In this document: positions 1 through 64,000 of the stretch, in pieces | Position numbering within the stretch: position 1 is the first letter of the stretch | How the letters are laid out: every line of letters starts with the position of its first letter | Assembly (NCBI GenBank): GCA_963784765.1 | Contig: CAWASP010000021.1 | Span: 7,645-71,644 of the forward strand | Reading direction: 5' to 3' | Length of the DNA stretch: 64,000 nt | Origin: an uncultured Thermoleophilia bacterium | Lineage (GTDB): Bacteria; Actinomycetota; Thermoleophilia; Gaiellales; Gaiellaceae | Program-made: the position numbers and the translations under genes | The notes under the pieces: generated by a model | Seen by the model: the letters and a program-made list of their open reading frames with translations, nothing else | Told to the model about the DNA's origin: nothing | The model's database searches: none

Positions 1-170
1 CCCGAGGCGACGGCCGCCTGCACGTTGTCGAGCGCGGCGGCCGGCACGGTGAAGTCGATCATCGCCTCGGCGTCGTCGAGACTCTCGACGAGCACGTGGC
101 CGGCGGCTTCGAGCCCGGGAGCGAGGACCGACCCGACCCGGCCGTGCCGGCCGTTCACGAGCACCCTCAT
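1..170 (-). CDS. dapB: 4-hydroxy-tetrahydrodipicolinate reductase, N-terminal fragment (gene runs off the window)
   Basis: ATG at 170-168 overlaps (ATGA) the stop of the upstream M16 peptidase. My translation is MRVLVNGRHGRVGSVLAPGLEAAGHVLVESLDDAEAMIDFTVPAAALDNVQAAVAS. It shows the DapB N-terminal G-x-x-G-R-x-G loop and the DFT motif. M16 peptidase followed by dapB is typical actinobacterial synteny. Confidence 0.6.
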   Translation of the reverse strand, partial: MRVLVNGRHGRVGSVLAPGLEAAGHVLVESLDDAEAMIDFTVPAAALDNVQAAVAS

Positions 171-1456
171 GCGACGCCGGCGAGCGCGGGAGCGATGCGC
201 TCGAGCGCTGCGACGAAGCGCTCCTCGTCAGGCCCGATGCACGCGGCCGAGAGGCGCTCCGGAACGAGGAGCGCGGCCGCGAGCTCGCAGACCGACTCAC
301 GCTCGACCGCGTCGACCTCCGCGAGGATCCGGTCGAGCGAGAGCAGCTCCGAGTCGGTGATCAACGCCTTGCCGAGCCGGTTCATCCGGGTCGACGTCGA
401 CTCCATCGAGAGCAGGATCCTCCCCTTCAGGTTCTCCTTCGCCCGTTCGAGCTCGGCGTCGGAGAGGTTGCCCGCGGCGAGGTCCGCGATCTGCTCCGCG
501 GTGATGCCGAGCGCCTCGCCGAGGTTCTCCGCGCGCGTGCCGAGGTACACGCCGACCTGGCCCGTGTCGGTGTACTGCGACACGAACGAGTACACCGAGT
601 AGGCCATGCCGCGCTTCTCCCGGATCTCCTGGAAGAGGCGCGAGGACGCCGAGCCGCCGAGGATCGCGTCGAGGAGCGACACGGCGAACCGGCGCCGGTC
701 GGACCGCGAGATCCCCGGGGCTCCGAGACAGACGTGGTACTGCTCGGTGTCCTTTCGCTGGAAGCGCAGGCGCGGCGGCGGCGGCTGCATGAGCGGCGGC
801 CGCAGGTTGATGCGCGACGCGGCCCGCCCGCGTCGCCGCTCGAGTGCACGCTCGACGAGCTCGACCACACGCTCGTGCTCGAGGTTCCCCGCCGCGGCGA
901 CGACGATGTTGGCGGGCGTGTACAGCTCCTGGTGGTAGCGGGCGACCGCCTCGGGCGTTATCGACGCAATCACCTGTGCCGTGCCGATCACCGGCCGCCC
1001 GAGCGGGTGATCCCCGAAGATCGCCTCGGCGATCAGGTCGTGGACGAGCTCCTGCGGCGCGTCCTCGTACATCGCGATCTCCTCGAGCACGACCTCACGC
1101 TCGGCGTCGAGGTCGGCGAACGCCGGCGCGAAGACCATGTCGCCCATGACGTCCATTGCGAGCTCGAGGTGGTGGTCGGGGACGCGCGCGAAGACGAGCG
1201 TGTGCTCACGCGAGGTCGCCGCGTTGAGCTCGCCGCCGAGCCCGTCGAAGATCTCTGCGATCTCGAGGGCGCTGTAGCGCTCGGTGCCCTTGAAGAGCAG
1301 ATGCTCGATGAAGTGCGAGGCGCCCGCCTCGGCCACCTCCTCGTCGCGGGAGCCGGCGCCGACCCAGTAGCCGACCGCTGCGGAGCGAACGTGCGTGAGA
1401 CGCTCCGAGATCACGCGCTCGCCCGAGTCGAGCTCGGTCAGCGTCCAGTTCTGCAC
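167..1456 (-). CDS. M16 family zinc metallopeptidase (pitrilysin/PepR-like)
   Basis: These are the last 430 codons of track ORF 167..1840. The HxxEH zinc motif is present (ASHFIEHLLFKG). The first 128 codons of the track ORF are Arg/Cys/Ser-rich junk, so I placed the start at GTG 1456 (VQNWTLTELD...). Confidence 0.85.
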   Translation of the reverse strand: MQNWTLTELDSGERVISERLTHVRSAAVGYWVGAGSRDEEVAEAGASHFIEHLLFKGTERYSALEIAEIFDGLGGELNAATSREHTLVFARVPDHHLELAMDVMGDMVFAPAFADLDAEREVVLEEIAMYEDAPQELVHDLIAEAIFGDHPLGRPVIGTAQVIASITPEAVARYHQELYTPANIVVAAAGNLEHERVVELVERALERRRGRAASRINLRPPLMQPPPPRLRFQRKDTEQYHVCLGAPGISRSDRRRFAVSLLDAILGGSASSRLFQEIREKRGMAYSVYSFVSQYTDTGQVGVYLGTRAENLGEALGITAEQIADLAAGNLSDAELERAKENLKGRILLSMESTSTRMNRLGKALITDSELLSLDRILAEVDAVERESVCELAAALLVPERLSAACIGPDEERFVAALERIAPALAGVA

Positions 1457-1475
1457 GGTCGTAGCGTAGTGGGTG

Positions 1476-1912
1476 CTAGCGCCGGTACACGGCGCCGCTG
1501 CGGGGATCGAGGTAGAGCGACGGGTCGGTGCGCAGCACGGACAGCACCCCGGCGACTGCCAGACCGACCAGCACGCCGCCGAGGAACGCGGTGATCGTCG
1601 GTTGCACCATGAGTGCGATCGTGGCCATGATCGAGACGCCGGCCGTGCTCGGCAGCGTGGCCGACAGCGCCTCGTGCACATGGCCGGCGAAGCGCACGTC
1701 CGGAGGCAGCGGGCGGGGCTCGGGGCGGCGGAGCAGCTTCGCACGCGGATCGCTGAACGCAAGCACGACGAACAGGAACGCGCCCGTTGCGAAGGCGAGC
1801 AGCGCCGGGGTCGAGCCCGTGCCCGAGAGCCGTGCGGCAATCAGCCAGACGGCTCCGAGCGCAACGCGGATCGGAGCGACGAGCAGCGCACGCTCGCGGA
1901 GCGAATGCAGGA
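1476..1912 (-). CDS. small hydrophobic membrane protein, start unresolved
   Basis: Part of track ORF 1476..2111. Several TM-like stretches are present (LLVAPIRVALGAVWLIAARL, ALLAFATGAFLFVVLAF, LGGVLVGLAVAGVLSVL). The portion upstream of 1912 overlaps the GNAT gene. The first canonical in-frame start is GTG 1766, which would cut off two hydrophobic segments. Confidence 0.3.
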
Positions 1913-2455
1913 TCAGCGCGGGTCTCCCGGGAGAAGCGAGTAGAGGAGCGCGTCCTCCCGGCGACCGTGCAGCCAGATCGACTTGCGCTCGCGTCCTTCC
2001 TGCCGGAAGCCGCACCGCTCCGCGAGCCGGCGGGACGCAGCATTGTCGGGATGCGTGCGGAGCTCGATCCGGCCGACGCCCTCCGCGAACAGCCAGTCGC
2101 AGAGCATCCACACGGCGCGCGTCATCAGCCCGCGTCCCCTGCCTTCGGCACCGGCGAGATAGGCGAGCTCGTAGTTGTCGCGATGACGGCGCGAGGCGAT
2201 CACGGCGCCGAGAGGCACGTCGTCGTCATCGTCGGCTGCCGTGACGGCGTAGTCGATGCGGTCGCCGGACGCCCGTCCGTCGGCGACCTGGCGGAGGAGC
2301 GAGTCGAAGTCGCGCTCCGAGGGACGCGCCGGCATGTTCAGCCAGCGGACGACGAGCGGGTCGGACATCGTCGCGAGCACCGCGCGTCGATCGTCCTCAC
2401 GCAACTCGCGAAGGATCACGACACCGTCCGTGAGCGTCGGCGGCGGCCTCAGCAC
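1913..2455 (-). CDS. GNAT family N-acetyltransferase (RimJ/RimL-like)
   Basis: 180-aa ORF with a GTG start. Acetyl-CoA binding region AEGRGRGLMTRAV and C-terminal RRLAERCGFRQEG...LYSLL are typical of RimJ/RimL-type GNATs. Confidence 0.85.
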   Translation of the reverse strand: MLRPPPTLTDGVVILRELREDDRRAVLATMSDPLVVRWLNMPARPSERDFDSLLRQVADGRASGDRIDYAVTAADDDDDVPLGAVIASRRHRDNYELAYLAGAEGRGRGLMTRAVWMLCDWLFAEGVGRIELRTHPDNAASRRLAERCGFRQEGRERKSIWLHGRREDALLYSLLPGDPR

Positions 2456-2494
2456 GCCGCCGACGCTACACGGGCGCCACCCGCGATACGGCGG

Positions 2495-4990
2495 CTACTC
2501 GCTGCGCGACTCTTCGCGCTCGCGCCGGGGGCCGCGGCCGCCGCGGCCGCCGCGGCGGTCGCCGCCACGCGGGCGCTCCTCGCGAGGCTCTCGCGGCGGA
2601 GCGGACTTCGCCCGCTCGACGAGCTCCTCCGGCGAGACGAAGCCGCCGTTCTCGTGCTTCTGGACGAGCTTGAGCCCGATCCGCCCGCGCGCCTTGTCGA
2701 CCTCCTGGACGAGCACGTCGAGCACGTCGCCGCGCTGGATCACGTCCTCGATGTGGTTCACGCGGCCGGGGCCGACGTTCGACACGTGCAGCAGGCCGTC
2801 CGTTCCCTTCTTCAGCTCCACGAAGGCGCCGAAGTCGGTCGTCTTGACGACGCGGCCCGTGTACTCGTCGCCCACCTCGGGCTCCTTGGTGAGCGCCTGG
2901 ATCGCGGAGATCGCGGCGTCGCCCTTCGTGCCCTCGGTGGCGTAGACGAGGATCGTCCCGTCCTCCTCGATGTCGATCTGCACGTCGTGATCCGACTCGA
3001 GCGCACGGATCGTCTCGCCGCCCTTGCCGATCACCATGCCGATGTACTCGGGGTTGATCTGGATCGTCGAGATACGCGGTGCGTGGGCGGCGAGCGCCTC
3101 GCGCGGCTCCGGGATCGCCTCGAGCATCTTCCGGAGGATCGCCGCCCGGGCCTCCTTCGCCTGCGCGAGCGCCTGCTCCATGATCTCGCGGCTGACGCCG
3201 GTGATCTTGATGTCCATCTGGAGCGCGGTGATGCCGTCCGGTGTGCCGGCGACCTTGAAGTCCATGTCGCCCAGGTGATCCTCGGCGCCCTGGATGTCGG
3301 TGAGGATGACGTAGTCGTCGCCCTCCTTGACGAGGCCCATCGCGATGCCGGAGACCGGCTCCTTGATCGGCACGCCCGCATCCATCAGCGCGAGCGTCGA
3401 GCCGCACACCGACCCCATCGACGACGATCCGTTCGACTCGAGCGTCTCGGAGACGAGGCGGATCGTGTACGGGAACTCCTCCGCCGGCGGGATGACCGCC
3501 TCGAGCGCCCGCTGCGCGAGCGCGCCGTGGCCGATGTCGCGCCGCTTCGGCGACCCCATGCGGCCGGTCTCGCCGACCGAGTAGGGCGGGAAGTTGTAGT
3601 GGTGCATGTACCGCCGCTCCTGCTCGAGCGACAGGTCGTCGATCCGCTGGCCCTCCTTGGCGGTGCCCAGCGTCAGCAGCGTCATGATCTGCGTCTGCCC
3701 GCGGGTGAAGAGACCCGAGCCGTGGGTGCGGGGCATCACGGACACCTCGACCGAGATCGGGCGGATCTCCGTCTCGGAGCGCCCGTCCGGGCGCCGCTTC
3801 TCGACCGCGATCTTCTGACGGACGAGCCCCTTGTAGATCGACTCGCATGCCTTGCGGACGTAGCTCCGCGTCAGCGCGTCCTTCTCGCCCTCGACCTCGC
3901 CGGTCGGAAACGGGAGCTCCACGGTCTCGACGATCCGGTCGTAGAGCAGGTTGCGCTTGGCGGACTTCAGCTCCTTGGAGTCCTGCTCGGCCTCGGTCAG
4001 GGCCCGCAGGTCGCCCTCGAACTGCTCGCGCACCGCACTCTCGACGCTGACCGTCCGCTGCTTCTCGAGGATCTGCGCGAGCGACATGCGCGCCTGCAGC
4101 TCGCGGAGCACATCGCCCTCGTTCGAGCTCATGCTCGGCGTGCCGGCCTCGAGCGTCACCAAGTCGTCGACGAGCGCTGCGCCCGCCCCGAGCCCGTGCT
4201 CCTGGATCCGGGTCCAGATCGAGTGGCCGTGCTTCGACTCGAGCTCCTCGGTGACGGCGGGATCGAGCCACTTCGGCTTGCCGGCCCTCGAGCGGAGCTC
4301 CTCCTGCGCCTCGCAGAGCTTGACGATCTCGCCGTGCGCGACGGCCAGCGCTTCGAGAATGGTGACCTCGGGGACGCGGTTCGCCCCCGCCTCGACCATC
4401 GTCAGCCCCTCCTTCGTGCCGACGACGATCAGGTCGAGGTCGGAGCTGTGCTCGGTCTCCTCGAGCGTCGGGTTGACGACGAGCTGGCCGTCGATCAGCC
4501 CCATCCGCACGGCCCCGATCGGCCCGGCGAAGGGCAGCGGCGAGATCGTGAGGGCCGCCGAGATCGCGTTGATCGCGAGGATGTCGTGCGGGATGACGAG
4601 GTCGGCCGAGAACACGGTCGCCACGCACTGGGTCTCGTTGCGATAGCCCTTGGGCCAGAGCGGCCGCACCGGCCGGTCGATCATGCGGGCCGTCAGGATC
4701 GCCCGCTCGGTCGGGCGCCCTTCGCGCTTGAAGAAGCCGCCCGGAATCTTGCCGGCGGCGTACATCCGCTCCTCGACGTCGACCGTCAGCGGGAAGAAGT
4801 CCGCGCCCTCGCGGCCCTCCGTCCGGCCCTGGGCCGTGCCGAGCACGACGGTCTGACCGCTCGAGACGACGACGGCGCCGTCTGCCTGCTTGGCCAGCTT
4901 GCCCGTCTCGAACGTGATGTTCTGTCCGCCGACGTCGACGGACACGGAAACCGGCACCCCGGCGGGGTGCTCAGCTTCGACGATACTCAT
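2495..4990 (-). CDS. pnp: polyribonucleotide nucleotidyltransferase (PNPase) with RGG-rich C-terminal tail
   Basis: 831-aa ORF with an ATG start. It has two RNase PH-like halves, then KH and S1 regions (GKGGETIRAL...; GRVVKTTDFGAFVEL). It lies directly downstream of rpsO. Confidence 0.97.
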   Translation of the reverse strand: MSIVEAEHPAGVPVSVSVDVGGQNITFETGKLAKQADGAVVVSSGQTVVLGTAQGRTEGREGADFFPLTVDVEERMYAAGKIPGGFFKREGRPTERAILTARMIDRPVRPLWPKGYRNETQCVATVFSADLVIPHDILAINAISAALTISPLPFAGPIGAVRMGLIDGQLVVNPTLEETEHSSDLDLIVVGTKEGLTMVEAGANRVPEVTILEALAVAHGEIVKLCEAQEELRSRAGKPKWLDPAVTEELESKHGHSIWTRIQEHGLGAGAALVDDLVTLEAGTPSMSSNEGDVLRELQARMSLAQILEKQRTVSVESAVREQFEGDLRALTEAEQDSKELKSAKRNLLYDRIVETVELPFPTGEVEGEKDALTRSYVRKACESIYKGLVRQKIAVEKRRPDGRSETEIRPISVEVSVMPRTHGSGLFTRGQTQIMTLLTLGTAKEGQRIDDLSLEQERRYMHHYNFPPYSVGETGRMGSPKRRDIGHGALAQRALEAVIPPAEEFPYTIRLVSETLESNGSSSMGSVCGSTLALMDAGVPIKEPVSGIAMGLVKEGDDYVILTDIQGAEDHLGDMDFKVAGTPDGITALQMDIKITGVSREIMEQALAQAKEARAAILRKMLEAIPEPREALAAHAPRISTIQINPEYIGMVIGKGGETIRALESDHDVQIDIEEDGTILVYATEGTKGDAAISAIQALTKEPEVGDEYTGRVVKTTDFGAFVELKKGTDGLLHVSNVGPGRVNHIEDVIQRGDVLDVLVQEVDKARGRIGLKLVQKHENGGFVSPEELVERAKSAPPREPREERPRGGDRRGGRGGRGPRREREESRSE

Positions 4991-5028
4991 TCTCCCTGTA
5001 CCTCCACTCTGCCTCGGTTCTCTGTGAA

Positions 5029-5091
5029 GGGTGGGAGTTTGAGTCAGCTCCGTGGCCCGCCCCGGACGGGAGCTCGCTCAAACTTCCACCC
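5029..5091 (-). promoter_or_regulatory. long imperfect stem-loop in the rpsO-pnp intergenic region (pnp leader / rpsO terminator candidate)
   Basis: Arms GGGTGGGAGTTTGAGTCAGCTCC (5029-5051) and GGAGCTCGCTCAAACTTCCACCC (5069-5091) pair at about 20 of 23 positions. The element lies between the rpsO stop (5114) and the pnp start (4990). Confidence 0.55.
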
Positions 5092-5113
5092 TCCCTGGCT
5101 TGTCTGACAGGAG

Positions 5114-5383
5114 CTAGCGGCGCAGGCCGAGCTCCTTGATGAGGGCGCGGTAGCCCTCGAGGTCCTTGCGCTGCAGGTAGTTCAGAAAACGGCGGCGCCG
5201 CCCGACGAGCTTCAGGAGCCCGCGGCGCGAATAGTGGTCGTGCTTGTGGGTCCGGAGGTGCTCGGTCAACTCGTTGATGCGCTGCGTCAGCATCGCGATC
5301 TGCACCTCGGTCGAGCCGGTGTCGGTCTCGTGCTTGCCGAACTTCTGAACGTGCTCCAGCTTCTCTTCCTTCGTGAGGGGCAC
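5114..5383 (-). CDS. rpsO: 30S ribosomal protein S15
   Basis: 89 codons from GTG 5383, preceded by GGAGAG. The sequence PLTKEEK...[48 protein letters not shown] is canonical S15. The track ORF start at 5440 adds 19 non-conserved residues. Confidence 0.95.
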
Positions 5384-5482
5384 TGCTCTCCTCTCGTCGA
5401 TTCGCCGCCTGGATCTCAGCCGCCGCGAAGGAAGACGCAAACGGCCGGGGTCAGGTCAGCCAGTAGGGTACCGGATTCCCCG

Positions 5483-6625
5483 ATGAATCCGAGGTTTCAG
5501 GCCGTCTGCGAGGCAGCCGCGCTCGACGTCTCCGTGCCCGCGCTCGCGGCGGGCGGCCTCGACGGCGACCGCGCGTGGCTGGCCCCGGTCGGGTGCGACG
5601 CGGGGACGCGGTTCCGCGTCGCGTCGGTGACGAAGCCGGTGACGGCACTGCTCGCGCTGATGCTGCTCGATCCCGACGCGCGGACCGGGATCTGGCCCGA
5701 CGAGGTCCGGGTCCGCCACCTGCTCTCGCACACGACCGGCTTCGAGAGCGAGCTCGGCGACCTCGCCCGCTTCGGCGAGGGCGAGGAGGCCCTCGCCCGC
5801 CTCGCCGCCGAGCTCCCGTCGGCGAGGCGTCCGGTCGGCCTCGCGGAGGCATGGTCGTACGCGAACACGGGCTACTGGCTGGCGGGCCACCTCGCCGCCC
5901 GGCGGGCGGACGAGCCGTACGAGGACGCTGTCGAGCGGCTCGTTCTGCAGCCTGCAGGGCTGCACGAGACCTCGTTCGCCCCGCCCGACCTCCAGGGGTC
6001 GGGGCCGGGCGCGACCGGCGATCCGTACCCGCGTGCCCGACGGCCCTCGGGCGGCCTCGTCTCAACGGTTCCCGACCTGCTCGCCCTCGGGTCGTTCCTG
6101 CTCTCCTCGCCGCTCGGCGTCGCCATGCGCACACCCGTCGCGGCGACGCCCGGCGGCGTCTACGGCCTCGGTCTGCACGGCGAGCGCGTGAACGGCGTCG
6201 AGGTGTGGGGGCACGGCGGCTCCTGGGGCGGCTTCCAGTCGTCGCTTCTGCTCGTCCCGGAGCGCGATGCCGTCTTCGCCGGGCTGACCTCGAGCGGGCG
6301 CGGCTCCCTGGCGCTCCGCCGGATCGAGGATGCATGGCTGGAGTCGGTCACGGGAGGGCCGCGGCCCGTCGCGCCGAGCGTGACGGTCGCCCCGGCCGCG
6401 CTCGCCGGCTTCGAAGGCGCGTACGCGACGAGCGAACAGCGCTTCGAGGTCGAGGCGCAGGACGGGGGCCTGCACCTGAGCGACGAGACCGGATCGTTCC
6501 GGGCCCGTGCGATCGGCGAGCGGTGCTTCGAGCTCGTCGAGGGCGACGCCGCGGGCTCCCGCTTCGACTTCCCGCTTCCCCGCTTCGGCCGCTTCGGCAG
6601 CCGCCTCGCGGAGCGCGTCGCATGA
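5483..6625 (+). CDS. serine hydrolase, beta-lactamase/transpeptidase-like family
   Basis: ATG 5483 (MNPRFQ...) lies inside track ORF 5234..6625. The SxxK motif (ASVTKP) and YxN motif (SYANTGY) are present. Confidence 0.8.
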   Translation: MNPRFQAVCEAAALDVSVPALAAGGLDGDRAWLAPVGCDAGTRFRVASVTKPVTALLALMLLDPDARTGIWPDEVRVRHLLSHTTGFESELGDLARFGEGEEALARLAAELPSARRPVGLAEAWSYANTGYWLAGHLAARRADEPYEDAVERLVLQPAGLHETSFAPPDLQGSGPGATGDPYPRARRPSGGLVSTVPDLLALGSFLLSSPLGVAMRTPVAATPGGVYGLGLHGERVNGVEVWGHGGSWGGFQSSLLLVPERDAVFAGLTSSGRGSLALRRIEDAWLESVTGGPRPVAPSVTVAPAALAGFEGAYATSEQRFEVEAQDGGLHLSDETGSFRARAIGERCFELVEGDAAGSRFDFPLPRFGRFGSRLAERVA

Positions 6626-8005
6626 GCGTAGGCTCGGCGGCGCGTATGACCGCGCAGCCGGCGGTCGCCGCCGGCCATCCGGCAACGGCGGCGGCCGGCG
6701 CGGAGGTGCTCGCCGACGGGGGCACGGCGGCGGACGCGGTCGTTGCCGCCTCGCTCGCGTCCTGCGTCGCCGAGACCGTCATGACGGGGCTCCTCGGCGG
6801 CGGCCATGCGATCCACCTCGACGCCGCGACCGGCGCGGTGCGCAACCTCGACTGCTTCGTCTCGGTGCCGTCGGGGACCGGTGCGCCGATGGAGGAGCTC
6901 CCGGTTGCCTTCGGCGAGGAGATCGTCCCGTATGCGATCGGAGCGTCGTCCTGCGCCGTGCCCGGGCTGCCCGCCGGGCTCGACGCCCTGTGGAGCGCGC
7001 ACGGAAGCCTGCCCTGGGGACGGCTCGTCGAGCCGGCGCTCCGGATCGCGCGCGAGGGCGTGCCGATGCCGTCCGCGCACGCCGCGTGCCTCGCGATGCT
7101 GGAACCGGTCATGACGCTGCGGGAGGGGGCCGCGGTCTACGCCCCCGGCGGCAGGCTTCTCCAGACGGGGGACGTCCTGCGCCAACCCGGGCTCGTTCAT
7201 GCCCTCGAGTTGCTGCGGGACGAGGGCGCCGCGTCGGTCTACACGGGCACGATCGCACAACGGCTCCTGGCGCTCGTCGCCGATCGCGCCGGAGCGATCG
7301 TCGAGGCCGACCTCGCCGCCTATCGGCCCGTGTGGCGGGGGCCGGTCGTGACGCCGCTGGCCGGCCGCCGGGTCCTCACGCGTGCCGGGCTCTCCGGCGT
7401 CCCGGAGACGCTCGGCCGCCTCGATCCGCGGGGCGGCGCCGACGCGCTCCTCTCCGCGCTCGAGAGCGCCGAGACACCGGATGGGCACACGACGAACGTG
7501 GCGGCGGTCGACGCCGCGGGGAACGCCTGCGTGCTGACGTCGAGCCTGGGTCTCGGCTCGGGGGACTTCCTCCCCGGGCTCGACCTGCACCTGAACAGCA
7601 TGCTCGGCGAAGTCGACCTCCTCCGCGGGCCGCTCCGGCCGGGCGAGCGGATGGGCAGCATGATGGCGCCGAGCATCGTGCTCGGATCGGACGGGCTCGA
7701 GCTCGCGGTCGGTGCGGCCGGGGGGACGAGGCTCCGCACGGCAATCGTCGGCGTCCTCCTCGCAACCCTGCACGAGGGCGAGCCGATCCAGGCGGCGATC
7801 GACCGCCCGCGCTTTCATCCGGCCGGCGACACCCTGCACGCGGAGCCCGGGGTCGACGAGCGCTGGCTGGCCCGTCTCGAAGACAGGCGGGCGGAGGGTT
7901 CGCCGCTGGCCTGCCCTCCACCACTACTTCGGCGGCGTGAGCGGCTGCGGCCCGGTCGGGGCCGGCGCGGACCCGCGCCGGAGCGGCGCCGTCGCGCGCC
8001 CCTGA
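6622..8005 (+). CDS. ggt: gamma-glutamyltransferase family protein, interrupted by an apparent 1-nt frameshift near 7885-7898
   Basis: ATG 6622 overlaps the previous stop (ATGA). GGT-like sequence runs in frame 1 to ...GVDERWLARLEDR. The conserved C-terminus RVRRWPALHHYFGGVSGCGPVGAGADPRRSGAVARP* continues in the +1 frame and stops at 8005, just before the convergent ribF stop at 8010. Confidence 0.7.
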
Positions 8006-8009
8006 CGGT

Positions 8010-8879
8010 TCACGCCGCGGGCCGGACGGCCGAGCGCGTCTCCTCGACATCCTGCGCGATCTGCGCAACGAGCGCCGCCTCGTCGGGAAACGCCCGCTCG
8101 TCGCGGAGGCGGCGCCACAGCTCGACGACGAGCCGGCGACCGTACAGATCTCCCTCGAAGTCGAGCACGAACGCCTCGACCCGGCGCTCGGTGCCGCCGT
8201 AGTGCGGGTTGACGCCGATCGAGACCGCGGCACGGTGGTCGCCGACCGCTCCCGCGTAGATGCCGTGGGCGGGAACGAGCAGGTCGGCCGGCACGGTGAG
8301 GTTTGCCGTCGGGAAGCCGAGCCCGGCGCCGCGCCGGTCGCCGCCGCCGACCACGCCTTCCACCTCGAGCGGCCGCCCGAGCAGTGCGGCTGCCGCCGTC
8401 ACGTCGCCTTCGCGGGCGAGGTCCCGAATCCGCGTCGACGACACGCCTTCCACGAGCGGCACCTCGCGGGCGTCGATCCCGAACCGCCGGAGAAGGTCGA
8501 GGTCGCCGGCCCGGTCGCGACCGAACCGGAAGTCGTGGCCGGCCACGAGGACGCGGGCGCCGATCCCCAGGAGATAGTCCTGCGCGAACGCCTCCGGATC
8601 GAGCGAAGCGAGCCCGCGCGTGAACTCGACCACGAGCACGTCGTCGACGCCCGCGTCGGCCAGCAGCTCGAGCCGGCGCTCGAGCGTCGCGAGCAGCTCC
8701 ACGCCGCTGCCGAGCACCGCGCGGGGATGTGGATCGAAGGTCACGACGGTCGGGCGGAGCCCGGCGCCCGCCGCCGCCCCGATCACGGCGCGATGGCCGA
8801 GGTGCACGCCGTCGAACGTCCCGATCGCCACGGCCCGGGGCACGCGTTCGAGCTCGGCGGGGTCACGCGCGACCGTCAT
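8010..8879 (-). CDS. ribF: bifunctional riboflavin kinase / FMN adenylyltransferase
   Basis: 289-aa ORF. The motifs AIGTFDGVHLGHRAVI and FPTANL are present. The truB-ribF linkage is as expected. Confidence 0.95.
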   Translation of the reverse strand: MTVARDPAELERVPRAVAIGTFDGVHLGHRAVIGAAAGAGLRPTVVTFDPHPRAVLGSGVELLATLERRLELLADAGVDDVLVVEFTRGLASLDPEAFAQDYLLGIGARVLVAGHDFRFGRDRAGDLDLLRRFGIDAREVPLVEGVSSTRIRDLAREGDVTAAAALLGRPLEVEGVVGGGDRRGAGLGFPTANLTVPADLLVPAHGIYAGAVGDHRAAVSIGVNPHYGGTERRVEAFVLDFEGDLYGRRLVVELWRRLRDERAFPDEAALVAQIAQDVEETRSAVRPAA

Positions 8880-9637
8880 GCGGCGCCGCCCTCGTCGGGG
8901 CCGGCGAGCGCGAGCACACCGGCGCGGACCGGCGCCGCCACGCGGGCGAGCGCCTCCGCCGGAAGCCGCGCGATCACGGCCGCAACGGGCAGGAGCTCGA
9001 CGTCCTCCACGGGAGCGGCCTCGTCGACCGTGAACGGCCCGACCTCGAGCCGGCGCAGCGAGGTGCAGTGGCCGCCGAGCGCGGCGGCGAGCGAGCGCAC
9101 GTACGTGCCAGAGCTCACGCGCACGTCGAGCCGCACTCCTGCGAGGCCGTCGCCCGCCGGGGTCGTGGCGACGACGTCCAGCGCATGGACCGTCGAGCGG
9201 CGGATCGGCATCTCCACCTCGATGCCCTTCCGGGCGAGCCGGTAGGCACGCTCTCCGTCGATCTTGACCGCCGAGGCGGCCGGAATCGGCAGGTCCACCT
9301 CGCCGCGGAGGCGGGCGAGCGCGTCGCCGAGCGCCTCCGCCGAGGGCGGGCCGTGCCGCTCGACGATCGTCCCCTCAGGATCCCCGGTCGCGGTCGTCGC
9401 GGTCAGATCGACGTCGGTGACGTACCGCTTGTCGAGGCCGACGAGGCAAGGGGCGAGCCGCGTCGCGGCACCCGAGAGGAGAACGAGGAGACCCGTCGCG
9501 AAGGGGTCGAGCGTGCCCGCGTGCCCGGTACGCGCGCGCGTCCGCCGCCGCAGCGAGGCGACAACCTGGAACGACGACGGCCCCGCGCGCTTGTCGACCA
9601 GCGCAACGCCGACGGGCGTCAGAGCTCGTGGGACCAT
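8876..9637 (-). CDS. truB: tRNA pseudouridine(55) synthase
   Basis: 253-aa ORF with an ATG start. The catalytic motif GHAGTLDPFATGLLVLL is present. Its stop overlaps the ribF start by 4 nt. Confidence 0.95.
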   Translation of the reverse strand: MVPRALTPVGVALVDKRAGPSSFQVVASLRRRTRARTGHAGTLDPFATGLLVLLSGAATRLAPCLVGLDKRYVTDVDLTATTATGDPEGTIVERHGPPSAEALGDALARLRGEVDLPIPAASAVKIDGERAYRLARKGIEVEMPIRRSTVHALDVVATTPAGDGLAGVRLDVRVSSGTYVRSLAAALGGHCTSLRRLEVGPFTVDEAAPVEDVELLPVAAVIARLPAEALARVAAPVRAGVLALAGPDEGGAA

Positions 9638-9654
9638 CCGCTTCGACCGCGCAT

Positions 9655-10659
9655 CTAGAGGGTCTGGGAAGCGCGCGCGAACTCTTGGTGAATGAAGTCG
9701 ATGATCTCCTCGACCGGGCGCTCGGACGAGAACCCGGCCGCCTGCCGGTGCCCGCCCCCGCCCTCCTTCCGCGCGATCGCCGAGACGTCGACCTCGTCAT
9801 GGCTCGAGCGGAGGGAGATCCGGCGTGTCGGCCCCTCGTCGCGCGGCGGCTCGCGGATGAGCGCGACCATCTCCGACCCCTCGACCGCCCGCAGGTAGTC
9901 GATGATGCCCTCCGAGTACGGCTCGTCCGCTCCGAGCTCGTCGTAATCTGCTCGAAGCAGGTAGGTGACGACGAGCCTCCCGCCCTCGAAGAGCTGCGCG
10001 CGCTCGAGCGCCCGGGCGAGCAGCTTCAGCTTCGCGAACTGCACCCGTTCGTAGACCTGGCGGAAGATGCCGTGCACGTCGGCCCCGGCCTCGACGAGCT
10101 CCGCCGCGAGTCGCAGCGCCTTCGGCGTCGTGTTCGTGTACTGGAACCGGCCGGTGTCCGTGACGAGCGCGACGTAGAGGGCCTCGGCGATGCGCGGCGT
10201 GAGAGCGACCCCGAGCTCGGCGAGCACGTCGCGCACGATCTCGGCCGTCGACGAGGCGTCCGCGACGATCAGGTTGACGTCCCCGAAGCGGGTGTTGTCG
10301 TGGTGGTGATCGACGTCGACGACGAGCCGGAAGCGCGAGCCGAGCTGCTCGTCCGGCCCGATGCGGCGCTCGCTCGCGCAGTCGACGGCGAAGAGCACGC
10401 ACTCGCCGAGGTCGTCGGGGAGCGTGCGCCGCACCTCCGACAGGTCGAGGAACCCGTACTCGGCCGGCAGCGGCGTGTCTCCTGAGATGTACATCTCGGC
10501 ATCCTTGCCGAGCGAGTGCAGCGCCGTCGCCGTCGCGAGCATCGAGCCGAGGGCATCGCCGTCCGGGTTCTCGTGGGTGACCACGAGGAAGCGCTCGTGC
10601 GCTCGAACTGCCTCGGCGACAGCGCTCACCTCAGTCATCGTCGTCGTCGTCTTCGTCAT
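9655..10659 (-). CDS. nrnA: DHH/DHHA1 phosphoesterase (NrnA-type oligoribonuclease / pAp phosphatase)
   Basis: 334-aa ORF with DHH-family motifs (HENPDGDALGS, DVDHH, GGGHRQAAGF). It sits between rbfA and truB. Confidence 0.85.
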   Translation of the reverse strand: MTKTTTTMTEVSAVAEAVRAHERFLVVTHENPDGDALGSMLATATALHSLGKDAEMYISGDTPLPAEYGFLDLSEVRRTLPDDLGECVLFAVDCASERRIGPDEQLGSRFRLVVDVDHHHDNTRFGDVNLIVADASSTAEIVRDVLAELGVALTPRIAEALYVALVTDTGRFQYTNTTPKALRLAAELVEAGADVHGIFRQVYERVQFAKLKLLARALERAQLFEGGRLVVTYLLRADYDELGADEPYSEGIIDYLRAVEGSEMVALIREPPRDEGPTRRISLRSSHDEVDVSAIARKEGGGGHRQAAGFSSERPVEEIIDFIHQEFARASQTL

Positions 10660-11005
10660 CTTCCGGCAGCTCCGCAGCTAGGTCGTCGATCAGCTTCGTC
10701 ATGCGGACGCCTCGCTCGACGGCGTCATCGTAGGCGAATGCGAGGGTCGGCGTGCGCCGGAGGGTCAGCTCCCGGCCGATCTTCGCCTGCAGGACGCCGT
10801 GCGCGGAGGCGAGACCGGCCAGCGTCCGCTGCCGCGCCCGCTCGCTGCCGAGCACGGAAACGAAGACGGTCGCCTCCCGGAGGTCTGCGGTCACCGCCAC
10901 CGCGGTCACGGTGACGAGGCCGATGCGGGGATCCTTCAGCTCGCGCACGCCCTCGGCGACGACCGCGCGAACGGACTCGTTGACGCGGCGCATGCGCTCG
11001 GACAC
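10631..11005 (-). CDS. rbfA: ribosome-binding factor A, with acidic poly-Asp tail
   Basis: RRVNESVRAVVAEGVRELKDPRIGLVTVTAVAVTADLREATVFV is RbfA-like. The start is either GTG 11005 or ATG 10993. The longer track ORF (to 11140) overlaps the DUF503 gene and is rejected. Confidence 0.85.
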   Translation of the reverse strand: MSERMRRVNESVRAVVAEGVRELKDPRIGLVTVTAVAVTADLREATVFVSVLGSERARQRTLAGLASAHGVLQAKIGRELTLRRTPTLAFAYDDAVERGVRMTKLIDDLAAELPEDDEDDDDDD

Positions 11006-11015
11006 GGCGGGCAGC

Positions 11016-11321
11016 CTACTCGTGGTCGTCGGGCGAGACGAGCAGCCGCTCGACGCCGACGACCTCCCAGTCCTGAGCCCTGAGCCAACGCTCGGCTCCG
11101 TCGGCCAGCTCGTCCGCGTCGCGCGCCGAGCGCGCCACACAGGCGACGGTCAGCGACGCGCGCTGCCACAGCTCGTGGTGGTCGACCTCGGCGACGGACG
11201 CGCCGAACCGGTTGCGCAGGTTGTCCTTCGCCGAGCGGACGAACCGGCGCTTGCCCTTCAGTGACGAGACGTCGGGAAAATGGAGCTGGACGCTCAGGAT
11301 CGCGACGTAGCCGGCGCCCAA
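11016..11321 (-). CDS. DUF503 family protein (YlxP-like)
   Basis: 101-aa ORF with a TTG start. The sequence ILSVQLHFPDVSSLKGKRRFVRSAKDNLRNRF and the position between infB and rbfA are characteristic. Confidence 0.8.
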   Translation of the reverse strand: MGAGYVAILSVQLHFPDVSSLKGKRRFVRSAKDNLRNRFGASVAEVDHHELWQRASLTVACVARSARDADELADGAERWLRAQDWEVVGVERLLVSPDDHE

Positions 11322-11325
11322 GCCT

Positions 11326-13287
11326 CTACGAGTCGCCGCCGGACGGCTCGGCGAGCGATGTCCGCTCGACTTCGCGCGTCTCGTACACCTCGAAGACGTC
11401 GCCCTCGCGCAGGTCGTTGAAGCCGTCGAGGAGGATGCCGCACTCGAACCCCTCGGTGACCTCGCGCACGTCGTCCTTGAACCGCCGCAGCTGGGCGACC
11501 GTGGTCTCGTGGAGGCGGGTTCCGTCGCGGAAGATGCGGACGTTCGCGCCGCGCCTGACGACCCCGCTCGTGACCATGCATCCCGCGATCGTGCCGAGAC
11601 GGGACACCTTGAACAGCGCGCGCACCTCGACCTCGCCGAGGATCGCCTCGGTCTCGACCGGGCTGAGCATGCCGACGAGCGCCTGCTCGATGTCCTCCGT
11701 GAGCTGGTAGATGACCCGGTAGAGGCGAATCTCGATCCCCTGCCGGTCGGCGACCGTCCGCACCTCCGCGGACGGGCGGACGTTGAAGCCGATCACCATC
11801 GCGTTCGACGCAGCGGCGAGGTTCACGTCGTTCTCGGTGATCCCGCCGACCCCGGTGTGGATGACGTTCACCCGCACCTCGGCGTGCTGGATCTTCCCGA
11901 GCTCCGAGACGATTGCCTCGACCGAGCCCTGGACGTCGCCCTTGAGGACGATGTTGAGGTCCTGGGTCGCGCCGCTCTGCAGCTGCTCGAACAGCGTCTC
12001 GAGCGAGACGCCGCCGGACCGCTGCTTCGCCATCGCCTCGCGGCGGAGGCGCTCGGCGCGCTGCTGGGCAAGCTCGCGGGCACGCCGCTCGTTGTCGACG
12101 ACGCGCGCAAGCTCGCCGGCGGGCGGCGGACGGTCGAACCCGAGTATCTCGACGGGCTCGCCGGGGCGGGCCTCCTGGATGCGCTCGCCGCGGTAGTCGT
12201 AGAGCGCGCGCACGCGCCCCCAGGCGTCGCCGGCGACGATCGCGTCACCGACCTTGAGGGTGCCGCGGTGGACGAGCATCGTCGCGACCGGGCCGCGCCC
12301 GACGTCGAGGCGCGACTCGATGATCGGCCCCGACCCGGGTGCCGCCGGGTTGGCGCGCAGGTCGAGCTCCGCGTCGGCGACGAGCAGGATGCGCTCGAGC
12401 AGGTCGTCGAGGTTCTCGCCCTGCTTCGCCGAGACGCGCGCGATTTGCACCTCGCCGCCCCACTCCTCGGGCTGGAGGCCCTCCGTCGCGAGCTCGCTGA
12501 GCACCCGGTCGGGATTCGCGTCGGGCAGATCGATCTTGTTGACGGCGACGACGATCGGGACCTCGGCGGCGCGCGCGTGGGAGATCGACTCCTTCGTCTG
12601 CGGCATGACGCCGTCGTCGGCGGCGACGACGAGCACGGCGATGTCGGTCACCTTGGCACCGCGCGCCCGCATGGCGGTGAACGCCTCGTGGCCCGGCGTG
12701 TCGAGGAACGTGATCTTCCGGCCGTCGACGTCCGCCTGGTAGGCGCCGATGTGCTGCGTGATCCCACCCGCCTCGGTCGTGACGACCGAGGTCTCGCGGA
12801 TCGCGTCGAGCAGGGTCGTCTTGCCGTGGTCGACGTGGCCCATGATCGTGACGACGGGCGGGCGCGGCCGCAGCGACTCCTCCGGGTCCTCGAACGTCTC
12901 GGGCGCGGGCTCGTCGTCGTCGGCGTGCTTGATCGTCACCTCGCGGCCGAGCTCGGCCGCGATCAGCTCGACCTCGTCGTCGGTCAGGGACTGGGTGGCC
13001 GTCTTCATCGTCCCGAGCCCCATCAGCAGCTTGATGATCTGGGGCATCGCGACGCCGAGCGCCTGCGAGAAGTCGCGCAGCGTGACACCCGACTCCACGG
13101 TGGCGGGCCCGGTGGGCGGCGCGACCTCGCGCGGCTGGCGCGGGGCGCGCTCGGCCTGACGGTCGCCCGGGCGTTGCCGCTGGCCCTGTCCGGGCCGCCC
13201 GCCGCCCTGATCGATCACGACGCGGCGGCGCCCCTTGGGGCCCCCGCCACGCGGCCTGATCGGTCTGTTCGGCTTACCGTTTGCCAT
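11326..13287 (-). CDS. infB: translation initiation factor IF-2
   Basis: 653 codons from ATG 13287 ([19 protein letters not shown]...). G-domain motifs are [17 protein letters not shown] and NKID. The upstream part of track ORF 11326..14241 is junk antisense to nusA. Confidence 0.97.
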
Positions 13288-13534
13288 GCGAGGCTCCAGT
13301 GTAGAGGCGTGAGAGACCCTGGTCGACGCTGACGGTGCGACGGAGGACGCGGTTGAAGCCCCGCCTCGCCGCCGCCCGCTCGAAGCACTGCAGGCGCCGA
13401 CACGTGTAGACGCCGCGGCCCGGCCCGGCGCCCGGGACGAGCACCCCGGCCTCCGCATGGAAGCGCTGGAGCTCGTCCTGCGGCGCCTTACGGCCGCAGC
13501 CCGCGCAGGTCCTCTCGACGCTACTCGTCCCCAA
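13274..13534 (-). CDS. ylxR: YlxR/RnpM family (DUF448) RNA-binding protein
   Basis: 86-aa ORF with a TTG start. The motif RTCAGCGRKAPQDELQRF...GRGVYTC is present. It sits between nusA and infB. Confidence 0.85.
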   Translation of the reverse strand: MGTSSVERTCAGCGRKAPQDELQRFHAEAGVLVPGAGPGRGVYTCRRLQCFERAAARRGFNRVLRRTVSVDQGLSRLYTGASHGKR

Positions 13535-15056
13535 CCGCCTCCTCGACCACCGGGATGCCGCCGCGCGGGTCGTCCTCGACGTGGCGGTGCGCAGCGTGCG
13601 CTGCGCCGGTGTCGAGCGTCTGGCTCTCGCCCGGCGCGGGCGCGTCGCCCGGGCCTGCAGGGAACTCCTCCGGCTCGGGACTGCCGAACTCGGCGGCGTC
13701 CTCGGTCACGGCCTCCGGCTCGGCGGTGTCGGAGAGCGCCTCGAGCTCCGGCTCGGCCTCCTCGACGATCGCATTCGCCTCGTCGTCCGGCTCGCGGAGG
13801 GCGAGCTCCTGGTGTGCGGGCACGCCGCAGTACTTCGACCCGGGCAGCGAGGCGTTCGGGCAGCGCTTGCCGTTGGAGAGGATCGCGGCGCACCGGCCGG
13901 AGAAGTCCTCGCCCTCCTCGCCCTCGCCGCCGAACGCGGCGTCGGCTTCCTGCTGCGCGAACTCCGTGTCGGAGACGATGTCGACCTTCCAGCCGGTCAG
14001 CCGCGCGGCGAGGCGGGCGTTCATCCCCTCCTTGCCGATGGCGAGCGCGAGCTGGTCGTCCGGGACGACGACGGTCGCCTCGCGCCCGTCGTCGTCGAGG
14101 TACACCTCGCGGACGCGGGCCGGCGAGAGGGCCTTCGCGACGAAGCGGGCCGGCTCGTTGTTCCAGGGGATGATGTCGATCTTCTCCCCGCGCAGCTCGG
14201 ACACGACCATCCGCACACGCGAGCCCCGCGGGCCGACGCACGCGCCGACCGGGTCGACGCCCTGCGTGTGCGACTCGACGGCGATCTTCGACCGGTAGCC
14301 CGGCTCACGGGCGACACCGCGGATCTCGACGAGCCCGTCGGCGATCTCCGGCACCTCGAGCTCGAACAGCGTCTTGATCAGCTCGGGGTCGCGGCGCGAC
14401 AGGATCACCTGCGGGCCCTTGGTCCCGGTCTTCACCTCGCGAATGACGGCCTTGATCCGCGAGCCCTGCTCGTAGCGCTCACCGTCGACCTGTTCGTTGC
14501 CGGGCAGCAGCGCCTCGACCTTCCCCAGGTCGACGAGGATGTTCCGGCGGTCGCCGGTCTGCTGGACGATGCCCGTGACGACCTCGCCGACGCGGTCGAT
14601 GTACTCGTCGTACATCATCTCGCGCTCGGCCTCGCGGATGCGCTGCAGGATCACCTGCTTGGCCGTCTGCGCGGCGATGCGCCCGAAGTTCTCCGGGGTG
14701 ACGTCCTCGCGGCTGATCTGCTCGTCCGGCACCTCCGACCAGTCGAGCTCGAGATCGTCGTCGGAGAGAAGCGTGTGGTTCTTCTCTCCGGTCTCCTCCT
14801 CGACCCGCTCGAGCTCGTCGAGCGCGCGCTCGCGCGCTTCGTCGAGCAGCCGCTCCTCGAGATCCGCGGGCAGCTCGATCGCAAAGACGCGGAAGTCGCC
14901 GTGATCGTCGAGCTCGACGGTCGCATGCCGCGACGCGCCCGGAGTCTTCTTGTAGGCGGCCAGCAGCGCATCCTCGAGCGCTGCGATCAGCGTCCCGCTC
15001 TCGATTCCCTTCTCGCGTTCGATCTCGCGAACGGCGTCAACGATCTCCTGGCTCAT
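13521..15056 (-). CDS. nusA: transcription termination/antitermination factor NusA with a long atypical C-terminal extension
   Basis: 511-aa ORF with an ATG start. It has the N-terminal domain, S1, KH1 and KH2 (GACVGPRGSRV, AIGKEGMNARLA). About 145 extra C-terminal residues follow. Confidence 0.95.
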   Translation of the reverse strand: MSQEIVDAVREIEREKGIESGTLIAALEDALLAAYKKTPGASRHATVELDDHGDFRVFAIELPADLEERLLDEARERALDELERVEEETGEKNHTLLSDDDLELDWSEVPDEQISREDVTPENFGRIAAQTAKQVILQRIREAEREMMYDEYIDRVGEVVTGIVQQTGDRRNILVDLGKVEALLPGNEQVDGERYEQGSRIKAVIREVKTGTKGPQVILSRRDPELIKTLFELEVPEIADGLVEIRGVAREPGYRSKIAVESHTQGVDPVGACVGPRGSRVRMVVSELRGEKIDIIPWNNEPARFVAKALSPARVREVYLDDDGREATVVVPDDQLALAIGKEGMNARLAARLTGWKVDIVSDTEFAQQEADAAFGGEGEEGEDFSGRCAAILSNGKRCPNASLPGSKYCGVPAHQELALREPDDEANAIVEEAEPELEALSDTAEPEAVTEDAAEFGSPEPEEFPAGPGDAPAPGESQTLDTGAAHAAHRHVEDDPRGGIPVVEEAVGDE

Positions 15057-15490
15057 CGCTTGGTCCCTTCATCGATCAGGTTGGCCCGCACGATCGCGTC
15101 GTACGGTATGTCTGCCGGCCCGGACCCGTTCTCGATCCTCACCGACCGCTCTCCGGCTGCGAGCACCTCGCCACGGATGCGCCCACCGGCCGTCTTCACA
15201 CGAACCTTCCGCCCGAGCGCCCGTTCGAAGTGCGCGCGCGTGCGCAGGGGCCGCTCGAACCCCGGAGACGAGACCTCGACGGTGTACTCGTCGAGGTACG
15301 ACCGGAGCACACCGGTCACTCGCTCGCAGAGGGCATGGTCGACCCCTTCCGGGTGGTCGACGTAGACGCAGAAGCGCTCCTTGCCGGTCAGCTCGAGGGC
15401 GAGCACCTCCACGCCGGGCAGGGCGGACTCGACCGTCGACGCGACGTCGCGCTGGAGTCGCCGTTCCTTGTCGTGCTGTGCTGTGACCAC
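15053..15490 (-). CDS. rimP: ribosome maturation factor RimP
   Basis: 145-aa ORF with a GTG start. The motif EVSSPGFERPLR is present. ATGA overlap with the nusA start. Confidence 0.9.
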   Translation of the reverse strand: MVTAQHDKERRLQRDVASTVESALPGVEVLALELTGKERFCVYVDHPEGVDHALCERVTGVLRSYLDEYTVEVSSPGFERPLRTRAHFERALGRKVRVKTAGGRIRGEVLAAGERSVRIENGSGPADIPYDAIVRANLIDEGTKR

Positions 15491-15507
15491 GGTGCGAGAA
15501 CACCCCC

Positions 15508-15534
15508 AAGACGAGAAATGGGCGCCGCGCGCCC
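15508..15534 (-). terminator. candidate intrinsic terminator downstream of dtd
   Basis: On the minus strand GGGCGC-GCG-GCGCCC (15520-15534) is followed by a U-rich tract AUUUCUCGUCUU. It lies in the 112-bp dtd / rimP gap. Confidence 0.35.
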
Positions 15535-15602
15535 ACCTCGATCAAACCGAAATGTGGTGTCCGGAACGGTAGCAGACCCCGGCCGTTTCCAGCGTGATCG
15601 CG

Positions 15603-16028
15603 CTAGCCGTCGAGCACGATCGTGACCGGGCCGTCGTTCAGGAGCTCGACCTCCATTCTCGCCCCGAACACGCCCGTCTCGACGCCGACTCCGAGCGCCC
15701 GGAGCTCATCGCAGAATCGCGTGTAGACGGGCTCGGCGGCCTCGGGTCGGGCGGCACCCGAGAAGCTCGGCCGGTTTCCCTTCGCGGTGTCCGCGATCAA
15801 CGTGAACTGGCTGACGACGAGCGCCTCCCCACCCGTGTCGAGCAGCGAGCGGTCGAACTTCCCTTCCTCGTTCGCGAAGACCCGCAGCCGCGCGGCCCTG
15901 CCGGCGAGCCGGGCGGCCCCGTCGGCGTCGTCGTCGACGGCGACGCCGAGGAGGATGCACAGCCCGGTGCCGATCGATCCGCCCGGGCGGGCGGCGGCGC
16001 GCGCGACGCGCTGCACGACCGCCCTCAC
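15603..16028 (-). CDS. dtd: D-aminoacyl-tRNA deacylase
   Basis: 141-aa ORF with a GTG start. MRAVVQRV...SQFTL...GNRPSF motifs are present. Confidence 0.95.
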
Positions 16029-16393
16029 TCGCCGTCGTCGAGGTCGAGGTCGAGGATGCGCGACGAGTACCGCTGCATGCCCGGCTTCATCGAGCTCGCG
16101 AGCTTGTAGTGGCCGTTCGCCTCGGCCGTGCGGCCCTGACGCTCGAGCGCGCGACCGAGCGCGTAATGGGCATAGTCGTCGGTCGGCGCGATGTCCTCGA
16201 CGATCGTGCGGAACTCCTCCTCCGCCTCCTTCCAGCGCGCAAGCCGGAAGTAGGCGATACCGAGCGCCTCGTGGATCGACGCCTTGCCGGGCTCGAGACG
16301 CTTGGCCTTCTCGAGCGGGACGGTCGCCTGCGCGGTCATCCCCTTGCGAAGCCGCTGCTGGCCTTCGCGGAAGAAGGTGTACGCGTCGCTCAT
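16025..16393 (-). CDS. tetratricopeptide-repeat protein
   Basis: Start placed at ATG 16393 ([13 protein letters not shown]...). TPR-like repeats are present ([39 protein letters not shown]). Its stop overlaps the dtd start by 4 nt. Confidence 0.7.
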
Positions 16394-16546
16394 CGGCCAG
16401 CCTTCGGTTGGCCGATGACCCTTCCGCTCCAGCGCCGGCAAAGCCGGCGCCTCTGCTCCTTCATGAGCTCCGTCGAGCCTACGCTCATCCCCTTCCCAGG
16501 ATGGCAGATGGAGGCGAGGCGGGAGCAGGCGCGTTCCGAGGGCGTC

Positions 16547-17716
16547 TCAGCCGAGAAGGAGCTCGACTTCGTCGAGCACCGCAGCCGCGATGCGTGGCTT
16601 CGGAGCACGCGGCACCGTCCGTTCGCCGGCGCGCGTCACGAGCACGACCTCGTTGTCCTCGGCGTCGAAGCCGATGTCGGATTGCCCGACGTCGTTGTAG
16701 ACGACGAGGTCTGCGTTCTTCGACTCGAGCATCGCCCGCTTGCGCACCAGGCCGTCCTCGCCGTGCTCCGCGCCGAAGGCGACGAGCACCTGGCCGGCGC
16801 GTTTGCGCTCGCCGAGCGCGCGCGCGATGTCCTCGGTGGCCTCGAGCTCGACCGTCCAGCCTGCGTCGTCCTTCGCCCGCTTCACGGGCAACGCGGCGGC
16901 GGGGCGGTAGTCCGCGACGGCGGCGGCGAGAAGCAGCACGTCGACGTCCGCGACGGCGAGCGCGGCGTCGAGCATCTCGGACGCCGTCGGGGTGGCGACC
17001 GTCTCGACGCCCCCGGGGGCCGGCACGGCGAGGTTGGCTGCGAGGAGGACCACCTCCGCGCCGCGGCGCCGGGCCTCCTCGGCCAGCGCGACCCCCATAC
17101 GCCCCGACGAACGGTTGCCCAGGAAGCGGACGCTGTCGAGCGGCTCGCGGGTGCCGCCGGCCGTGACCAGGACGCGGCGGCCCGCCAGCGTCGGCGGAGC
17201 CAGGAGCTGCAGCGCACGGGAGGCGATCTGCTCCGGGTCGGCCAGCCGCCCGACCCCCCACTCGCCCTCGGCCGTCTCGCCCTCGTCCGGCCCGACGAGC
17301 TCGACGCCGCGCGCGCGGAGCGTCTCCACGTTTGCGCGTGTCGCGGCGTTTCCCCACATGCGCGGGTTCATGGCCGGCGCGACGAGCACGGGCCCGCGAT
17401 GCGCGAGCGCCGCCTCGGTCAGCACGTTGTCGGCGATGCCGTGCGCGAGCTTCGCGAGCGTGTTCGCGGTGCAGGGTGCGACGACGAGCAGGTCGGCGCG
17501 CGTCAGGTGCGGATAGAGATCCTCGTGCGCAGGCCTGCGGGCAAGCGCGAGGAAGGTCTCCTCGCTGACGAAGCGTCGTGCGCCCGCCGTGACGAGAGGC
17601 ACGACGTCGTGACCCGCCTTCACAAACGCGCGCACGAGCTCGCACGCCTTGTAGGCGGCGATGCCTCCACTCACTCCGACGAGGATCCGGCTCACGCGGA
17701 AAGTGTGCCTGCGCAC
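16547..17716 (-). CDS. coaBC: bifunctional phosphopantothenoylcysteine decarboxylase / phosphopantothenate-cysteine ligase
   Basis: 389-aa ORF. The flavoprotein N-terminus ILVGVSGGIAAYKACELVR and the CoaB half (TAGGTREPLDSVRFLGNRSSGRMG) are present. The start is GTG 17716 or GTG 17695. Confidence 0.93.
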   Translation of the reverse strand: MRRHTFRVSRILVGVSGGIAAYKACELVRAFVKAGHDVVPLVTAGARRFVSEETFLALARRPAHEDLYPHLTRADLLVVAPCTANTLAKLAHGIADNVLTEAALAHRGPVLVAPAMNPRMWGNAATRANVETLRARGVELVGPDEGETAEGEWGVGRLADPEQIASRALQLLAPPTLAGRRVLVTAGGTREPLDSVRFLGNRSSGRMGVALAEEARRRGAEVVLLAANLAVPAPGGVETVATPTASEMLDAALAVADVDVLLLAAAVADYRPAAALPVKRAKDDAGWTVELEATEDIARALGERKRAGQVLVAFGAEHGEDGLVRKRAMLESKNADLVVYNDVGQSDIGFDAEDNEVVLVTRAGERTVPRAPKPRIAAAVLDEVELLLG

Positions 17717-17735
17717 TCCCCGAACCGAAACTCGT

Positions 17736-17764
17736 GGACCTGGTTCGCGGCGCGAACCAGGTCC
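17736..17764 (-). terminator. perfect 13-bp hairpin immediately after the rpoZ stop (attenuator/terminator candidate)
   Basis: GGACCTGGTTCGC-GGC-GCGAACCAGGTCC lies 2 nt downstream of the rpoZ stop and upstream of coaBC. It shares its core with the hairpin at 56129-56163. Confidence 0.45.
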
Positions 17765-17766
17765 GG

Positions 17767-18009
17767 CTACTTCTTCGAGGTCGAGAAGTACTCGTACCCG
17801 ATCTTGCCCTCGGAGATCTCCTCGAGGGACATGGTCAGGTAGTTCTTGGAGCGAGACTCGATCAGCGGCGGCGCGAACTCGTCGAACGTGCCTTCGCCGA
17901 GCTGATGGTGGTAGTTGTTGATCTGACGGGCCCGCTTGGCGGCGACGATGACGAGCGCATAGCGCGAGTCGACCTGGCTCATCAGCTCATCGATACGAGG
18001 ATGGATCAT
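17767..18009 (-). CDS. rpoZ: DNA-directed RNA polymerase subunit omega
   Basis: 80-aa ORF. The sequence SRYALVIVAAKRARQIN is present. The gmk-rpoZ linkage is as expected. Confidence 0.93.
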   Translation of the reverse strand: MIHPRIDELMSQVDSRYALVIVAAKRARQINNYHHQLGEGTFDEFAPPLIESRSKNYLTMSLEEISEGKIGYEYFSTSKK

Positions 18010-18611
18010 CGTCGCGCCATGGTAGCGGCGCCGTTCAGCTCGCGGGCGACAATCGCAGCGAGCTCGTCTGCGGCGCGCTCGCGGTCGTCGTTCCGGACGA
18101 CCTCGTCGAACTCGTCGGCCTCGTCGAGCTGCCGGCGGGCCGTCTCGATTCGCTCGCCGATCTCGCCCGAGCTCTCGGTGGCGCGCTCGCGCAGGCGGCG
18201 CTCGAGCTCGTTCACGGGGGCCGTCACGAAGATCGTGACCGCCCCCGGCACGCGCCGCTTCACGCGCTTCGCCCCTTCCGTCTCCAGCTCGAGCAGCGGG
18301 GCTCGGCCGTCCGCACGAAGCCGGTCGATCTCGGAGCGCAGGGTGCCGTAGCAGTTTCCAACGTAGTCGACGTACTCGAGGAACTCTCCCGCAGCGATGC
18401 GTGCGTGGAACTCGTCCCGGGACAGGAACCAGTAGTGAACGCCGTTCTCCTCGCCGGGCCGCTGTTCGCGGGTCGTCGCCGAGACGGCGAGTGCGAGCTC
18501 CGGGAACCGCGGCAGCACGAGCTGGATGAGCGTGCCCTTGCCGGCCCCGGACGGCCCGGTGACCACGAAGACCGGCCTGGCCGGGCTACGAGCGATGGTT
18601 GAAGAGGGCAA
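18006..18611 (-). CDS. gmk: guanylate kinase
   Basis: 201-aa ORF with a TTG start. P-loop GPSGAGKGT and SATTREQRPGEENGVHYWF are present. Confidence 0.93.
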   Translation of the reverse strand: MPSSTIARSPARPVFVVTGPSGAGKGTLIQLVLPRFPELALAVSATTREQRPGEENGVHYWFLSRDEFHARIAAGEFLEYVDYVGNCYGTLRSEIDRLRADGRAPLLELETEGAKRVKRRVPGAVTIFVTAPVNELERRLRERATESSGEIGERIETARRQLDEADEFDEVVRNDDRERAADELAAIVARELNGAATMARR

Positions 18612-18921
18612 TCAGCTCGTGACGCTGGCGATCGGAGAGCCCGCCGACCGTCTTCGACTGGCTGATGCGGCACTGGTTCAGAAGACGCGCCGCCTTGACG
18701 CGTCCGAACTTCGGCACCGCCATCAACATGTCGAAGACCTTCGCGGTCGAGACGTACTCTGGCGGCTCGCCGAGGATCTGCTCGATCGACACGGCACCGG
18801 ACTTCAGGTCCTTCTTCAGCTGCGCACGCTTGACACGAATGTCGTTCGCCCGCTTCAGCGCCTCCATGCGCTGGTCAAGTGACCTGACCGGGGCTTGCAC
18901 CTGACTTTGCGGCGGCACCAT
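18586..18921 (-). CDS. mihF: integration host factor, actinobacterial type
   Basis: 111-aa ORF with an ATG start. The sequence RSLDQRMEALKRANDIRVKRAQLKKDLK...KVFDMLMAVPKFGRVKAARLL is mIHF-like. It lies directly upstream of gmk. Confidence 0.88.
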   Translation of the reverse strand: MVPPQSQVQAPVRSLDQRMEALKRANDIRVKRAQLKKDLKSGAVSIEQILGEPPEYVSTAKVFDMLMAVPKFGRVKAARLLNQCRISQSKTVGGLSDRQRHELIALFNHRS

Positions 18922-18974
18922 GAGCGCAGCATCCTACCAACCTGAGAGCGCCGTGCAAGGCCCTCGAACTGCAG

Positions 18975-19820
18975 CTAGTTTGCCGATCTGGCAACGGTTT
19001 CGAGCGCGACGCAGAACGCGTCCGACGCGTGAGAGAAGCCGAGCGACGATGCCTCGAGCGCGAGCTCGTCACGCACGCGCGCAGGCGCGTCAGGGTCGCC
19101 GAAGAGAATCGTCCCGAGCGCGACGTGCGTCGCACCGCATGCGATCAGCTCGAGCGCGTCGCGTCCGTTGCACACGCCGCCCATGCCGACGATCGGCAGC
19201 GACGTCGCACGACGCGCAGCGACGACCGCGGCGAGCGCCACCGGCTTCAGTGCCGGTCCCGAGTATCCGCCGAGAACACGCTCGAGCTTCGGTCGCAGGC
19301 TCGCGTCGAGCGCGACACCGCGGAGCGTGTTCACGAGGGTGAGGCCGTCGGCGCCGGCAGCCTCGACCGCACGCACGACCTCGCCCATGTCCCATGCATG
19401 CGGCGACAGCTTCGCGTAGAGCGGGAGCGTGGTCGACTCGCGGCACGCGGCGACGATCTCCGCGGCCGCCTCGGGCGCCTCGTCGATGTTCGGACAGCTC
19501 AGGTTGAGCTCGATCGTGACATCGTCGAGCGCGCCGCACGTCTCGGCGTACTCGTGAGCCGCGAAGCCGCCGACCGAGACCCAGAGCGGGATCCCGAGCC
19601 CCCGGAGACGGGGCAGGTGCTCGGCGAGGAACCGCTCCCGGCCAGGGTTTGCGAGGCCGATCGCGTTCAGCATCCCGTGCTCGGTCTCGGCGATCCGCGG
19701 CGGCCGGTTGCCCGGGCGCGGCTCGGGCGTCACCGTCTTCGTGACGAAGCCGTCGAGCCCCGAGGCGACGTCGGGCGCGGTCAGCGCGTCGAGGCAGCCG
19801 CTGGCGTTCAGGAGGAGCAC
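18975..19820 (-). CDS. pyrD: dihydroorotate dehydrogenase, class 1B catalytic subunit
   Basis: Start placed at GTG 19820, preceded by GGAGG. The sequences [10 protein letters not shown]..., NAIGLANPG, ELNLSCPN and GGYSGPALKPVAL are present. The rest of track ORF 18975..20324 is out-of-context junk overlapping pyrK. Confidence 0.9.
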   Translation of the reverse strand: MLLLNASGCLDALTAPDVASGLDGFVTKTVTPEPRPGNRPPRIAETEHGMLNAIGLANPGRERFLAEHLPRLRGLGIPLWVSVGGFAAHEYAETCGALDDVTIELNLSCPNIDEAPEAAAEIVAACRESTTLPLYAKLSPHAWDMGEVVRAVEAAGADGLTLVNTLRGVALDASLRPKLERVLGGYSGPALKPVALAAVVAARRATSLPIVGMGGVCNGRDALELIACGATHVALGTILFGDPDAPARVRDELALEASSLGFSHASDAFCVALETVARSAN

Positions 19821-20485
19821 GCGCCTCCGAGGACCGGGCCGTCGACACAGAGACGCCTGAGCTCGCCGTCGATCTCCACCACGCACCCGTAGCACGCGCC
19901 GTAGCCACACGCCATCGGCGCCTCCCAGGCGAGCTGCGCGTCCGGGGCGAGGGCGCGCACCGCCTCGAGCATCGGCTCCGGCCCGCACGCGAGCACGTCG
20001 CGACCGGTCGGCATGACCTCGGTCACGAGCACCGGGTCGACGACGACCTCGGCACCCGGCAGGAGCTCCGCGGCTGCGGCGTGCGCGGCGGAGCGGAAGC
20101 CGAGAACTGCCGGCGGACGCTCGAGCGCTTCCGAGAGGTACGGCAGCGGTGCGATCCCGATTCCGCCGCCGACGAGGAGCGGTCGCGCGACGTCGAGCCG
20201 GAAGCCGTTGCCGAGCGGGCCGAGCACATGGATCTCGTCGCCCGTCTCGAGCGCCGCGAGCGCGCGCGTGCCCGGGCCGATCGGATCGAGCAGGAAGCCG
20301 AGCTCGCCGCGTGGCGCGACGCACAGCGACATCGGGCGCGGCAGGACACGGCCCGGCGCCTCGAGCATGAAGAACTGCCCGGGAACGCCCGGGTCGAGGC
20401 CACCGCGAGCCAGGCGAACGAGGACGTACGGGCCGACCGCGTCGACGCCCGCGACTCTACGACGCTCGCGCCGCGGCTTCGGCAT
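19808..20485 (-). CDS. pyrK: dihydroorotate dehydrogenase electron-transfer subunit (FAD / 2Fe-2S)
   Basis: 225-aa ORF with an ATG start. It has an FNR-like fold ([14 protein letters not shown]) and the C-terminal Cys cluster [13 protein letters not shown]...LCVDGP. Confidence 0.88.
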
Positions 20486-23408
20486 CCATCCGCTCCTGCA
20501 GGGACAGCGCGGTCTCGACCCGCGCGTTCGCGATCGCGTGCACGGCGGCCGTGGCCGCGGCGACCGTGGTGATGCACGGTACGCGGGCGGTGAGCGCCGA
20601 CTCGCGAATCAGGTACCCGTCCGTGCGCGGCTCCGGCCCGAGATCGGGCGTGTTGACGACGAGGTTGCAGCGTCCGCGGCGGATCAGGTCGACCACGCTC
20701 GGACCGTCGCCCGGCTCGCTGACCTTTCGCACGTCGTGCACCTCGAGGCCGGCTCCGCGCAGGGTCCTGGCGGTTCCCCCCGTCGCGTACAGCTGGAAGC
20801 CGAGCCCCGCGAAGGCGGCGGCGACGGGAATGACAGCGGCCTTGTCGTCGTCGCGCACCGAGAGGAACACGCTGCCGTCGCCGGGGAGACGACGCCCGGC
20901 GGCGCGCTCGGCCTTCGCGAACGCGGTCGGCAGGTCGCGCGCACTCGTCATCACCTCTCCGGTCGAGCGCATCTCCGGGCCGAGCACCGGGTCGGCGCCG
21001 GGGAAGCGGGCGAACGGCAGGACGGCCGCCTTGACGCTCACTTGCCGCGGCGGCCGTTCGGCGGGCAGCCCGAGCTCCGCGAGCCGCGCGCCCGCGACGA
21101 GCCGGCAGGCCGCGGCGATCAGGTTGACCCCGATCGCCTTCGACGCGAACGGCACGGTGCGCGATGCACGCGGGTTCACCTCGAGGACGAACACCTCGTC
21201 GTCGGCGACCGCGAGCTGGACGTTCAGGATGCCGGTGACGCCGAGGGCCGGCCCCAGCGTCCGCACGACCGTGTGGATGTGCGCGAGGGCCTCGGGCGTC
21301 AACGACTGCGCCGGGAGGACGCAGGCCGAGTCTCCGGAATGGACGCCCGCTTCCTCGACGTGCTGCATCACCGCGGCCACGTACGTGTCGGTTCCGTCGC
21401 AGAGGGCGTCGACGTCGATCTCGATCGCGCGCTCGAGGAACCGGTCGACGAGGGTCGGCCCCTGAACGCCGCGGAAGGCGCTCCGCACCTGGCCCGCGTC
21501 GTGGCAGACGCGCATCGCCCGCCCCCCCAGGACGTACGAGGGCCGGACGAGCACCGGGTAGCCGATGCGCTCGGCGATCTCGACCGCCGCCGTGCCGGAG
21601 TCCGCGATCCCCCACTCGGGACAGCGGATGCCGAGCTCGCGGAGGAGGCCCCCGAACCGCTCGCGGTCCTCCGCGAGGTCGACGGCCTCGAACGGCGTCC
21701 CGAGGATGCGGAAGCCGCCGGCCTCGATCGCGCGCGCGAGCTTGAGCGGTGTCTGGCCGCCGAACTGGATGACGACGCCTTCGGGGCGCTCCCGCTCGCA
21801 CACGGCGAGGACGGAGGCGGCATCGAGCGGCTCGAAGTAGAGCCGGTCGGAGGTGTCGTAGTCCGTGGAGACGGTCTCGGGGTTGCAGTTCACCATCACC
21901 GCCTCGTAGCCGAGCTCCCGGAACGTCTGCACGGCGTGGACGCAGCAGTAGTCGAACTCGATCCCCTGTCCGATGCGGTTCGGGCCGGAGCCGAGGATGA
22001 CCACGCGCGGGGCATCGCCGGCCGGGGGCGCCTCGTCGCACTCGCCCCAGGTCCCGTAGTAGTAGTTCGACGATGCCTCCACCTCGCCGGCGCAGGAGTC
22101 GATCCGCCGGTACACGGGCCGCTCTGCCAGCTGGCGCCGCTCCTCGGCGTCGACGCCCGCAAGCTCCCGGGCAAACCACGGGTGCAGCTCGTGCGGATGC
22201 CAGTCGAGCGGGCCTTCGAGCCCGCGCTTCGCCTTGACGAACGCCTCGATGAACGAGCGCCCGATGCCCATCGTCTCCCCCACCGACTTCATCTGCGTCC
22301 CGAGCACCCGGTCGGCACCGGGGAACTTCTCGAACGCGAAGCGCGGGATCTTCACGACGACGTAGTCGAGCGTCGGCTCGAAGCTGGCGGGGGTCGTTCG
22401 GGTGAGGTCGTTCGGGATCTCGTCGAGCGTGTAGCCGACCGCCAGCTTCGCGGCGACCTTCGCGATCGGGTAGCCGGTCGCCTTCGACGCGAGCGCCGAC
22501 GACCGCGAGACGCGGGGATTCATCTCGATCACACGGAGCTCACCGCTCGTGCGCTCACGGGCGAACTGGATGTTCGAGCCGCCGGTGTCCACGCCGACCG
22601 CACGGATCACGGCGATGGCGCTGTCCCGCAGCTCCTGGTACGCCTCGTCCGACAGCGTCATCTGAGGCGCGACGGTGATCGAGTCGCCGGTGTGGACGCC
22701 CATCGGGTCGAGGTTCTCGATCGAGCAGACGATCACGACGTTGTCGTTCCGGTCGCGTACGACCTCGAGCTCGAACTCGTCCCAGCCGCGCACAGACTCC
22801 TCGACGAGGACCTGGCTGATCGGCGATTCGGCGAGCCCCCGCTCGACCTGCCGCCGCAGGTCCGCGGCCGTGTCCGCGAAACCGCCCCCGTGGCCGCCGA
22901 GCGTGAATGCCGGGCGCACGACGGCGGGCAGCGCGACGCCGGCGAGATCGTCGAGCGACGTGACGATGCGCGAGGTGGGCACCTTCAGGCCGCACGACTC
23001 GACGGTCTCCTTGAACAGCTCGCGGTCCTCCGCACGCCGGATCGCGTCCATGTCGGCGCCGACGAGCTCGATCCCGAGCTCGCGCAGGATGCCGGCCTCG
23101 TGCAGCTCGCGCGCGACGTTCAGAGCGGTGCCCCCTCCCATGGTCGGAAGCAGCGCGTCGGGACGCTCCCGCTGCAGCACTCCGGCGACTCCGTCGAGGT
23201 CGAGCGGCTCGAGGTACGTGCGGTCGGCGAAGCCCGGGTCGGTCATGATCGTCGCCGGGTTGGAGTTGACGACGATCGTCCGGAAGCCGTCCTCACGCAA
23301 GACCTTCAGCGCCTGGCATCCGGCGTAGTCGAACTCGGCGGCCTGGCCGATCACGATCGGGCCGGAGCCGATCAGGCAGATCGAGTGCAGGTCTGCTCTC
23401 CGGGGCAT
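20457..23408 (-). CDS. carB: carbamoyl-phosphate synthase large subunit (short form, 983 aa)
   Basis: Start placed at ATG 23408 ([30 protein letters not shown]...). It has two ATP-grasp halves and a C-terminal MGS-like domain. ATGA overlap with the carA stop. Confidence 0.95.
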
Positions 23409-24451
23409 CAGGCCTCCGACCTCAGCTCGTCGACGAAGCCCGCGAGCAGCCCCGCGGCATCGTGCGGCCCCGGCGACGCCTCCGGATGAAACTGCGCCGA
23501 CCGCGCGCGTAGCTCGGGGAACGAGAGGCCCTCGACGGTGCCGTCGTAGAGCGAGCTGTGCGTGACACCGGCATCGTCTCCGGGCGACACTGCGAAGCCG
23601 TGGTTCTGCGAGGTGACGAGCACGCGCTGCGTCGAGCGCTCGAGCACCGGGTGGTTCGCACCGCGATGCCCGAACGGCAGCTTGAACGTCTCCTTGCCGG
23701 TTGCGAGGGCGAGCAGCTGGTGGCCGAGACAGACCCCGAGGACGGGCGTCCGCCCGAGGAGCTCCTGCACCATCCTCGCCTCGCCGCCGAGCGGCGCGGG
23801 GTCCCCGGGCCCGGGCGAGAGTACGACCCCGTCGTACCCGGCCAGCGTGTCCGCGTCGACGTCGTGAGGGAAGACGTCGACCGCTGCGCCGGCGGCCGCG
23901 GCACGCCGCAGGATCGAGCGTTTGCACCCGTAGTCGACGACGGCGACACGTACGTCGCCGTCCGCGGCGTACGTGTACGGCTCGTCCGTCGAGACGCCGG
24001 CCACGAGCGCGGCTCCCGCCATCTGGGGTTGGGCCTGCACGGCCGCGACGACCTCGTCCACCTCGACCTCGCCGACGACCGCGGCGGCCCGCATCGACCC
24101 CTCCTCCCGCAGGTGCAGGACGAGCGACCGCGTGTCGACGCCCGTCAGCGCGACGAGGCCGCGGTCGTGCAGCCAGTCCGTCCACGCCGGGCCGCGGGCG
24201 TCGCGCATCACGACCGCCTTCGCGTGCGCCCGACGGGACTCCGAACGCTCCTCGGCGACACCGTAGTTCCCGACCATCGGGGCGGTGAAGCACACGATCT
24301 GCCCTTCGAAGCTCGGATCGGTGGCGACCTCCTGGTAGCCGGTCATCGACGTCGTAAAGACCGCCTCGCCGAACGCAAAGCCCTCGGCTCCGACGGACTC
24401 GCCGGCGAAGACCGCACCGTCCTCGAGGATCAGCGCGCCGGGCGTCGTCAT
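23408..24451 (-). CDS. carA: carbamoyl-phosphate synthase small (glutaminase) subunit
   Basis: 347 codons from ATG 24451 ([12 protein letters not shown]...). GATase motifs [10 protein letters not shown] and QFHPEA are present. Confidence 0.95.
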
Positions 24452-25746
24452 GCGGCGAACGCCACGCGCCCGGCGGCGACGGTGAAGATCACGCGGCCCT
24501 TGAGCCGCTTGCCGAGGAGCCAGGAGTTGAGCGAGCGGGAGCGAAGCTTCGTCGGCTTCACGCGCCAGGTCGCGTCGAGGTCGATCAGCGTCACGTTGGC
24601 AGGAGCGCCGACGGCGATCCGCGGCCGTTCCAGGCCGAAGATCGCGGCGGGGCCCGCCGACATGCGGGCGATCACGGTCTCGAGCGGCAGCACACCCGGC
24701 TCGACCAGGTAGGTGTTGAGCGCGGCGAAGGCGGTCTCGAGCCCGAGCACCCCGAACGGCGCCGCCTCGAACGGCGCGTCCTTCTCCTCCGGCGCGTGCG
24801 GCGCGTGGTCGGTCGCGATCGCGGCGATCGTCCCGTCCCGAACCGCATCGATCAGAGCGGCTCGATCGGCGTCGCTCCGGAGCGGCGGGCTCATCTTCAG
24901 GTTGGCGTCGAGCGTCCTGATCGCCTCGTCCGTGAGGCACAGGTGGTGCGGTGTCACCTCGGCCGTGACCGGCGCACCGGCGGCGTGGCCGCGGCGAAGG
25001 TGCTCGACCGACTCGCGGGCCGAAAGGTGCATCAGGTGCACCGGCCGGCCCGTGTCCGCTGCGAGGTCGACGTCGCGGGCCACCATGAGGCTCTCGCCCA
25101 GCGACGGCCATCCGCCGATGCCGAGCTCCGCGGCGACCGCGCCGGCGTGGGCGTGGCCGCCGCGCGTGAGCGTCGGCTCCTCGCAGTGAACCGCGATCGG
25201 AAGGCCGGTGACGGCGTTGTACTGGAGCGCGCGCCGCATCACGCCGGCACCCGCGACAGGGCGCCCGTCGTCGCTGAAGGCCGCCGCGCCGGCGTCGGCG
25301 AGCGCACCGAGCTCGGCGAGCTCCTCGCCCGCCTGGCCCTTCGTGAGCGCCGCCATGAATCCGACGGGAACGTTCGCCTCGCGCCCGGCCCGCTCGCGGA
25401 GGCCGCGCAGGAGCTCCGGGTCGTCGACGACGGGATCCGTGTTCGGCACGGCGAGGATGGCGCAGTAACCGCCCGCGGCGGCGGCGGCGGTGCCGCTCTC
25501 GATCGTCTCCTCGTCCTCGCGACCGGGCGTCCGCAGATGGACGTGCGGGTCGATGAACGCGGGGACGAGCGTCCGGCCCTCGGCCTCGACGACGCGGTGC
25601 TCGTTGGTGTCGAGCCGCTCGCCGATCCCGGCGATCACGCCGTCGTCGATGCGGACGTCGACCGTCGCCTCGATGCCTTCGATCGGGTCGAGCACCCGGG
25701 CGTGCCGGATGACGACGTTGTCGGTGCCCAGCTGTCCGTCGAGCAT
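24448..25746 (-). CDS. pyrC: dihydroorotase
   Basis: 432 codons from ATG 25746 (MLDGQLG...). Metal-binding motifs [10 protein letters not shown] and ATDHAPH are present. ATGA overlaps at both ends. Confidence 0.93.
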
Positions 25747-26715
25747 CACGCCACCCCCACTGCTGTGTCGACCGCGACCGGATGGCCGGCGGTCAGAAGG
25801 TCGTAGAGAACCGCCATCCGCACGACGAGCCCGGCGCGGACCTGGTCGACGACGAGCGCGACATCGGAGTCGGCGACGCGCGCGTCGATCTCGATGCCGC
25901 GGTTCATCGGGCCCGGGTGCATGACGATCTGGCCGTCGCGCAGCCGCTCCGGGGTGATCCCCCAGCGAGCGGTGTACTCGCGAAGCGACGGGATGAAGTT
26001 CGCGCCGGCGGCGATGCGCTCCCGTTGCATGCGGAGCACGTACACGACGTCGGCCGAGCCGATGTCGCCGATGTCGTGCGACGCCGGGGCGAGCCCGGCC
26101 GGCAGCAGAGCCGGGGGACCCACGAGGACGACGTCGGCGCCCATCAGCCGCAGCCCCTGGACGAGGGAGCGTGCGACACGAGAGTGCGCGACGTCGCCGA
26201 CGATCGCAACGTGCACCCCCTCGAGCCGGCCGAGCGACTCGCGCATCGTGTACAGGTCGAGGAGCGCCTGGGTGGGATGCTGGTGCTTGCCGTCGCCCGC
26301 GTTCACGACGCACGCACGGGTGAGGCGGGCGACGAACGCCGGAGACCCGGCCTCGGGATGGCGGAGCACGATCACGTCCGGGTCGTAGGCCGAGAGCGTT
26401 AGCGCCGTGTCCTTCAGGGACTCGCCCTTGTCCACCGACGAGCCGGCCGACCGCAAGGTCAGCGTGTCGGCCGACAGCCGCTTCGCGGCGAGCTCGAAGG
26501 ACGACGAGGTGCGCGTCGACGACTCGTAGAACACGTTCAGGACGAGCCGTCCGCGCAACGTCGGCAGCTTCTTCGTCTCCCGCTCCTGGGAGGTCGCGAA
26601 CGAGCGGGCGGTTGCGAGCAGCCGCTCGACGTCGTCCCGGTCGAGGTCGGCCATCGTCCGCAGGTGGCGCCGTTTCTGCGAGGGCGGCAGCAGCTCGCCC
26701 CCGACGATGCGCAGG

Positions 26716-26723
<8 letters not shown>
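25746..26723 (-). CDS. pyrB: aspartate carbamoyltransferase catalytic subunit (Bacillus/actinobacterial type)
   Basis: 325 codons from ATG 26723, preceded by GGAGGCAGGAG. Motifs STRTSSSFE, HQHPTQAL and HPGPMNRG are present. Confidence 0.93.
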
Positions 26724-27306
<583 letters not shown>

Positions 27307-27312
27307 CGGACT

Positions 27313-27343
27313 CCTTTCCGGCCTCGCTGGACCGAGTTAAAGG
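27313..27343 (-). promoter_or_regulatory. PyrR-binding RNA hairpin overlapping the pyrR Shine-Dalgarno sequence
   Basis: The minus-strand leader reads CCUUUAACUCGGUCCAGCGAGGCCGGAAAGGAGUCCGAUG. GUCCAGCGAGGC matches the PyrR binding-loop consensus (A/G)UCCAGAGAGGC. The CCUUU / AAAGG stem sequesters the AAAGGAG SD. Confidence 0.7.
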
Positions 27344-27371
27344 CAGTTGTGCGCCAGCAGCATAGGCGATC

Positions 27372-28601
27372 GTGCCGGACGGAGTAGTCTCGGGCCCCGT
27401 GGATGCGCAGCAGCTCGAGGCATACGCGCGGCTGATCGTCGACTTCGGGGCGAACGTGCAGCCCGGCCAGGAGGTGCTCGTCATCGCCGCGCCGGAGGCG
27501 GCGCCGCTCGTCCGGGCGGTCGCACGCGCGTGTTACCGGCGCGGCGCACTGTTCGTCGATCCGTGGTACTTCGACGCGCAGGTCAAGCGCGTGCGTGCGG
27601 AGCGGGCCGATCCCGAGACGCTCGAGCTCGTGCCCTCGTGGTATCCGAGCCGGCTGCTCGAGCTGTCCGAGGCGCACGGGTGCCGCATCTCGATCGTCCC
27701 GAGCGTCCCGCCGGGGCTGATGGACGGCCTTGATCCGGCGCTCGCCGGCCGCGACCAGCTACCGATGCTCGCCGAGAACTTCGACGTCATCAACGCCAAG
27801 ACGACGAACTGGCTGGTCGTGCCGTGGGCCACCCCGGCCTGGGCGCGGGTCGTGCACCCCGGGCTGGCGCCGGAGGAGGCGACGGCACGCCTGGAGGAGC
27901 AGCTTCGCTTCGTCCTTCGCCTCGACACGGACGATCCCGAGACGGCGTGGCGCGAGCGGCTCGGCGCATTGCACGACGTCGCGCAGGCGATCGACGCGCA
28001 CCGCTTCGACACGCTCCACCTCGAGGGGCCCGGGACAGACCTCACGGTCGGCCTTCTCCCCACGTCCCGGTTCGCGGAGGATCAGGTCGGGACCGCCACC
28101 GTCGACGGCGTGATCCACCACCCGAACCTCCCGACCGAGGAGATCTTCACCACACCCGATCCCGAGCGGACGGAGGGAGTCGTCACCGCGACGCGGCCGC
28201 TCGACGTCTCCGGCACGGTCGTCCGGGGGCTTCGCGTCCGGTTCGAGCGCGGGAGCGTGGTCGAGATCGACGCGGCCGACGGGGCCGAGGCGCTGCAAGC
28301 GCGCTGCGCGAAGGACGCCGGCGCCTCCCGTCTCGGCGAGGTGGCGCTCGTCGACCGTGAGGGCCTGATCGGCCGAACCGGAGCGACCTTCTTCAACACC
28401 CTCCTCGACGAGAACGCCGCCAGCCATCTCGCGCTCGGCAACGGCTACGCAACGGCGGTCGGGGAAGAGGACCGTGCGCGCGTCAACACGAGCGCCATCC
28501 ACGTCGACTTCATGGTCGGAGGCGACGAGGTCTCGGTGACCGGGATCACCCGGTCGGGGTCGCGCGTCGACGTCCTACGCGGCGGCGTCTGGCAGCTCTG
28601 A
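27372..28601 (+). CDS. aminopeptidase, M29 (AmpS/PepS) family
   Basis: 409-aa ORF with a GTG start. YARLIVDFGANVQPGQEV... and the C-terminal HLALGNGY...IHVDFM motifs are typical of thermophilic-metalloprotease M29. Confidence 0.85.
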   Translation: MPDGVVSGPVDAQQLEAYARLIVDFGANVQPGQEVLVIAAPEAAPLVRAVARACYRRGALFVDPWYFDAQVKRVRAERADPETLELVPSWYPSRLLELSEAHGCRISIVPSVPPGLMDGLDPALAGRDQLPMLAENFDVINAKTTNWLVVPWATPAWARVVHPGLAPEEATARLEEQLRFVLRLDTDDPETAWRERLGALHDVAQAIDAHRFDTLHLEGPGTDLTVGLLPTSRFAEDQVGTATVDGVIHHPNLPTEEIFTTPDPERTEGVVTATRPLDVSGTVVRGLRVRFERGSVVEIDAADGAEALQARCAKDAGASRLGEVALVDREGLIGRTGATFFNTLLDENAASHLALGNGYATAVGEEDRARVNTSAIHVDFMVGGDEVSVTGITRSGSRVDVLRGGVWQL

Positions 28602-29582
28602 CCCGACCGATTCCTCCGTGCGGGCCCCGCGCGGCGGCCGGGCGGCCCTGCGCAGGAGCCGCGGCTCGCCGCGCTCGGGGAACGGCACGTCGATCACGTC
28701 GAAATCCCTCGGAGCGACCGTGGCGGGGAAGATCGCCCGCGCCTCCTCGGCGAGCTCCGGCCCGGCGTAGCGCGGCGAGAGGTGGGTCAGCGCGAGCAGC
28801 CGCACGTGCGCGTCGCGGGCGACCTGGGCCGCCTGCGCAGCGGTCGAGTGCAGCGTCTCGGCGGCGCGCTCTCGCTCCTCCTCCGAGAAGGTCGCCTCGT
28901 GCACGAGCACGTCGGCGCGCTCGGCGAGCACGCGCACCGCCTCGGCGGGCGCGGTGTCGCCGGTGAGGACGACGCGCCGCCCCGCACGCGCCGCGCCGAG
29001 CACGGCATCCGGCGTGAGCACACGGCCGTCGGCGAGCGTGATCGACTCCCCGCGCTGGAGCGCGCCCCGCTCCGGCCCGTGCGGGATGCCGAGCGCATCG
29101 GCCGCCTCGGCGTCGAACTGCCCCGGCCGCTCGTCCTCGACGAGCGCGTAACCCACGGCGGAGACGCCGTGGTGCACCGGCAGGACGAGCAGGCGGTAGC
29201 CGTCGCGCTGGAGGGTCTCGCCCGCGCGGACCTCCTGGAGCGTGACGGGGTAGGTGAGACGCCCGATCAACCTGCCGAGCGTGGCGAACAGGTCGCGCAG
29301 GCCGGGCGGCCCGTAGACGGTCAGCGGCTCCTCGCGCTGGCGGAGCCCGAATGTCTTCAGCATGCCGGGCAGGCCCAGGTAGTGGTCTGCGTGAAAGTGC
29401 GTGAGGAAGATCTCCTCCAGGTCCGGTAGGCCGAGAGTCGAGCGGAGCAGCTGGCGCTGGGTCCCCTCGCCGCAGTCGACGAGCAGGCGGTCCCCGCCCC
29501 TGCGGATGAGCGTGGCCATCGGGGCGCGACCCGCCGTCGGCGCGCTCGCAGCCGTGCCCAGAAAGACGATGTCGAGGTCCAC
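28575..29582 (-). CDS. rnz: ribonuclease Z (metallo-beta-lactamase fold)
   Basis: 335-aa ORF. The sequences VFLGTAASAPT and LTHFHADHYLGLPG (HxHxDH) are present. Confidence 0.85.
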   Translation of the reverse strand: MDLDIVFLGTAASAPTAGRAPMATLIRRGGDRLLVDCGEGTQRQLLRSTLGLPDLEEIFLTHFHADHYLGLPGMLKTFGLRQREEPLTVYGPPGLRDLFATLGRLIGRLTYPVTLQEVRAGETLQRDGYRLLVLPVHHGVSAVGYALVEDERPGQFDAEAADALGIPHGPERGALQRGESITLADGRVLTPDAVLGAARAGRRVVLTGDTAPAEAVRVLAERADVLVHEATFSEEERERAAETLHSTAAQAAQVARDAHVRLLALTHLSPRYAGPELAEEARAIFPATVAPRDFDVIDVPFPERGEPRLLRRAARPPRGARTEESVGSELPDAAA

Positions 29583-29636
29583 GGGGGCCGATTGTCGCAG
29601 CGGCGGACGACACGCTCCCGGTCATCGATCAGCGAC

Positions 29637-29876
29637 CTACGGCAGAACGAGCTTCTGCCCGACCGTGATGTCTGCGCCGCTCAGGTGGTTCGCCCGCTCG
29701 ATCTGCCAGACGGCTTGCCCGACGTTTCCCGCGTAGTGCCGCTCGGCGATCGCCCAGAGCGTGTCGTACGCCTGGACCGTCACGACCTGCTTCGCGCCGT
29801 GCGCCTGCGACGAGCGGGCCGCGGCGCTCCACACGAGGACGGCGAGCCCGATGATGACGAGAATCCTGACGAACAT
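29637..29876 (-). CDS. small membrane-anchored LysM-domain protein (YneA/ChiZ-like SOS-inducible candidate)
   Basis: 79-aa ORF with an ATG start. It has an N-terminal TM (FVRILVIIGLAVLVW) and a C-terminal LysM (VTVQAYDTLWAIAERHY...ITVGQKLVLP). It is preceded by two LexA boxes. Confidence 0.85.
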   Translation of the reverse strand: MFVRILVIIGLAVLVWSAAARSSQAHGAKQVVTVQAYDTLWAIAERHYAGNVGQAVWQIERANHLSGADITVGQKLVLP

Positions 29877-29883
29877 GTGTTCG
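29870..29883 (-). promoter_or_regulatory. LexA (Cheo/SOS) box 1, overlapping the LysM gene start codon
   Basis: CGAACATGTGTTCG is a perfect CGAAC-N4-GTTCG palindrome. Confidence 0.75.
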
Positions 29884-29885
29884 CC

Positions 29886-29915
29886 AGTCTAGCGAACATC
29901 TGTTCGCCCTGTCAA
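29886..29915 (-). promoter_or_regulatory. sigma-70-type promoter of the LysM gene
   Basis: The minus strand reads TTGACA (29915-29910), an 18-nt spacer, then TAGACT (29891-29886). The -10 element ends 9 nt before the ATG, so the mRNA is leaderless or has a very short leader. Confidence 0.6.
29893..29906 (-). promoter_or_regulatory. LexA (Cheo/SOS) box 2, inside the promoter spacer
   Basis: CGAACATCTGTTCG is a perfect CGAAC-N4-GTTCG palindrome, 9 bp from box 1. Confidence 0.75.
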
Positions 29916-30949
29916 GTGTCTCGCCGGACGAGCGGTTCGAGCGCGTCGAGGAGCTTCCCCGCCCCGAAGCGGACTGGGTCGTCGGCCGGCAGCCCGGTCT
30001 CCTCCTCGGCCGCGGCGATCGACGCGCGGGCCGTCCCGTCGTCCTGAAGCCGCGTGTTGAGCGCGATCCCGTGCACCCGGGCGGGACGGGCGAGCAGGCT
30101 CATGCGCTCGTGCAGATCGACGAGGTCCGCGAGCGGGGGCATCGGGAAGCGCTCGTCGTCGTCGACGACCGTCTGTCCCGCCATGTGGCAGAGCACGTAG
30201 CCGTGCGGGGCGCTCCCGTGGATGAGGCCCAGCGTGACGCCGGAGTACGCCGGGTGCAGCAGGGATCCCTGGCCTTCGACGAAGAGCACCTCGCCGCCGC
30301 GCTCGACGCCTTCGAGCACGAGGCGCTCAGCCGCACCCGCGATGAAGTCGGAGACCACCGCATCGACCGACAGGCCCCACCCCGCGATCGCGATCCCGGT
30401 CTGGCCGGTCGGGACGAACTCGCTGCGGATCCCGCGGCGTCGCGCCTCCCGGTCGAGCTCCAGGCAGACGGTCATCTTCCCGATCGCGCAGTCGGAGCCG
30501 ACCGTCAGGATCGTCGTCGCCGGCTGCGTGAGGTTCTCCCCGGTCGGCACGCTCAGGCCCGGCGGCGCCTTGCGCAGGTCCCGGAGCTGCACGCCGTGCT
30601 CGCGGGCGAGCGCCGCCAGCTCGGAGTCGTCGGCGATGAACTCGTGGAGCCCGTTCTCCACGTCGAGCCCCGCCGCGACGCAGTCCTTCAGGAGCTCGCG
30701 CCAGGCCGGCGGGAAGCGGCCGCCCTGGGTGGCGACCCCGACGAGCGCGACCGTCGGCCCGTACTGCATCGCCTCGGCGACCGTCGCCACCACCGGGAGC
30801 CCGTCGTGCTCGCGGCCCGCGGTCGTCGAGTCCAGGATGGCGACGACCTCCTCGCGCCGGTAGCGAAGGACGCCGCGGGCCGTCTTGCCGAAGTGCGGAT
30901 CGTCTGCGCGACCCTCCGACAGGAGCAGGAGCCTACGCGGCGTGCTCAA
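29912..30949 (-). CDS. DUF1611 domain protein (DgcN-like N-acetyltransferase family)
   Basis: 345-aa ORF with a TTG start. The P-loop-like segment VGSDCAIGKMT and overall DUF1611-type sequence are present. It is coupled by a 17-nt overlap to the dipeptide-epimerase-like gene. Confidence 0.7.
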   Translation of the reverse strand: MSTPRRLLLLSEGRADDPHFGKTARGVLRYRREEVVAILDSTTAGREHDGLPVVATVAEAMQYGPTVALVGVATQGGRFPPAWRELLKDCVAAGLDVENGLHEFIADDSELAALAREHGVQLRDLRKAPPGLSVPTGENLTQPATTILTVGSDCAIGKMTVCLELDREARRRGIRSEFVPTGQTGIAIAGWGLSVDAVVSDFIAGAAERLVLEGVERGGEVLFVEGQGSLLHPAYSGVTLGLIHGSAPHGYVLCHMAGQTVVDDDERFPMPPLADLVDLHERMSLLARPARVHGIALNTRLQDDGTARASIAAAEEETGLPADDPVRFGAGKLLDALEPLVRRDT

Positions 30950-31928
30950 CGCCGAGCCCGGGGCGGTCGGAGGGAAGCTGCGCGCCGCCCGTCAGCTCGA
31001 CGCCGCGCCACGGGTCCTCGGCGAGGAGCAGGTTGCCGTCGAGGTCGACGAAGTCCATGAGGCTCGCGACGTGAGCACCCGCCGCGATACCGAGCCCCGA
31101 CTCGACCATGCACCCGAGCATGACCCCGACGCCGAGCGCACGGGCCGCGTGCACCATGCGCACGGCCTCACGGATGCCGCCGGACTTGGCGAGCTTGATC
31201 GTGATCCCGTGAGCACGTTCCGCGCAGGCCGCGACGTCGGCGAGGGTGTGACAGTCCTCGTCGACGTAGATCGGGATCGGGGAGCGGCGCTTGAGCTCGG
31301 GGCCTGCGGGATCGCCCGCTGGAAGCGGCTGCTCGCAGTACTCGAGGTCGAGGCGCGGGAGCAGCTCGAGCGCCTCGTCGAGCGACCAGGCCTCGTTGAC
31401 GTCGCACTGGAGCGGCAGGTCCGTCACGGACCGCACGGCTGCGACGCGCTCTGCGTCGAGCCCGTCGCGGCCGCCGAGCTTCAGCTTCAACCGCCGGAAG
31501 CCGCGTGCGACGACACGCTCGGTACGCCGTGCCATGTCGTCGGGGTCGCCGAGCCAGATCGTCCACGATGTCGGCGGCCCGACGCGGCGGAGCCCGAGCA
31601 GACGGTGGACGGGCAACCCCGTCAGCTTGCCCTGCAGGTCGTGCAGCGCGGCGTCCACGGCCGCTCTGGCCGCCTGCTCGCCCGGCGGCAGCCGCGCCGC
31701 GAGCTCCTCCAGAGCGAACGGGTCGTCGCCGAGCTCGACCTGGGCGAGCCAGGCGAGCGCCGACTCGGTCGACTCCGCGTACCGCTCGATCGGCGCCGCC
31801 TCGCCGAAGCCGGCGACGTCCCCGTGCCGGATCTCGACCTCGACGAGCTCGACCTCGTCCTCGGAGCCGCGCGAGATCGTGAAGGTCTCGGCGAGCTGCA
31901 GGACCCGCTTCCGGGCGGTGAGGCGCAC
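30933..31928 (-). CDS. enolase-superfamily dipeptide epimerase (L-Ala-D/L-Glu epimerase / DgcA-like racemase)
   Basis: 331-aa ORF with a GTG start. The KLKLG, DVNEAW, EQPL, DEDC and KLAKSGG motifs give the enolase-superfamily metal and acid/base residue pattern. Confidence 0.8.
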   Translation of the reverse strand: MRLTARKRVLQLAETFTISRGSEDEVELVEVEIRHGDVAGFGEAAPIERYAESTESALAWLAQVELGDDPFALEELAARLPPGEQAARAAVDAALHDLQGKLTGLPVHRLLGLRRVGPPTSWTIWLGDPDDMARRTERVVARGFRRLKLKLGGRDGLDAERVAAVRSVTDLPLQCDVNEAWSLDEALELLPRLDLEYCEQPLPAGDPAGPELKRRSPIPIYVDEDCHTLADVAACAERAHGITIKLAKSGGIREAVRMVHAARALGVGVMLGCMVESGLGIAAGAHVASLMDFVDLDGNLLLAEDPWRGVELTGGAQLPSDRPGLGVEHAA

Positions 31929-31951
31929 CGCGTTACACTACGCATCCCCAT

Positions 31952-32024
31952 GCGCCCGTAGCTCAGGGGATAGAGCGTTCGCCTCCGGAGCGAAAGGTCG
32001 CAGGTTCGATTCCTGCCGGGCGCA
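31952..32024 (+). tRNA. tRNA-Arg (anticodon CCG)
   Basis: Manual cloverleaf: GCGCCCG-UA-GCUC-AGGGGAUA-GAGC-G-UUCGC-CUCCGGA-GCGAA-AGGUC-GCAGG-UUCGAUU-CCUGC-CGGGCGC-A. It is 73 nt and CCA is not encoded. Confidence 0.93.
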
Positions 32025-32486
32025 CTCGTCAAGAGGTCGTGAGGCCCGGGCTCCCCTCGCGTCGGCAGGTCGGTCAGCGGCGTCGAGAACGCTCGGCCGC
32101 GAGGGGTGTGCATCGAGGTCGCGGGCGGCCGCGGCGAGCCCCTTACCGAGGCTGCTGCCCGGGAATGCTCAACGCGCGAAGAGGGCGCCGAAGCCGAGCG
32201 CGAACCCGAGTGCCGAGAGGAGGGCAGTCACGCGAAGCATTGGATTCCCTTCATCGGCCGGGAGGCCGGTCTGCTTGAGGTTTCGTCAGATTTTGCGGGG
32301 CCTCTGCCGGGGTCGGCGGGCCGCTCGGCACCTCGGCGCGACCGCACCCGTTAGTGCGCCTTCAACCCAGGCAGAGAGCCCGGACTCCGGCTCCCGGTTC
32401 CCCCCGGACCGGGCAGCCGCACGGAGCTAACGCGACCGCCGCGGCGTGTGCACCGGCCGAAGGGACAGTCGTGCCCCGACGCTCGC

Positions 32487-32735
32487 TCAGGCCGTCGGCT
32501 GAAGGTCGACGCCGAGCGCCTGCAGGCGCCCCCGGACTGCGTCGATCTCGCGCTGCAGCTCCCGTCGCTCGTCCGACACCTGCCGTTCGTGGCGCAGGGT
32601 GAACTCGTTCGGGAATCCCTTGTCGATGCGCTCGTGGAGCTTCCCACGGAGGTCCGAGAGCTCCCGCTCGCGACGCTCGAGCTCCTCGAGCTCGGCCAGA
32701 AGCGTCGCGCTCACCTGCTCCGGATTCTCGTCCAT
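32487..32735 (-). CDS. 82-aa coiled-coil protein with two RsiG-type c-di-GMP-binding signatures
   Basis: ATG 32735 is preceded by GGGAGGAG. The track start (GTG 32750) adds 5 aa. The protein is MDENPEQVSATLLAELEELERRERELSDLRGKLHERIDKGFPNEFTLRHERQVSDERRELQREIDAVRGRLQALGVDLQPTA. See findings for the motifs. Confidence 0.7.
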   Translation of the reverse strand: MDENPEQVSATLLAELEELERRERELSDLRGKLHERIDKGFPNEFTLRHERQVSDERRELQREIDAVRGRLQALGVDLQPTA

Positions 32736-32828
32736 CGACTCCTCCCTCACGCGGCCGTACCGCCGTTTCCAGGCTGATTTTACACCGGGTCGGTCCTGCT
32801 GTCCTCAAGCGAACGGCTGGTCCTGACG

Positions 32829-34841
32829 ATGAGAAGCAGGCCCGTGCCGAACGCCGCCTTCCCCCCGAGGCTGGTTCCGCTCGCCCTCGCCTCCGCTGCA
32901 CTTCTCGCGATGTGCGCGCAGTTCGTCGCGCGCACGGACGGCGGCACGCCGCTGCGACTGCAGGCGCAGTGGACGTACGACGCGGTCGCGCTGCTCACGG
33001 CCGCCAGTTGCTTCCTGCACGCGCGTCGGCGCGACGAGCGCCGCGTCTGGGTCGCCGTCGGGCTCGCGATCCTCGCCTGGGCGGCGGGCGACCTCTACGG
33101 GACGGCGCTGCTCGCGCACGGCCGGCCGATCCCGCATCCGTCGCCGGCCGACGGTGGGCGCCTGCTCTTCTACCCGCTGGCCTACGTCGGGCTGGGGCTG
33201 CTGTTCCGGAAGGAGGTGAGCGGCGTCATCCCGAGCATGTGGCTCGACGGGCTGATCGCCGCCCTGATCACCGCGGCGATCACCGCCGGCGTCGCCTTCG
33301 AAGCCGCACTGCACGAGGCTGGCGGCCGGACGATCTCGGCGGCGGCGCTGGGCACGGAGCTCGCCTACCCGCTCGGCGACATCCTGCTGCTGGCGGTCGT
33401 CGTCGGGGCGTTCGCGCTGAGCGGCTGGCGGATGTCTCTCCGATGGCTGCTCTTCGGGGGCGGGATCCTGCTGTTCACAGCAGCCGATTGCGCGTATCTC
33501 GTCCGGACGGCGGTCGGGTCCTACCGGTACGGGTCGATGCTCGACCTCGCCTGGCCGGCGGGCATGATGCTGCTCGCCTCCGCCGGCGTCGTGCCGTCAC
33601 GGCGGCTCCCGGCGGGGCGTCTCGAGGGCAACCGCCTGCTCGTCCTCCCCCTGCTCTTCGCAACCGTGGGTCTGGGCCTCGAGGTGGTCGACCACTTCAT
33701 GCGGCTGAACGCACTCTGCATCTTCCTGGCGTCTGCCGGGCTCGGCGTCGTGATCGTGCGGATGGGCATGACGTTCAGCGACTACGTGCGCCTCCTGGCG
33801 AAGACGCGCGCGGAGACGCTCACTGACGCCCTCACGGGCCTCGCAAACCGGCGTGCCCTGCTCGCCGACCTCGGCGCGACGCTCGAGTCCGGGCGATCGC
33901 ACGTCCTCCTCCTCCTCGATCTGAACGGATTCAAGTCCTACAACGACCGCTTCGGCCATCCGGCCGGGGATGCGCTGCTCGTGCGTCTCGGCAGCCGGCT
34001 GCGCGCCTGCGTCGACGGTTCCGGCCGCGTGTACCGGCTCGGCGGAGACGAGTTCTGCGCCCTCTTGCCCGGGCGCGGCGAGGACGTGCCGGGGCTCGTC
34101 CGCACAACCGTCGCAAGCCTCACCGAGTCGGGGGAGCGGTTCCACATCGCCCCCTCCGTGGGCAGCATCGTCCTTCCGGACGACGCGGCCGATCCGCCCG
34201 AGGCGCTGAAGCTCGTCGACCGTCGGATGTACCGGCAGAAGACGGGGGCGCGCAGCCCGAGCCCGGACGACTACGGTGGGTTGCTCGGCGTGCTCGAGGC
34301 GCGCGACTCCCAGCTCGCGGCGCACACGTCCGAGGTGGCGGACCTCGCGGAGGCGATCGGCCTCGAGCTCGGAGCCGAGCGGGTATCGCTCCCGACCCTG
34401 ACGGTGGTCGCACAGCTGCACGACATCGGCAAGGTCGCCGTCCCCGACGCGATCCTGCTGAAGCCCGGCCCGCTCGACGAAGAGGAGTGGCAGATCGTCC
34501 GCCAGCACACCGTCGCCGGGGAACGGATCGTCGGACGCGTACCCGGCCTCGAGGCCGTCGCGGACGCGATCCGGGCCTCACACGAACGCTGGGACGGCAC
34601 CGGGTATCCGGACGGGATCGCCGGCCACGAGATCCCGCTGCCCGCGCGCATCGTCGCCGTGGCGGACGCGTACGCGGCGATGACGAGCTTCGACCGTCCG
34701 TACCGGGCGCCGCGCGCGCCGGAGGCCGCCCTGGCGGAGATCGTGGCGTGCTCGGGCACCCAGTTCGACCCCGAGATCGTCGCCGCGCTCGTTCGCGTGC
34801 TCGAGCCCGCTTCGGTGGTCGTCGGCAACCCGGGAGGCTGA
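32829..34841 (+). CDS. polytopic membrane sensor with GGDEF diguanylate cyclase and HD-GYP phosphodiesterase domains
   Basis: 670-aa ORF with an ATG start. About 300 N-terminal residues carry many hydrophobic segments. The GGDEF domain (NRRAL...DLNGFKSYNDRFGHPAGD...RLGGDEF) and the HD-GYP domain (LHDIGKV...SHERWDGTGYPDG) are both present. Confidence 0.92.
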   Translation: MRSRPVPNAAFPPRLVPLALASAALLAMCAQFVARTDGGTPLRLQAQWTYDAVALLTAASCFLHARRRDERRVWVAVGLAILAWAAGDLYGTALLAHGRPIPHPSPADGGRLLFYPLAYVGLGLLFRKEVSGVIPSMWLDGLIAALITAAITAGVAFEAALHEAGGRTISAAALGTELAYPLGDILLLAVVVGAFALSGWRMSLRWLLFGGGILLFTAADCAYLVRTAVGSYRYGSMLDLAWPAGMMLLASAGVVPSRRLPAGRLEGNRLLVLPLLFATVGLGLEVVDHFMRLNALCIFLASAGLGVVIVRMGMTFSDYVRLLAKTRAETLTDALTGLANRRALLADLGATLESGRSHVLLLLDLNGFKSYNDRFGHPAGDALLVRLGSRLRACVDGSGRVYRLGGDEFCALLPGRGEDVPGLVRTTVASLTESGERFHIAPSVGSIVLPDDAADPPEALKLVDRRMYRQKTGARSPSPDDYGGLLGVLEARDSQLAAHTSEVADLAEAIGLELGAERVSLPTLTVVAQLHDIGKVAVPDAILLKPGPLDEEEWQIVRQHTVAGERIVGRVPGLEAVADAIRASHERWDGTGYPDGIAGHEIPLPARIVAVADAYAAMTSFDRPYRAPRAPEAALAEIVACSGTQFDPEIVAALVRVLEPASVVVGNPGG

Positions 34842-34846
34842 CGCGG

Positions 34847-35119
34847 TCAGCGGGAGGCGACCAGCCGGTCGTGCAGCTCCCTCAGGGCGCCCGGTGTGTC
34901 GAGGCTGCCGACGTGCACGGTCGGGAGCCCGAAGCGCTCGAGGTGGAGCGTGCCGCGGTCGAGCAGGATCTTCCCGAGCTCGCGCAGCGCGATGTGCTCG
35001 ACCATCGGAGACGGCGTCGTCGCGGCGAGCGCGAGATGGTTCTCCGACAACTCGACGCGTCCGGCGACCCGCGGGCCGTCGTCGACCCACCAGAACATGG
35101 CGTAGCTCGGAGGCGTCAT
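34847..35119 (-). CDS. hypothetical 90-aa protein
   Basis: Start at ATG 35119 (MTPPSYAMFWWVDDGPRVAGRVELSENHLAL...). The rest of track ORF 34847..35563 is antisense to the cupin gene. No family recognised. Confidence 0.45.
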   Translation of the reverse strand: MTPPSYAMFWWVDDGPRVAGRVELSENHLALAATTPSPMVEHIALRELGKILLDRGTLHLERFGLPTVHVGSLDTPGALRELHDRLVASR

Positions 35120-35179
35120 GGGCGAACGGTGACGCCGGTGCCGGGCACCGCCATCAGGGGAATCGCCTATGGTGGCGGC

Positions 35180-35497
35180 GTGAACTCGCACGTCTTCGAT
35201 GTGGACGGGGCGAAGCGCCGGCTCCAGGCGGACGGCGGGGGCTACGAGGTCGTCCACGAGAGCCCCGGGCTCGAGCTCGGCGTCTACGTGCTCGTCGCGC
35301 CCGAGCCCGATCGCCAGCAGCCGCACGAGGACGACGAGGTCTACGTGGTCCTCGAGGGATCCGGCGTTCTCGAGATCGAGGGAGAGCAGCACCCCCTCGG
35401 CCCCGGCGAGGCGATCTTCGTGCCTGCGGGAGCCGACCACCGGTTCACCGCCTACGAGCAGCTGTCGGTGCTCGTGGCCTTCGCACGAACGCGGTAA
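35180..35497 (+). CDS. cupin domain protein
   Basis: Start at GTG 35180 (VNSHVFDVDG...). The cupin motifs PHEDDEVYVVLEGSG and GEAIFVPAGADHRF are present. Confidence 0.7.
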   Translation: MNSHVFDVDGAKRRLQADGGGYEVVHESPGLELGVYVLVAPEPDRQQPHEDDEVYVVLEGSGVLEIEGEQHPLGPGEAIFVPAGADHRFTAYEQLSVLVAFARTR

Positions 35498-35637
35498 GCC
35501 GAACCCACATCTGTGGTAAAGCCGCAACTCCCGACGGCTTAGGGCTGATGCCGTGGTTTCCACGAGGCCGCAGAGTGGTCTTCAATCAACGGGCCGACTG
35601 CCACGGAACGGCCGGCCGCGAGGTAAGGAGCGAAGAC

Positions 35638-36264
35638 ATGCGCAAGACACTCGAGATCGGAGGGCTCGTCGCAGCAGTCGTGCTGATCGGCTTCGGCATC
35701 GGGTCACTCGTGATGAGCATCAACGGCCGCGACACGGTGCAGCACAGCTTGAAGCTCGAGGGGATCGTCGGCTCCTCCGACATGACCCCGACCGCGATCA
35801 AGGCCGAGGCCGGCAAGACGCTCGCGAACGTGACCGTCGACTGGCCGACCTGCTCGGTCGCGAACAAGGCGGTCAACACCGGCGACCGCGCCCGCTGCTT
35901 CGCGCAGTACATGCGGATCCACACGCTGGAGGCGACCGGCGGCCAGACCTACGCCCAGATGCCGCGGTACGCGACGGCGGACGGCAAGGGAACGAATGAC
36001 GCCACTGCGGCCCTCAAGGACGCCAAGGGCCAGCCGGTCGACAACGGCCTCCGCAACCTGTGGGTGACGGAGACCGCTCTGACGACCGCCCTCAACACGA
36101 GCTACCTGGCCGAGCAGATCTCGCTCTTCGGGATCGTCGTGGGCGTCGCCCTCCTGCTCGCCGGCATCGGGTTCGGCATCCTCGCCCTCTCCGGGGCACT
36201 GCGCGGACGCGAGGCGATGGTTCACATCCCGCACCACAAGTCCGAGGCGGTTCCCGCGAGCTAG
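35638..36264 (+). CDS. hypothetical membrane protein (N- and C-terminal TM, extracytoplasmic middle)
   Basis: ATG 35638 is preceded by AAGGAG. The TMs are IGGLVAAVVLIGFGIGSLVM and LFGIVVGVALLLAGIGFGILAL. No family recognised. Confidence 0.7.
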   Translation: MRKTLEIGGLVAAVVLIGFGIGSLVMSINGRDTVQHSLKLEGIVGSSDMTPTAIKAEAGKTLANVTVDWPTCSVANKAVNTGDRARCFAQYMRIHTLEATGGQTYAQMPRYATADGKGTNDATAALKDAKGQPVDNGLRNLWVTETALTTALNTSYLAEQISLFGIVVGVALLLAGIGFGILALSGALRGREAMVHIPHHKSEAVPAS

Positions 36265-36282
36265 TTCGCGCCACCTCGCGCC

Positions 36283-36312
36283 GAAGAAGGCCGCCGCAAG
36301 GCGGTCTTCTTC
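36283..36312. terminator. bidirectional hairpin terminator between convergent genes
   Basis: GAAGAAGGCCGCC-GCAA-GGCGGTCTTCTTC forms a 13-bp stem with one G-U pair and a GCAA loop. It lies between stops at 36264 (+) and 36328 (-). Confidence 0.6.
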
Positions 36313-36327
36313 GTGGACCGAAGCCGT

Positions 36328-36993
36328 CTACTCCTCGACGTCCTCGGCGAGCAGGCCGTGCGCGATCGCGTGACGGACGAGCTCGGCGCGGGTCGAGAGC
36401 CCGAGCTTCTGCATGATGTGCGCGCGGTGGGTCTCGGCCGTGCGGACCGAGATGTAGAGCTTCTTCGCGATCTCCTGGTTCGTGTGCCCGAGCGCGAGCA
36501 GCCGGAGCACCTCGCGCTCGCGATCCGAGAGGGGGTCGGCGGCGGCAGCGGCGCGGGCCTGCGCCTCCGCGGCGACCATCCGGGCGCCGAGCGCCGGGTG
36601 CACGTACTCGCCGCCCGCCGCGATCTCACGGACGGCGCCGACGACCTCGGCGTCGGCGGCTTCCTTGAGGACGTAGCCGTTCGCGCCGTGGGCGAACGCC
36701 TCGCGGACGTAACGGGGGTCGTCCTGCATCGAGAGCACGAGCACCTTCGCACCGGGTGCTTCCTTCTTCAGCCGGGGAAGCGCCTCGATCCCGCTCTCGC
36801 CCGGCATGACCACGTCGAGGACGATCACGTCCGGCTGGTGCGCGCGCGCCTCGAAGACGGCGTCCCGGGCGTTGCCCGCCTCGGCGACCACGTCGAAGTC
36901 GGGCTCGGCGTCGAGGAGCATGCGCAGGCCGGAGCGCACGACGGCATGGTCGTCGACGACGAGCAGGCGTGTCTTCTGGTCCTTCGGGGTCAT
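36328..36993 (-). CDS. NarL/LuxR-family response regulator (DevR/DosR-like)
   Basis: 221 codons from ATG 36993 (MTPKDQKTRLLVVDDHAVVRSGL...). It has a receiver domain plus a C-terminal LuxR HTH (LSDREREVLRLLALGHTNQEIAKKLYISVRTAETH). Confidence 0.92.
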   Translation of the reverse strand: MTPKDQKTRLLVVDDHAVVRSGLRMLLDAEPDFDVVAEAGNARDAVFEARAHQPDVIVLDVVMPGESGIEALPRLKKEAPGAKVLVLSMQDDPRYVREAFAHGANGYVLKEAADAEVVGAVREIAAGGEYVHPALGARMVAAEAQARAAAAADPLSDREREVLRLLALGHTNQEIAKKLYISVRTAETHRAHIMQKLGLSTRAELVRHAIAHGLLAEDVEE

Positions 36994-38635
36994 CGGACGG
37001 GAACCTCGACTGCAAGCGTAGTGCCTGCACCCGATGGAGCCTCGACGGTGAGCCGTCCGCCGAGCAGCCCGACGCGTTCCCGCATGCCGACGAGCCCCAG
37101 CGCGTCGTCCCTGACGCGGGTCGGGTCGAAGCCCCGGCCGTCGTCCTCGATCAGTGCCGACACCGCGCTGTCGCGTCGCGTCAGCAGGATGCTGACGGTA
37201 CGTGCCTGCGCATGCTTGACCACGTTCGTGAGCGCCTCCTGGATCAAGCGGTACAGGGTGGTCTCGACCTCTTCCGGGAGCCGATCGTCGCCGATCCGGG
37301 CCTCGAGCTGCACGTCGATGCCCGTGTGCTCGCGGAACGTCTCGATCAGCCGCTCGAGCGCCGGGACGAGCCCGAAGTCGTCGAGCGCCTTCGGCCGCAG
37401 CTCGACCGCGAGGCGGCGAACATCCTGGAGCGTCGCAACGACGAGCCGTCGGAGGTTCGCCGCGGCGGCCCGTAGCGCCTCCTCGTCCCTGGCCTCCTCG
37501 ACGCTCTTCAGGCCGAGCAGGATGGAGGTCAGCGCCTGCCCCGTCTCGTCGTGGAGCTCGCGGGCGATACGGCGGCGCTCGAGCTCCTGACCGCCGACCA
37601 CGCGGCGGAGCGCATCCCGGGCAACCCGCTCGGAGAGGTCGACGGCCGTCGCCGCACGCGCGGCGAACTGCTCGGAGACGCGCACGTCGTCGTCGCCGAA
37701 GCGGTTGTCGGCTCCGACCTTGTCGTGGGCGACGATCACGCCGATCGGGCGCTCGCGCACGACGAGAGGCACGAAAAGCCCGGTTCGCGCCGCGAATCGC
37801 CGCGCGGAGTCGTGGTCGACCTCGGGATCCTCGAGCATCTCGTCGACACGTTCGCTCCGGCCGCGGGCGAGCACCCGGCCGGCCTTGGACGACGCCCGCG
37901 GGAAGGTCCAGCCGAGGAGCGTGTCCCCCCCATCCCCGACGGCCGCGTCGACGCGCAGCCGATCGTCGCCGGACGGGAGGACGATCAGCACGATGCGGGC
38001 ACGGATGAGATCGCGCAGGCTGGATGCGACGAGCTCGAGCAGCCGGTCGAGCTCGAGCTCCCCGATCAGCGCGATCCCGATCTCGTTGAGCGACTCGAGC
38101 TGCCGCGACCACCGGGTCGCCGACTCGTAGAGCCGTGCGTTCTCGACCGCGACCGCCGCCTGCGCGGCGAGCAGGGTGACGAGCTCCTCGTCCTCGGCGG
38201 TGAAGCCGCCCTCCTTCTCGGTCAGGTACAGGTTGCCGTACGCGATGCCGCGGAGCAGGATCGGCACGCCGAGGAAGGTGTGCATCTCCGGGTGGTTCGG
38301 CGGCACGCCGACCGACCGCGGATCCGTCGTCAGGTCCTTCAGGCGCAGCGGCCGTGCATCCTGGATGAGCACTCCCAGGATGCCGCGGCCGCGGGGCAGC
38401 TCGCCGATGCGGGCGTGCTCTTCCATCGAGATGCCCGTCGTGACGAACCGCTCCAGCCGCTGCCCGGAACGATCGATGACGCCGAGCGCGGCGTACGGGG
38501 CGCCGGTGATCTCGGCCGCCGCCTCGACGATGCGCTGGAGCGTCGCGTCGAGCGACAGCTCCGACGTGACGGCTATGCCTGCCTCGACGAGCGATCGGAG
38601 GCGGCCGATCACCGCGATTTGCTGCGCTTCCGCCA
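36990..38635 (-). CDS. GAF-GAF sensor histidine kinase (HisKA_3/HATPase; DevS/DosS-like architecture)
   Basis: 548 codons from ATG 38635 (MAEAQQIAVIGRL...). It has two GAF-like regions, then RRRIARELHDETGQALT (H-box) and the ATPase region EALTNVVKHAQA...DDGRGF...GLVGMRERV. Confidence 0.9.
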
Positions 38636-38818
38636 TTCGTCCTCCGTCGGCAGCTTGCCACGCCTCCGCGCGTCGGTCACGCATTCGAGGTGCGCGTGAC
38701 GCCGCAGCGAGACGTCCCCTTCGGGCGCGACGAGCGCGTGCTCGCTCGTGGCGTGGAGCATCCCGTCGCAGAACGGGCAGACGTAGCTCGCCGGCTTGAG
38801 GCTCTGGGCCGGTCGCAT
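38609..38818 (-). CDS. small Cys/His-containing protein (putative zinc-binding), first gene of the kinase operon
   Basis: Start at ATG 38818 (MRPAQSLKPASYVCPFCDGML...RRHAHLECV...) or GTG 38839. The motif is CxxC ... HxHxxC. It overlaps the kinase start by 27 nt. Confidence 0.5.
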   Translation of the reverse strand: MRPAQSLKPASYVCPFCDGMLHATSEHALVAPEGDVSLRRHAHLECVTDARRRGKLPTEDEWRKRSKSR

Positions 38819-38950
38819 CGTCCACCAGCGGGGCTCCACGGGCGCGACGATACCCGCGGCGGGCCTCCCTCTACCGGCTCCGGGTGGGAGTCCCGGGTAG
38901 AATGTCGAACATGTCCGTGTTGCCCGTGCTCGAGGACCCGCTCAGTACCG

Positions 38951-39940
38951 ATGCCGAGCCTGCCTCGCATCCGTCGCACACGCGCACGCGACACGGCCAT
39001 CGCCGTCTCGGCTCCGCCGGTCGCGCCGGCTGAGCTCGACGCCGCCGGCCTCGCCTGGATCCATCTCGACGCGCCGTCGCTCGGCCATGCCCAGGCGCTC
39101 GCCGACCGCTTCGGCTGGCATCCGCTCGACGTCGAGGACGTCATGTCCAAGCGCCAGCGGCCCAAGGTCGACGACTACGCCGACGAGGGCTACCTGTTCG
39201 GGGTGCTCCACTTCCCGGTCTACGACCGCGCGATCCAGCGGCTGAACGCGGCCGAGCTCGACGTCTTCGTCGGGCCCGACTACCTCGTGACGCTGCCGAC
39301 CGTCGAGCTGCTGCCGATCACCCGCCTCTACCGCCGCTGCGAGGAGGACGCCGACTTCCGCGCACAGCTCTTCTCGAAGGGGTCGGGCCGCCTGCTCTAC
39401 GAGGTGCTGGACGACCTGTTCGACTACTGCTTCCCGATCCTCGACAAGATCGGGCACAAGCTCGACTCGCTCGAGGACGACGTCTTCGAGGGGCGTTCGG
39501 AAGAAGTCGTCCGTGACATCTCGAACGTCAAGCAGGAGATCATCAGCTACAGGAAGATCGTCAAGCCGGAGCGATCGACGCTGCGGCTGCTGGAGCGCCA
39601 CGTCGAGCGGTTCCTGCCGGAGGAGCTCGAGCTCTACTTCGACGACATCGTCGACGCCGCCGAGCGCATCTGGGACATCCTCGACAACTACAAGGAGGTC
39701 GTCGAGGCGCTCGAGGACACGAACGAGTCGGTGATCTCACACCGGCAGAACGACGTGCTGCGCATCCTCACCGTCTTCAGCGTCGTGCTGCTGCCGCTGA
39801 CGCTGATCACCGGCTTCTTCGGGATGAACCTCCACTTCCCGGGCTACGAGACCGTCTGGGCCTTCTGGGTCGTCTTCGCCGGCATGGTCGTGACACTCGG
39901 CGGGTTGCTTGCCTTCTTCCGCTACAAGCGCTGGCTCTGA
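38951..39940 (+). CDS. corA: CorA-family magnesium/cobalt transporter
   Basis: Start at ATG 38951. It has two C-terminal TMs with the GMN signature (ITGFFGMNLHFPG) and an acidic N-terminal cytoplasmic domain. Confidence 0.9.
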   Translation: MPSLPRIRRTRARDTAIAVSAPPVAPAELDAAGLAWIHLDAPSLGHAQALADRFGWHPLDVEDVMSKRQRPKVDDYADEGYLFGVLHFPVYDRAIQRLNAAELDVFVGPDYLVTLPTVELLPITRLYRRCEEDADFRAQLFSKGSGRLLYEVLDDLFDYCFPILDKIGHKLDSLEDDVFEGRSEEVVRDISNVKQEIISYRKIVKPERSTLRLLERHVERFLPEELELYFDDIVDAAERIWDILDNYKEVVEALEDTNESVISHRQNDVLRILTVFSVVLLPLTLITGFFGMNLHFPGYETVWAFWVVFAGMVVTLGGLLAFFRYKRWL

Positions 39941-40027
39941 AGGCAGGCCGCCCATGCCGGCGAGCTGCTCCGCGCGCGAGGCGGAGGTGGGGTCGAGGGT
40001 GATCCGAGACCGCGTGAGCTCCGCCGA

Positions 40028-40885
40028 TCACCGAACGCGGTAGGTGAGTCGCTTCTTCAGCGCGACCGGCCCGTCGCGCCCCGAGACCGTGACGACGAGC
40101 TTCTTGCCTTTCGCCTTCTTCGGCAGCGCGAAGGTGCAGTGCCCTGCCCCCGTTCCGCGCAGGGGCTTGCCGCCGAGCCTCGCCGAGCAACGCTGCCCGC
40201 TCGTCCCGACAGACGTGCCGTCCGACAGCTTCGCCGAGAACCTCCCGACGACGAAGCGCCTCCCCGCCTTCGCCGGGGCGGCGATCTTGACCGTGCTCCC
40301 CACGATGGTCGGCTTCGGCTTCGGCTTCGGCGTCGGCTTCGGCGGGGGCGGAGCCGCCAGCACGTACGTGTAGAGGGGCGCGGCGTCCGGCGCCTGGTCG
40401 GTGGCCGGCGCCGACGGGTCGCCGCGGAAGGTCAGGACGGCGAAGTCGAAGGCTCCCGACGCCACGCCGCCGAGCACCGAGAGCGGCATCGTCACGACGA
40501 GGAGACCGGCCCCGTAGGTCACGGGAAGGCTCGCCACCTCCGGCGCGTCCTTGAACTGCGTCCCGTCCCACGTGTCGAAGCCCCACCCGCTGTCGTTGAG
40601 GAAGAAGTCGTAGTCGAACCCGGACTCGCCCGTGGCGGGATTCCGGTCGCCGTCGACCAGCACATCGATCTCGGCGTTGGTCTCGACCGTCGGCATGTTC
40701 ACGATCTGCACCTTGAACGTCACCGTCTGGGCGGCGGGGTCGTTCGAGACGACGATCGTTCCGATGTCCGCCGCTGCAGGGTTCTCGCCGGTCGTATCCG
40801 TGTACGTCGTGTCGGCTGCGGCCGGGCTCGCGAGGAGCAGCGCCCCGAACGCGGAGGCCGCAAGCGTGACTGCGAGAAACCTCAT
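40028..40885 (-). CDS. secreted hypothetical protein with a Pro-Lys linker
   Basis: ATG 40885 is preceded by GAGGAGGAG. The signal peptide is MRFLAVTLAASAFGALLLASPAAA. Two beta-rich halves are joined by PPPPKPTPKPKPKP. Confidence 0.7.
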   Translation of the reverse strand: MRFLAVTLAASAFGALLLASPAAADTTYTDTTGENPAAADIGTIVVSNDPAAQTVTFKVQIVNMPTVETNAEIDVLVDGDRNPATGESGFDYDFFLNDSGWGFDTWDGTQFKDAPEVASLPVTYGAGLLVVTMPLSVLGGVASGAFDFAVLTFRGDPSAPATDQAPDAAPLYTYVLAAPPPPKPTPKPKPKPTIVGSTVKIAAPAKAGRRFVVGRFSAKLSDGTSVGTSGQRCSARLGGKPLRGTGAGHCTFALPKKAKGKKLVVTVSGRDGPVALKKRLTYRVR

Positions 40886-40985
40886 CGACTCCTCCTCGAG
40901 TCGTCCCCGGCCACCAGGAGCACCAGCGCGGCACGGTAGCGGCGCGTCCGGACACCGCCCGGGGCCGGAAGGATAGGCTCGGGCG

Positions 40986-41447
40986 ATGCCGCAGCCGCTG
41001 TGGGCGCCGTGGCGCCTCGAGTACGTCCAGCACGCCGACGAGCTCGATCGGTGCGTCTTCTGCGACCCCGAGGAGGAGCTGGCAATCCACCGCGGGCCCG
41101 AGGCGATCGTGGTCCTGAACAAGTTCCCGTACTCGTCGGGCCATCTGCTGATCGCGCCCCTGCGGCACGTCGCCGATCTCGGCGAGCTCTCCGACGACGA
41201 GGCGCTCGCCCTCCACCGACTTGCCGTCCGCGGCATCGACGCGCTCCGGGCCGAGTACGCGCCGCACGGCTTCAATCTCGGCTGGAACATCGGCCGCGTG
41301 GCCGGTGCGGGCATCGAGGGCCACCTGCATCTGCATGTCGTACCGCGCTGGAACGGGGATACGAGCTTCATGCCGGTGCTCGGCGACGTGAAGGTGCTGC
41401 CGGAAGCGCTGCGCAGGACGGCCGAGCGGCTCCGGCCTCACCTCTGA
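40986..41447 (+). CDS. HIT family hydrolase
   Basis: 153-aa ORF with an ATG start. The histidine triad GHLHLHVVPR is present. Confidence 0.88.
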   Translation: MPQPLWAPWRLEYVQHADELDRCVFCDPEEELAIHRGPEAIVVLNKFPYSSGHLLIAPLRHVADLGELSDDEALALHRLAVRGIDALRAEYAPHGFNLGWNIGRVAGAGIEGHLHLHVVPRWNGDTSFMPVLGDVKVLPEALRRTAERLRPHL

Positions 41448-41466
41448 CCGGTCAACGCTCGCAGAC

Positions 41467-41498
41467 GGCGACCGGACGCCCCTCGCATCCCGGTCGCC
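41467..41498 (+). terminator. hairpin downstream of the HIT gene (terminator candidate, no U-tract)
   Basis: GGCGACCGG (41467-41475) and CCGGTCGCC (41490-41498) form a perfect 9-bp stem with a 14-nt loop. Confidence 0.35.
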
Positions 41499-41845
41499 GC
41501 TCACGCAGTCGCCCCCACGACGGCCGCAAACCGTGAAGGAGGCGGGTCGAGGCCCAGGCTCTCCCCGCCCGCGACCCGCCGAGACATCTATCGGCTCGAA
41601 GGCCTCCGTGCTTGAGCGAGACCCTGCGTGTGACGTGGTCGGGCGGAAGCAGGGGAGAGTGAGCTCCCGCCCGACCATCGTCAAGATTCGCGGGCGAAGC
41701 AGTACTCCTCCTCGGCCGTGCGCGATTCGCAGCGCCGTGATCGCCACGGACGGGGGAAACCCGCACTGCCTTTGCGTCCAAGCACCGACGAAAGCGCAGG
41801 CCCCTCCTCGTAGCGTCCTCGTCAAACCCGGCACCAGGAGGACAG

Positions 41846-43351
41846 TTGCTAACCGAGCGAACCGATTCGCCGCACGCCGTCGTCGACGAGCAGGTGCTCG
41901 AGCGGACCGTCGAGCGGTTCCGCGAAGCGGAGATCGTGCTTCCGCGCTTCGCGGAGCTGGCAGACCCGACGCTCGTTCCCACCCGCCTACGCAAGCGCCT
42001 CGCCGACGTCGGCCCGGACGACCCCCACCCACTCAACCTCTTCCGCGTCCACTGGTTCAACGACCGCGCCCGCACCGGGCTCGTCACCGTCCCGGAGCAC
42101 GTCGTGCTCCCGCCGGAGCTGACCGGCGTCCGGGCACCGATCGTCGTCGCGCTCGGCGACCGGTTCCCGATGATCGGGGCGCACAAGGTGCTCGCGACGT
42201 ACGGCTGCCTCGCGCCGCGCGTCGTCACCGGGTCGTTCGACCCGACCCGCGACCGCGCGGTCTGGCCCTCGACCGGAAACTACTGCCGCGGCGGCGTCGC
42301 CGTCTCGCGGCTGATGCGCTGCCGCGGGGTGGCCGTGCTTCCCGAAGGCATGAGCCGCGAGCGGTTCCACTGGCTCGAGCGCTGGGTCTCGGAGCCTGGA
42401 GACATCATCCGGACGCCGGGGACCGAGAGCAACGTCAAGGAGATCTACGACCGCTGCCACGAGCTCGAGCTCGATTCCCGCAATGTGATCTTCAACCAGT
42501 TCTCCGAGTTCGGGAACTACCTGGCGCACTATCTGGCGACCGGCACGGCCCTCGAGCAGGTCTTCGACTCGCTGCAGGAGACCAGGCCGTCGCTGCGGTT
42601 GCGCGCGTTCGTCTCTGCAACGGGCTCGGCGGGCACGATCGCAGCCGGCGACTACCTGAAGCAGCGGCACGGCACGCTGATCGCGGCCGCCGAGGCGCTC
42701 GAGTGCCCGACGCTGCTCGAGAACGGCTTCGGCGAGCACAACATCCAGGGGATCGGCGACAAGCACGTGCCGCTCATCCACAACGTCCTCAACACGGACG
42801 TCGTGCTCGCCGTCTCCGACCGCGCAACCGACCGGCTGGGCGTGCTCTTCGGCACCGAGACCGGACGGGACTACCTGCAGCGCCGTCGCGGCGTCGCCGA
42901 GGACGTGCTCGCCGAGCTGCCCTCGCTCGGGCTCTCGAGCATCTGCAACGTGCTCGGGGCAATCAAGCTCGCGCACCACTTCGGCTACGGCCCGGACGAC
43001 GTGATCGTCACGGTTGCCACCGACGGCGCCGCCATGTACGAGAGCGAGCGAACGCTCGCCCTCGGCCGGTACTACCCCGCCGGCTTCGACGACGTCGCGG
43101 CCGGCGAGACGTTCGGCGAGCACCTGCTCGGAACGACGAGCGATCACCTGCGTGAGCTGACCTCGAAGGAACGCGAGCGGATCTTCAACCTCGGCTACTA
43201 CACGTGGGTCGAGCAGCAGGGCGTGTCGATCGAGGACTTCGTCGCGCGCCGCGACCCCGCCTTCTGGGAGGACATCCAGGGGCGCACCGCGACCTGGGAC
43301 CAGGCGATCGAGGAGTTCAACGCCCGCACCGGCGTGCTGGAGACCCTGTGA
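41846..43351 (+). CDS. fold-type II PLP-dependent enzyme (Trp-synthase-beta superfamily, about 500 aa lyase/thiolase-like)
   Basis: 501-aa ORF. The TTG start is preceded by AGGAGG. The candidate PLP-lysine context is [14 protein letters not shown]. The Gly-rich loop is [12 protein letters not shown]. Confidence 0.7.
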
Positions 43352-44742
43352 GCCAGGCGGTGAGCCGGCTCGTCTGCTCGGGGTGCGGCTCCTCGCCGCA
43401 CCCGGCCGAGGCCTACCCGTTCCACTGCCCGAACGCCCGCCGGGGCGACGACGTCGACCATGTGCTGCGGCGGAAGCTCGACCTGTCACGGATCGACGCT
43501 CCGGCCGGCGACAGCGCCAACCCGTTCGTGCGCTTCCGGCCGTTGCTGCACGCCTACCAGGTCGGGCGGGCAGGCGGGCTCTCCGACGCCGCCCTCGTCG
43601 AGCTCGTGGGCGAGCTGGACGAGCGGGTCGCCGCCGTCGACGGGCACGGCTTCCGGACGACGCCGTTCTCCCGGAGCGACGAGCTCAGCGCCGAGCTGGG
43701 CTTCGCCGAGACGGGCGGCGTCTTCGTCAAGGACGAGACGGGCAACGTCGCCGGCTCGCACAAGGCACGGCACCTCTTCGGCGTCCTCCTCTGGCTCGAG
43801 GTGGCGGAGCGGCTCGGGCTCGCGCGCTGGGGCCGCCGCGACCTCGCGATCGCGAGCTGCGGCAACGCAGCCCTCGCGGCGGCCGTCGTTGCGGCAGCCG
43901 GGCGGCGACGGCTGCGTGTCTTCGTGCCGGTCGACGCCGACCCGGCCGTCCTCGCGCGACTCGACGAGCTCGGAGCCCTCGTGACGACGTGTCCCCGGCG
44001 CGAGGGCGTTCCCGGCGACCCGACCGTCCACGCACTCGAGGCGGCGCTCGCCGGTGGGGCGATCCCGTTCACCTGCCAGGGCAACCTCAACGGGCTGGCG
44101 GTGGAGGGCGGCGAGACGCTCGGCTGGGAGCTGGCGGCGAGCGGCCTCGAGCTCGACCGGCTCGTCGTGCAGGTCGGCGGCGGCGCGCTCGCGAGCGCCG
44201 TCGGCCAGGCGCTCGCCGAGGCACGGGGGCTCGGGCTCCTCGACGCGGTGCCGCGCATCGACACCGTGCAGACCGAGGGCGCCTGGCCACTCAAGCGTGC
44301 CTTCGACGCCGTCGTCGCCCGCGGCGGGATCGACGCCCTCCCGTACGCCGCGCGCCACCGCCACGAGTTCATGTGGCCGTGGGAGGAAGAGCCGGCGAGC
44401 ATTGCGCACGGCATCCTCGACGACGAGACGTACGACTGGTACGCCGTCGTCGAGAGCATGCTCCGGAGCGGTGGGGCGCCGGTCGTGGTCGGCGAGGAGC
44501 TGCTCGTGCAGGCGAACGACGTCGCGCGCCGCGCGACGGAGATCGCGGTCGACCACACCGGGTCGGCCGGGCTGGCCGGGCTGCTCGCGCTCCGCGACGC
44601 CGGGCTCGTCGCGGACGACGAGCGGGTGGCCGTGCTCTTCACCGGGGTCGACCGAACAGACACCAACGAACGAAAGGACGAACGAGATGCGGAGCTTTCT
44701 CGGCCGCGACATCCTGTCGCTGAAGGACTTCGAGCGCACTGA
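43348..44742 (+). CDS. PLP-dependent threonine-synthase-like enzyme with an N-terminal Cys cluster
   Basis: GTG 43348 overlaps the previous stop (GTGA). The N-terminus is [21 protein letters not shown]. The PLP-lysine context is [14 protein letters not shown]. The loop [12 protein letters not shown] is present. The last 18 codons overlap the next gene. Confidence 0.7.
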
Positions 44743-45643
44743 CTTCGACCGGGTCTTCGAGGCCTGCGACGAGCTGGCGCCGATCGCGAAAAACCGCCGC
44801 AACAGCGACGTGCTCGCGCACAAGACGCTGCTGACGGCCTTCTACCAGCCGTCGACGCGCACGCGGATGTCGACCGAGGCGGCGATGCACCGGCTGGGCG
44901 GCCACGTCCTCGGCTTCTCGGACGCGAAGATGACGCGAGCCGGCGACTTCTACCAGGAGTCGATGAAGGACACGATCCACATGCTCGAGTTCTACGGCGA
45001 CGTCATCGCGATGCGCCACTTCGAGCAGGGCGCCCCCACCGAGGCGGCCCACTGGGCCTCGGTTCCGGTGATCAACTGCGGCGACGGCTGGGGCGAGCAC
45101 CCGACGCAGGTGCTGACCGACCTCTACACGATCAAGAAGGAGCTCGGGACGCTCGACGGCCTGACCTACCTGCTCGTCGGCGACATGCGCATGCGGACGA
45201 TGCACTCGATCCTCTACGCGCTGTCGCAGTTCGACGCGAAGGCGTACGTCGTCGGCCCGCCCGAGATGTCGCTCCGGGACGACTTCAAGCTCGAGCTCGA
45301 CGCCCGGAACGTGCTCTACGAAGAGGCGGAGTCGACGGAGGACGTGATCGCCGACTGCGACGTGATCTACATGGAGCCGGTCGTCCAGGCCGACTACGAG
45401 CAGTCCCGCGTCGAGCGCGACAGCGGCTCGGTCGTGACGACGCCGCGCACCTACCAGGTGACCCGCGAGCTGCTGCGCACGAAGGCGAAGACGAAGTCGA
45501 TCATCCTGCACAGCCTGCCGCGGATGGACGAGCTTCCCTCGGACGTCGACATGACGCGGCACGCCCGCTACTGGCAGGAGGCGTTCAACGGCGTCGTTCT
45601 GCGCATGGCGCTGCTCTCGCTCGTACTGGGCGCGATGGAGTAG
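44687..45643 (+). CDS. aspartate carbamoyltransferase-like catalytic chain, E. coli/archaeal-type paralogue
   Basis: ATG 44687 is preceded by AAGGA. Motifs STRTRMS, GEHPTQVLTDL and ILHSLPRMDELPSDVD...YWQEAFNGVVLRMALLSLVLG are present. Confidence 0.8.
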   Translation: MRSFLGRDILSLKDFERTDFDRVFEACDELAPIAKNRRNSDVLAHKTLLTAFYQPSTRTRMSTEAAMHRLGGHVLGFSDAKMTRAGDFYQESMKDTIHMLEFYGDVIAMRHFEQGAPTEAAHWASVPVINCGDGWGEHPTQVLTDLYTIKKELGTLDGLTYLLVGDMRMRTMHSILYALSQFDAKAYVVGPPEMSLRDDFKLELDARNVLYEEAESTEDVIADCDVIYMEPVVQADYEQSRVERDSGSVVTTPRTYQVTRELLRTKAKTKSIILHSLPRMDELPSDVDMTRHARYWQEAFNGVVLRMALLSLVLGAME

Positions 45644-45645
45644 CC

Positions 45646-48234
45646 ATGGACTTCGTCCTGAACGGCAAAGAGGTCTCGGCCGACCCGCGCGACGACGAGA
45701 CCCTGCTGGAGCTCCTCCGCGAGGAGCACGGACAGCTGTCGGTCAAGGACGGCTGCTCGCCGGAGGGCTCGTGCGGGGCGTGCACCGTGATCGTCGACGG
45801 GCACGCCGTCGTCTCCTGCGCGCAAAAGGCGACCCGGGTCGCCGGCAAGCACGTGGTCACCCAGGAAGGGCTCACCGCCGAGGACCGTCGGCTCTGGGCC
45901 GACTGCTTCGTGGCGGCGGGAGCTTCCCAGTGCGGCTACTGCTCGCCGGGAATCGTGATGAAGGCCGAGGCGTTCCTCGCCAAGCACCCCGACCCGACAC
46001 GGCAGGAAGTCGCTCGGGCCCTGCTCGGCAACCTCTGCCGCTGCACCGGGTACGTGAAGGTGGTCGACGCGGTCCTCCACGCCGCCGCCGCCCACCGCGG
46101 CGTGCCGCCGCCCGTCCCGGAGCGCAGCGGCAGGGTCGGCGCACGCTCGGCGCGGTACGACGGGGACGAGCTCGCCCTCGGCGACAAGCCGTTCGTCGGC
46201 GACCTGACCGCGCCCGGGATGCTGCATGCCGCGCTCCGGTTCTCCGACCACCCACGGGCGCGCGTCGTCCGCATCGACACCTCGAAGGCGGCGGCGTTCC
46301 CGGGCGTGGTCTCCGTGCTGACGGCCGCGGACGTGCGGGGCGAGCGGCAGCAGGGCTCCCTCACGAGGGACTGGCGGCAGCTTGTCGCGGTCGGCGAGAC
46401 GACCTCGTACGTCGGGGACGTCCTGGCCCTCGTCGCGGCCGAGAGCCGGCACGCCGCCCGTGAGGCAGCGGCGCTCGTCGAGATCGAGTACGAGGTGCTC
46501 GAGCCCGTCACGTCGCCCTTCGAGGCGCTGGCAGAGGATGCGCCGTTGCTCCACGAGTCCGGCAACGTGCTCTCGGTCTCGCGTGTCGCGCGAGGCGACG
46601 TCGACGCAGCGCTCGCCGCATCGGCGCATGTCGCCAGCGAGAGCTACCGGACACAGTTCATCGAGCACGCGTTCCTCGAGCCGGAGTCGGCGCTCGCCGT
46701 GCCGGAGCAGAACGGCGACCTGCGCGTCTACTCGCAGGGCCAGGGCGTCTGGGACGACCGCCGTCAGATCGCGAGCCTCGTCGGGCTCCCGGAGGAGCGT
46801 GTCCGTGTGACCCAGGTCGCGACGGGCGGCGCGTTCGGGGCGAAGGAGGACCTGAACGTGCAGGGCCATGCGGCTCTGCTCGCGCTCGCGACGGGACGGC
46901 CCGTCCGCCTCACCCTCTCGCGGGCCGAGAGCCTCCGCTTCCACGCGAAGCGGCATCCGATGTGGCTCGAGTACACGGCCGGCTGCGACGAGGAGGGCCG
47001 TCTCACAGCGGTCCGTGCGCGCATCGTCGGAGACACGGGCGCCTACGCGAGCGTCGGCGACAAGGTGCTGGAGCGGGCGGCCGGGCATGCGTGCGGCGCC
47101 TACGCGGTGCCGAACGTCGACGTCGAGGCGACCGCGGTCTACACGAACAACCCGCCCTGCGGTGCGATGCGCGGCTTCGGCGTCAACCAGTCGAACTTCG
47201 CGCTCGAAGGCGTGCTCGACCTGCTCGCCGAGCGGGTCGGGATCGACGGCTGGGAGATCCGCTGGCGCAACGCGCTCGACGTGGGCGACCGCTTCGGCAC
47301 CGGGCAGAAGCTCGGACCGGGCGTCGGGTTGAAGAAGACCCTGCTCGCGGTGCGCGACGCCTACCGGGACGCGCAGTTCGCCGGCATCGCCTGCGGTGCA
47401 AAGAACACCGGGATCGGCAACGGCGTTCCCGAGCACGGCCGCGTCGTCCTGCGGGTCGAGGAGGACGGGGACGTGACGCTCTACCACTCGTGGACCGAGA
47501 TGGGCCAGGGTGTGCACACGGCGCTCGGCCAGATCGCGTGCGAGGCGCTCGAGCTTTCGCCCGAGCGGCTGCGCGTCCGCGTCGACACGATCCACGAGCT
47601 CGGCGCCGGTCAGACGACGGCCTCGCGCGCCACCGTTCTCGGCGGCAACGCGGTGCTCGACGCAGCGGAGAAGCTGAGGTCCGAGCTCGACGGCCGCCCC
47701 CTGGAGTCGCTTGCGGGCCGTGAGTTCGAGGGCGAGTACCTGGTCGACTGGACGACGGGGAACGACGCCGACGAGCCCGTCACGCACCTCGCCTACGCCT
47801 GGGCGACGCAGGTCGCGATCCTCGACGACGAGGGCCGCCTCGTGAAGGTCGTCGCGGCGCACGACGTCGGACGCGCGATCAACCCGACCCTCGTCGAGGG
47901 ACAGGTCGAGGGCGGCGTGCACATGGGGCTCGGCCAGGCGCTCTCCGAGGAGTTCGTGGTCGAGGACGGGGTGCCCGTCACCCGAACGCTGAAGTCGCTG
48001 CACATCATCCCGCCGACGGGGATGCCGGACGTCGAGTGCATCCTCGTCGAGGAGCCGCAGCCGGAGGGGCCGTTCGGCGCCAAGGGCGCCGGCGAGGCCG
48101 CGCTCGTGCCGACCGCAGCGGCCGTCCGCGGGGCGCTGCAGGCGTTCGACGGCGTCCACCGCACCGAGCTGCCGATGAAGGACTCGCCGGCGGCGAGGGC
48201 GGCGGTGCCGCACCTGGTCAAGGCCCACGCATGA
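45646..48234 (+). CDS. fused [2Fe-2S] plus molybdopterin-binding hydroxylase (XdhD-like xanthine dehydrogenase family protein)
   Basis: 862-aa ORF. N-terminal clusters are GCSPEGSCGACTV and CGYCSPG...CRCTGY. The Mo domain has GGAFGAKED and PFGAKGAGEAALVP. Confidence 0.88.
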   Translation: MDFVLNGKEVSADPRDDETLLELLREEHGQLSVKDGCSPEGSCGACTVIVDGHAVVSCAQKATRVAGKHVVTQEGLTAEDRRLWADCFVAAGASQCGYCSPGIVMKAEAFLAKHPDPTRQEVARALLGNLCRCTGYVKVVDAVLHAAAAHRGVPPPVPERSGRVGARSARYDGDELALGDKPFVGDLTAPGMLHAALRFSDHPRARVVRIDTSKAAAFPGVVSVLTAADVRGERQQGSLTRDWRQLVAVGETTSYVGDVLALVAAESRHAAREAAALVEIEYEVLEPVTSPFEALAEDAPLLHESGNVLSVSRVARGDVDAALAASAHVASESYRTQFIEHAFLEPESALAVPEQNGDLRVYSQGQGVWDDRRQIASLVGLPEERVRVTQVATGGAFGAKEDLNVQGHAALLALATGRPVRLTLSRAESLRFHAKRHPMWLEYTAGCDEEGRLTAVRARIVGDTGAYASVGDKVLERAAGHACGAYAVPNVDVEATAVYTNNPPCGAMRGFGVNQSNFALEGVLDLLAERVGIDGWEIRWRNALDVGDRFGTGQKLGPGVGLKKTLLAVRDAYRDAQFAGIACGAKNTGIGNGVPEHGRVVLRVEEDGDVTLYHSWTEMGQGVHTALGQIACEALELSPERLRVRVDTIHELGAGQTTASRATVLGGNAVLDAAEKLRSELDGRPLESLAGREFEGEYLVDWTTGNDADEPVTHLAYAWATQVAILDDEGRLVKVVAAHDVGRAINPTLVEGQVEGGVHMGLGQALSEEFVVEDGVPVTRTLKSLHIIPPTGMPDVECILVEEPQPEGPFGAKGAGEAALVPTAAAVRGALQAFDGVHRTELPMKDSPAARAAVPHLVKAHA

Positions 48235-49535
48235 CGGTCGTCGCCACGCTCGACCCCGTCTCGCTCGCGACCGGGGATCTCTGGGTCGACGGCGACCGGA
48301 TCGCGGAGACCGGCCGCGGCACCCGCATCGATAGCGGCGGCGCGCTCGTCGTGCCGGGAAACGTGTGCGCCCACACGCACCTGTATTCGGCGCTCGCTCG
48401 TGGCATGCCCTACGCCCTCGCCCCGCCGGAGAACTTCGTGCAGATCCTGCAGCGCATCTGGTGGCGCCTCGACCGCGCGCTCGACGAGGAGTCGATCCGC
48501 GCATCCGCGCTCGTCGGCGGCCTGGAGGCGCTCCTGTCCGGCACGACGACCCTCGTCGACCACCACGCCTCGCCGAACGCGGTCGACGGGTCGCTCGACG
48601 TGATCGCCGACGCGCTGCAGTCGCTCGGCGTCCGGTCGATCCTCTGCTACGAGACCTCCGATCGCGACGGCCCCGAGCGAGCGCAGGCGGGGCTCGCCGA
48701 GAACCGGCGCTTCCTCGAGCGCGTGGCGCGGGACGGGCCGCCGCTCGCCCGCGGCCTCGTCGGAGCGCACGCCTCGTTCACGCTCTCCGACGCGACGCTT
48801 GCCGGCTGTGCCGGCCTCGCACACGACCTCGAGAGCGGCCTGCACATTCACGCCGCCGAGGACGGCGCCGACGAGCGCGACGCGCTGGCCCGCGGCGGGA
48901 TGCGCGTCGTCGATCGGCTCGCCGCTGCGGGCGCGCTCGACGAGCGAACCGTGCTCGCGCACGGCGTGCACCTCGACGACGCGGAGATCGCCGCCGTGCT
49001 CGGTGCAGGCGCGACCGTCGTCCACAACGCGCGGTCGAACATGTCGAACTCGATCGGCCGGGCGCGGGTCGAAGCGCTCGGCCCGGGCCTCGCCCTCGGC
49101 ACCGACGGCATCGGCTCGGACATGTTCGAGGAGGCCCGCACCGCCTGGTTCCGGCTCCGCGAGGACGACGGCGCCGCCGCCCAGACCTGGCCGCTCGCGC
49201 GGCTCTCGGCCTCGGCAGAGCTCGCAGGGCGCGCGTTCGGCGAGCCGCTGCTCGGGACGCTCGTCCCCGGCGCGCCCGCCGACCTCGTGGTCCTCGACTA
49301 CGAGCCGCCCGCACCGCTCGACGAGTCGAGCTTCGCCGGCCACGCCGTCTTCGGCCTGTCGTCCCGCCACGTGCGCGACGTCATGGTCGCCGGCGAGTGG
49401 GTCGTGCGGAACCGCCGGCTCGTCCGCACCGACCAGACCGAGCTCTCCGTCGACGCGCGCGCCGCCGCCGCGCGGCTCTGGCAGCGGCTCGCCGAGACCG
49501 ACCCCCACCCGTTCGAGCCGAAGGGAGCTTCGTGA
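48231..49535 (+). CDS. SsnA-like amidohydrolase (chlorohydrolase / aminohydrolase family)
   Basis: ATG 48231 overlaps the previous stop (ATGA). The metal motif [11 protein letters not shown] is present, together with HASF...HIHAAE...HGVHL...LGTDG. Confidence 0.75.
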
Positions 49536-50536
49536 TGGAACGAGTCGCCTTGTACCTGCAGGACAAGCATCCGATCCGCGACGGCATGCGCTACGCCGAG
49601 CTGGCGGAGCAGGCGGGCTTCGAAGCGGTCTGGCAGGCGGAGAGCCGGCTCGTCCGGGAGGCGACGGTGCCGATGGCCGCGTACGCAGCGGTCACGGACC
49701 GGATCGGCATCGGGAGCGGCGTCGTGAACACGTGGACCCGCAACGTCGGTCTGCTGGCGGCCACCTTCTCGACGCTCGACGACCTCGCCCCCGGCCGCAT
49801 CAAGCTCGGCATCGGCGCCTGGTGGGATCCGCTCGCCGCGAAGGTCGGGATCGAGCGCCGCCGCATGCTCCAGTGCATGCGCGAGACGGTCGACGCGACC
49901 CGCCGGCTGCTGACGCTGGAGCGCGTCACCTACCACGGCGAGTTCGTGCACCTCGACGACGTCGAGATCGACATCGTCCACGGCGACCGGTCGCCCAAGA
50001 ACGTCCCCATCTACATCGGGGCGACCGCGATGAAGATGATGGAGCTCGCGGGGGAGATCGGCGACGGCGTGCTGCTCAACTACCTCGTCAGCCCGCTCTA
50101 CAACGCCGAGGCGATGGAGCACCTGACGGCGGGGGCGGCGCGCGCCGGACGCACGGTGGCCGACGTCGACCGGCCCCAGCTCGTCGTCTGCTCGCTCGAC
50201 GACGACCGGTCGGCCGCTCTCGACCGCTCGCGCGAGCTCGTGGCGCAGTACCTCGGCCAGCAGCCGCACATCATGAAGGCGAGCGGCGTCGACGACGAGC
50301 TGCTCGAGGAGATCGGCCGTGTGCTCACGTGGCCCGCGACGCCCGAGCAGATCGAGCAGGCGATGACGCTCGTCCCGGACGACGTCGTCCAGCTGATCAC
50401 CGCCTCCGGAACGGCGGACGAGTGCCGGACGAAGGTGCAGGAGTACGTCGACGCCGGCTGCACATGCCCCGTGCTCTACCCGCTCGGCGACGACGTCCAG
50501 GCCATGATCGACGCGTTCGCGACGGTTCGGGTGTGA
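49535..50536 (+). CDS. LLM-class (luciferase-like) flavin/F420-dependent oxidoreductase
   Basis: ATG 49535 is preceded by AAGGGAG and overlaps the previous stop (TGATG). It has a TIM-barrel LLM-like sequence ([11 protein letters not shown]..., [34 protein letters not shown]). Confidence 0.75.
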
Positions 50537-51399
50537 CGCAGGCGCTCCGGCCGCTCACGCTCGCAGACGCCCTTCGGGCGAGGGCGGCGCATCCGGACGC
50601 CGTGCCCGTCGCCGGCGGCACCGACCTGATGGTCTCCGTCAACTTCGGCCGCACTAGCCCACCCGTGTTGCTCGACCTGTCACGCCTCGAGGAGCTGAAG
50701 AGCGTCCGGCGCGAGAACGGCTCCGTCGTGATCGGAGCCGGCGTCACCTTCGCCGCGATCGCCGTCGACCCGCTCCTCCCCGCCTCGCTCCGGCAGGCGG
50801 CCCGCTCGGTCGGCTCGCCGCAGATCCGCAGCCGCGCCACCCTCGGCGGAAACGTCGCGACCGCCTCCCCGGCCGGCGACGGCATCCCGGTCATCGCCGC
50901 CCACGACGGCCGCGTCGTCGTCGCGTCGGAGGCAGGCGAGCGCCGCGTCCCCTGGGAGGAGTTCTTTCTCGGCCCGAAGCAGACGACGCTCGCGGCCGAC
51001 GAGCTCGTCGTCGGCGTCGAGCTTCCGCTCGCCGAGGGTCAGGGGTCGTTCGCCAAGATCGGGCCGCGCAACGCGATGGTGATCGCGATCGCGGGCGTCT
51101 GCCTGCAGCTCGACACCGAAGCGCGCCTGGTTCGGCTCGCGCTCGGATCGGTCGCACCGACGGTCGTGCGCGCGCGGGAGGCCGAGACGCTCGCCGGCGA
51201 CGCGCTCTGCTGGGACGACCCGGCCGAGCCGCCCTCTCCCGCGCTCGTCTCGGAGTTCTGCCGGCTCGCAGAGGCGGCTGCGCAGCCGATCGACGACGTG
51301 CGCGGCACGGCCGCCTACCGGCGGCATGCGGTGGGCGTGCTGTCCCGCCGGGCGCTCGAGTGGGCGCTCCACGACCGGAAGGAGGCGGCGGTGTGCTGA
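50533..51399 (+). CDS. FAD-binding subunit of a molybdenum hydroxylase (CoxM/XdhB/YgfM-like)
   Basis: GTG 50533 overlaps the previous stop (GTGA). The motifs AGGTDLMV and [15 protein letters not shown] are present. Confidence 0.85.
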
Positions 51400-51854
51400 T
51401 CCGGTGCCGCGTCAACGGCGTCGACCACGAGATCGAGGCGCCTGCGGCCGCCAGCCTGCTGACGCTCCTTCGCGAGGAGCTCCACCTGAGCGGGTCGAAG
51501 AACGCCTGCGAGCAGGGCGAGTGCGGTTCCTGCTCGGTGTGGCTCGACGGGGACGTGTGCTGTGCGTGTCTCGTGCCGGCCGCGCAGGCGGACGGCGCCG
51601 AGGTGCGGACGATCGAGGCGCTCGCCGGGCCCGGCCGGCTCCATCCCGTCCAGGAGGCGTTCCTCGAGGCGGGCGCCGTCCAGTGCGGCTTCTGCACGCC
51701 GGGTCTCGTCGTCTCGGTCGCCGACCTGCTCGCCCGCAACCCGCATCCCGACGACCGGACGATCCGCGAGGCGCTCGCCGGCAACCTCTGCCGGTGCACG
51801 GGCTATCAGAAGATCCTCGCCGCCGTCCATCTGGCCGAGGAGGCGGTGACATGA
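51393..51854 (+). CDS. [2Fe-2S] small subunit of a molybdenum hydroxylase (CoxS-like)
   Basis: GTG 51393 is preceded by GGAAGGAGG. The clusters CEQGECGSCSV and CGFCTPG...CRCTGY are present. Confidence 0.88.
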   Translation: MLIRCRVNGVDHEIEAPAAASLLTLLREELHLSGSKNACEQGECGSCSVWLDGDVCCACLVPAAQADGAEVRTIEALAGPGRLHPVQEAFLEAGAVQCGFCTPGLVVSVADLLARNPHPDDRTIREALAGNLCRCTGYQKILAAVHLAEEAVT

Positions 51855-54145
51855 CCACGGCGACACGCTCGGCGGGGGGCATCGGCGAACGGGCACGGCG
51901 CATCGACGGCGATCCGAAGGTCACCGGCGCCTTCGCCTACGCCAGCGACCTCCAGGCGGAAGGCATGCTCTTCGGCGTCACCGTCCGGAGCACGCACGCA
52001 TCGGCCCGGATCGTGTCGCTCGATCTCGCGGCTGCGCTGCGCGAGCCCGGCGTCGTGCGCATCCTCACGGCCGCAGACCTGCCGGCCGCGACCACGTTCG
52101 GCCTCGAGTTCTGCGATCAGCCCGTCCTCGCGAAGGATGTCGTTCGCTACGACGGCGAGCCGATCGCCGTGGTCGCGGCAGCAACGCTCGAGAGCGCGCG
52201 ACGCGCCGCGGGGGCGATCGAGATCGTCTACGACCCGCTGCCCGTCGTCTCCGACATGGAGGCCGCGCTCCGCCCGGACTCGCCGCGTGTCCACGAGTTC
52301 GGCAACGTCCTGCGCCACGTCCACATCCTCCACGGCGACCCCGGTGCCGAGGCGGACGTGTGGGCCGACGGCTACTTCGAGACCGCCATGCAGGATCAGG
52401 CTGCCCTGGGGCCGGAGGGAGGGCTCGCGGTGCCGGCCGCGGACGGGAGCGTCGACCTCTACGTCGCCACGCAGTGGCTCCACGTCGACCGCCAGCAGAT
52501 CGCTCCCTGCCTCGGCCTCGACGAGGAGCACGTGCGCGTGCACCTGGCGGGCGTCGGAGGCGCGTTCGGCTCACGCGAGGACATCCACATGCAGATTCAC
52601 GCCTGCCTGCTCGCGCTCTCCACCGGCCGAGCGGTGAGGATGGTCTACGGCCGTGAGGAGTCGTTCCACGGCCACGTGCACCGGCACCCGTCGAGGATCT
52701 GGATCCGCTACGGCGCGACCAGGAACGGCACGCTCGTCGCCGCGAATGTCCGGCTCCTCCTCGACGGCGGCGCCTACGCCTCCTCTTCCCCGGCCGTCCT
52801 CGCGAACGCGTCGACGTTCGCAGCCGGCCCCTACGACGTGCCGAACGTGCAGATCGAGGGCACCGTCGTCTACACGAACAACCCGCCCTGCGGCGCGATG
52901 CGCGGCTTCGGCGCCCCGCAGGTGTGTTTCGCGCACGAGTCGGCGCTCGACCTGCTCGCGGCGAAGCTGGGCATCGACCCGGTGGAACTGCGCGTCCGAA
53001 ACGCGCTGCGCGAGGGCTCCGTGCTGCCGACCGGCCAGGTGCTCACCGGCAGCGCGCCCGTCCAGGAGGTGATCGAGCGCTGCACGGCCATCCCGCTTCC
53101 TCCGGTCGAGCCCGCGCACGGACGCGACCCCACCGGCTATCCGGGAGGCGCGGGCAACGTCAGCCGCGGCGAGGCGCTTCGGCGGGGGGTCGGGTTCGCC
53201 GTCGGGTTCAAGAACATCGCCTACAGCGAGGGCTTCGACGACGCCGCGGAGGCGACCGTGACGCTGCGCCCGGGCCCGGACGGGCCGGTGGCGACGATCC
53301 GCACGGCCGCGGTCGACTACGGCCAGGGCCTGTACACCGTGCTCGCTCAGATCGTCCGGAGCGAGCTTCACGTCCACGACGTGCTGCTCGAGCCCGCCTC
53401 GACCGAATCGGGCTCTGCCGGGTCGACCTCCGCGTCCCGTCAGACGACGATGACCGGCGGCGCCGTGCTCGCGGCGTGCCGGGAGATCCGCACGGCCCTG
53501 GGCGGCGCCGAGCTCGACGAGCCGGTCACGCGCACGTGCACGTACCACCACCGGCCGACCACCGGCCTGGACGAGGAAGGGCAGGGGGACCCGCACGTTG
53601 CGTTTGCCTTCGTGGCCGAGCGTGCGGTCGTCGAGGTCGACGAGGAGCTCGGCCTCGTCCGTGTCGTCGAGCTCGCTGCCGTCCAGGACGCCGGACGCGT
53701 GCTCAACCCCCAGGGCGCCGAGGGACAGGTCGAGGGAGCCGCCGCGATGGGGCTCGGCCTCGCGCTCCTGGAGGAGGTCCGGCTGTCGGAGGGCCGGATC
53801 GAGAACCCGTCGTTCACCGACTACCTGATCCCCACGACGCTGGACGTCCCACCGATCGTCGCCCGGTTCGTCGAGGAGCCGGAGCCGGACGCACCGTACG
53901 GCGTCAAGGGGATCGGCGAGCTGGCGACGATCGCCGCGACGCCCGCGATCGTGGCCGCGCTCCGCGAGGCAACGGGGCGCGCGCTGAACCGCGTCCCGGT
54001 GCGGCCCGACGATCTGGTCGGCCTGCGTGGGCCGGCCGAGACCTCAGGGCCTCCACCCGTACCCGACGTCCCGGGCCAGCACGCGATCCCCGAGTACCTC
54101 GGGCTCGGCCTCGGACAACAGAAGCTGATGAAAGCGAGGATGTGA
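51851..54145 (+). CDS. molybdopterin-binding large subunit of a xanthine dehydrogenase family hydroxylase
   Basis: ATG 51851 overlaps the previous stop (ATGA). It is 764 aa. The motifs GGAFGSRED, NNPPCGAMRGFG and PYGVKGIGELAT are present. Confidence 0.88.
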   Translation: MTTATRSAGGIGERARRIDGDPKVTGAFAYASDLQAEGMLFGVTVRSTHASARIVSLDLAAALREPGVVRILTAADLPAATTFGLEFCDQPVLAKDVVRYDGEPIAVVAAATLESARRAAGAIEIVYDPLPVVSDMEAALRPDSPRVHEFGNVLRHVHILHGDPGAEADVWADGYFETAMQDQAALGPEGGLAVPAADGSVDLYVATQWLHVDRQQIAPCLGLDEEHVRVHLAGVGGAFGSREDIHMQIHACLLALSTGRAVRMVYGREESFHGHVHRHPSRIWIRYGATRNGTLVAANVRLLLDGGAYASSSPAVLANASTFAAGPYDVPNVQIEGTVVYTNNPPCGAMRGFGAPQVCFAHESALDLLAAKLGIDPVELRVRNALREGSVLPTGQVLTGSAPVQEVIERCTAIPLPPVEPAHGRDPTGYPGGAGNVSRGEALRRGVGFAVGFKNIAYSEGFDDAAEATVTLRPGPDGPVATIRTAAVDYGQGLYTVLAQIVRSELHVHDVLLEPASTESGSAGSTSASRQTTMTGGAVLAACREIRTALGGAELDEPVTRTCTYHHRPTTGLDEEGQGDPHVAFAFVAERAVVEVDEELGLVRVVELAAVQDAGRVLNPQGAEGQVEGAAAMGLGLALLEEVRLSEGRIENPSFTDYLIPTTLDVPPIVARFVEEPEPDAPYGVKGIGELATIAATPAIVAALREATGRALNRVPVRPDDLVGLRGPAETSGPPPVPDVPGQHAIPEYLGLGLGQQKLMKARM

Positions 54146-55164
54146 TGACCGACGCAGTGGCTGTCGACCGCACGACCCTGACCGGCCGCGACTACATCGA
54201 GACGCTCGACTGGACCGTCCCGGAGCTCGAGGAGGCGCTCGCCGTCGCGGCCGAGCTCAAGGAGGCCCGGAAGCAGGGGAAGCCGCACCGCCTGCTCCCG
54301 GACAAGACGCTCTACATGCTCTTCCTCGACAAGTCGACGCGCACGCGCAACGCGTTCGAGACGGGCATGACGCAGCTCGGCGGGCATGCGATCTTCCTCG
54401 ACGCCGACAAGACCCAGGTCTCGCACGGCGAGAGCCCGAAGGACACGGCGCTGACGCTGTCGGGCTACGGCGAGGGCATCGCGATCCGGCACGACCTTGC
54501 GCCGTACGAGGGCAACGCCTGGATGCGGGAGATCGCCCGCTGGGCCGACATCCCGCTCATCAACCTGCAGTGCGACGTCGACCACCCCACGCAGACGCTC
54601 GCCGACCTGATGACCCTGCGAGAGCATCGAGGCGAGAACCTCCGGGGGCTCAAGGTGGCGATGACGTGGGCCTACGCTCCGTCGTACGCGCGGCCGCTGT
54701 CCGTCCCGCAGGGCGTCGCAACGCTCTTCCCGCGCTTCGGCATGGACGTCGTGCTCGCCCACCCGCCCGGGTTCGACCTGATGCCGGAGGTGCTCGAGAA
54801 GGCGCAGCAGGCGGCCGCCGAGACCGGTGCGACCATCACGTTCGCCGACTCGATGGAGGAGGCGTTCGCCGAGGCCGACGTCGTCTACCCGAAGTCGTGG
54901 GGCCGGCTCGACGCGTTCACCGACGAGTCGAAGGCACTCGCCGAGTCAGGCGCCTACGCCGACTGGATCGCCGACGAGCAGAAGCTCGCGCTGGCGTCGC
55001 CGGATGTCCTCTACCTGCACTGCCTGCCGGCCGATCGCGGCCGCGAGGTCACCGACGCGGTGATCGACGGCCCGCACTCGGTCGTGTGGGACGAGGCGGA
55101 GAACCGCATGCACATCGGCAAGGCGCTCATGGCGCTGACGATGGGCGGGTTCGGGGACGCGTGA
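54145..55164 (+). CDS. YgeW-like (knotted) carbamoyltransferase of the OTCase/ATCase superfamily
   Basis: ATG 54145 overlaps the previous stop (TGATG). Motifs STRTRNAFE, DHPTQTLADL, WAYAPSYARPLSVPQG and HCLPADRG are present. Confidence 0.8.
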   Translation: MTDAVAVDRTTLTGRDYIETLDWTVPELEEALAVAAELKEARKQGKPHRLLPDKTLYMLFLDKSTRTRNAFETGMTQLGGHAIFLDADKTQVSHGESPKDTALTLSGYGEGIAIRHDLAPYEGNAWMREIARWADIPLINLQCDVDHPTQTLADLMTLREHRGENLRGLKVAMTWAYAPSYARPLSVPQGVATLFPRFGMDVVLAHPPGFDLMPEVLEKAQQAAAETGATITFADSMEEAFAEADVVYPKSWGRLDAFTDESKALAESGAYADWIADEQKLALASPDVLYLHCLPADRGREVTDAVIDGPHSVVWDEAENRMHIGKALMALTMGGFGDA

Positions 55165-56114
55165 TGGCTTCCAAACGCGCCGTCGTCGCGATCGGCGGCA
55201 ACTCGCTGATCAAGGATCGTGAGCACCAGTCGGTCCGCGACCAGTACATCGCGGCCGGCGAGACCTGCCGGCACATCGCGTCGATGATCACGGACGGCTG
55301 GGACGTGGCGATCAGCCACGGCAACGGGCCGCAGGTGGGCTTCATCCTGCGCCGCTCGGAGCTCGCGGCGCACGAGCTGCACGAGGTGCCGCTCGACGTC
55401 TGCGGCGCGGACAGCCAGGGTGCGATCGGCTACGAGCTCGCGCAGAACCTCGAGAACGACTTCCACCGGCTCGGCATCGACCGGCACGCGGTTGCGGTGG
55501 TCACGCAGGTGGAGGTCGCGGCCGACGACCCGGCGTTCGCGAACCCCACGAAGCCGATCGGCTCGTTCATGGACGAGGCGGCGGCGGTCGCGAGGCGCGA
55601 GAACGACGGCTGGGACGTCGTCGAGGATGCGGGACGTGGCTGGCGTAGGGTCGTTCCCTCGCCGATGCCGCTGCGGATCGTCGAGGTCGACGCGATTCGC
55701 TCGCTGATCGGCGCCGGATTCGTGGTCGTCTCCGTCGGCGGCGGGGGCATTCCGGTCGTGGCGAACGGCGACGGCCGGCTGACCGGTGTCGCGGCGGTCA
55801 TCGACAAGGACCTCGCGAGCGCGCTGCTCGCCAACTCGATCGACGCCGAGCTGCTGATGATCACGACCGCCGTCGAGAAGGTCGCGCTCGACTTCGGCAC
55901 GCCGAACGAGCGGTCGATCGACCGGATGACGCTGTCCGAGGCGAAGGAGCGGCTCGCGGAGGGCACGCATTTCGCCGCGGGGAGCATGGCGCCGAAGATC
56001 CAGGCGGTGGTCCAGTTCCTGGAGCACGGCGGCGACCGGGCCGTCATCACCGACCCCGACCACGTCGAGGGTGCCCTCACCGGCGAGACCGGGACGACGA
56101 TCGTCCGCGACTGA
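55164..56114 (+). CDS. arcC: carbamate kinase
   Basis: ATG 55164 overlaps the previous stop (TGATG). Motifs VVAIGGNSL, SHGNGPQVG, GGGGIPV and IDKDLAS are present. Confidence 0.9.
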   Translation: MASKRAVVAIGGNSLIKDREHQSVRDQYIAAGETCRHIASMITDGWDVAISHGNGPQVGFILRRSELAAHELHEVPLDVCGADSQGAIGYELAQNLENDFHRLGIDRHAVAVVTQVEVAADDPAFANPTKPIGSFMDEAAAVARRENDGWDVVEDAGRGWRRVVPSPMPLRIVEVDAIRSLIGAGFVVVSVGGGGIPVVANGDGRLTGVAAVIDKDLASALLANSIDAELLMITTAVEKVALDFGTPNERSIDRMTLSEAKERLAEGTHFAAGSMAPKIQAVVQFLEHGGDRAVITDPDHVEGALTGETGTTIVRD

Positions 56115-56122
56115 CGCGCAGC

Positions 56123-57688
56123 TCAACTCCGAACCTGGTTCGCCTCCGGCGAACCAGGTTCGGCTGAGTCCTCGGAGAGCTCGCCGGCCATGCGCAACCC
56201 GATCTCCTCGATGCTCTCCCGGTCTGTGACCTCGGAGAGCCGTCCCTCGTACATGACGACGATGCGGTCGTTGAGCGCGAGAATCTCGTCGAGGTCCTCG
56301 CTGAACAGCACGACCGCCGCGCCGGCCTCGGCGGCGTCGATCAGATGGGAGTGCACGGTCGCAACGGCCGAGACGTCGAGGCCACGGGTGGGCGACGACG
56401 CGATCAGGACCCTCATCGCGTCGGAGAACTCGCGCGCGATCACCACCTTCTGGAGGTTCCCGCCGGAGAGGTTGCCGGTCTCCATCTCCGGGCCTGATGC
56501 CCTGATGTCGAACCGCTGGATCGCAGCCTCCGCCTCCACGCGCATGCGCCGGAGCGGCAGGAAGGGACCAACCGAGTCGTGGCGATACGAGCGCAGCTCG
56601 AGATTCTCGGCGATCGAGAGGCTGGGCGAGACACCGGTGCCCATACGGTCCTCGGGCACCCAACGGATCCCGGCGTCGAAGGCGGTACGCGGGTCCCCGT
56701 TGCGCAACCGCTTGCCGTCGATCTCGATCCGGCCCTTCGTATGCGGGCGCAACCCGGCGATCGTCTCCGCAAGCTCACGCTGGCCGTTGCCGGCGACGCC
56801 GGCGACGGCGACGATCTCGCCCGCCTGCACCTGGAGCGAGACACCCTTGACGGCCGGGACACCGCGGTCGCCCTCTGCCCACAGATCGTCGAGCTCGAGC
56901 ACGGCCTTCGTCTTGACCGAGCTGCGGGGCGTCCGCCTCACCTGTTCGAGCTCCCGGCCGATCATCAGCGCCGCAAGCGACTGCGGCGACGCGTCGGAGG
57001 TCGAGACTGTCGCGATGGCCTTGCCGGCGCGCAGCACCGTCACACGGTCCGACACGGCCATCACCTCGTGCAGCTTGTGCGAGATGAAGACGACCGTCCG
57101 CCCCTCCGAGGCGATCTGGCGCAGCGTCACGAACAGCGTGTCGGCCTCGTCCGGTGTCAGCACCGCCGTCGGCTCGTCGAGGAACAGCACGCGGGCGTTC
57201 TGGTAGAGCGCATTCAGGATCTCGACGCGCTGCTGCTCGCCCACCGACAGCTGCCACACCCGCGCCCGTGGGTGGACGGGCAGGCTGTAGCGCTCTCCCA
57301 ACTCGAGCACCTGCCCCTCGACCGCGCCCGGGTTGATCCGGAAGTGGCGACCGGCGCCGAGACGGTCGCCGAGGACGAGGTTCTCGGCGACCGTGAACCG
57401 GTCGACGAGCCGGAAGTGCTGGTGCACCATCGAGACGCCCGCGTCGATCGCTTCCCGCGGGGAGTCGAAGCTCACGCGCTGCCCGGCGAGCAGGATCTCG
57501 CCCTCGTCGGGCTGGTAGAGGCCCGAGAGGACGTGCGAGAGCGTCGTCTTGCCGGCGCCGTTCTCCCCGAGCAGGGCGTGTACCTCGCCGGCGGCGGCAT
57601 GAAAGTCCACCCCGTCGTTCGCGACGACGCCGGGAAAGCGCTTGGTGATCCCCCGCGCCTCGATCGCAGGCCCCGACGCCGCCTCCAC
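56123..57688 (-). CDS. ABC transporter ATP-binding protein, tandem ATPase (BMP / nucleoside-sugar type)
   Basis: Start at GTG 57688 (VEAASGPAIEARGITKRF...). The first cassette has Walker A GENGAGKTT and LSVGEQQR. The second has LSGGNLQK. The rest of track ORF 56123..58234 is junk. Confidence 0.92.
   Translation of the reverse strand: MEAASGPAIEARGITKRFPGVVANDGVDFHAAAGEVHALLGENGAGKTTLSHVLSGLYQPDEGEILLAGQRVSFDSPREAIDAGVSMVHQHFRLVDRFTVAENLVLGDRLGAGRHFRINPGAVEGQVLELGERYSLPVHPRARVWQLSVGEQQRVEILNALYQNARVLFLDEPTAVLTPDEADTLFVTLRQIASEGRTVVFISHKLHEVMAVSDRVTVLRAGKAIATVSTSDASPQSLAALMIGRELEQVRRTPRSSVKTKAVLELDDLWAEGDRGVPAVKGVSLQVQAGEIVAVAGVAGNGQRELAETIAGLRPHTKGRIEIDGKRLRNGDPRTAFDAGIRWVPEDRMGTGVSPSLSIAENLELRSYRHDSVGPFLPLRRMRVEAEAAIQRFDIRASGPEMETGNLSGGNLQKVVIAREFSDAMRVLIASSPTRGLDVSAVATVHSHLIDAAEAGAAVVLFSEDLDEILALNDRIVVMYEGRLSEVTDRESIEEIGLRMAGELSEDSAEPGSPEANQVRS
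56129..56163. terminator. perfect 16-bp hairpin after carbamate kinase (operon terminator candidate), embedded in the 3-prime end of the convergent ABC ATPase ORF
   Basis: CCGAACCTGGTTCGCC-TCC-GGCGAACCAGGTTCGG starts 15 nt after the arcC stop. Confidence 0.6.
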
Positions 57689-58653
57689 TAGTGCTCCTCG
57701 CGCACGTAGGCAACCCCGAGCGCGGCCGGCGCACCCAGTCGCCTGCGCGCCGTGCCGGATGACATGACGACGAGGACGAGCACCGTCATCAGGTACGGCA
57801 GCGCGTTCGACCAGAGAACGGTCGGGCCGAGCGAGATGTTGCGGGCCTGCAGCTGCGGCGCGAGCGCTTGCAGGGCACCGAAGATGTACGCGCCGACGAG
57901 GCAGAGCTCGGGCCGCCAGAAGGCGAAGATGACGAGGGCGATCGCAATCCAGCCCGCGCCGCCCGTGATCCCGTCCACCCACTGCGGGGTGATCGCAAGC
58001 GTCACCGTCGCGCCGGCAACGCCGGCGAATGCGCCGCCGGCGAGCGTATGCGCATAGCGGTAGGCGGTGACGTTGATGCCCATCGTGTCCGCCGCCGCCG
58101 GCGACTCTCCGACCGCCCGGAGGTTCAGCCCCGGCCGCGTCCGCGAGAGGTACAGGCCGACCGCGACGACACAGAGCCAGGAGATGTAGACGAGGACGTC
58201 CTGACCGAAGACGATCGGGCCGACGATCGGCCACTTCTGCATGCTTGCGGGCAGGAAGGCATTGAAGGTGTGCGCGGCGGGCTGGTCCGAGACGTTCAGG
58301 TCGTTGCCGAGGTACGACGAGAGGCCGGCGGCGCCGGCGAAGATCGTCAGCGCGAGCCCGGAGACGATCTGGTTCGCACGCAGGGTGATCGTGAGGAAGG
58401 CGTGGATCGCCGCCATCGCGGTGGCGGCGACGGCCGCGACGAGGAGCGCGAGGGCGAGCCCGACGGCGCTCGTGGTGTGGACGCGCTGCACCGTCCAGAA
58501 GCCCATCACGGCGCCCACGAGCATCATTCCCTCGACGCCGAGGTTGAGCACGCCGGAGCGCTCCGCGAGCAGCTCACCGAGCGAGGCGAAAAGCAACGGC
58601 GTGCCGTAGGCGACTCCGGAGGCGAGCAGCACGACGGCCAGCGAGTTGTTCAT
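57688..58653 (-). CDS. ABC transporter permease (BMP-family system)
   Basis: 321-aa polytopic ORF (GELLAERSGVLNLGVEGMM...). It is coupled to its neighbours by 1-nt and 4-nt overlaps. Confidence 0.88.
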   Translation of the reverse strand: MNNSLAVVLLASGVAYGTPLLFASLGELLAERSGVLNLGVEGMMLVGAVMGFWTVQRVHTTSAVGLALALLVAAVAATAMAAIHAFLTITLRANQIVSGLALTIFAGAAGLSSYLGNDLNVSDQPAAHTFNAFLPASMQKWPIVGPIVFGQDVLVYISWLCVVAVGLYLSRTRPGLNLRAVGESPAAADTMGINVTAYRYAHTLAGGAFAGVAGATVTLAITPQWVDGITGGAGWIAIALVIFAFWRPELCLVGAYIFGALQALAPQLQARNISLGPTVLWSNALPYLMTVLVLVVMSSGTARRRLGAPAALGVAYVREEH

Positions 58654-59816
58654 CGGGCGGCCGGCTCCGGCACGGACGGGGTGGTCGCCGGCTTCGCCGG
58701 CTGCCTGGCGATCCGGACGCGGTGACGGATGAAGAGCTCGCCGCCGAGCGCCGAGAAGAGGATGATGCCCTGGATGGCGCCGACGAGGCCGGCGGGGAAG
58801 CTCGCGCCCTGGAGCGTGTTGCCGGCGTTCTCGAGCCCGCCCAGCAAGAACGCGATCAGCACGGCGGCGAACGGGTTGTAGCGCCCGAGCGCCGCGACGA
58901 CGATGCCCGTGTAGCCGTAGCCGCGCTGCTGGAGCCCGTGCGGGTCGCCGTCCAGAGAATGGCTGAAATCACCGACCTGGCTCGCACCGCCGAGGCCGGC
59001 GATCGCGCCGGAAAGCGCCATCACCGAGAGGATCTTCCGCCGAATGCGCACGCCTGCGTACCGCGCCGCCTGCGGAGAGTCGCCCATCACCCGCGCCTCG
59101 AAGCCGAAGCGGGTTCTCGCGTAGAGGATCCAGAGCACCACGGCGACGAGGAGTGCGAGCCCGAAGCCGAGCGGCACGACGATGCCTCCCTGGACATGAA
59201 ACGCCCAACCGGGCCAGACGGCGGACGAGGGCAGCGGCTTCCCGGTCGGGAAGACCGTGGCGTTGAACCCCTTCGTCTGCCGCCAGTACGACTGGCTCTC
59301 GAAGATCAGGTAGGTGAGGATCAGGCCGGCGACGTAGTTCAAGAGCAGCGAGGTCAGGATCTCGTTGGTCTTGAAGAAGGCGCGCAGGACGCCGGGAATC
59401 AGCGCCCACGCGGCGCCGCCGGCGCAGCCGGCGACGACCATCGCGGCGATCGGGAACGGTGCCGCCCCGCCGCTGCTGCCGAGGTAGAGGCCTGCGGCCG
59501 AGCCGAAGATCGCGCCCATGTACATCTGCCCCTCGGCTCCGATGTTCCAGAGCCGCATCCGGAACGCCGCCGCTGCGGCGAGGCCGGTAAACGCGAGGGG
59601 TGTGGCCGAGATCAGCGTCTGGTCGAGCGAGCCGGCCTGCAGGAAGGCGGCGTCGAAGAGCTGCCGGTAGGCGGAAACCGGGCTGTGGCCCGTTGCCGCG
59701 AGGAGGACGGCCGCGAGCAGGAAGGCGAAGACGATCGAGCCGATCGGGACGGCAACAGCGAGCCAGCGGGGCTGCTGGAGCCGTCGCTCGAACGTGATGC
59801 GAAGGGAGGCGGTCAT
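58650..59816 (-). CDS. ABC transporter permease (BMP-family system)
   Basis: Start at ATG 59816 (MTASLRITFERRLQQPRWLAVAVPIG...). The sequence WNIGAEGQMYMGA is typical. Confidence 0.88.
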   Translation of the reverse strand: MTASLRITFERRLQQPRWLAVAVPIGSIVFAFLLAAVLLAATGHSPVSAYRQLFDAAFLQAGSLDQTLISATPLAFTGLAAAAAFRMRLWNIGAEGQMYMGAIFGSAAGLYLGSSGGAAPFPIAAMVVAGCAGGAAWALIPGVLRAFFKTNEILTSLLLNYVAGLILTYLIFESQSYWRQTKGFNATVFPTGKPLPSSAVWPGWAFHVQGGIVVPLGFGLALLVAVVLWILYARTRFGFEARVMGDSPQAARYAGVRIRRKILSVMALSGAIAGLGGASQVGDFSHSLDGDPHGLQQRGYGYTGIVVAALGRYNPFAAVLIAFLLGGLENAGNTLQGASFPAGLVGAIQGIILFSALGGELFIRHRVRIARQPAKPATTPSVPEPAAR

Positions 59817-59840
59817 CGCGGGGCGAGGTGGATGGTGGCC

Positions 59841-59870
59841 GTGGGGGGACGCCGGTCGGCGTCCCCCCAC
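59841..59870 (-). terminator. perfect 13-bp intercistronic hairpin between the binding-protein and permease genes
   Basis: GTGGGGGGACGCC-GGTC-GGCGTCCCCCCAC lies in the 63-bp gap after the substrate-binding-protein stop. Confidence 0.5.
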
Positions 59871-59879
59871 GCCGGGGAA

Positions 59880-60986
59880 CTAGCCCTTGGCGCTGCCGAT
59901 GACGCCCTTCACCAGCCAGTTCATGCCGTAGAGGCTGTTGGTGCCTCCCTTGAGCACCTGCATCTTCACGCCCTTCTTGACCCGCAGCTTGCCCTTCTGG
60001 TCGTACAGCGGGCCCTTGAACTCGTCATACGTTCCCTTGACGAGCTTCTTCTGCATCGCCGCGATCTCGGCCTTCGTCTTCTGAGACACGCCCGGCCCGT
60101 ACGGCGCGAGCTTCGTAAAGCCGTCCTTGATCGAGCCGTAGTAGAAGCCGGACTTCCACGTGCCGGCCATCGCCTGCTTGACGCGCTTCAGGTAGTAGAT
60201 CCCCCAGTTGTAGACCGAGGCCGTGAGCCACGACTTCGGTGCGAACTTCTTCGCGTCGGAGTCGTAGCCGACCCACGGGATCCCCTTGGATTCGGCGTAC
60301 TGCCCGGTCGCCGGGGAATCGACGTTCTGGCCGAGCACGTCGACGCCGGCGGCGACGAGGCTCTGCGCGGCCTTCTTCTCCTTCGCCGGATCGAACCACG
60401 AGTTCGTCCAGACGAGCCGCACGGTCGCGCCCGGGTGCGTGTACTGCGCACCGAGGGCGAAGGCGTTCGCGTGCCGGATCACCTCGGGGATCGGGTAGGC
60501 GACGACGAAGCCGAGCTTCCCGGTCTTCGATGCGGCACCGGCCGCCATGCCGGACAGGAAGATCGTGTCCTCAGCGCGCCCGAAGTACTCGGCGAGGTTC
60601 TTCGTCACGTCCGTCCCGGTCGCCTGCTCGAAGAGCACGTCCGGGTACTTGGCGGCGAGCTGCTTCGTGATCATCCCGTACGACGTCGCGAAGATCATCT
60701 TGTAGCCCTGCGAGACGAGGCTCTGCACCGTCTGGTTGAACTGCGACCCGACCGCGATGTTCTCCTTGTAGGTGGTCTGCACCTTGCTGCCGAGCATCTT
60801 CTGGACGTACAGGCGCCCCTCGTCGTGCGCCTGCGACCAGCCGCCGTCGTTGTGCGGCCCGACGTAGATCCAGGCGACCTTGAATGGACTGGCTTTGGCG
60901 TGACCCCACCCGGCGCTCGCCGCGGCGAGCGCAAGGGCGCCCACCGCCAGGAGCACTACGGCGAGGGCTGACTTGCGCCTCTTCAT
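59880..60986 (-). CDS. BMP-family ABC transporter substrate-binding protein (Med/PnrA-like, purine/nucleoside type)
   Basis: ATG 60986 is preceded by AGGAGGAA. The signal peptide is MKRRKSALAVVLLAVGALALAAA. The sequences FKVAWIYVGPHNDGGWSQAH and YPIPEVIRHANAF are BMP-like. Confidence 0.88.
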   Translation of the reverse strand: MKRRKSALAVVLLAVGALALAAASAGWGHAKASPFKVAWIYVGPHNDGGWSQAHDEGRLYVQKMLGSKVQTTYKENIAVGSQFNQTVQSLVSQGYKMIFATSYGMITKQLAAKYPDVLFEQATGTDVTKNLAEYFGRAEDTIFLSGMAAGAASKTGKLGFVVAYPIPEVIRHANAFALGAQYTHPGATVRLVWTNSWFDPAKEKKAAQSLVAAGVDVLGQNVDSPATGQYAESKGIPWVGYDSDAKKFAPKSWLTASVYNWGIYYLKRVKQAMAGTWKSGFYYGSIKDGFTKLAPYGPGVSQKTKAEIAAMQKKLVKGTYDEFKGPLYDQKGKLRVKKGVKMQVLKGGTNSLYGMNWLVKGVIGSAKG

Positions 60987-61338
60987 CGGTTTCCTCCTAG
61001 AGAAGTCGTGCGGCGGCAGCCCACGGCACTACCGTCGATGTCGACCGTCGCGAATCGCTTCGTCAATGCACTTCTCCTCGCCGGTCACCCGCGGGCCTTG
61101 AATCGGTCTCCGGCCTAGGATGCTCCGCCGCGATCCTCCTTTGGGCATCGTCGCGCCCCCTGACTGCTCCTCGGGAAACTACCGAGAGGCCGTCCCGCGG
61201 CCAGACCCCTTGACGATGAGCCAACGACCTCTCCTTCTCACCGGATGTTGCCCGACGACCCGCGCCGCGGCCCCCGAGGCGATCACGGCCCACGACGCAG
61301 CGGGAGTCTAGAGCGTTCGGGTTTCCACCGTGTGAGGA

Positions 61339-62760
61339 ATGACGCGGTCACGGGTAGATGATGTGCTCGTGAGGCATGCGCTCGCGATCCCGGGGCTCAT
61401 CGCCGCCGCCGTCTTCTCGCTCACTCCATCGGCCCGCGCCGGAAGCTTCACCTCGAGCGACCCCCAGCTGAACGCGATCTGGGCCGCCTCGGTTCGCACC
61501 GCGGACGACATGCTCTCGACGGGGCGCCAGACCGTGGACGCGCTCGGCCGACCCTGCGTGGTCAACCTGCCGGTCGTGATCGAGGACGGGCTCGTCCGCG
61601 ACCGCTGCCCCTACATCGGCGACCTCTCGGCGACGGGCGCCACCTACGACGTGTCGAGCCCGCACTTCGCGGCGCAACGCGCGCTCATTCAGTGGTTCGG
61701 CGACCACCAGCTCGCGAGCGGAGCGATCCCGGCGTCCCCCGTGGGCGGCGGCCGGCTCGTGCTGTTCGACTACAACGCCTACTGGCTGCAGTCGCTCTAC
61801 CGCTACGTGCTCTATTCGGGCGACGTCGCGCTGGCGCGGGAGATGTGGCCCCACGTGATGCGTCTGATGACCTGGTACGACGGGCGGACGCTCCCCTCGG
61901 GGCTGCTCGCGGCGAACCGCCCGCATGCCGACTATGCGTTCATCAGGCGGCACGGCCGCGTCGTGTCCTACTTCAACGCGCAGTACGTGCTCGCCCTGCG
62001 CGAGACCGAGGCGCTCGCGCGCTGGGCCGGGCAGAGCAGCGCGACGTTCGCCGCGCGCATCGCCCGCGTCTCCAGGGCGTTCGACGCCGCGTTCTGGGAC
62101 CCGGCCGCGGGAGCGTACGGCGACACGACGCTCGACAGGACGACGCACCCGCAGGACGGCAACGCCTTCGCGATCCTCGCCGGTCTTGCGGGGACGCACG
62201 CCCGATCGATCCTCAACCACCTGCAGAGCCACGACTGGCGCAGCTGGGGGTCGACGATCGTCGACGACAACTCGTGGGACGACCCCGTCTGGGGCTACCA
62301 GTCGTCGGAGCGCTGCTACCCGTTCATCTCGTACGACGAGGTCGTCGCGCGCTTCGAGGTCGGGCTCGGCCGGACGGCGCTCGACCTCATACGCCCCGAG
62401 TGGGGCTACATGCTCGCGAACGGCCCGCAGACGACGATGTGGGAGCTGATCGAGCCGTTCGGCGGCGGCGGCTCGTGGGATGCCGGCTGGTCGTCGGGAG
62501 CGGCTCCCGCCCTCACGGATTGGGTCCTCGGCGTTCGACCGACCTCACCGGGCTTCACGACGTTCGTCGTCAACCCTCACGTCGCGAATCTCGCCTCGGC
62601 CTCCGGCTCGATCGACACGCCGCGCGGGCCGATCACCGTCTCGTGGCGCCGGGGCGCGACGCTGACGGTGAAGGTGAACGCGCCTCCCGGCGAGACGTGG
62701 ACGAACGCAGCGACGTACTCGCGCTCTCGCCGACCCTCTGCCGGCGCGCTCCGGGGCTGA
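61339..62760 (+). CDS. secreted six-hairpin glycoside-hydrolase-like protein (probably GH78 alpha-L-rhamnosidase-related)
   Basis: 473-aa ORF with a signal-like N-terminus (AIPGLIAAAVFSLTPSARA). The segments DRCPYIGDL, FDYNAYWL and HPQDGNAFAIL resemble (alpha/alpha)6 rhamnosidase catalytic domains. The exact start is uncertain. Confidence 0.5.
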   Translation: MTRSRVDDVLVRHALAIPGLIAAAVFSLTPSARAGSFTSSDPQLNAIWAASVRTADDMLSTGRQTVDALGRPCVVNLPVVIEDGLVRDRCPYIGDLSATGATYDVSSPHFAAQRALIQWFGDHQLASGAIPASPVGGGRLVLFDYNAYWLQSLYRYVLYSGDVALAREMWPHVMRLMTWYDGRTLPSGLLAANRPHADYAFIRRHGRVVSYFNAQYVLALRETEALARWAGQSSATFAARIARVSRAFDAAFWDPAAGAYGDTTLDRTTHPQDGNAFAILAGLAGTHARSILNHLQSHDWRSWGSTIVDDNSWDDPVWGYQSSERCYPFISYDEVVARFEVGLGRTALDLIRPEWGYMLANGPQTTMWELIEPFGGGGSWDAGWSSGAAPALTDWVLGVRPTSPGFTTFVVNPHVANLASASGSIDTPRGPITVSWRRGATLTVKVNAPPGETWTNAATYSRSRRPSAGALRG

Positions 62761-62787
62761 CCGGGCGCCGGGCTGCGGAGCAGCTGC

Positions 62788-63777
62788 CTACGCGCGGCGC
62801 CCGGACTTCAGGGCGACGAGCCCGGCGCGAGACTTGTGGGTCTTGTCCTCGTACATCGAGCGGTCGGCGAGCCGCAGCAGCTCGTCGATCGACCCGGGCG
62901 TCCTGGCGTCGACCTCGCACGCGCCGATCGAGACCGAGAGCGGGAAGGGGAACGAGTGCTCCTTCCTCGCGGCGGCCGTACCCGTCGTGATCCGGTCGGC
63001 GACCTTCGCGACCGACTCTCCTGCCCGGTCGAAGAGCAGGACGCAGAACTCGTCGCCTCCGATGCGCGCCGCGATGTCGCTCTCCCTGACCGAGTCGCGG
63101 ATCACACTCGCGATCGCCCGCAGGGCGTCGTCGCCGGCGCCGTGGCCGCTCATGTCGTTGATCTGCTTGAGCCCGTCGAGGTCGAGGAAGAGCAGCGCCA
63201 CCGAGGTGCCGTCGCGGCGAGCCCGGTAGAGCGCCTGCTCGCCGAGGGTCTGGAGCCCGCGCCGGTTCTTCAGACCGGTCAGCTCGTCCACGAGCGTCAA
63301 GCGCTCGAGCCGCTCGGCCTGCTCCCCCAACTGCGCGGCCTGGTCGGCGAGACGATGCTCGGTCCGCTTCTTCTCGGTGATGTCTCGTGAGATCCCGAAC
63401 AGGCCGACGATCCGGCCGCCCCGGTCGCGCAGCGGGACCTTCGTGGTCGAGACCCAGGCCTCCCTTCCGTCGGCCCACGTCTCGCGCTCCTCGATCCCGA
63501 CGAGCGGCTCTCCCGTCTGCAGCAGACGCTGGTCGTCGGCGAACGCCTTCCGCGCATGCTCGTCCGAGAAGAAGTCGAAGTCGGTCTTGCCGATCGCCTC
63601 CGCAGGGTCCTCGAGCCCCCACCGGCGCGCCAGCGTGTGGCTGATCCGGACGAACCTGCTCCGCACGTCCTTGACGTAGATCTGGTCGGGCATGTGCTCG
63701 AGCAGCGTGTCCAGGAGGTAGCGGTCGTCCCGCAGCTCCTCCGGCCCGAACGGGAACGGGCGCACGGTGTCGTCCAT
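62788..63777 (-). CDS. PAS-GGDEF diguanylate cyclase
   Basis: 329-aa ORF. It has a PAS region (LLEHMPDQIYVKD...GLFGISRDITEKK) and a GGDEF domain with an I-site (RESDIAARIGGDEF). Confidence 0.9.
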   Translation of the reverse strand: MDDTVRPFPFGPEELRDDRYLLDTLLEHMPDQIYVKDVRSRFVRISHTLARRWGLEDPAEAIGKTDFDFFSDEHARKAFADDQRLLQTGEPLVGIEERETWADGREAWVSTTKVPLRDRGGRIVGLFGISRDITEKKRTEHRLADQAAQLGEQAERLERLTLVDELTGLKNRRGLQTLGEQALYRARRDGTSVALLFLDLDGLKQINDMSGHGAGDDALRAIASVIRDSVRESDIAARIGGDEFCVLLFDRAGESVAKVADRITTGTAAARKEHSFPFPLSVSIGACEVDARTPGSIDELLRLADRSMYEDKTHKSRAGLVALKSGRRA

Positions 63778-63856
63778 CTTCTGTAGATCGGCCGGGGAAG
63801 CGACCCGCGAATCACCCTGCCGGGGGAGGTCGAGCCGCCGGGAAACCCGGCGGAGA

Positions 63857-63929
63857 AGCGGGAGACGGGGCTCGAACCCGCGACCCTCAGCTTGGGAAGC
63901 TGATGCTCTACCAACTGAGCTACTCCCGC
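63857..63929 (-). tRNA. tRNA-Gly (anticodon CCC)
   Basis: Manual cloverleaf on the minus strand: GCGGGAG-UA-GCUC-AGUUGGUA-GAGC-A-UCAGC-UUCCCAA-GCUGA-GGGUC-GCGGG-UUCGAGC-CCCGU-CUCCCGC-U. It is 73 nt and CCA is not encoded. Confidence 0.93.
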
Positions 63930-64000
63930 GTGGCGCGCCCAGTCTAGCTCCGCGAGACGGCTCGTCTACGCGACGGTCACCCCGGCGGCGAGGTAGACGT

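Follow-up and report, generated by a model that had tools for sequence, protein, structure and literature searches.

The window, the whole 64-kb stretch of DNA that was analysed, encodes at 32487..32735 an 82-aa protein that is very probably a genuine member of the RsiG superfamily with a new, minimal architecture. Two copies of the c-di-GMP-binding signature lie in one short chain, one on each helix of a predicted hairpin. The reading preferred here, to which we give a probability of roughly 0.55, is that the protein is a minimal monomeric RsiG with twin motifs, that it binds a dimer of c-di-GMP, and that its probable target is a WhiG-type sigma factor from another part of the genome. It is one of a large family of small proteins from uncultured soil Actinomycetota, referred to below as mini-RsiG, that bears on the evolution of the RsiG switch and on the minimum protein needed for c-di-GMP sensing.

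The RsiG coiled-coil motif pair is a recently defined mode of c-di-GMP binding. To our knowledge, RsiG is the only anti-sigma factor armed by c-di-GMP. The RsiG of Streptomyces venezuelae has its repeats at residues 64-79 and 162-177, in two helices of an antiparallel coiled coil. The Gln of the repeat stacks on two splayed guanines, the Asp specifies those outer bases, and both the nucleotide and WhiG are further contacted by a long loop (D106-R115). The RsiGs of Rubrobacter and Thermoleophilia carry one motif and homodimerise, and their flexible N- and C-terminal arms grip sigma-2 and sigma-4. These published facts agree with the preliminary description of the window, which had given a larger RsiG in Streptomyces and single-motif, dimerising homologues in Rubrobacter. 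Canonical RsiG is nearly always encoded by a single-copy gene, and every characterised RsiG binds WhiG. In the published account of its evolution, Rubrobacteria and Thermoleophilia have only small single-motif homodimers, and the twin-motif monomers of about 200 aa arose later through internal duplication.

The gene and its predicted hairpin

The small gene and its expression signals are the following.

32487..32735, (-) strand: 82-aa mini-RsiG ORF (ATG 32735-32733, TGA 32489-32487), sequence MDENPEQVSATLLAELEELERRERELSDLRGKLHERIDKGFPNEFTLRHERQVSDERRELQREIDAVRGRLQALGVDLQPTA
32739..32746, (-) strand: Shine-Dalgarno sequence GGGAGGAG, by direct sequence reading, ending 3 nt before the ATG
32777..32805, (-) strand: sigma-70-like promoter AGGACA-17-TAAAAT for the small gene (1 found, 0.0 expected in shuffles)

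The preliminary description had reported an 82-aa ORF with a strong Shine-Dalgarno sequence; its coordinates and the Shine-Dalgarno letters are confirmed, and the strand, which it had left unstated, is (-). An alternative in-frame GTG at 32750 was recorded as lying within the Shine-Dalgarno sequence, and the orthologues start at the position of the ATG. The GC content by codon position is 0.80/0.38/0.89 in surroundings of 71% GC, a pattern that marks the ORF as a genuine gene. Comparison with the orthologue in locus L007, the closest at the DNA level (85% protein identity), gave a dN/dS of 0.21 and showed that the 82-aa ORF is a real gene under purifying selection. Both hexamers of the promoter are kept in L007, a locus without the GGDEF gene that lies beside mini-RsiG in the window. 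Rfam scans found only tRNAs and no c-di-GMP riboswitch.

The features of the protein map to the DNA as follows.

32622..32669, (-) strand: motif 1 in helix 1, residues 23-38, E23-x3-S27-x2-R30-x3-H34-x3-D38, ERELSDLRGKLHERID
32607..32621, (-) strand: tight loop K39-G-F-P-N43 between the helices (loop 39-43 of the AlphaFold2 model)
32541..32588, (-) strand: motif 2 in helix 2, residues 50-65, E50-x3-S54-x2-R57-x3-Q61-x3-D65, ERQVSDERRELQREID

An exact signature in helix 2, with Gln, and a second one in helix 1, with His in place of Gln, had been described from the letters, and both were found again at these residues. The pattern E...S..R...[QH]...D has two matches in the six-frame translation of the 64-kb window, both within the mini-RsiG ORF. 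The AlphaFold2 model, built with 13 homologues, is confident (mean pLDDT 86.9) and consists of helices 5-38 and 44-73 joined by the loop 39-43 (KGFPN), in agreement with the two long helices and short linker proposed earlier. The hairpin has flanks of about 10 residues on each side and a loop of five residues. Foldseek comparison of this model with the PDB returned generic hairpins only (the seryl-tRNA synthetase arm, ESCRT, the LSD1 tower), all at E>0.3; since any helical hairpin matches such structures, the search is uninformative on kinship with RsiG.

The motif starts are 27 residues apart. Since the residue numbers of the two Ser (S27 and S54) add up to 81, a pseudo-dyad would fall at residue 40.5, in the middle of the predicted loop, and E23/E50, S27/S54, R30/R57, H34/Q61 and D38/D65 would become symmetric mates. 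From secondary structure and this arithmetic, the two motifs would stand in a two-fold pseudo-symmetric register, with the two Ser in the centre and the two Asp at the ends, separated by about 21 residues. The heptad pattern appears to place E23, R30, E50 and R57 at "a" positions, with Leu, Val or Ile at the flanking "d" positions, and E23/R30 and E50/R57 together would form one polar groove.

Kinship with RsiG and the extent of the family

Taken alone, the window protein has Pfam RsiG (PF22802) as its best match, with a score of 18.5 bits (cutoff 27; E 0.0017), beside other weak coiled-coil matches in Pfam. Among the sequences of proteins with solved structures, the window protein by itself did not hit RsiG, and searches of this set with the single sequence or a shallow 13-member profile gave RsiG only at E 0.13-0.35, amid apolipoprotein and coronin coiled coils. 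A profile of 120 members was needed to separate RsiG from generic coiled coils. When this profile was compared with the sequences of solved structures, the four best matches were all RsiG chains, three from Rubrobacter (7lq3_B, 1.8e-7; 7lq4_D, 2.1e-7; 7lq2_B, 4.8e-4) and one from S. venezuelae (6pfj_T, 3.7e-5), and the best non-RsiG coiled coil in the same search had an E-value of 0.059 or worse. The single motif helix of Rubrobacter RsiG is matched by each of the two family helices, which also align onto alpha1 and alpha5 of S. venezuelae RsiG. PF22802 is matched at E<=1e-4 by 91 of the 120 members (best 1.7e-13) and by 13/13 close homologues, and no other Pfam family is matched by more than one of the 120. 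These profile comparisons showed the family to be homologous to RsiG. The kinship proposed in the preliminary description thus holds at the level of the family (E down to 1.8e-7; PF22802 in 91/120), the single protein itself being sub-threshold. Sub-profiles of helix 1 and helix 2 align with each other over 23 columns (hhalign probability 97.6%, E 2.9e-12). By this profile alignment the two helices are shown to be mutually related, as expected from, and consistent with, an internal duplication.

The first search returned 12 small homologues of 76-118 aa. An exhaustive profile search yielded 330 clusters (50% identity) at E<=1e-3, 129 of them at E<=1e-10, with a median length of 88 aa. A single hairpin with both motifs had been called unusually compact; compact it is, and both motifs are present, but it is no singleton, being part of a large family that the Pfam RsiG model partly detects. 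The labelled relatives come from uncultured Thermoleophilia, Gaiellaceae or unclassified Actinomycetota, and the source databases label family members as hypothetical or misname them. A literature search found no description of mini "RsiG-like" proteins or of a Gaiellales RsiG in the papers that were searchable.

The mean column identity in the 120-member alignment is 17%, and the motif residues are the most conserved columns. S27, R30, S54 and R57 are present in 100% of the homologues. In motif 1, E23 is kept in 97%, H34 in 93% and D38 in 74%; in motif 2, E50 is kept in 99% and D65 in 98%, and position 61 is His in 95% and Gln in 5%. The motifs first noticed in one sequence are therefore conserved among the orthologues (signature residues 93-100%, D38 74%), and at such low overall identity the most conserved polar positions are exactly those of the RsiG signature. 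His for Gln is frequent in RsiG, and a His-type protein from Conexibacter binds a c-di-GMP probe with a Kd of 25 uM (PMC8325347). Of 90 twin-motif members, 85 have motif starts spaced by 26-28 residues. In the loop, the family most often has F/Y41, P42 and N43, and the close subfamily always has FPN.

Several members depart from the plain hairpin or occur in more than one copy. A second, long-loop paralogue lies in divergent orientation in L008, L009 and L032, and a second family copy is 1.2 kb away in L015. P0024 is a tandem double hairpin, and P0106 joins the hairpin to a signal-peptidase-II-like membrane domain. A small Zn-ribbon ORF is divergent from the family gene in L005, L020, L025 and L029 and is fused to the hairpin in P0126. 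In a subfamily with C-terminal tails, LuxR-type response regulators are encoded just downstream. Genomic context was sampled from 6 genome loci, 78 metagenome loci and several contigs by exact protein look-up, and no neighbour is conserved across the whole family.

Genomic surroundings and WhiG-type promoters

Two neighbouring genes of the window were considered as partners.

32829..34841, (+) strand: multi-pass membrane protein with GGDEF (E 2e-29) and HD-GYP-type HD_5 (E 7.8e-37) domains, a c-di-GMP synthase/hydrolase
34847..35098, (-) strand: conserved 83-aa ORF that flanks a variable slot and lies directly upstream of mini-RsiG in L007 and L010

The GGDEF, HDIGK and GYP motifs of the larger protein are all intact. 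Its gene and mini-RsiG are divergent across a gap of 93 bp (32736-32828). The preliminary description had reported this pairing, and the gene and the gap are as it said. The pairing however reflects an insertion or deletion specific to the strain. At the syntenic locus L007, whose mini-RsiG is 85% identical, the segment 32830-34845, which corresponds to the GGDEF-HD-GYP ORF, is replaced by 61 bp. The gene was rejected as a conserved partner on account of this precise insertion/deletion, and since it is missing from the closest syntenic orthologue its adjacency is weak evidence of partnership. L002/L014 has a REC-HD-GYP gene as its divergent neighbour, at a distance of about 100 bp. Two non-redundant loci (the window and L002/L014), out of the 43 whose upstream DNA is long enough, thus have a divergent HD-GYP neighbour, which exceeds chance by a rough estimate of <0.1 expected. 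A second diguanylate cyclase (PAS-GGDEF) is encoded elsewhere in the window.

The 83-aa ORF has a dN/dS of 0.17 and no match in Pfam or NCBIfam. It was rejected as a partner and taken as a syntenic flank, since the slot that it borders differs in content between genomes. The slot is bounded by the conserved cupin/83-aa-ORF block on one side and by tRNA-Arg(CCG) and a dipeptide-epimerase operon on the other, and its contents are as follows.

Window: GGDEF-HD-GYP gene and mini-RsiG
L007: mini-RsiG and a PIN/RHH toxin-antitoxin pair
L089: a prepilin gene, two small ORFs and an inverted mini-RsiG of a different subtype (58% identity)
L090: a prepilin gene and unrelated cargo, without mini-RsiG

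No WhiG/FliA-type sigma gene had been seen in the window, and tblastn bore this out: neither the bona fide WhiG of L005 nor a Streptomyces WhiG probe found a match in the 64 kb. L005 encodes, 1.17 kb away from its family member, a sigma factor that scores above the NCBIfam WhiG equivalog cutoff (362 vs 343 bits). This sigma factor has LVKYVAGR and so retains the K-x3-G-R residues, which contact c-di-GMP in the S. venezuelae WhiG complex. Adjacency to whiG was rejected as a general rule, as it is seen in L005 only and is lost in the close relatives L025 and L029.

WhiG-type promoters were searched by the published rule TAAA-N15-17-GCCGATAA with <=2 mismatches. Such a promoter lies upstream of 18 of 70 (26%) non-redundant family genes, in the coding direction and at a constant offset. 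Among random 155-bp segments taken from these loci, 0.67% have a match (p about 1e-23); with thirty permuted motifs the mean was 0.27/70, and the opposite strand gave 2/70. In L008 and L009 a perfect match ends 5 nt before the annotated start. Given these counts against the background, a large share of the family appears to belong to the WhiG regulon, as would be expected if an anti-sigma factor were subject to feedback. The window gene is an exception and lacks a WhiG-type promoter, its best upstream match having 5 mismatches, and WhiG-like matches are not enriched across the window (38 with <=3 mismatches, 30 in shuffles). On these grounds a WhiG-type promoter was rejected for the window gene and its neighbour alike.

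Reported WhiG targets are pili, DGC/PDE genes and whiG itself, and type IV pili are under the control of RsiG-WhiG in Rubrobacter. L089 and L006 have prepilin-type genes at 0.65 kb and 2.3 kb, respectively, from the family member, and in L004 the family gene is divergent from an immediately adjacent pilin-like gene. By analogy, these neighbours may be said to echo the control of pili in Rubrobacter. The HD-GYP adjacency, the prepilin neighbours and the second diguanylate cyclase would together match known WhiG2/RsiG biology in theme.

Proposed function, rival readings and known systems

In the proposed mechanism the ORF product would be an antiparallel coiled-coil hairpin of about 70 residues, monomeric and with little else. 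The monomer would bind one c-di-GMP dimer in the polar groove made by both helices; the Arg residues would read the central guanines, the Gln and His would stack on the splayed guanines, and the Asp residues would specify the outer bases. The nucleotide-loaded face may then, at even odds, clamp a WhiG-type sigma-28 factor encoded elsewhere in the genome. The protein would thus act as an anti-sigma factor, or a modulator of sigma, armed by c-di-GMP, and as in Rubrobacter its role would probably be linked to type IV pili and c-di-GMP turnover. In the window strain its gene would be read from the sigma-70-type promoter, back-to-back with a c-di-GMP enzyme gene presumably acquired or retained at the variable slot next to tRNA-Arg.

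The steps of this mechanism are not equally firm. Binding of c-di-GMP is quite likely, judged by the conservation of the motifs and the published binding by a His variant. That the window protein sequesters WhiG has, in our estimate, about an equal chance of being right or wrong. Homology, promoters and context argue for it. Counted against it are the lack of whiG in the 64 kb, the lack of a WhiG-type promoter at the window gene and the loss of whiG adjacency in L025 and L029. The sigma-contacting segments of RsiG (the alpha1-alpha5 loop and C-terminal helices in S. venezuelae, the arms in Rubrobacter) were looked for in the window protein and are absent, so the protein is not simply "an RsiG" and the sigma partner is putative. 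A different role for some family members, at the least, is argued for by the absent contact elements, the paralogue pairs and the fusions; canonical RsiG is nearly always single-copy, and against this the pairs and fusions hint at partners other than one sigma factor. The preliminary description had held that the partner need not be a sigma factor. The missing sigma-contact elements fit that view, but the promoters, the one adjacent whiG and the prepilin genes point back towards a sigma factor more than it had supposed.

The closest rival also accepts an RsiG-type receptor of c-di-GMP and gives it no sigma target: it would be a portable sensing module or a nucleotide buffer with other partners, and in the window strain it might pair with the GGDEF-HD-GYP enzyme encoded next to it to give local feedback or sequestration. 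We consider this possible but clearly less probable than the preferred reading. It would account for the absence of sigma-binding extensions, for the HD-GYP genes divergently adjacent in 2/43 loci (rough chance expectation <0.1), for paralogue pairs on one contig (L008/L009/L032 and L015), for the Zn-ribbon, tandem-hairpin and membrane-domain fusions and the LuxR-type neighbours, and for a window promoter that is sigma-70-like and not WhiG-type. It is at odds with the binding of WhiG by every characterised RsiG and with the strong, strand-specific enrichment of WhiG promoters, which ties the family to WhiG; the GGDEF-HD-GYP gene, moreover, is missing from the syntenic orthologue and no neighbour is family-wide.

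Two further explanations dispense with the nucleotide or with RsiG altogether. The protein could be a generic small coiled coil that binds no nucleotide and whose likeness to RsiG comes from Glu/Arg-rich helical composition. The sub-threshold Pfam score beside other weak coiled-coil matches, the shallow searches with RsiG at E 0.13-0.35 amid other coiled coils and the generic hairpins found by Foldseek would fit this. We think it improbable, since the invariant columns are a polar signature (Ser, Arg, Glu, His, Asp) and not a hydrophobic core only, the deeper profile sets RsiG at 1.8e-7 apart from other coiled coils at 0.059 or worse, PF22802 is matched by 91/120 members and other families by one at most, and the motif occurs nowhere else in six frames of 64 kb. 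Even less credible is that a mobile or variable islet carries the gene as cargo for some unrelated role, such as that of an antitoxin-like or defence-associated small protein. The slot beside tRNA-Arg(CCG) is hypervariable and holds PIN/RHH and PemK toxin-antitoxin genes and other cargo in relatives, and there is a weak NCBIfam ParD match (E 0.054). The ParD score, however, is 13.6 against a cutoff of 46.2 bits, a toxin partner is absent from the window, the family is marked by the RsiG motif pair, and a plasmid collection searched for mini-RsiG homologues contained none.

The mini-RsiG family is a third RsiG architecture, duplicated and without loops or arms. Members from genomes labelled Thermoleophilia or Gaiellaceae place twin motifs in lineages reported to have single-motif forms only. 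The family poses the question whether sequestration of WhiG truly depends on the extensions seen in the crystal structures, or whether there are other partners. The WhiG-type promoters on many family genes suggest a sigma/anti-sigma feedback loop, which is not described in the RsiG papers examined. A unit of about 70 residues also offers a minimal test of sufficiency for binding a c-di-GMP dimer, and a possible scaffold for biosensors.

More tentatively, the twin-motif hairpin may be an autonomous, portable c-di-GMP module and more than an anti-sigma factor, the smallest known protein receptor of the c-di-GMP dimer, present in hundreds of lineages with several paralogues per genome and varied outputs. 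If so, the outputs in uncultured soil Actinomycetota would include HD-GYP/GGDEF enzymes, Zn-ribbon proteins, LuxR-type regulators and membrane domains. Twin-motif forms would then already exist in the basal Thermoleophilia, overturning the view that the single-motif form is ancestral and the twin-motif form derived elsewhere.

Among known systems, the monomeric, twin-motif RsiG of S. venezuelae (6PFJ/6PFV) shares with mini-RsiG the two E-x3-S-x2-R-x3-[Q/H]-x3-D repeats, each borne by its own helix of an antiparallel coiled coil within one chain (predicted for mini-RsiG), and mutually related helices that suggest internal duplication (profile E 3.7e-5). Its repeats are 98 residues apart, separated by helices and the capping long loop, whereas those of mini-RsiG are 27 apart with a five-residue loop, and its C-terminal sigma-4-binding helices are absent from the 82-aa protein. 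The RsiG of Rubrobacter radiotolerans and Thermoleophilia (7LQ2-7LQ4) is, like mini-RsiG, small and from the same basal actinobacterial lineages, and Rubrobacter RsiG is the best profile match of the family (E about 2e-7). It differs in being an obligate homodimer with one motif per chain, whereas mini-RsiG has both motifs in one chain and is without arms.

Other systems are alike in logic or in size. The flgM gene is transcribed by the sigma factor that FlgM inhibits, and the likeness to FlgM/FliA feedback is one of logic only, in that many mini-RsiG genes have a sigma-28/WhiG-type promoter. FlgM is intrinsically disordered and is controlled by secretion, not by a nucleotide; it has no kinship with mini-RsiG in sequence or structure, and the window gene has no sigma-28-type promoter. 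PilZ domains and MshEN are compact c-di-GMP-binding units of about 50-120 residues that occur stand-alone or as modules. Their folds and motifs differ from those of mini-RsiG, and the window protein has no Pfam PilZ or MshEN match.

The variable slot and its edges

The slot is the region between the block formed by a cupin gene and an 83-aa ORF and the tRNA-Arg(CCG) with its dipeptide-epimerase operon. It is hypervariable between relatives, with a cargo that includes, among other things, toxin-antitoxin pairs and prepilin genes. The features at its edges, or syntenic with it, in the window are:

31952-32025, tRNA-Arg(CCG), adjoining the variable slot
34847-35098 (-), conserved 83-aa ORF
36328-38825 (-), GAF-GAF histidine kinase (HisKA_3) and NarL/LuxR-type response regulator pair

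When the window (32830-34845) was compared with its close relative L007 (9841-9901), the syntenic locus whose mini-RsiG is 85% identical, the complete GGDEF-HD-GYP ORF was found to be a clean insertion or deletion, its edges falling a few bases from the start and stop codons. The 83-aa ORF has a dN/dS of 0.17 against L007. It belongs to a family of hypothetical proteins of about 85-107 aa that has no match in Pfam or NCBIfam and always has the cupin gene alongside, at the edge of the slot. Synteny of the kinase/regulator pair with the slot is kept in L007, L089 and L090.

A conserved non-coding stretch downstream of mini-RsiG

Two features lie downstream of the 82-aa mini-RsiG gene:

~32300-32385, conserved non-coding stretch
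32251-32278 (-), WhiG-type promoter match TCAAGCAGACCGGCCTCCCGGCCGATGA, adjoining the stretch

The stretch is 87-95% identical to L007, L010 and L088, and in L010 it is conserved more strongly than the mini-RsiG ORF itself. It has no match in Rfam, and its predicted folding was not significant (z -0.85 and -1.14). The promoter match has 2 mismatches, is conserved in L007 and is directed towards the antisense of the tRNA-Arg and of the epimerase operon.

Candidate partners and other regulatory genes

The genes concerned, in the window and at loci of mini-RsiG relatives, are:

L005 9641-9826 (-), 4-Cys Zn-ribbon mini-ORF (CxxC...CxxC)
L089 7015-7299 (+), separate 94-aa ORF with a Trp-containing motif, abutting mini-RsiG
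L041 3494-4201 (-), SigB/SigF/SigG-type sigma factor gene
window 62788-63777 (-), second diguanylate cyclase (PAS-GGDEF)

In one subfamily (L005, L020, L025, L029, L034) the Zn-ribbon mini-ORF is the conserved divergent neighbour. In the family protein P0126 a Zn-ribbon is fused to the N-terminal side of the hairpin, a Rosetta-stone-type arrangement that hints at a partner. Some members (P0051, P0083, L036/L052-type tails) end in a short Trp-containing motif (GWTEVEPGIY, DWEEVEPGIF, NWVEVTPGIY; compare SQWSGISPE), which may be a docking peptide; the 94-aa ORF of L089 carries this motif too.

The L041 sigma gene is convergent with a family member, about 350 bp downstream; this member has a degenerate helix-1 motif (E to A). 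An 89-nt "tRNA-Glu" called by ARAGORN (window 63237-63325) is probably a false positive, because Rfam does not support it and its span falls within the PAS-GGDEF ORF.

Paralogue pairs

Two family paralogues occur on single contigs at L008, L009, L032 and L015:

L008 9599-9895 / 10001-10237, divergent mini-RsiG paralogues; likewise L009 and L032
L015 2033-2206 / 3449-3622, two copies 1.2 kb apart

One arrangement consists of a 78-aa short-loop form and a 98-aa long-loop form, divergent, with about 100 bp between them. Canonical RsiG, according to published work, is single-copy in 133 of 134 genomes.

Follow-up and report, generated by a model that had tools for sequence, protein, structure and literature searches.

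Organization of the operon

The GC3 frame plot of the window (the whole 64,000-nt stretch of DNA analysed here) showed eleven consecutive coding segments on the plus strand between positions 41846 and 56114 (Table 1). Direct reading of the junction sequences showed that all eleven genes were linked by overlaps or by a 2-nt gap, which bore out the eleven-gene, same-strand coupled operon proposed in the initial annotation. The overlaps were GTGA for g1/g2 (4 nt, at 43348) and g6/g7 (50533), ATGA for g4/g5 (48231), by which g4 is translationally coupled to the SsnA gene, and for g8/g9 (51851), and TGATG for g5/g6, g9/g10 and g10/g11, with the ATG of the downstream gene at 49535, 54145 and 55164, respectively. 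Genes g3 and g4 were separated by 2 nt (TAG GC ATG, 45641-45648). The junctions of g2/g3 and g7/g8, for which the initial annotation had given none, were overlaps of 56 nt and 7 nt. The start of g3 was ATG at 44687 with GAAAGGA upstream, which was supported by PDB ATCase alignments beginning at g3 residues 4-7 and matched the genes called by JGI on a contig of 99% identity. The start of g8 was GTG at 51393 with GGAAGGAGG upstream, and the start codon of g1 was TTG, preceded by AGGAGG.

Folding of the leader showed a very stable hairpin at approximately 41631-41684 (-45 kcal/mol, z = -4.85). The leader had no Rfam family match, sigma-70 and terminator consensus sequences were not found in it, and it was not conserved among related loci. 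The convergent BMP-type ABC importer described earlier was present on the minus strand, with Pfam matches to ABC_tran (two), BPD_transp_2 (two) and Bmp (156 bits). Its putative substrate is likely a purine or nucleoside.

Table 1. Position and assignment of the genes and features of the operon and the adjacent importer.
Feature	Start	End	Strand	Assignment
Leader/promoter region	41448	41845	+	398 nt upstream of g1
g1	41846	43351	+	501-aa CysK/CBS-like fold-type-II PLP enzyme, uncharacterised subfamily
g2	43348	44742	+	464-aa threonine-synthase-like fold-type-II PLP enzyme; N-terminal Cys-rich motif
g3	44687	45643	+	318-aa ATCase paralog
g4	45646	48234	+	862-aa fused 2x[2Fe-2S] and molybdopterin enzyme without FAD domain
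g5	48231	49535	+	434-aa SsnA-type amidohydrolase
g6	49535	50536	+	333-aa F420-type luciferase-like (LLM) oxidoreductase
g7	50533	51399	+	Xanthine dehydrogenase (XDH) FAD-binding subunit; FAD_binding_5, CO_deh_flav_C; XdhB family, 173 bits
g8	51393	51854	+	XDH 2x[2Fe-2S] subunit; Fer2, Fer2_2; pucE/XdhC, 165 bits
g9	51851	54145	+	XDH molybdopterin subunit, PucD type; TIGR03196 pucD, 826 vs cut-off 784
g10	54145	55164	+	339-aa YgeW-like carbamoyltransferase
g11	55164	56114	+	Carbamate kinase (carbamoyl phosphate + ADP to ATP)
BMP/PnrA-family ABC importer	56123	60986	-	Convergent, 8 bp past the g11 stop
Importer ATPase	56123	57700	-
Importer permease	57688	58653	-
Importer permease	58650	59870	-
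Importer binding protein	59880	60986	-

Conservation among related loci

Tight gene spacing is common by itself in high-GC operons, and conservation is therefore the stronger test of an operon. The comparison covered 80 loci, which came from Thermoleophilia/Gaiellales, other Actinomycetota, Chloroflexota and Armatimonadota. One count was restricted to the 51 related loci that had at least 9 kb on either side of SsnA. Among these 51, g1 was present in 46, g2 in 45, g3 in 46, g4 in 48, and g6 and g10 in 50 each, while all eleven genes occurred together in 18, so that the expected co-conservation of the gene set was upheld. Over the 80 loci the conserved modules were g1-g2-g3, g4-g5-g6 (adjacent in 69 loci) and g10 with or without g11. 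Genes g7-g9 were optional and were absent from about a third of related loci. The importer ATPase adjoined the cluster in 22 of the 51 loci and the other importer parts less often.

In some loci, non-homologous genes were exchanged at fixed positions. The LLM gene was found in 77 loci, while a PyrD/PreA-family UacX-like gene held the same position in two Chloroflexota loci. Likewise, g3 was present in 63 loci and true YgeY (476 bits vs cut-off 321) in two, and the two genes never occurred together in the 80 loci. Loci L072 and L077 had a ThrC-family PLP gene between g4 and g5 in addition to true YgeY, and in L077 g1 was kept alone beside these two genes.

Functional annotation and comparison with Escherichia coli

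Profile searches with Pfam and NCBIfam confirmed the domain and family calls made earlier for each ORF. The resemblance to the E. coli ygeW-ssnA-xdhD region was real, with identities of 42% between g5 and SsnA (across 393 aa), 40% between g10 and YgeW and 48% between g11 and YqeA. The initial annotation had also listed correctly what differs; YgeY, HyuA and YgfK of E. coli had no equivalents in the window, which instead held the LLM gene, the ATCase paralog g3, the PLP enzymes g1 and g2 and a complete XDH (g7-g9). YgeX was absent as well.

The domains of g4 were Fer2, Fer2_2, Ald_Xan_dh_C, MoCoBD_1 and MoCoBD_2, and its best PDB matches included Desulfovibrio aldehyde oxidoreductase, of the same architecture, and, third, the Se-dependent nicotinate dehydrogenase 3hrd, to which 2,8-dioxopurine dehydrogenase (DOPDH) is reported to be closest. 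Judged by sequence, g4 belongs to TIGR03311 (1005 vs cut-off 830), the fused Firmicutes "XdhAC" type. In the E. faecalis cluster, the Mo enzyme is likewise encoded by a fused Fe-S/Mo gene, EF_2570. The earlier description of g4 as an XdhD-like fused FeS-Mo hydroxylase held for the fused family; strict XdhD was rejected, as identity to E. coli XdhD was only 27%, the TIGR03313 score was 249 bits where 1102 is required, and the XdhD insertion bearing E606 was missing. The reported DOPDH signature A1078T/S was no discriminator because both g4 (T) and the XDH subunit g9 (S) fit it. Family, architecture and linkage suggest that g4 is a urate 6-dehydroxylase of the DOPDH/XdhAC type, and by analogy with XdhD/XdhAC it most likely runs reductively, taking the 6-oxo group off urate. 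The idea that the ring is hydroxylated twice is therefore probably wrong for g4, leaving g7-g9 as the only hydroxylase. The family assignment of g7-g9 points to oxidation of hypoxanthine and xanthine to urate.

The SsnA model NF005540 gave g5 429.7, under the cut-off of 444, with the next family at only 154, and g5 may hydrolytically open dihydro-2,8-dioxopurine. For g6, the Bac_luciferase score was 235 bits in Pfam, and its best NCBIfam and PDB relatives were all F420 enzymes, namely Mer (170 and 123 bits), FGD, hydroxymycolate dehydrogenase and Adf. Its gene came after that of SsnA in most loci of the full set of 80, including 50 of the 51 that were fully flanked. The exchange for a non-homologous gene at this position argues for g6 as a putative F420H2-dependent 2,8-dioxopurine reductase that replaces YgfK/UacX.

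The top PDB matches of g10 were 3q98 (E. coli YgeW) and 2yfk, with the common motifs WAYxPSYxxPLSVPQG and HCLPAD. Its scores were under all NCBIfam cut-offs (YgeW 258 vs 453; OTC 256 vs 306), partly because the YgeW insertions are absent from it. The product of g11 passed both carbamate kinase models (NF009007, 391 vs cut-off 266; TIGR00746, 358.9 vs 358.25). The g3 product scored 259 with TIGR00670 (cut-off 237), and a housekeeping pyrB was found in the same window at 25746-26723 as part of a pyrB-pyrC operon. In g3, STRTR, HPTQ and the R167 equivalent were retained, and with them the carbamoyl-phosphate and alpha-carboxylate sites; no basic residue was present at the positions of ATCase R229/Q231. 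The Asp beta-carboxylate motif (T/L)RxQxER was replaced by EPVVQxDY, which showed conservation of at least 95% among 63 orthologs. The 80s loop was also 3 aa longer than in ATCase. As read from these motifs, the second-substrate pocket is remodelled relative to ATCase. Gene g10 would release carbamoyl phosphate by phosphorolysing one of the ureido groups of 2,3-diureidopropionate, and g3 is a candidate second catabolic carbamoyltransferase that would phosphorolyse an N-alpha-ureido group as a functional replacement of the YgeY hydrolase. Two carbamoyltransferases would suit a substrate that, like a 2,8-dioxopurine, contains two ureido units.

For g1, the PALP score was 28.6 bits, under the Pfam cut-off, and the top NCBIfam match was cysK (63 bits vs cut-off 351). 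Its AF2 model (pLDDT 84) bore helical N- and C-terminal extensions and matched cysteine synthases/CBS as top PDB folds (TMt ~0.8). Invariant across 54 homologs were K114 (AHK), the carboxylate loop STGNY and the phosphate loop GSAGT. For g2, PALP scored 115 bits, ThrC NF006050 was the top NCBIfam match (73.5 bits, far under cut-off), and the only PDB matches were to ThrC (35 bits); GSHKARH (K138), ASCGN and GGGALAS were invariant among orthologs. It is suggested that g1 is a lyase of the beta-eliminating or beta-replacing kind, with 2,3-diaminopropionate or 3-ureidoalanine as its substrate, and that g2 is a functional stand-in for YgeX (diaminopropionate ammonia-lyase).

Proposed pathway

The E. 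coli cluster degrades urate reductively via 2,8-dioxopurine (PMC12507026; bioRxiv 10.1101/2025.04.24.650524; PMC12990295). Two 2025 studies assigned it in work on oxygen-independent uric-acid breakdown in gut bacteria, and the biochemistry of the reductive urate route has been described in E. coli, C. difficile and C. sporogenes. The earlier view of its chemistry as incompletely assigned is outdated, and the window is therefore better read as a variant of this characterised pathway than as a wholly distinct one. Overall, the operon of this uncultured soil actinobacterium probably specifies the reductive urate (2,8-dioxopurine) pathway in a variant actinobacterial form. Li et al. (2025) mentioned only in passing, for Chloroflexota, that a reductase of the F420/luciferase family takes the place of YgfK; beyond that, the rest of the variant is undescribed.

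The route would start with purine bases and end with pyruvate, NH3, CO2 and ATP. The adjoining BMP-type system probably imports the purine substrate. Hypoxanthine and xanthine would be oxidised to urate by g7-g9, and g4 would remove the 6-oxo group to give 2,8-dioxopurine, whose C6=N1 bond would be reduced by F420H2-dependent g6, standing in for YgfK or UacX. From hypoxanthine, the four electrons released by XDH would balance the four used by g4 and g6. Ring opening by g5 would give ureidomethyl-hydantoin or 5-ureido-dihydrouracil, and opening of the second ring by a cyclic amidohydrolase would give 2,3-diureidopropionate.

Neither the window nor 75 of the 80 loci contained a gene for opening the hydantoin or dihydropyrimidine ring, which counts against the pathway reading. 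The second amidohydrolase is probably encoded elsewhere, as a few relatives (5 loci) have genes for D-hydantoinase (447 vs cut-off 393) or of the allantoinase type beside the cluster; that g5 carries out both ring hydrolyses is less likely. Also counted against the pathway were the absence of YqeB, YqeC and MocA genes from the window and from all 80 loci, and of any FAD partner or recognised electron donor for g4 in the loci lacking g7. The scores of g5 and g10 under their family cut-offs, the low identity of g4 to E. coli XdhD together with its missing E606 insertion, and the retention of g1 alone in L077 were placed on the same side. Cultured Gaiellales are aerobes. Set against this, DOPDH is reported to work only under anaerobic conditions, which was weighed in the same way. 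The NCBIfam name of TIGR03311 is "selenium-dependent xanthine dehydrogenase", and this was likewise counted against the reading.

In the preferred route, with the second ring opened by an enzyme encoded elsewhere, g10 and g3, the latter as a neo-functionalised ATCase paralog, would each phosphorolyse one ureido group, giving two carbamoyl phosphates, whereas the YgeY route, with its hydrolytic second cleavage, gives one. Carbamoyl phosphate would yield ATP through g11, possibly twice the ATP yield of the gut-bacterial pathway, and 2,3-diaminopropionate would be converted to pyruvate and ammonia by g1 and/or g2, both new types of fold-type-II PLP enzyme, replacing YgeX. Finally, adenine deaminase lay near the cluster in 27 loci, and an 8-oxoguanine-deaminase-family gene and a GuaB1-like gene were other frequent purine-funnel neighbours.

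Gene content of the operon

The raw ORF lists of the window were full of spurious frames because of its G+C content of approximately 71%, and a GC3 frame plot resolved 11 successive coding segments on the forward strand (g1 to g11). The seven start/stop overlaps listed in the initial annotation were all found when the junctions were read, with GTGA at 43348 and 50533, ATGA at 48231 and 51851, and TGATG with the ATG at 49535, 54145 and 55164. In addition, g3 started at ATG 44687 behind a ribosome-binding site (GAAAGGA) and overlapped g2 by 56 nt, g3 and g4 were separated by a 2-nt gap, and g8 started at GTG 51393, preceded by GGAAGGAGG, with a 7-nt overlap with g7. The start of g3 was backed by aspartate carbamoyltransferase (ATCase) alignments beginning at g3 residues 4-7 and by independent JGI gene calls on a metagenome contig of 99% identity.

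Family models and comparison with E. coli showed that the gene and family identities proposed initially were accurate. Both predicted pyridoxal phosphate (PLP) enzymes belonged to the PALP family, g1 weakly (28.6 bits, best family CysK at 63 bits, far under its cut-off) and g2 at 115 bits as a distant ThrC-like protein. The ATCase paralog g3 passed the ATCase equivalog TIGR00670 (259 vs cut-off 237). For g4, fused Fer2, Fer2_2, hammerhead and MoCoBD domains were identified with no FAD domain, and this Fe-S/Mo protein, whose gene is translationally coupled to that of SsnA, passed TIGR03311 (1005 vs 830) and failed the XdhD-type model TIGR03313 (249 vs cut-off 1102). The SsnA assignment of g5 was based on scores of 429.7 vs 444 for NF005540 and 416 vs 455.5 for TIGR03314, with the next family at 154, about 275 bits less. 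The luciferase-like oxidoreductase (LLM) g6 matched PF00296 with 235 bits. Genes for a xanthine dehydrogenase (XDH) followed, in which the FAD subunit g7 (FAD_binding_5/CO_deh_flav_C) adjoined the 2x[2Fe-2S] subunit g8 (Fer2/Fer2_2) and the Mo subunit g9 passed the pucD model (826 vs 784). The carbamoyltransferase g10 scored under every cut-off (258 vs 453 for NCBIfam YgeW), but its best PDB match was E. coli YgeW (3q98) and the YgeW motifs were present. Finally, g11 passed the carbamate kinase models. Identities to E. coli K-12 proteins were 42% over 393 aa for g5 and SsnA, 40% for g10 and YgeW, 48% for g11 and YqeA, and 27% for g4 and XdhD. No match to YgeX, YgeY, YgfK, YqeB, YqeC or MocA was found in the window using tblastn with E. 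coli K-12 queries (E ≤ 1e-3), and the sole HyuA-like match was the housekeeping dihydroorotase, 17 kb from the cluster.

Relation to the reductive urate/2,8-dioxopurine pathway

The E. coli ygeW-ssnA-xdhD cluster had initially been described as incompletely assigned, but its chemistry has since been solved as the reductive urate/2,8-dioxopurine pathway in two 2025 studies with a commentary (Li et al. 2025, PMC12507026; Liu et al. 2025, bioRxiv 10.1101/2025.04.24.650524). There, urate made by XDH is converted to 2,8-dioxopurine by XdhD-YgfM in E. coli or by a fused selenium-dependent XdhAC, the 2,8-dioxopurine dehydrogenase (DOPDH), in C. sporogenes, and the product is further reduced by YgfK or UacX and opened by SsnA to ureidomethyl-hydantoin or 5-ureido-dihydrouracil. 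HyuA then gives 2,3-diureidopropionate, one ureido group of which is phosphorolysed by YgeW, with YqeA forming ATP from the carbamoyl phosphate, while the other is hydrolysed by YgeY and diaminopropionate is converted to pyruvate by YgeX (PMC12507026; bioRxiv 10.1101/2025.04.24.650524).

The operon, initially taken for a wholly distinct pathway, is probably a new variant of this one, with which it shares homologs of SsnA, YgeW and YqeA. Purine bases would be imported, possibly via the BMP ABC system, deaminated by enzymes encoded elsewhere and oxidised to urate by g7-g9. The 6-oxo group of urate would be removed by g4, the 2,8-dioxopurine reduced by g6 with F420H2 as donor, and the ring opened by g5. 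2,3-Diureidopropionate would then be formed by a cyclic amidohydrolase encoded outside the cluster or, with lower probability, by g5; from it g10 and g3 would each release one carbamoyl phosphate for ATP formation by g11, and g1 and/or g2 would convert diaminopropionate to pyruvate and ammonia. The family-level gene identities, the operon structure, the co-conservation, the gene replacements and the altered pocket of g3 are observations, whereas every activity, the direction of g4, the use of F420, the double phosphorolysis and the roles of g1 and g2 are inferred. We tentatively propose, as a possibility, that soil Gaiellales/Thermoleophilia use a selenium-independent, F420-driven version of the pathway in which g3 phosphorolyses the second ureido group, so yielding two ATP per urate instead of one, and in which two new PLP enzymes finish the C3 unit.

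The operon and the E. coli cluster share SsnA, a YgeW-type carbamoyltransferase, carbamate kinase and an SsnA-linked Mo enzyme of the xanthine-oxidase family, with a companion XDH and purine-funnel genes nearby, and a common logic of deoxygenation, reduction, ring opening, release of carbamoyl phosphate and a PLP lyase. However, the Mo enzyme of the window is of the TIGR03311 type and has neither a YgfM partner nor the E606 insertion, an F420-type LLM stands for YgfK, an ATCase paralog for YgeY and two unrelated PALP enzymes for YgeX, HyuA, YqeB, YqeC and MocA are missing, and the eleven genes are united in one translationally coupled operon. Among Firmicutes (C. sporogenes XdhAC, C. difficile UacX/UacY and E. 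faecalis EF_2570-EF_2582), the fused Fe-S and Mo enzyme without FAD is alike by family and architecture; EF_2570 is such a fused gene and the Mo enzyme of its cluster. These systems also provide a precedent for non-homologous replacement, both of the reductase (YgfK vs UacX) and of the ureido-cleaving enzyme (YgeW vs UacY), and the window has yet other families for the reductase and for the second enzyme of ureido cleavage. Unlike the Firmicutes enzymes, which are selenium-dependent and strictly anaerobic, the window showed neither of the selenium-trait genes YqeB and YqeC. With the arginine deiminase pathway the operon shares ureido phosphorolysis to carbamoyl phosphate and substrate-level ATP formation by carbamate kinase, but substrate and context differ, and two carbamoyltransferases may feed one kinase here.

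The closest published description concerned Chloroflexota. Using SsnA as the cluster marker, Li et al. reported in one paragraph that a PF00296 "F420 luciferase-family" protein replaced YgfK/UacX in Chloroflexota SsnA neighbourhoods and proposed it as an F420-dependent 2,8-dioxopurine reductase, and Actinomycetota were named only as SsnA holders (PMC12507026). The presence of a PF00296 protein beside SsnA is shared with the window, but that description was made at the Pfam level, without a gene set, a second carbamoyltransferase, PLP enzymes or the absence of HyuA and YgeY. As the neighbourhoods were coloured by Pfam family, g1 and g2 would count as "YgeX", and g3 and g10 as "YgeW". Full-text literature searches for further such pathway variants found nothing more. 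New are the actinobacterial gene set, with a predicted F420 reductase, an ATCase-derived putative second carbamoyltransferase and two new PLP enzymes and without HyuA, YgeY, YgeX or a visible selenium trait, and the abundance of this set in soil metagenomes.

The reductive urate pathway was presented in 2025 as anaerobic, selenium-dependent and mostly host-associated. The operon and its relatives suggest that this core chemistry is widely distributed among uncultured soil Actinomycetota, with F420 as the predicted alternative reductant, no visible selenium trait and a lower branch that may be more energy-efficient. The ATCase paralog, the two PLP subfamilies and the predicted F420-dependent purine reductase are testable new enzyme functions, and such alternative parts could serve the engineering of urate-degrading strains. 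Weak points of the proposed pathway are that no gene for the second ring opening is present, that a need for two PLP enzymes has no explanation, that g5 and g10 score under their curated cut-offs, that NCBIfam labels TIGR03311 selenium-dependent although no selenium-trait genes are visible, and that DOPDH is reported to be oxygen-sensitive whereas cultured Gaiellales are aerobes.

Conservation and natural gene replacements

A scan with g5, keeping one genome per species, collected 80 related loci (L014, L064 and others), most of them from Thermoleophilia/Gaiellales MAGs with 58-79% identity and the rest from other Actinomycetota, Chloroflexota and Armatimonadota. Proteins 99-100% identical to those of the window were found on metagenome contigs only, and protein searches with g1 and g3 each gave at least 8000 candidates. 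In the 51 loci whose sequence extended 9 kb or more to either side of SsnA, g1 was found in 46, g2 in 45, g3 in 46, g4 in 48, g6 and g10 in 50 each, g11 in 31 and the XDH genes in 34-35. The gene set was co-conserved in relatives: all eleven genes were present in 18 loci, only the XDH genes were missing in 11 and only carbamate kinase in 10, and g4, g5 and g6 were adjacent in 69 of the 80 loci. In the distant phyla the gene order was altered, with the modules g1-g2-g3 (with or without g10-g11) and g4-g5-g6 kept. The LLM type occurred mainly in Thermoleophilia/Gaiellales. YgfK, YqeB, YqeC and MocA were absent from all 80 loci.

Recurrent neighbours included the BMP ABC system and three purine-funnel enzymes: an adenine deaminase (27 loci, above the TIGR01178 cut-off), an amidohydrolase of the 8-oxoguanine deaminase family (above the NF006055 cut-off) and a GuaB1-like protein. 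When all called ORFs of the window and the 80 loci were clustered in search of a HyuA substitute, the recurrent extra amidohydrolases proved to be these two deaminases. In L073, a molybdoenzyme of the DMSO reductase family (860 aa) and an Fe-S protein resembling YgfT/YgfS were located directly upstream of g4; the pair could be an electron-transfer partner or unrelated.

Several loci showed replacement of single genes. In the Chloroflexota loci L064 and L066, the gene that followed SsnA belonged to the PyrD/PreA family and was no LLM. C. difficile UacX, of the same family, has been shown biochemically to reduce 2,8-dioxopurine, and the UacX-like gene in the position of g6 supports g6 as an analogous reductase. 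It also indicates that use of the F420 enzyme, published as general for Chloroflexota, does not extend to all of them. The hybrid Actinomycetota clusters L072 and L077 had neither g2 nor g3, and contained a true YgeY (476 vs 321) upstream of g4 and, between g4 and SsnA, a PLP enzyme of the ThrC family that narrowly exceeded the threonine synthase cut-offs (307.7 vs 303). Across the 80 loci, g3 was found in 63 and YgeY in these two only, never both together, which supports the view that g3 functionally replaces YgeY; the same swap supports a ThrC-like PLP enzyme, for example g2, in the role of YgeX. L077 also retained a lone g1 homolog, encoded on the other strand.

Lower pathway and the PLP enzymes

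Neither the window nor 75 of the 80 loci yielded a hydantoinase gene. A D-hydantoinase (TIGR02033, 447 vs 393) or an allantoinase-type enzyme (526 vs 358) lay beside the cluster in L014, L063, L069 and L075, and with L021, where it was partly visible, such a neighbour occurred in five of the 80 loci, together with g1-g3. This suggests that the hydantoin-opening step exists in the lineage and is unclustered in most genomes including this one. As allantoin and ureidomethyl-hydantoin differ by one CH2, an allantoinase-like ring opener may serve some lineages. The idea that g1 or g2 replaces HyuA was dropped from the main reading on account of these co-occurrences.

Both PLP enzymes share the PALP fold with YgeX and are not YgeX orthologs. 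In g1, the AHK motif with K114 as the candidate PLP lysine, the STGNY carboxylate loop and the GSAGT phosphate loop were invariant in 54 homologs, and in g2 the motifs GSHKARH, ASCGN and GGGALAS were invariant in the orthologs, so that both enzymes look catalytically competent. An AlphaFold2 model of g1 (pLDDT 84, pTM 0.89) searched with Foldseek confirmed a CysK/CBS core (TM approximately 0.8 on target), to which helical segments are added at both termini, but offered no hint of the substrate.

It was judged unlikely that the same upper pathway to ring opening is followed by a different lower chemistry, in which one ureido group is phosphorolysed, g3 has another role, and a PLP enzyme such as g1 beta-eliminates urea from 3-ureidoalanine (albizziin) or acts on cyclic 5-amino-dihydrouracil; a hydantoinase would then be unnecessary. 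The rarity of hydantoinase genes fits this chemistry, as do the three new genes g1, g2 and g3 where HyuA, YgeY and YgeX are missing, the place of g1 in the CysK/CBS clade, with its aminoacrylate intermediates and tolerance of diverse beta-leaving groups, and the solitary g1 of L077 beside YgeY and a ThrC-like gene. However, the hydantoinase and allantoinase types that accompany g1-g3 show a HyuA step to be compatible with g1 and g2, neither urease nor urea carboxylase is encoded in the cluster, the carbamoyl-phosphate site of g3 is intact and g3 and YgeY exclude each other, and the amino-acid carboxylate loop is kept in g1.

The aspartate carbamoyltransferase paralog g3

As the window holds a complete housekeeping pyr operon, the genome has two ATCase paralogs, g3 being the second. 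Alignment with P. abyssi, plant and E. coli ATCases and with the PyrB of the window showed that g3 keeps STRTR, HPTQ, HSLPR and the arginine equivalent to R167, as well as the fold and length of PyrB. The ATCase segment (T/L)RxQxER, which we take to supply R229 and Q231 of the E. coli enzyme to the aspartate beta-carboxylate, is LRMQRER in the PyrB of the window and reads YMEPVVQADYE in g3, with no basic residue; MEPVVQ was at least 95% conserved in 63 g3 orthologs. In addition, the 80s loop of g3 is 3 residues longer (KMTRAGDFYQES). Judged from these residues, the carbamoyl-phosphate and alpha-carboxylate sites are kept and the side-chain pocket is new, and the predicted pocket is compatible with an N-alpha-ureido amino acid whose side chain carries no carboxylate, for example 3-amino- or 3-ureido-2-ureidopropionate.

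That g3 is an ordinary second aspartate carbamoyltransferase, feeding carbamoyl phosphate from g10 into pyrimidine synthesis with no catabolic role, appeared very unlikely. It is above the TIGR00670 equivalog cut-off, its best PDB matches are ATCases (about 240 bits), and close homologs are all named "aspartate carbamoyltransferase (catalytic subunit)" by JGI and NCBI (P0121-P0240). Against this stand the conserved EPVVQxDY segment and remodelled 80s loop, the canonical pyrB in the pyr operon of the same window, and the fixed place of g3 in the catabolic g1-g2-g3 module, where YgeY is found instead in two loci. The PyrB naming of the g3 family is probably a systematic mis-annotation extending to thousands of metagenomic records.

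Direction of g4, nature of g6 and choice of substrate

The initial annotation proposed that the ring is hydroxylated twice; one of the two Mo enzymes, g4, is instead probably reductive. The best structural relatives of g4 were a Desulfovibrio aldehyde oxidoreductase of the same architecture and the selenium-dependent nicotinate dehydrogenase NDH (3hrd_A, 296 bits), the latter in agreement with the report that DOPDH clusters nearest NDH (Liu et al., bioRxiv 10.1101/2025.04.24.650524). Published DOPDH signature residues were compared at the E606 and A1078 sites, the alignment of the F1009 region being unreliable. The insertion carrying E606 of E. coli XdhD was missing from g4. At the A1078T position g4 has T and the XDH subunit g9 is also changed (S), so that these signatures fail to separate g4 from g9.

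A distinct oxidative pathway, as suggested initially, would have both Mo enzymes hydroxylate the ring, the LLM act as a reductase or flavin monooxygenase, SsnA open the ring, and carbamoyl phosphate be recovered. Such a pathway agrees with the membership of g4 and g9 in the xanthine-oxidase family of hydroxylases, with the NCBIfam label of TIGR03311 (selenium-dependent xanthine dehydrogenase) and with the occurrence of FMN monooxygenases among LLM families, and was nevertheless considered quite improbable. The SsnA-linked Mo enzyme works reductively in the characterised homologous clusters, and the operon already has a complete canonical XDH, which relatives may lack, whereas g4 stays linked to SsnA. 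Furthermore, g6 matched the F420 reductase family Mer (170 bits) far above monooxygenase families (at most 48 bits), its best 10 PDB and best 17 NCBIfam matches were F420 enzymes or families, all under the specific cut-offs, and its place is taken by a UacX-like reductase in Chloroflexota loci.

Another N-heterocycle such as nicotinate or a pyrimidine as the substrate, with no purines involved, is hardly credible, since the resemblance of g4 to nicotinate dehydrogenase and the versatility of SsnA-family amidohydrolases and LLMs are set against the above-cut-off PucD equivalog g9, the recurrent adenine deaminase, 8-oxoguanine-deaminase-family and GuaB1-like genes, the adjacent BMP/PnrA-type importer, and two carbamoyltransferases with a carbamate kinase that would imply two ureido units, where nicotinate would give none and pyrimidines one.

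Genomic surroundings of the operon

The operon was preceded by a non-coding leader of 398 nt, and 8 bp separated its end from the stop codon of an ABC-transporter operon that runs towards it. Core housekeeping genes (M16 peptidase, PNPase, IF-2, NusA and CoaBC) occupied the left part of the window and the G+C content was uniform along it, which places the catabolic operon in the core chromosome with no obvious island.

Coordinates of features in the window and in related loci
Feature	Position	Strand	Remark
Core housekeeping genes	window 1-17716
pyrR-pyrB-pyrC-carA-carB-pyrK-pyrD operon	window 18975-27306	-	complete; 15 kb upstream of cluster
carB	window 20457-23408	-	uninterrupted ORF
Dihydroorotase gene	window 24448-25749
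ORF, 400 aa	window 27399-28601	+
tRNA gene	window 31952-32024
GGDEF + HD-GYP-type protein	window 32910-34841	+	c-di-GMP signalling
Smaller ORF	window 36328-36993		immediately downstream of sensor kinase
Sensor kinase	window 36990-38612		upstream of cluster
ORF, 285 aa	window 40028-40885	-	between CorA and HIT gene
Leader hairpin	window 41631-41684	+	about 170 nt upstream of g1
Operon g1-g11	window 41846-56114	+
PAS-GGDEF protein	window 62788-63777	-	c-di-GMP signalling
tRNA gene	window 63857-63929
Allantoinase-type enzyme	L014:1974-3269	-	divergent from g1
UacX-like gene	L064:11346-12452		directly after SsnA
UacX-like gene	L066:11320-12456		directly after SsnA
D-hydantoinase-type enzyme	L069:2085-3485	-	divergent from g1
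Molybdoenzyme and Fe-S protein	L073:3765-7000	-	directly upstream of g4
Hybrid Actinomycetota cluster	L077:4587-5801, L077:8458-9708, L077:20170-21024		L072 likewise

An Rfam gathering scan of the window detected two tRNAs only, with no riboswitch or known RNA in the leader. No sigma-70 or terminator consensus was found in the leader, and no conservation of it was found in related loci. A very stable hairpin (GGTCGGGCGG...CCGCCCGACC; -45 kcal/mol, z = -4.85) was located in the leader, with no U-tract after it and not kept in related loci; it may terminate the HIT gene or have a regulatory function. Immediately upstream of the operon, the ORF of 285 aa had good GC3 support, had no family match in NCBIfam or Pfam and was kept on the JGI contig L082. 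The ORF of 400 aa, also with good GC3 support, had no NCBIfam match. Finally, CarB of the pyr operon was only 983 aa long, with residues 3-399 matching NCBIfam model positions 2-401 and residues 422-966 matching positions 509-1053, which suggests that some 22 residues stand in for about 100 model positions corresponding roughly to the oligomerisation domain.
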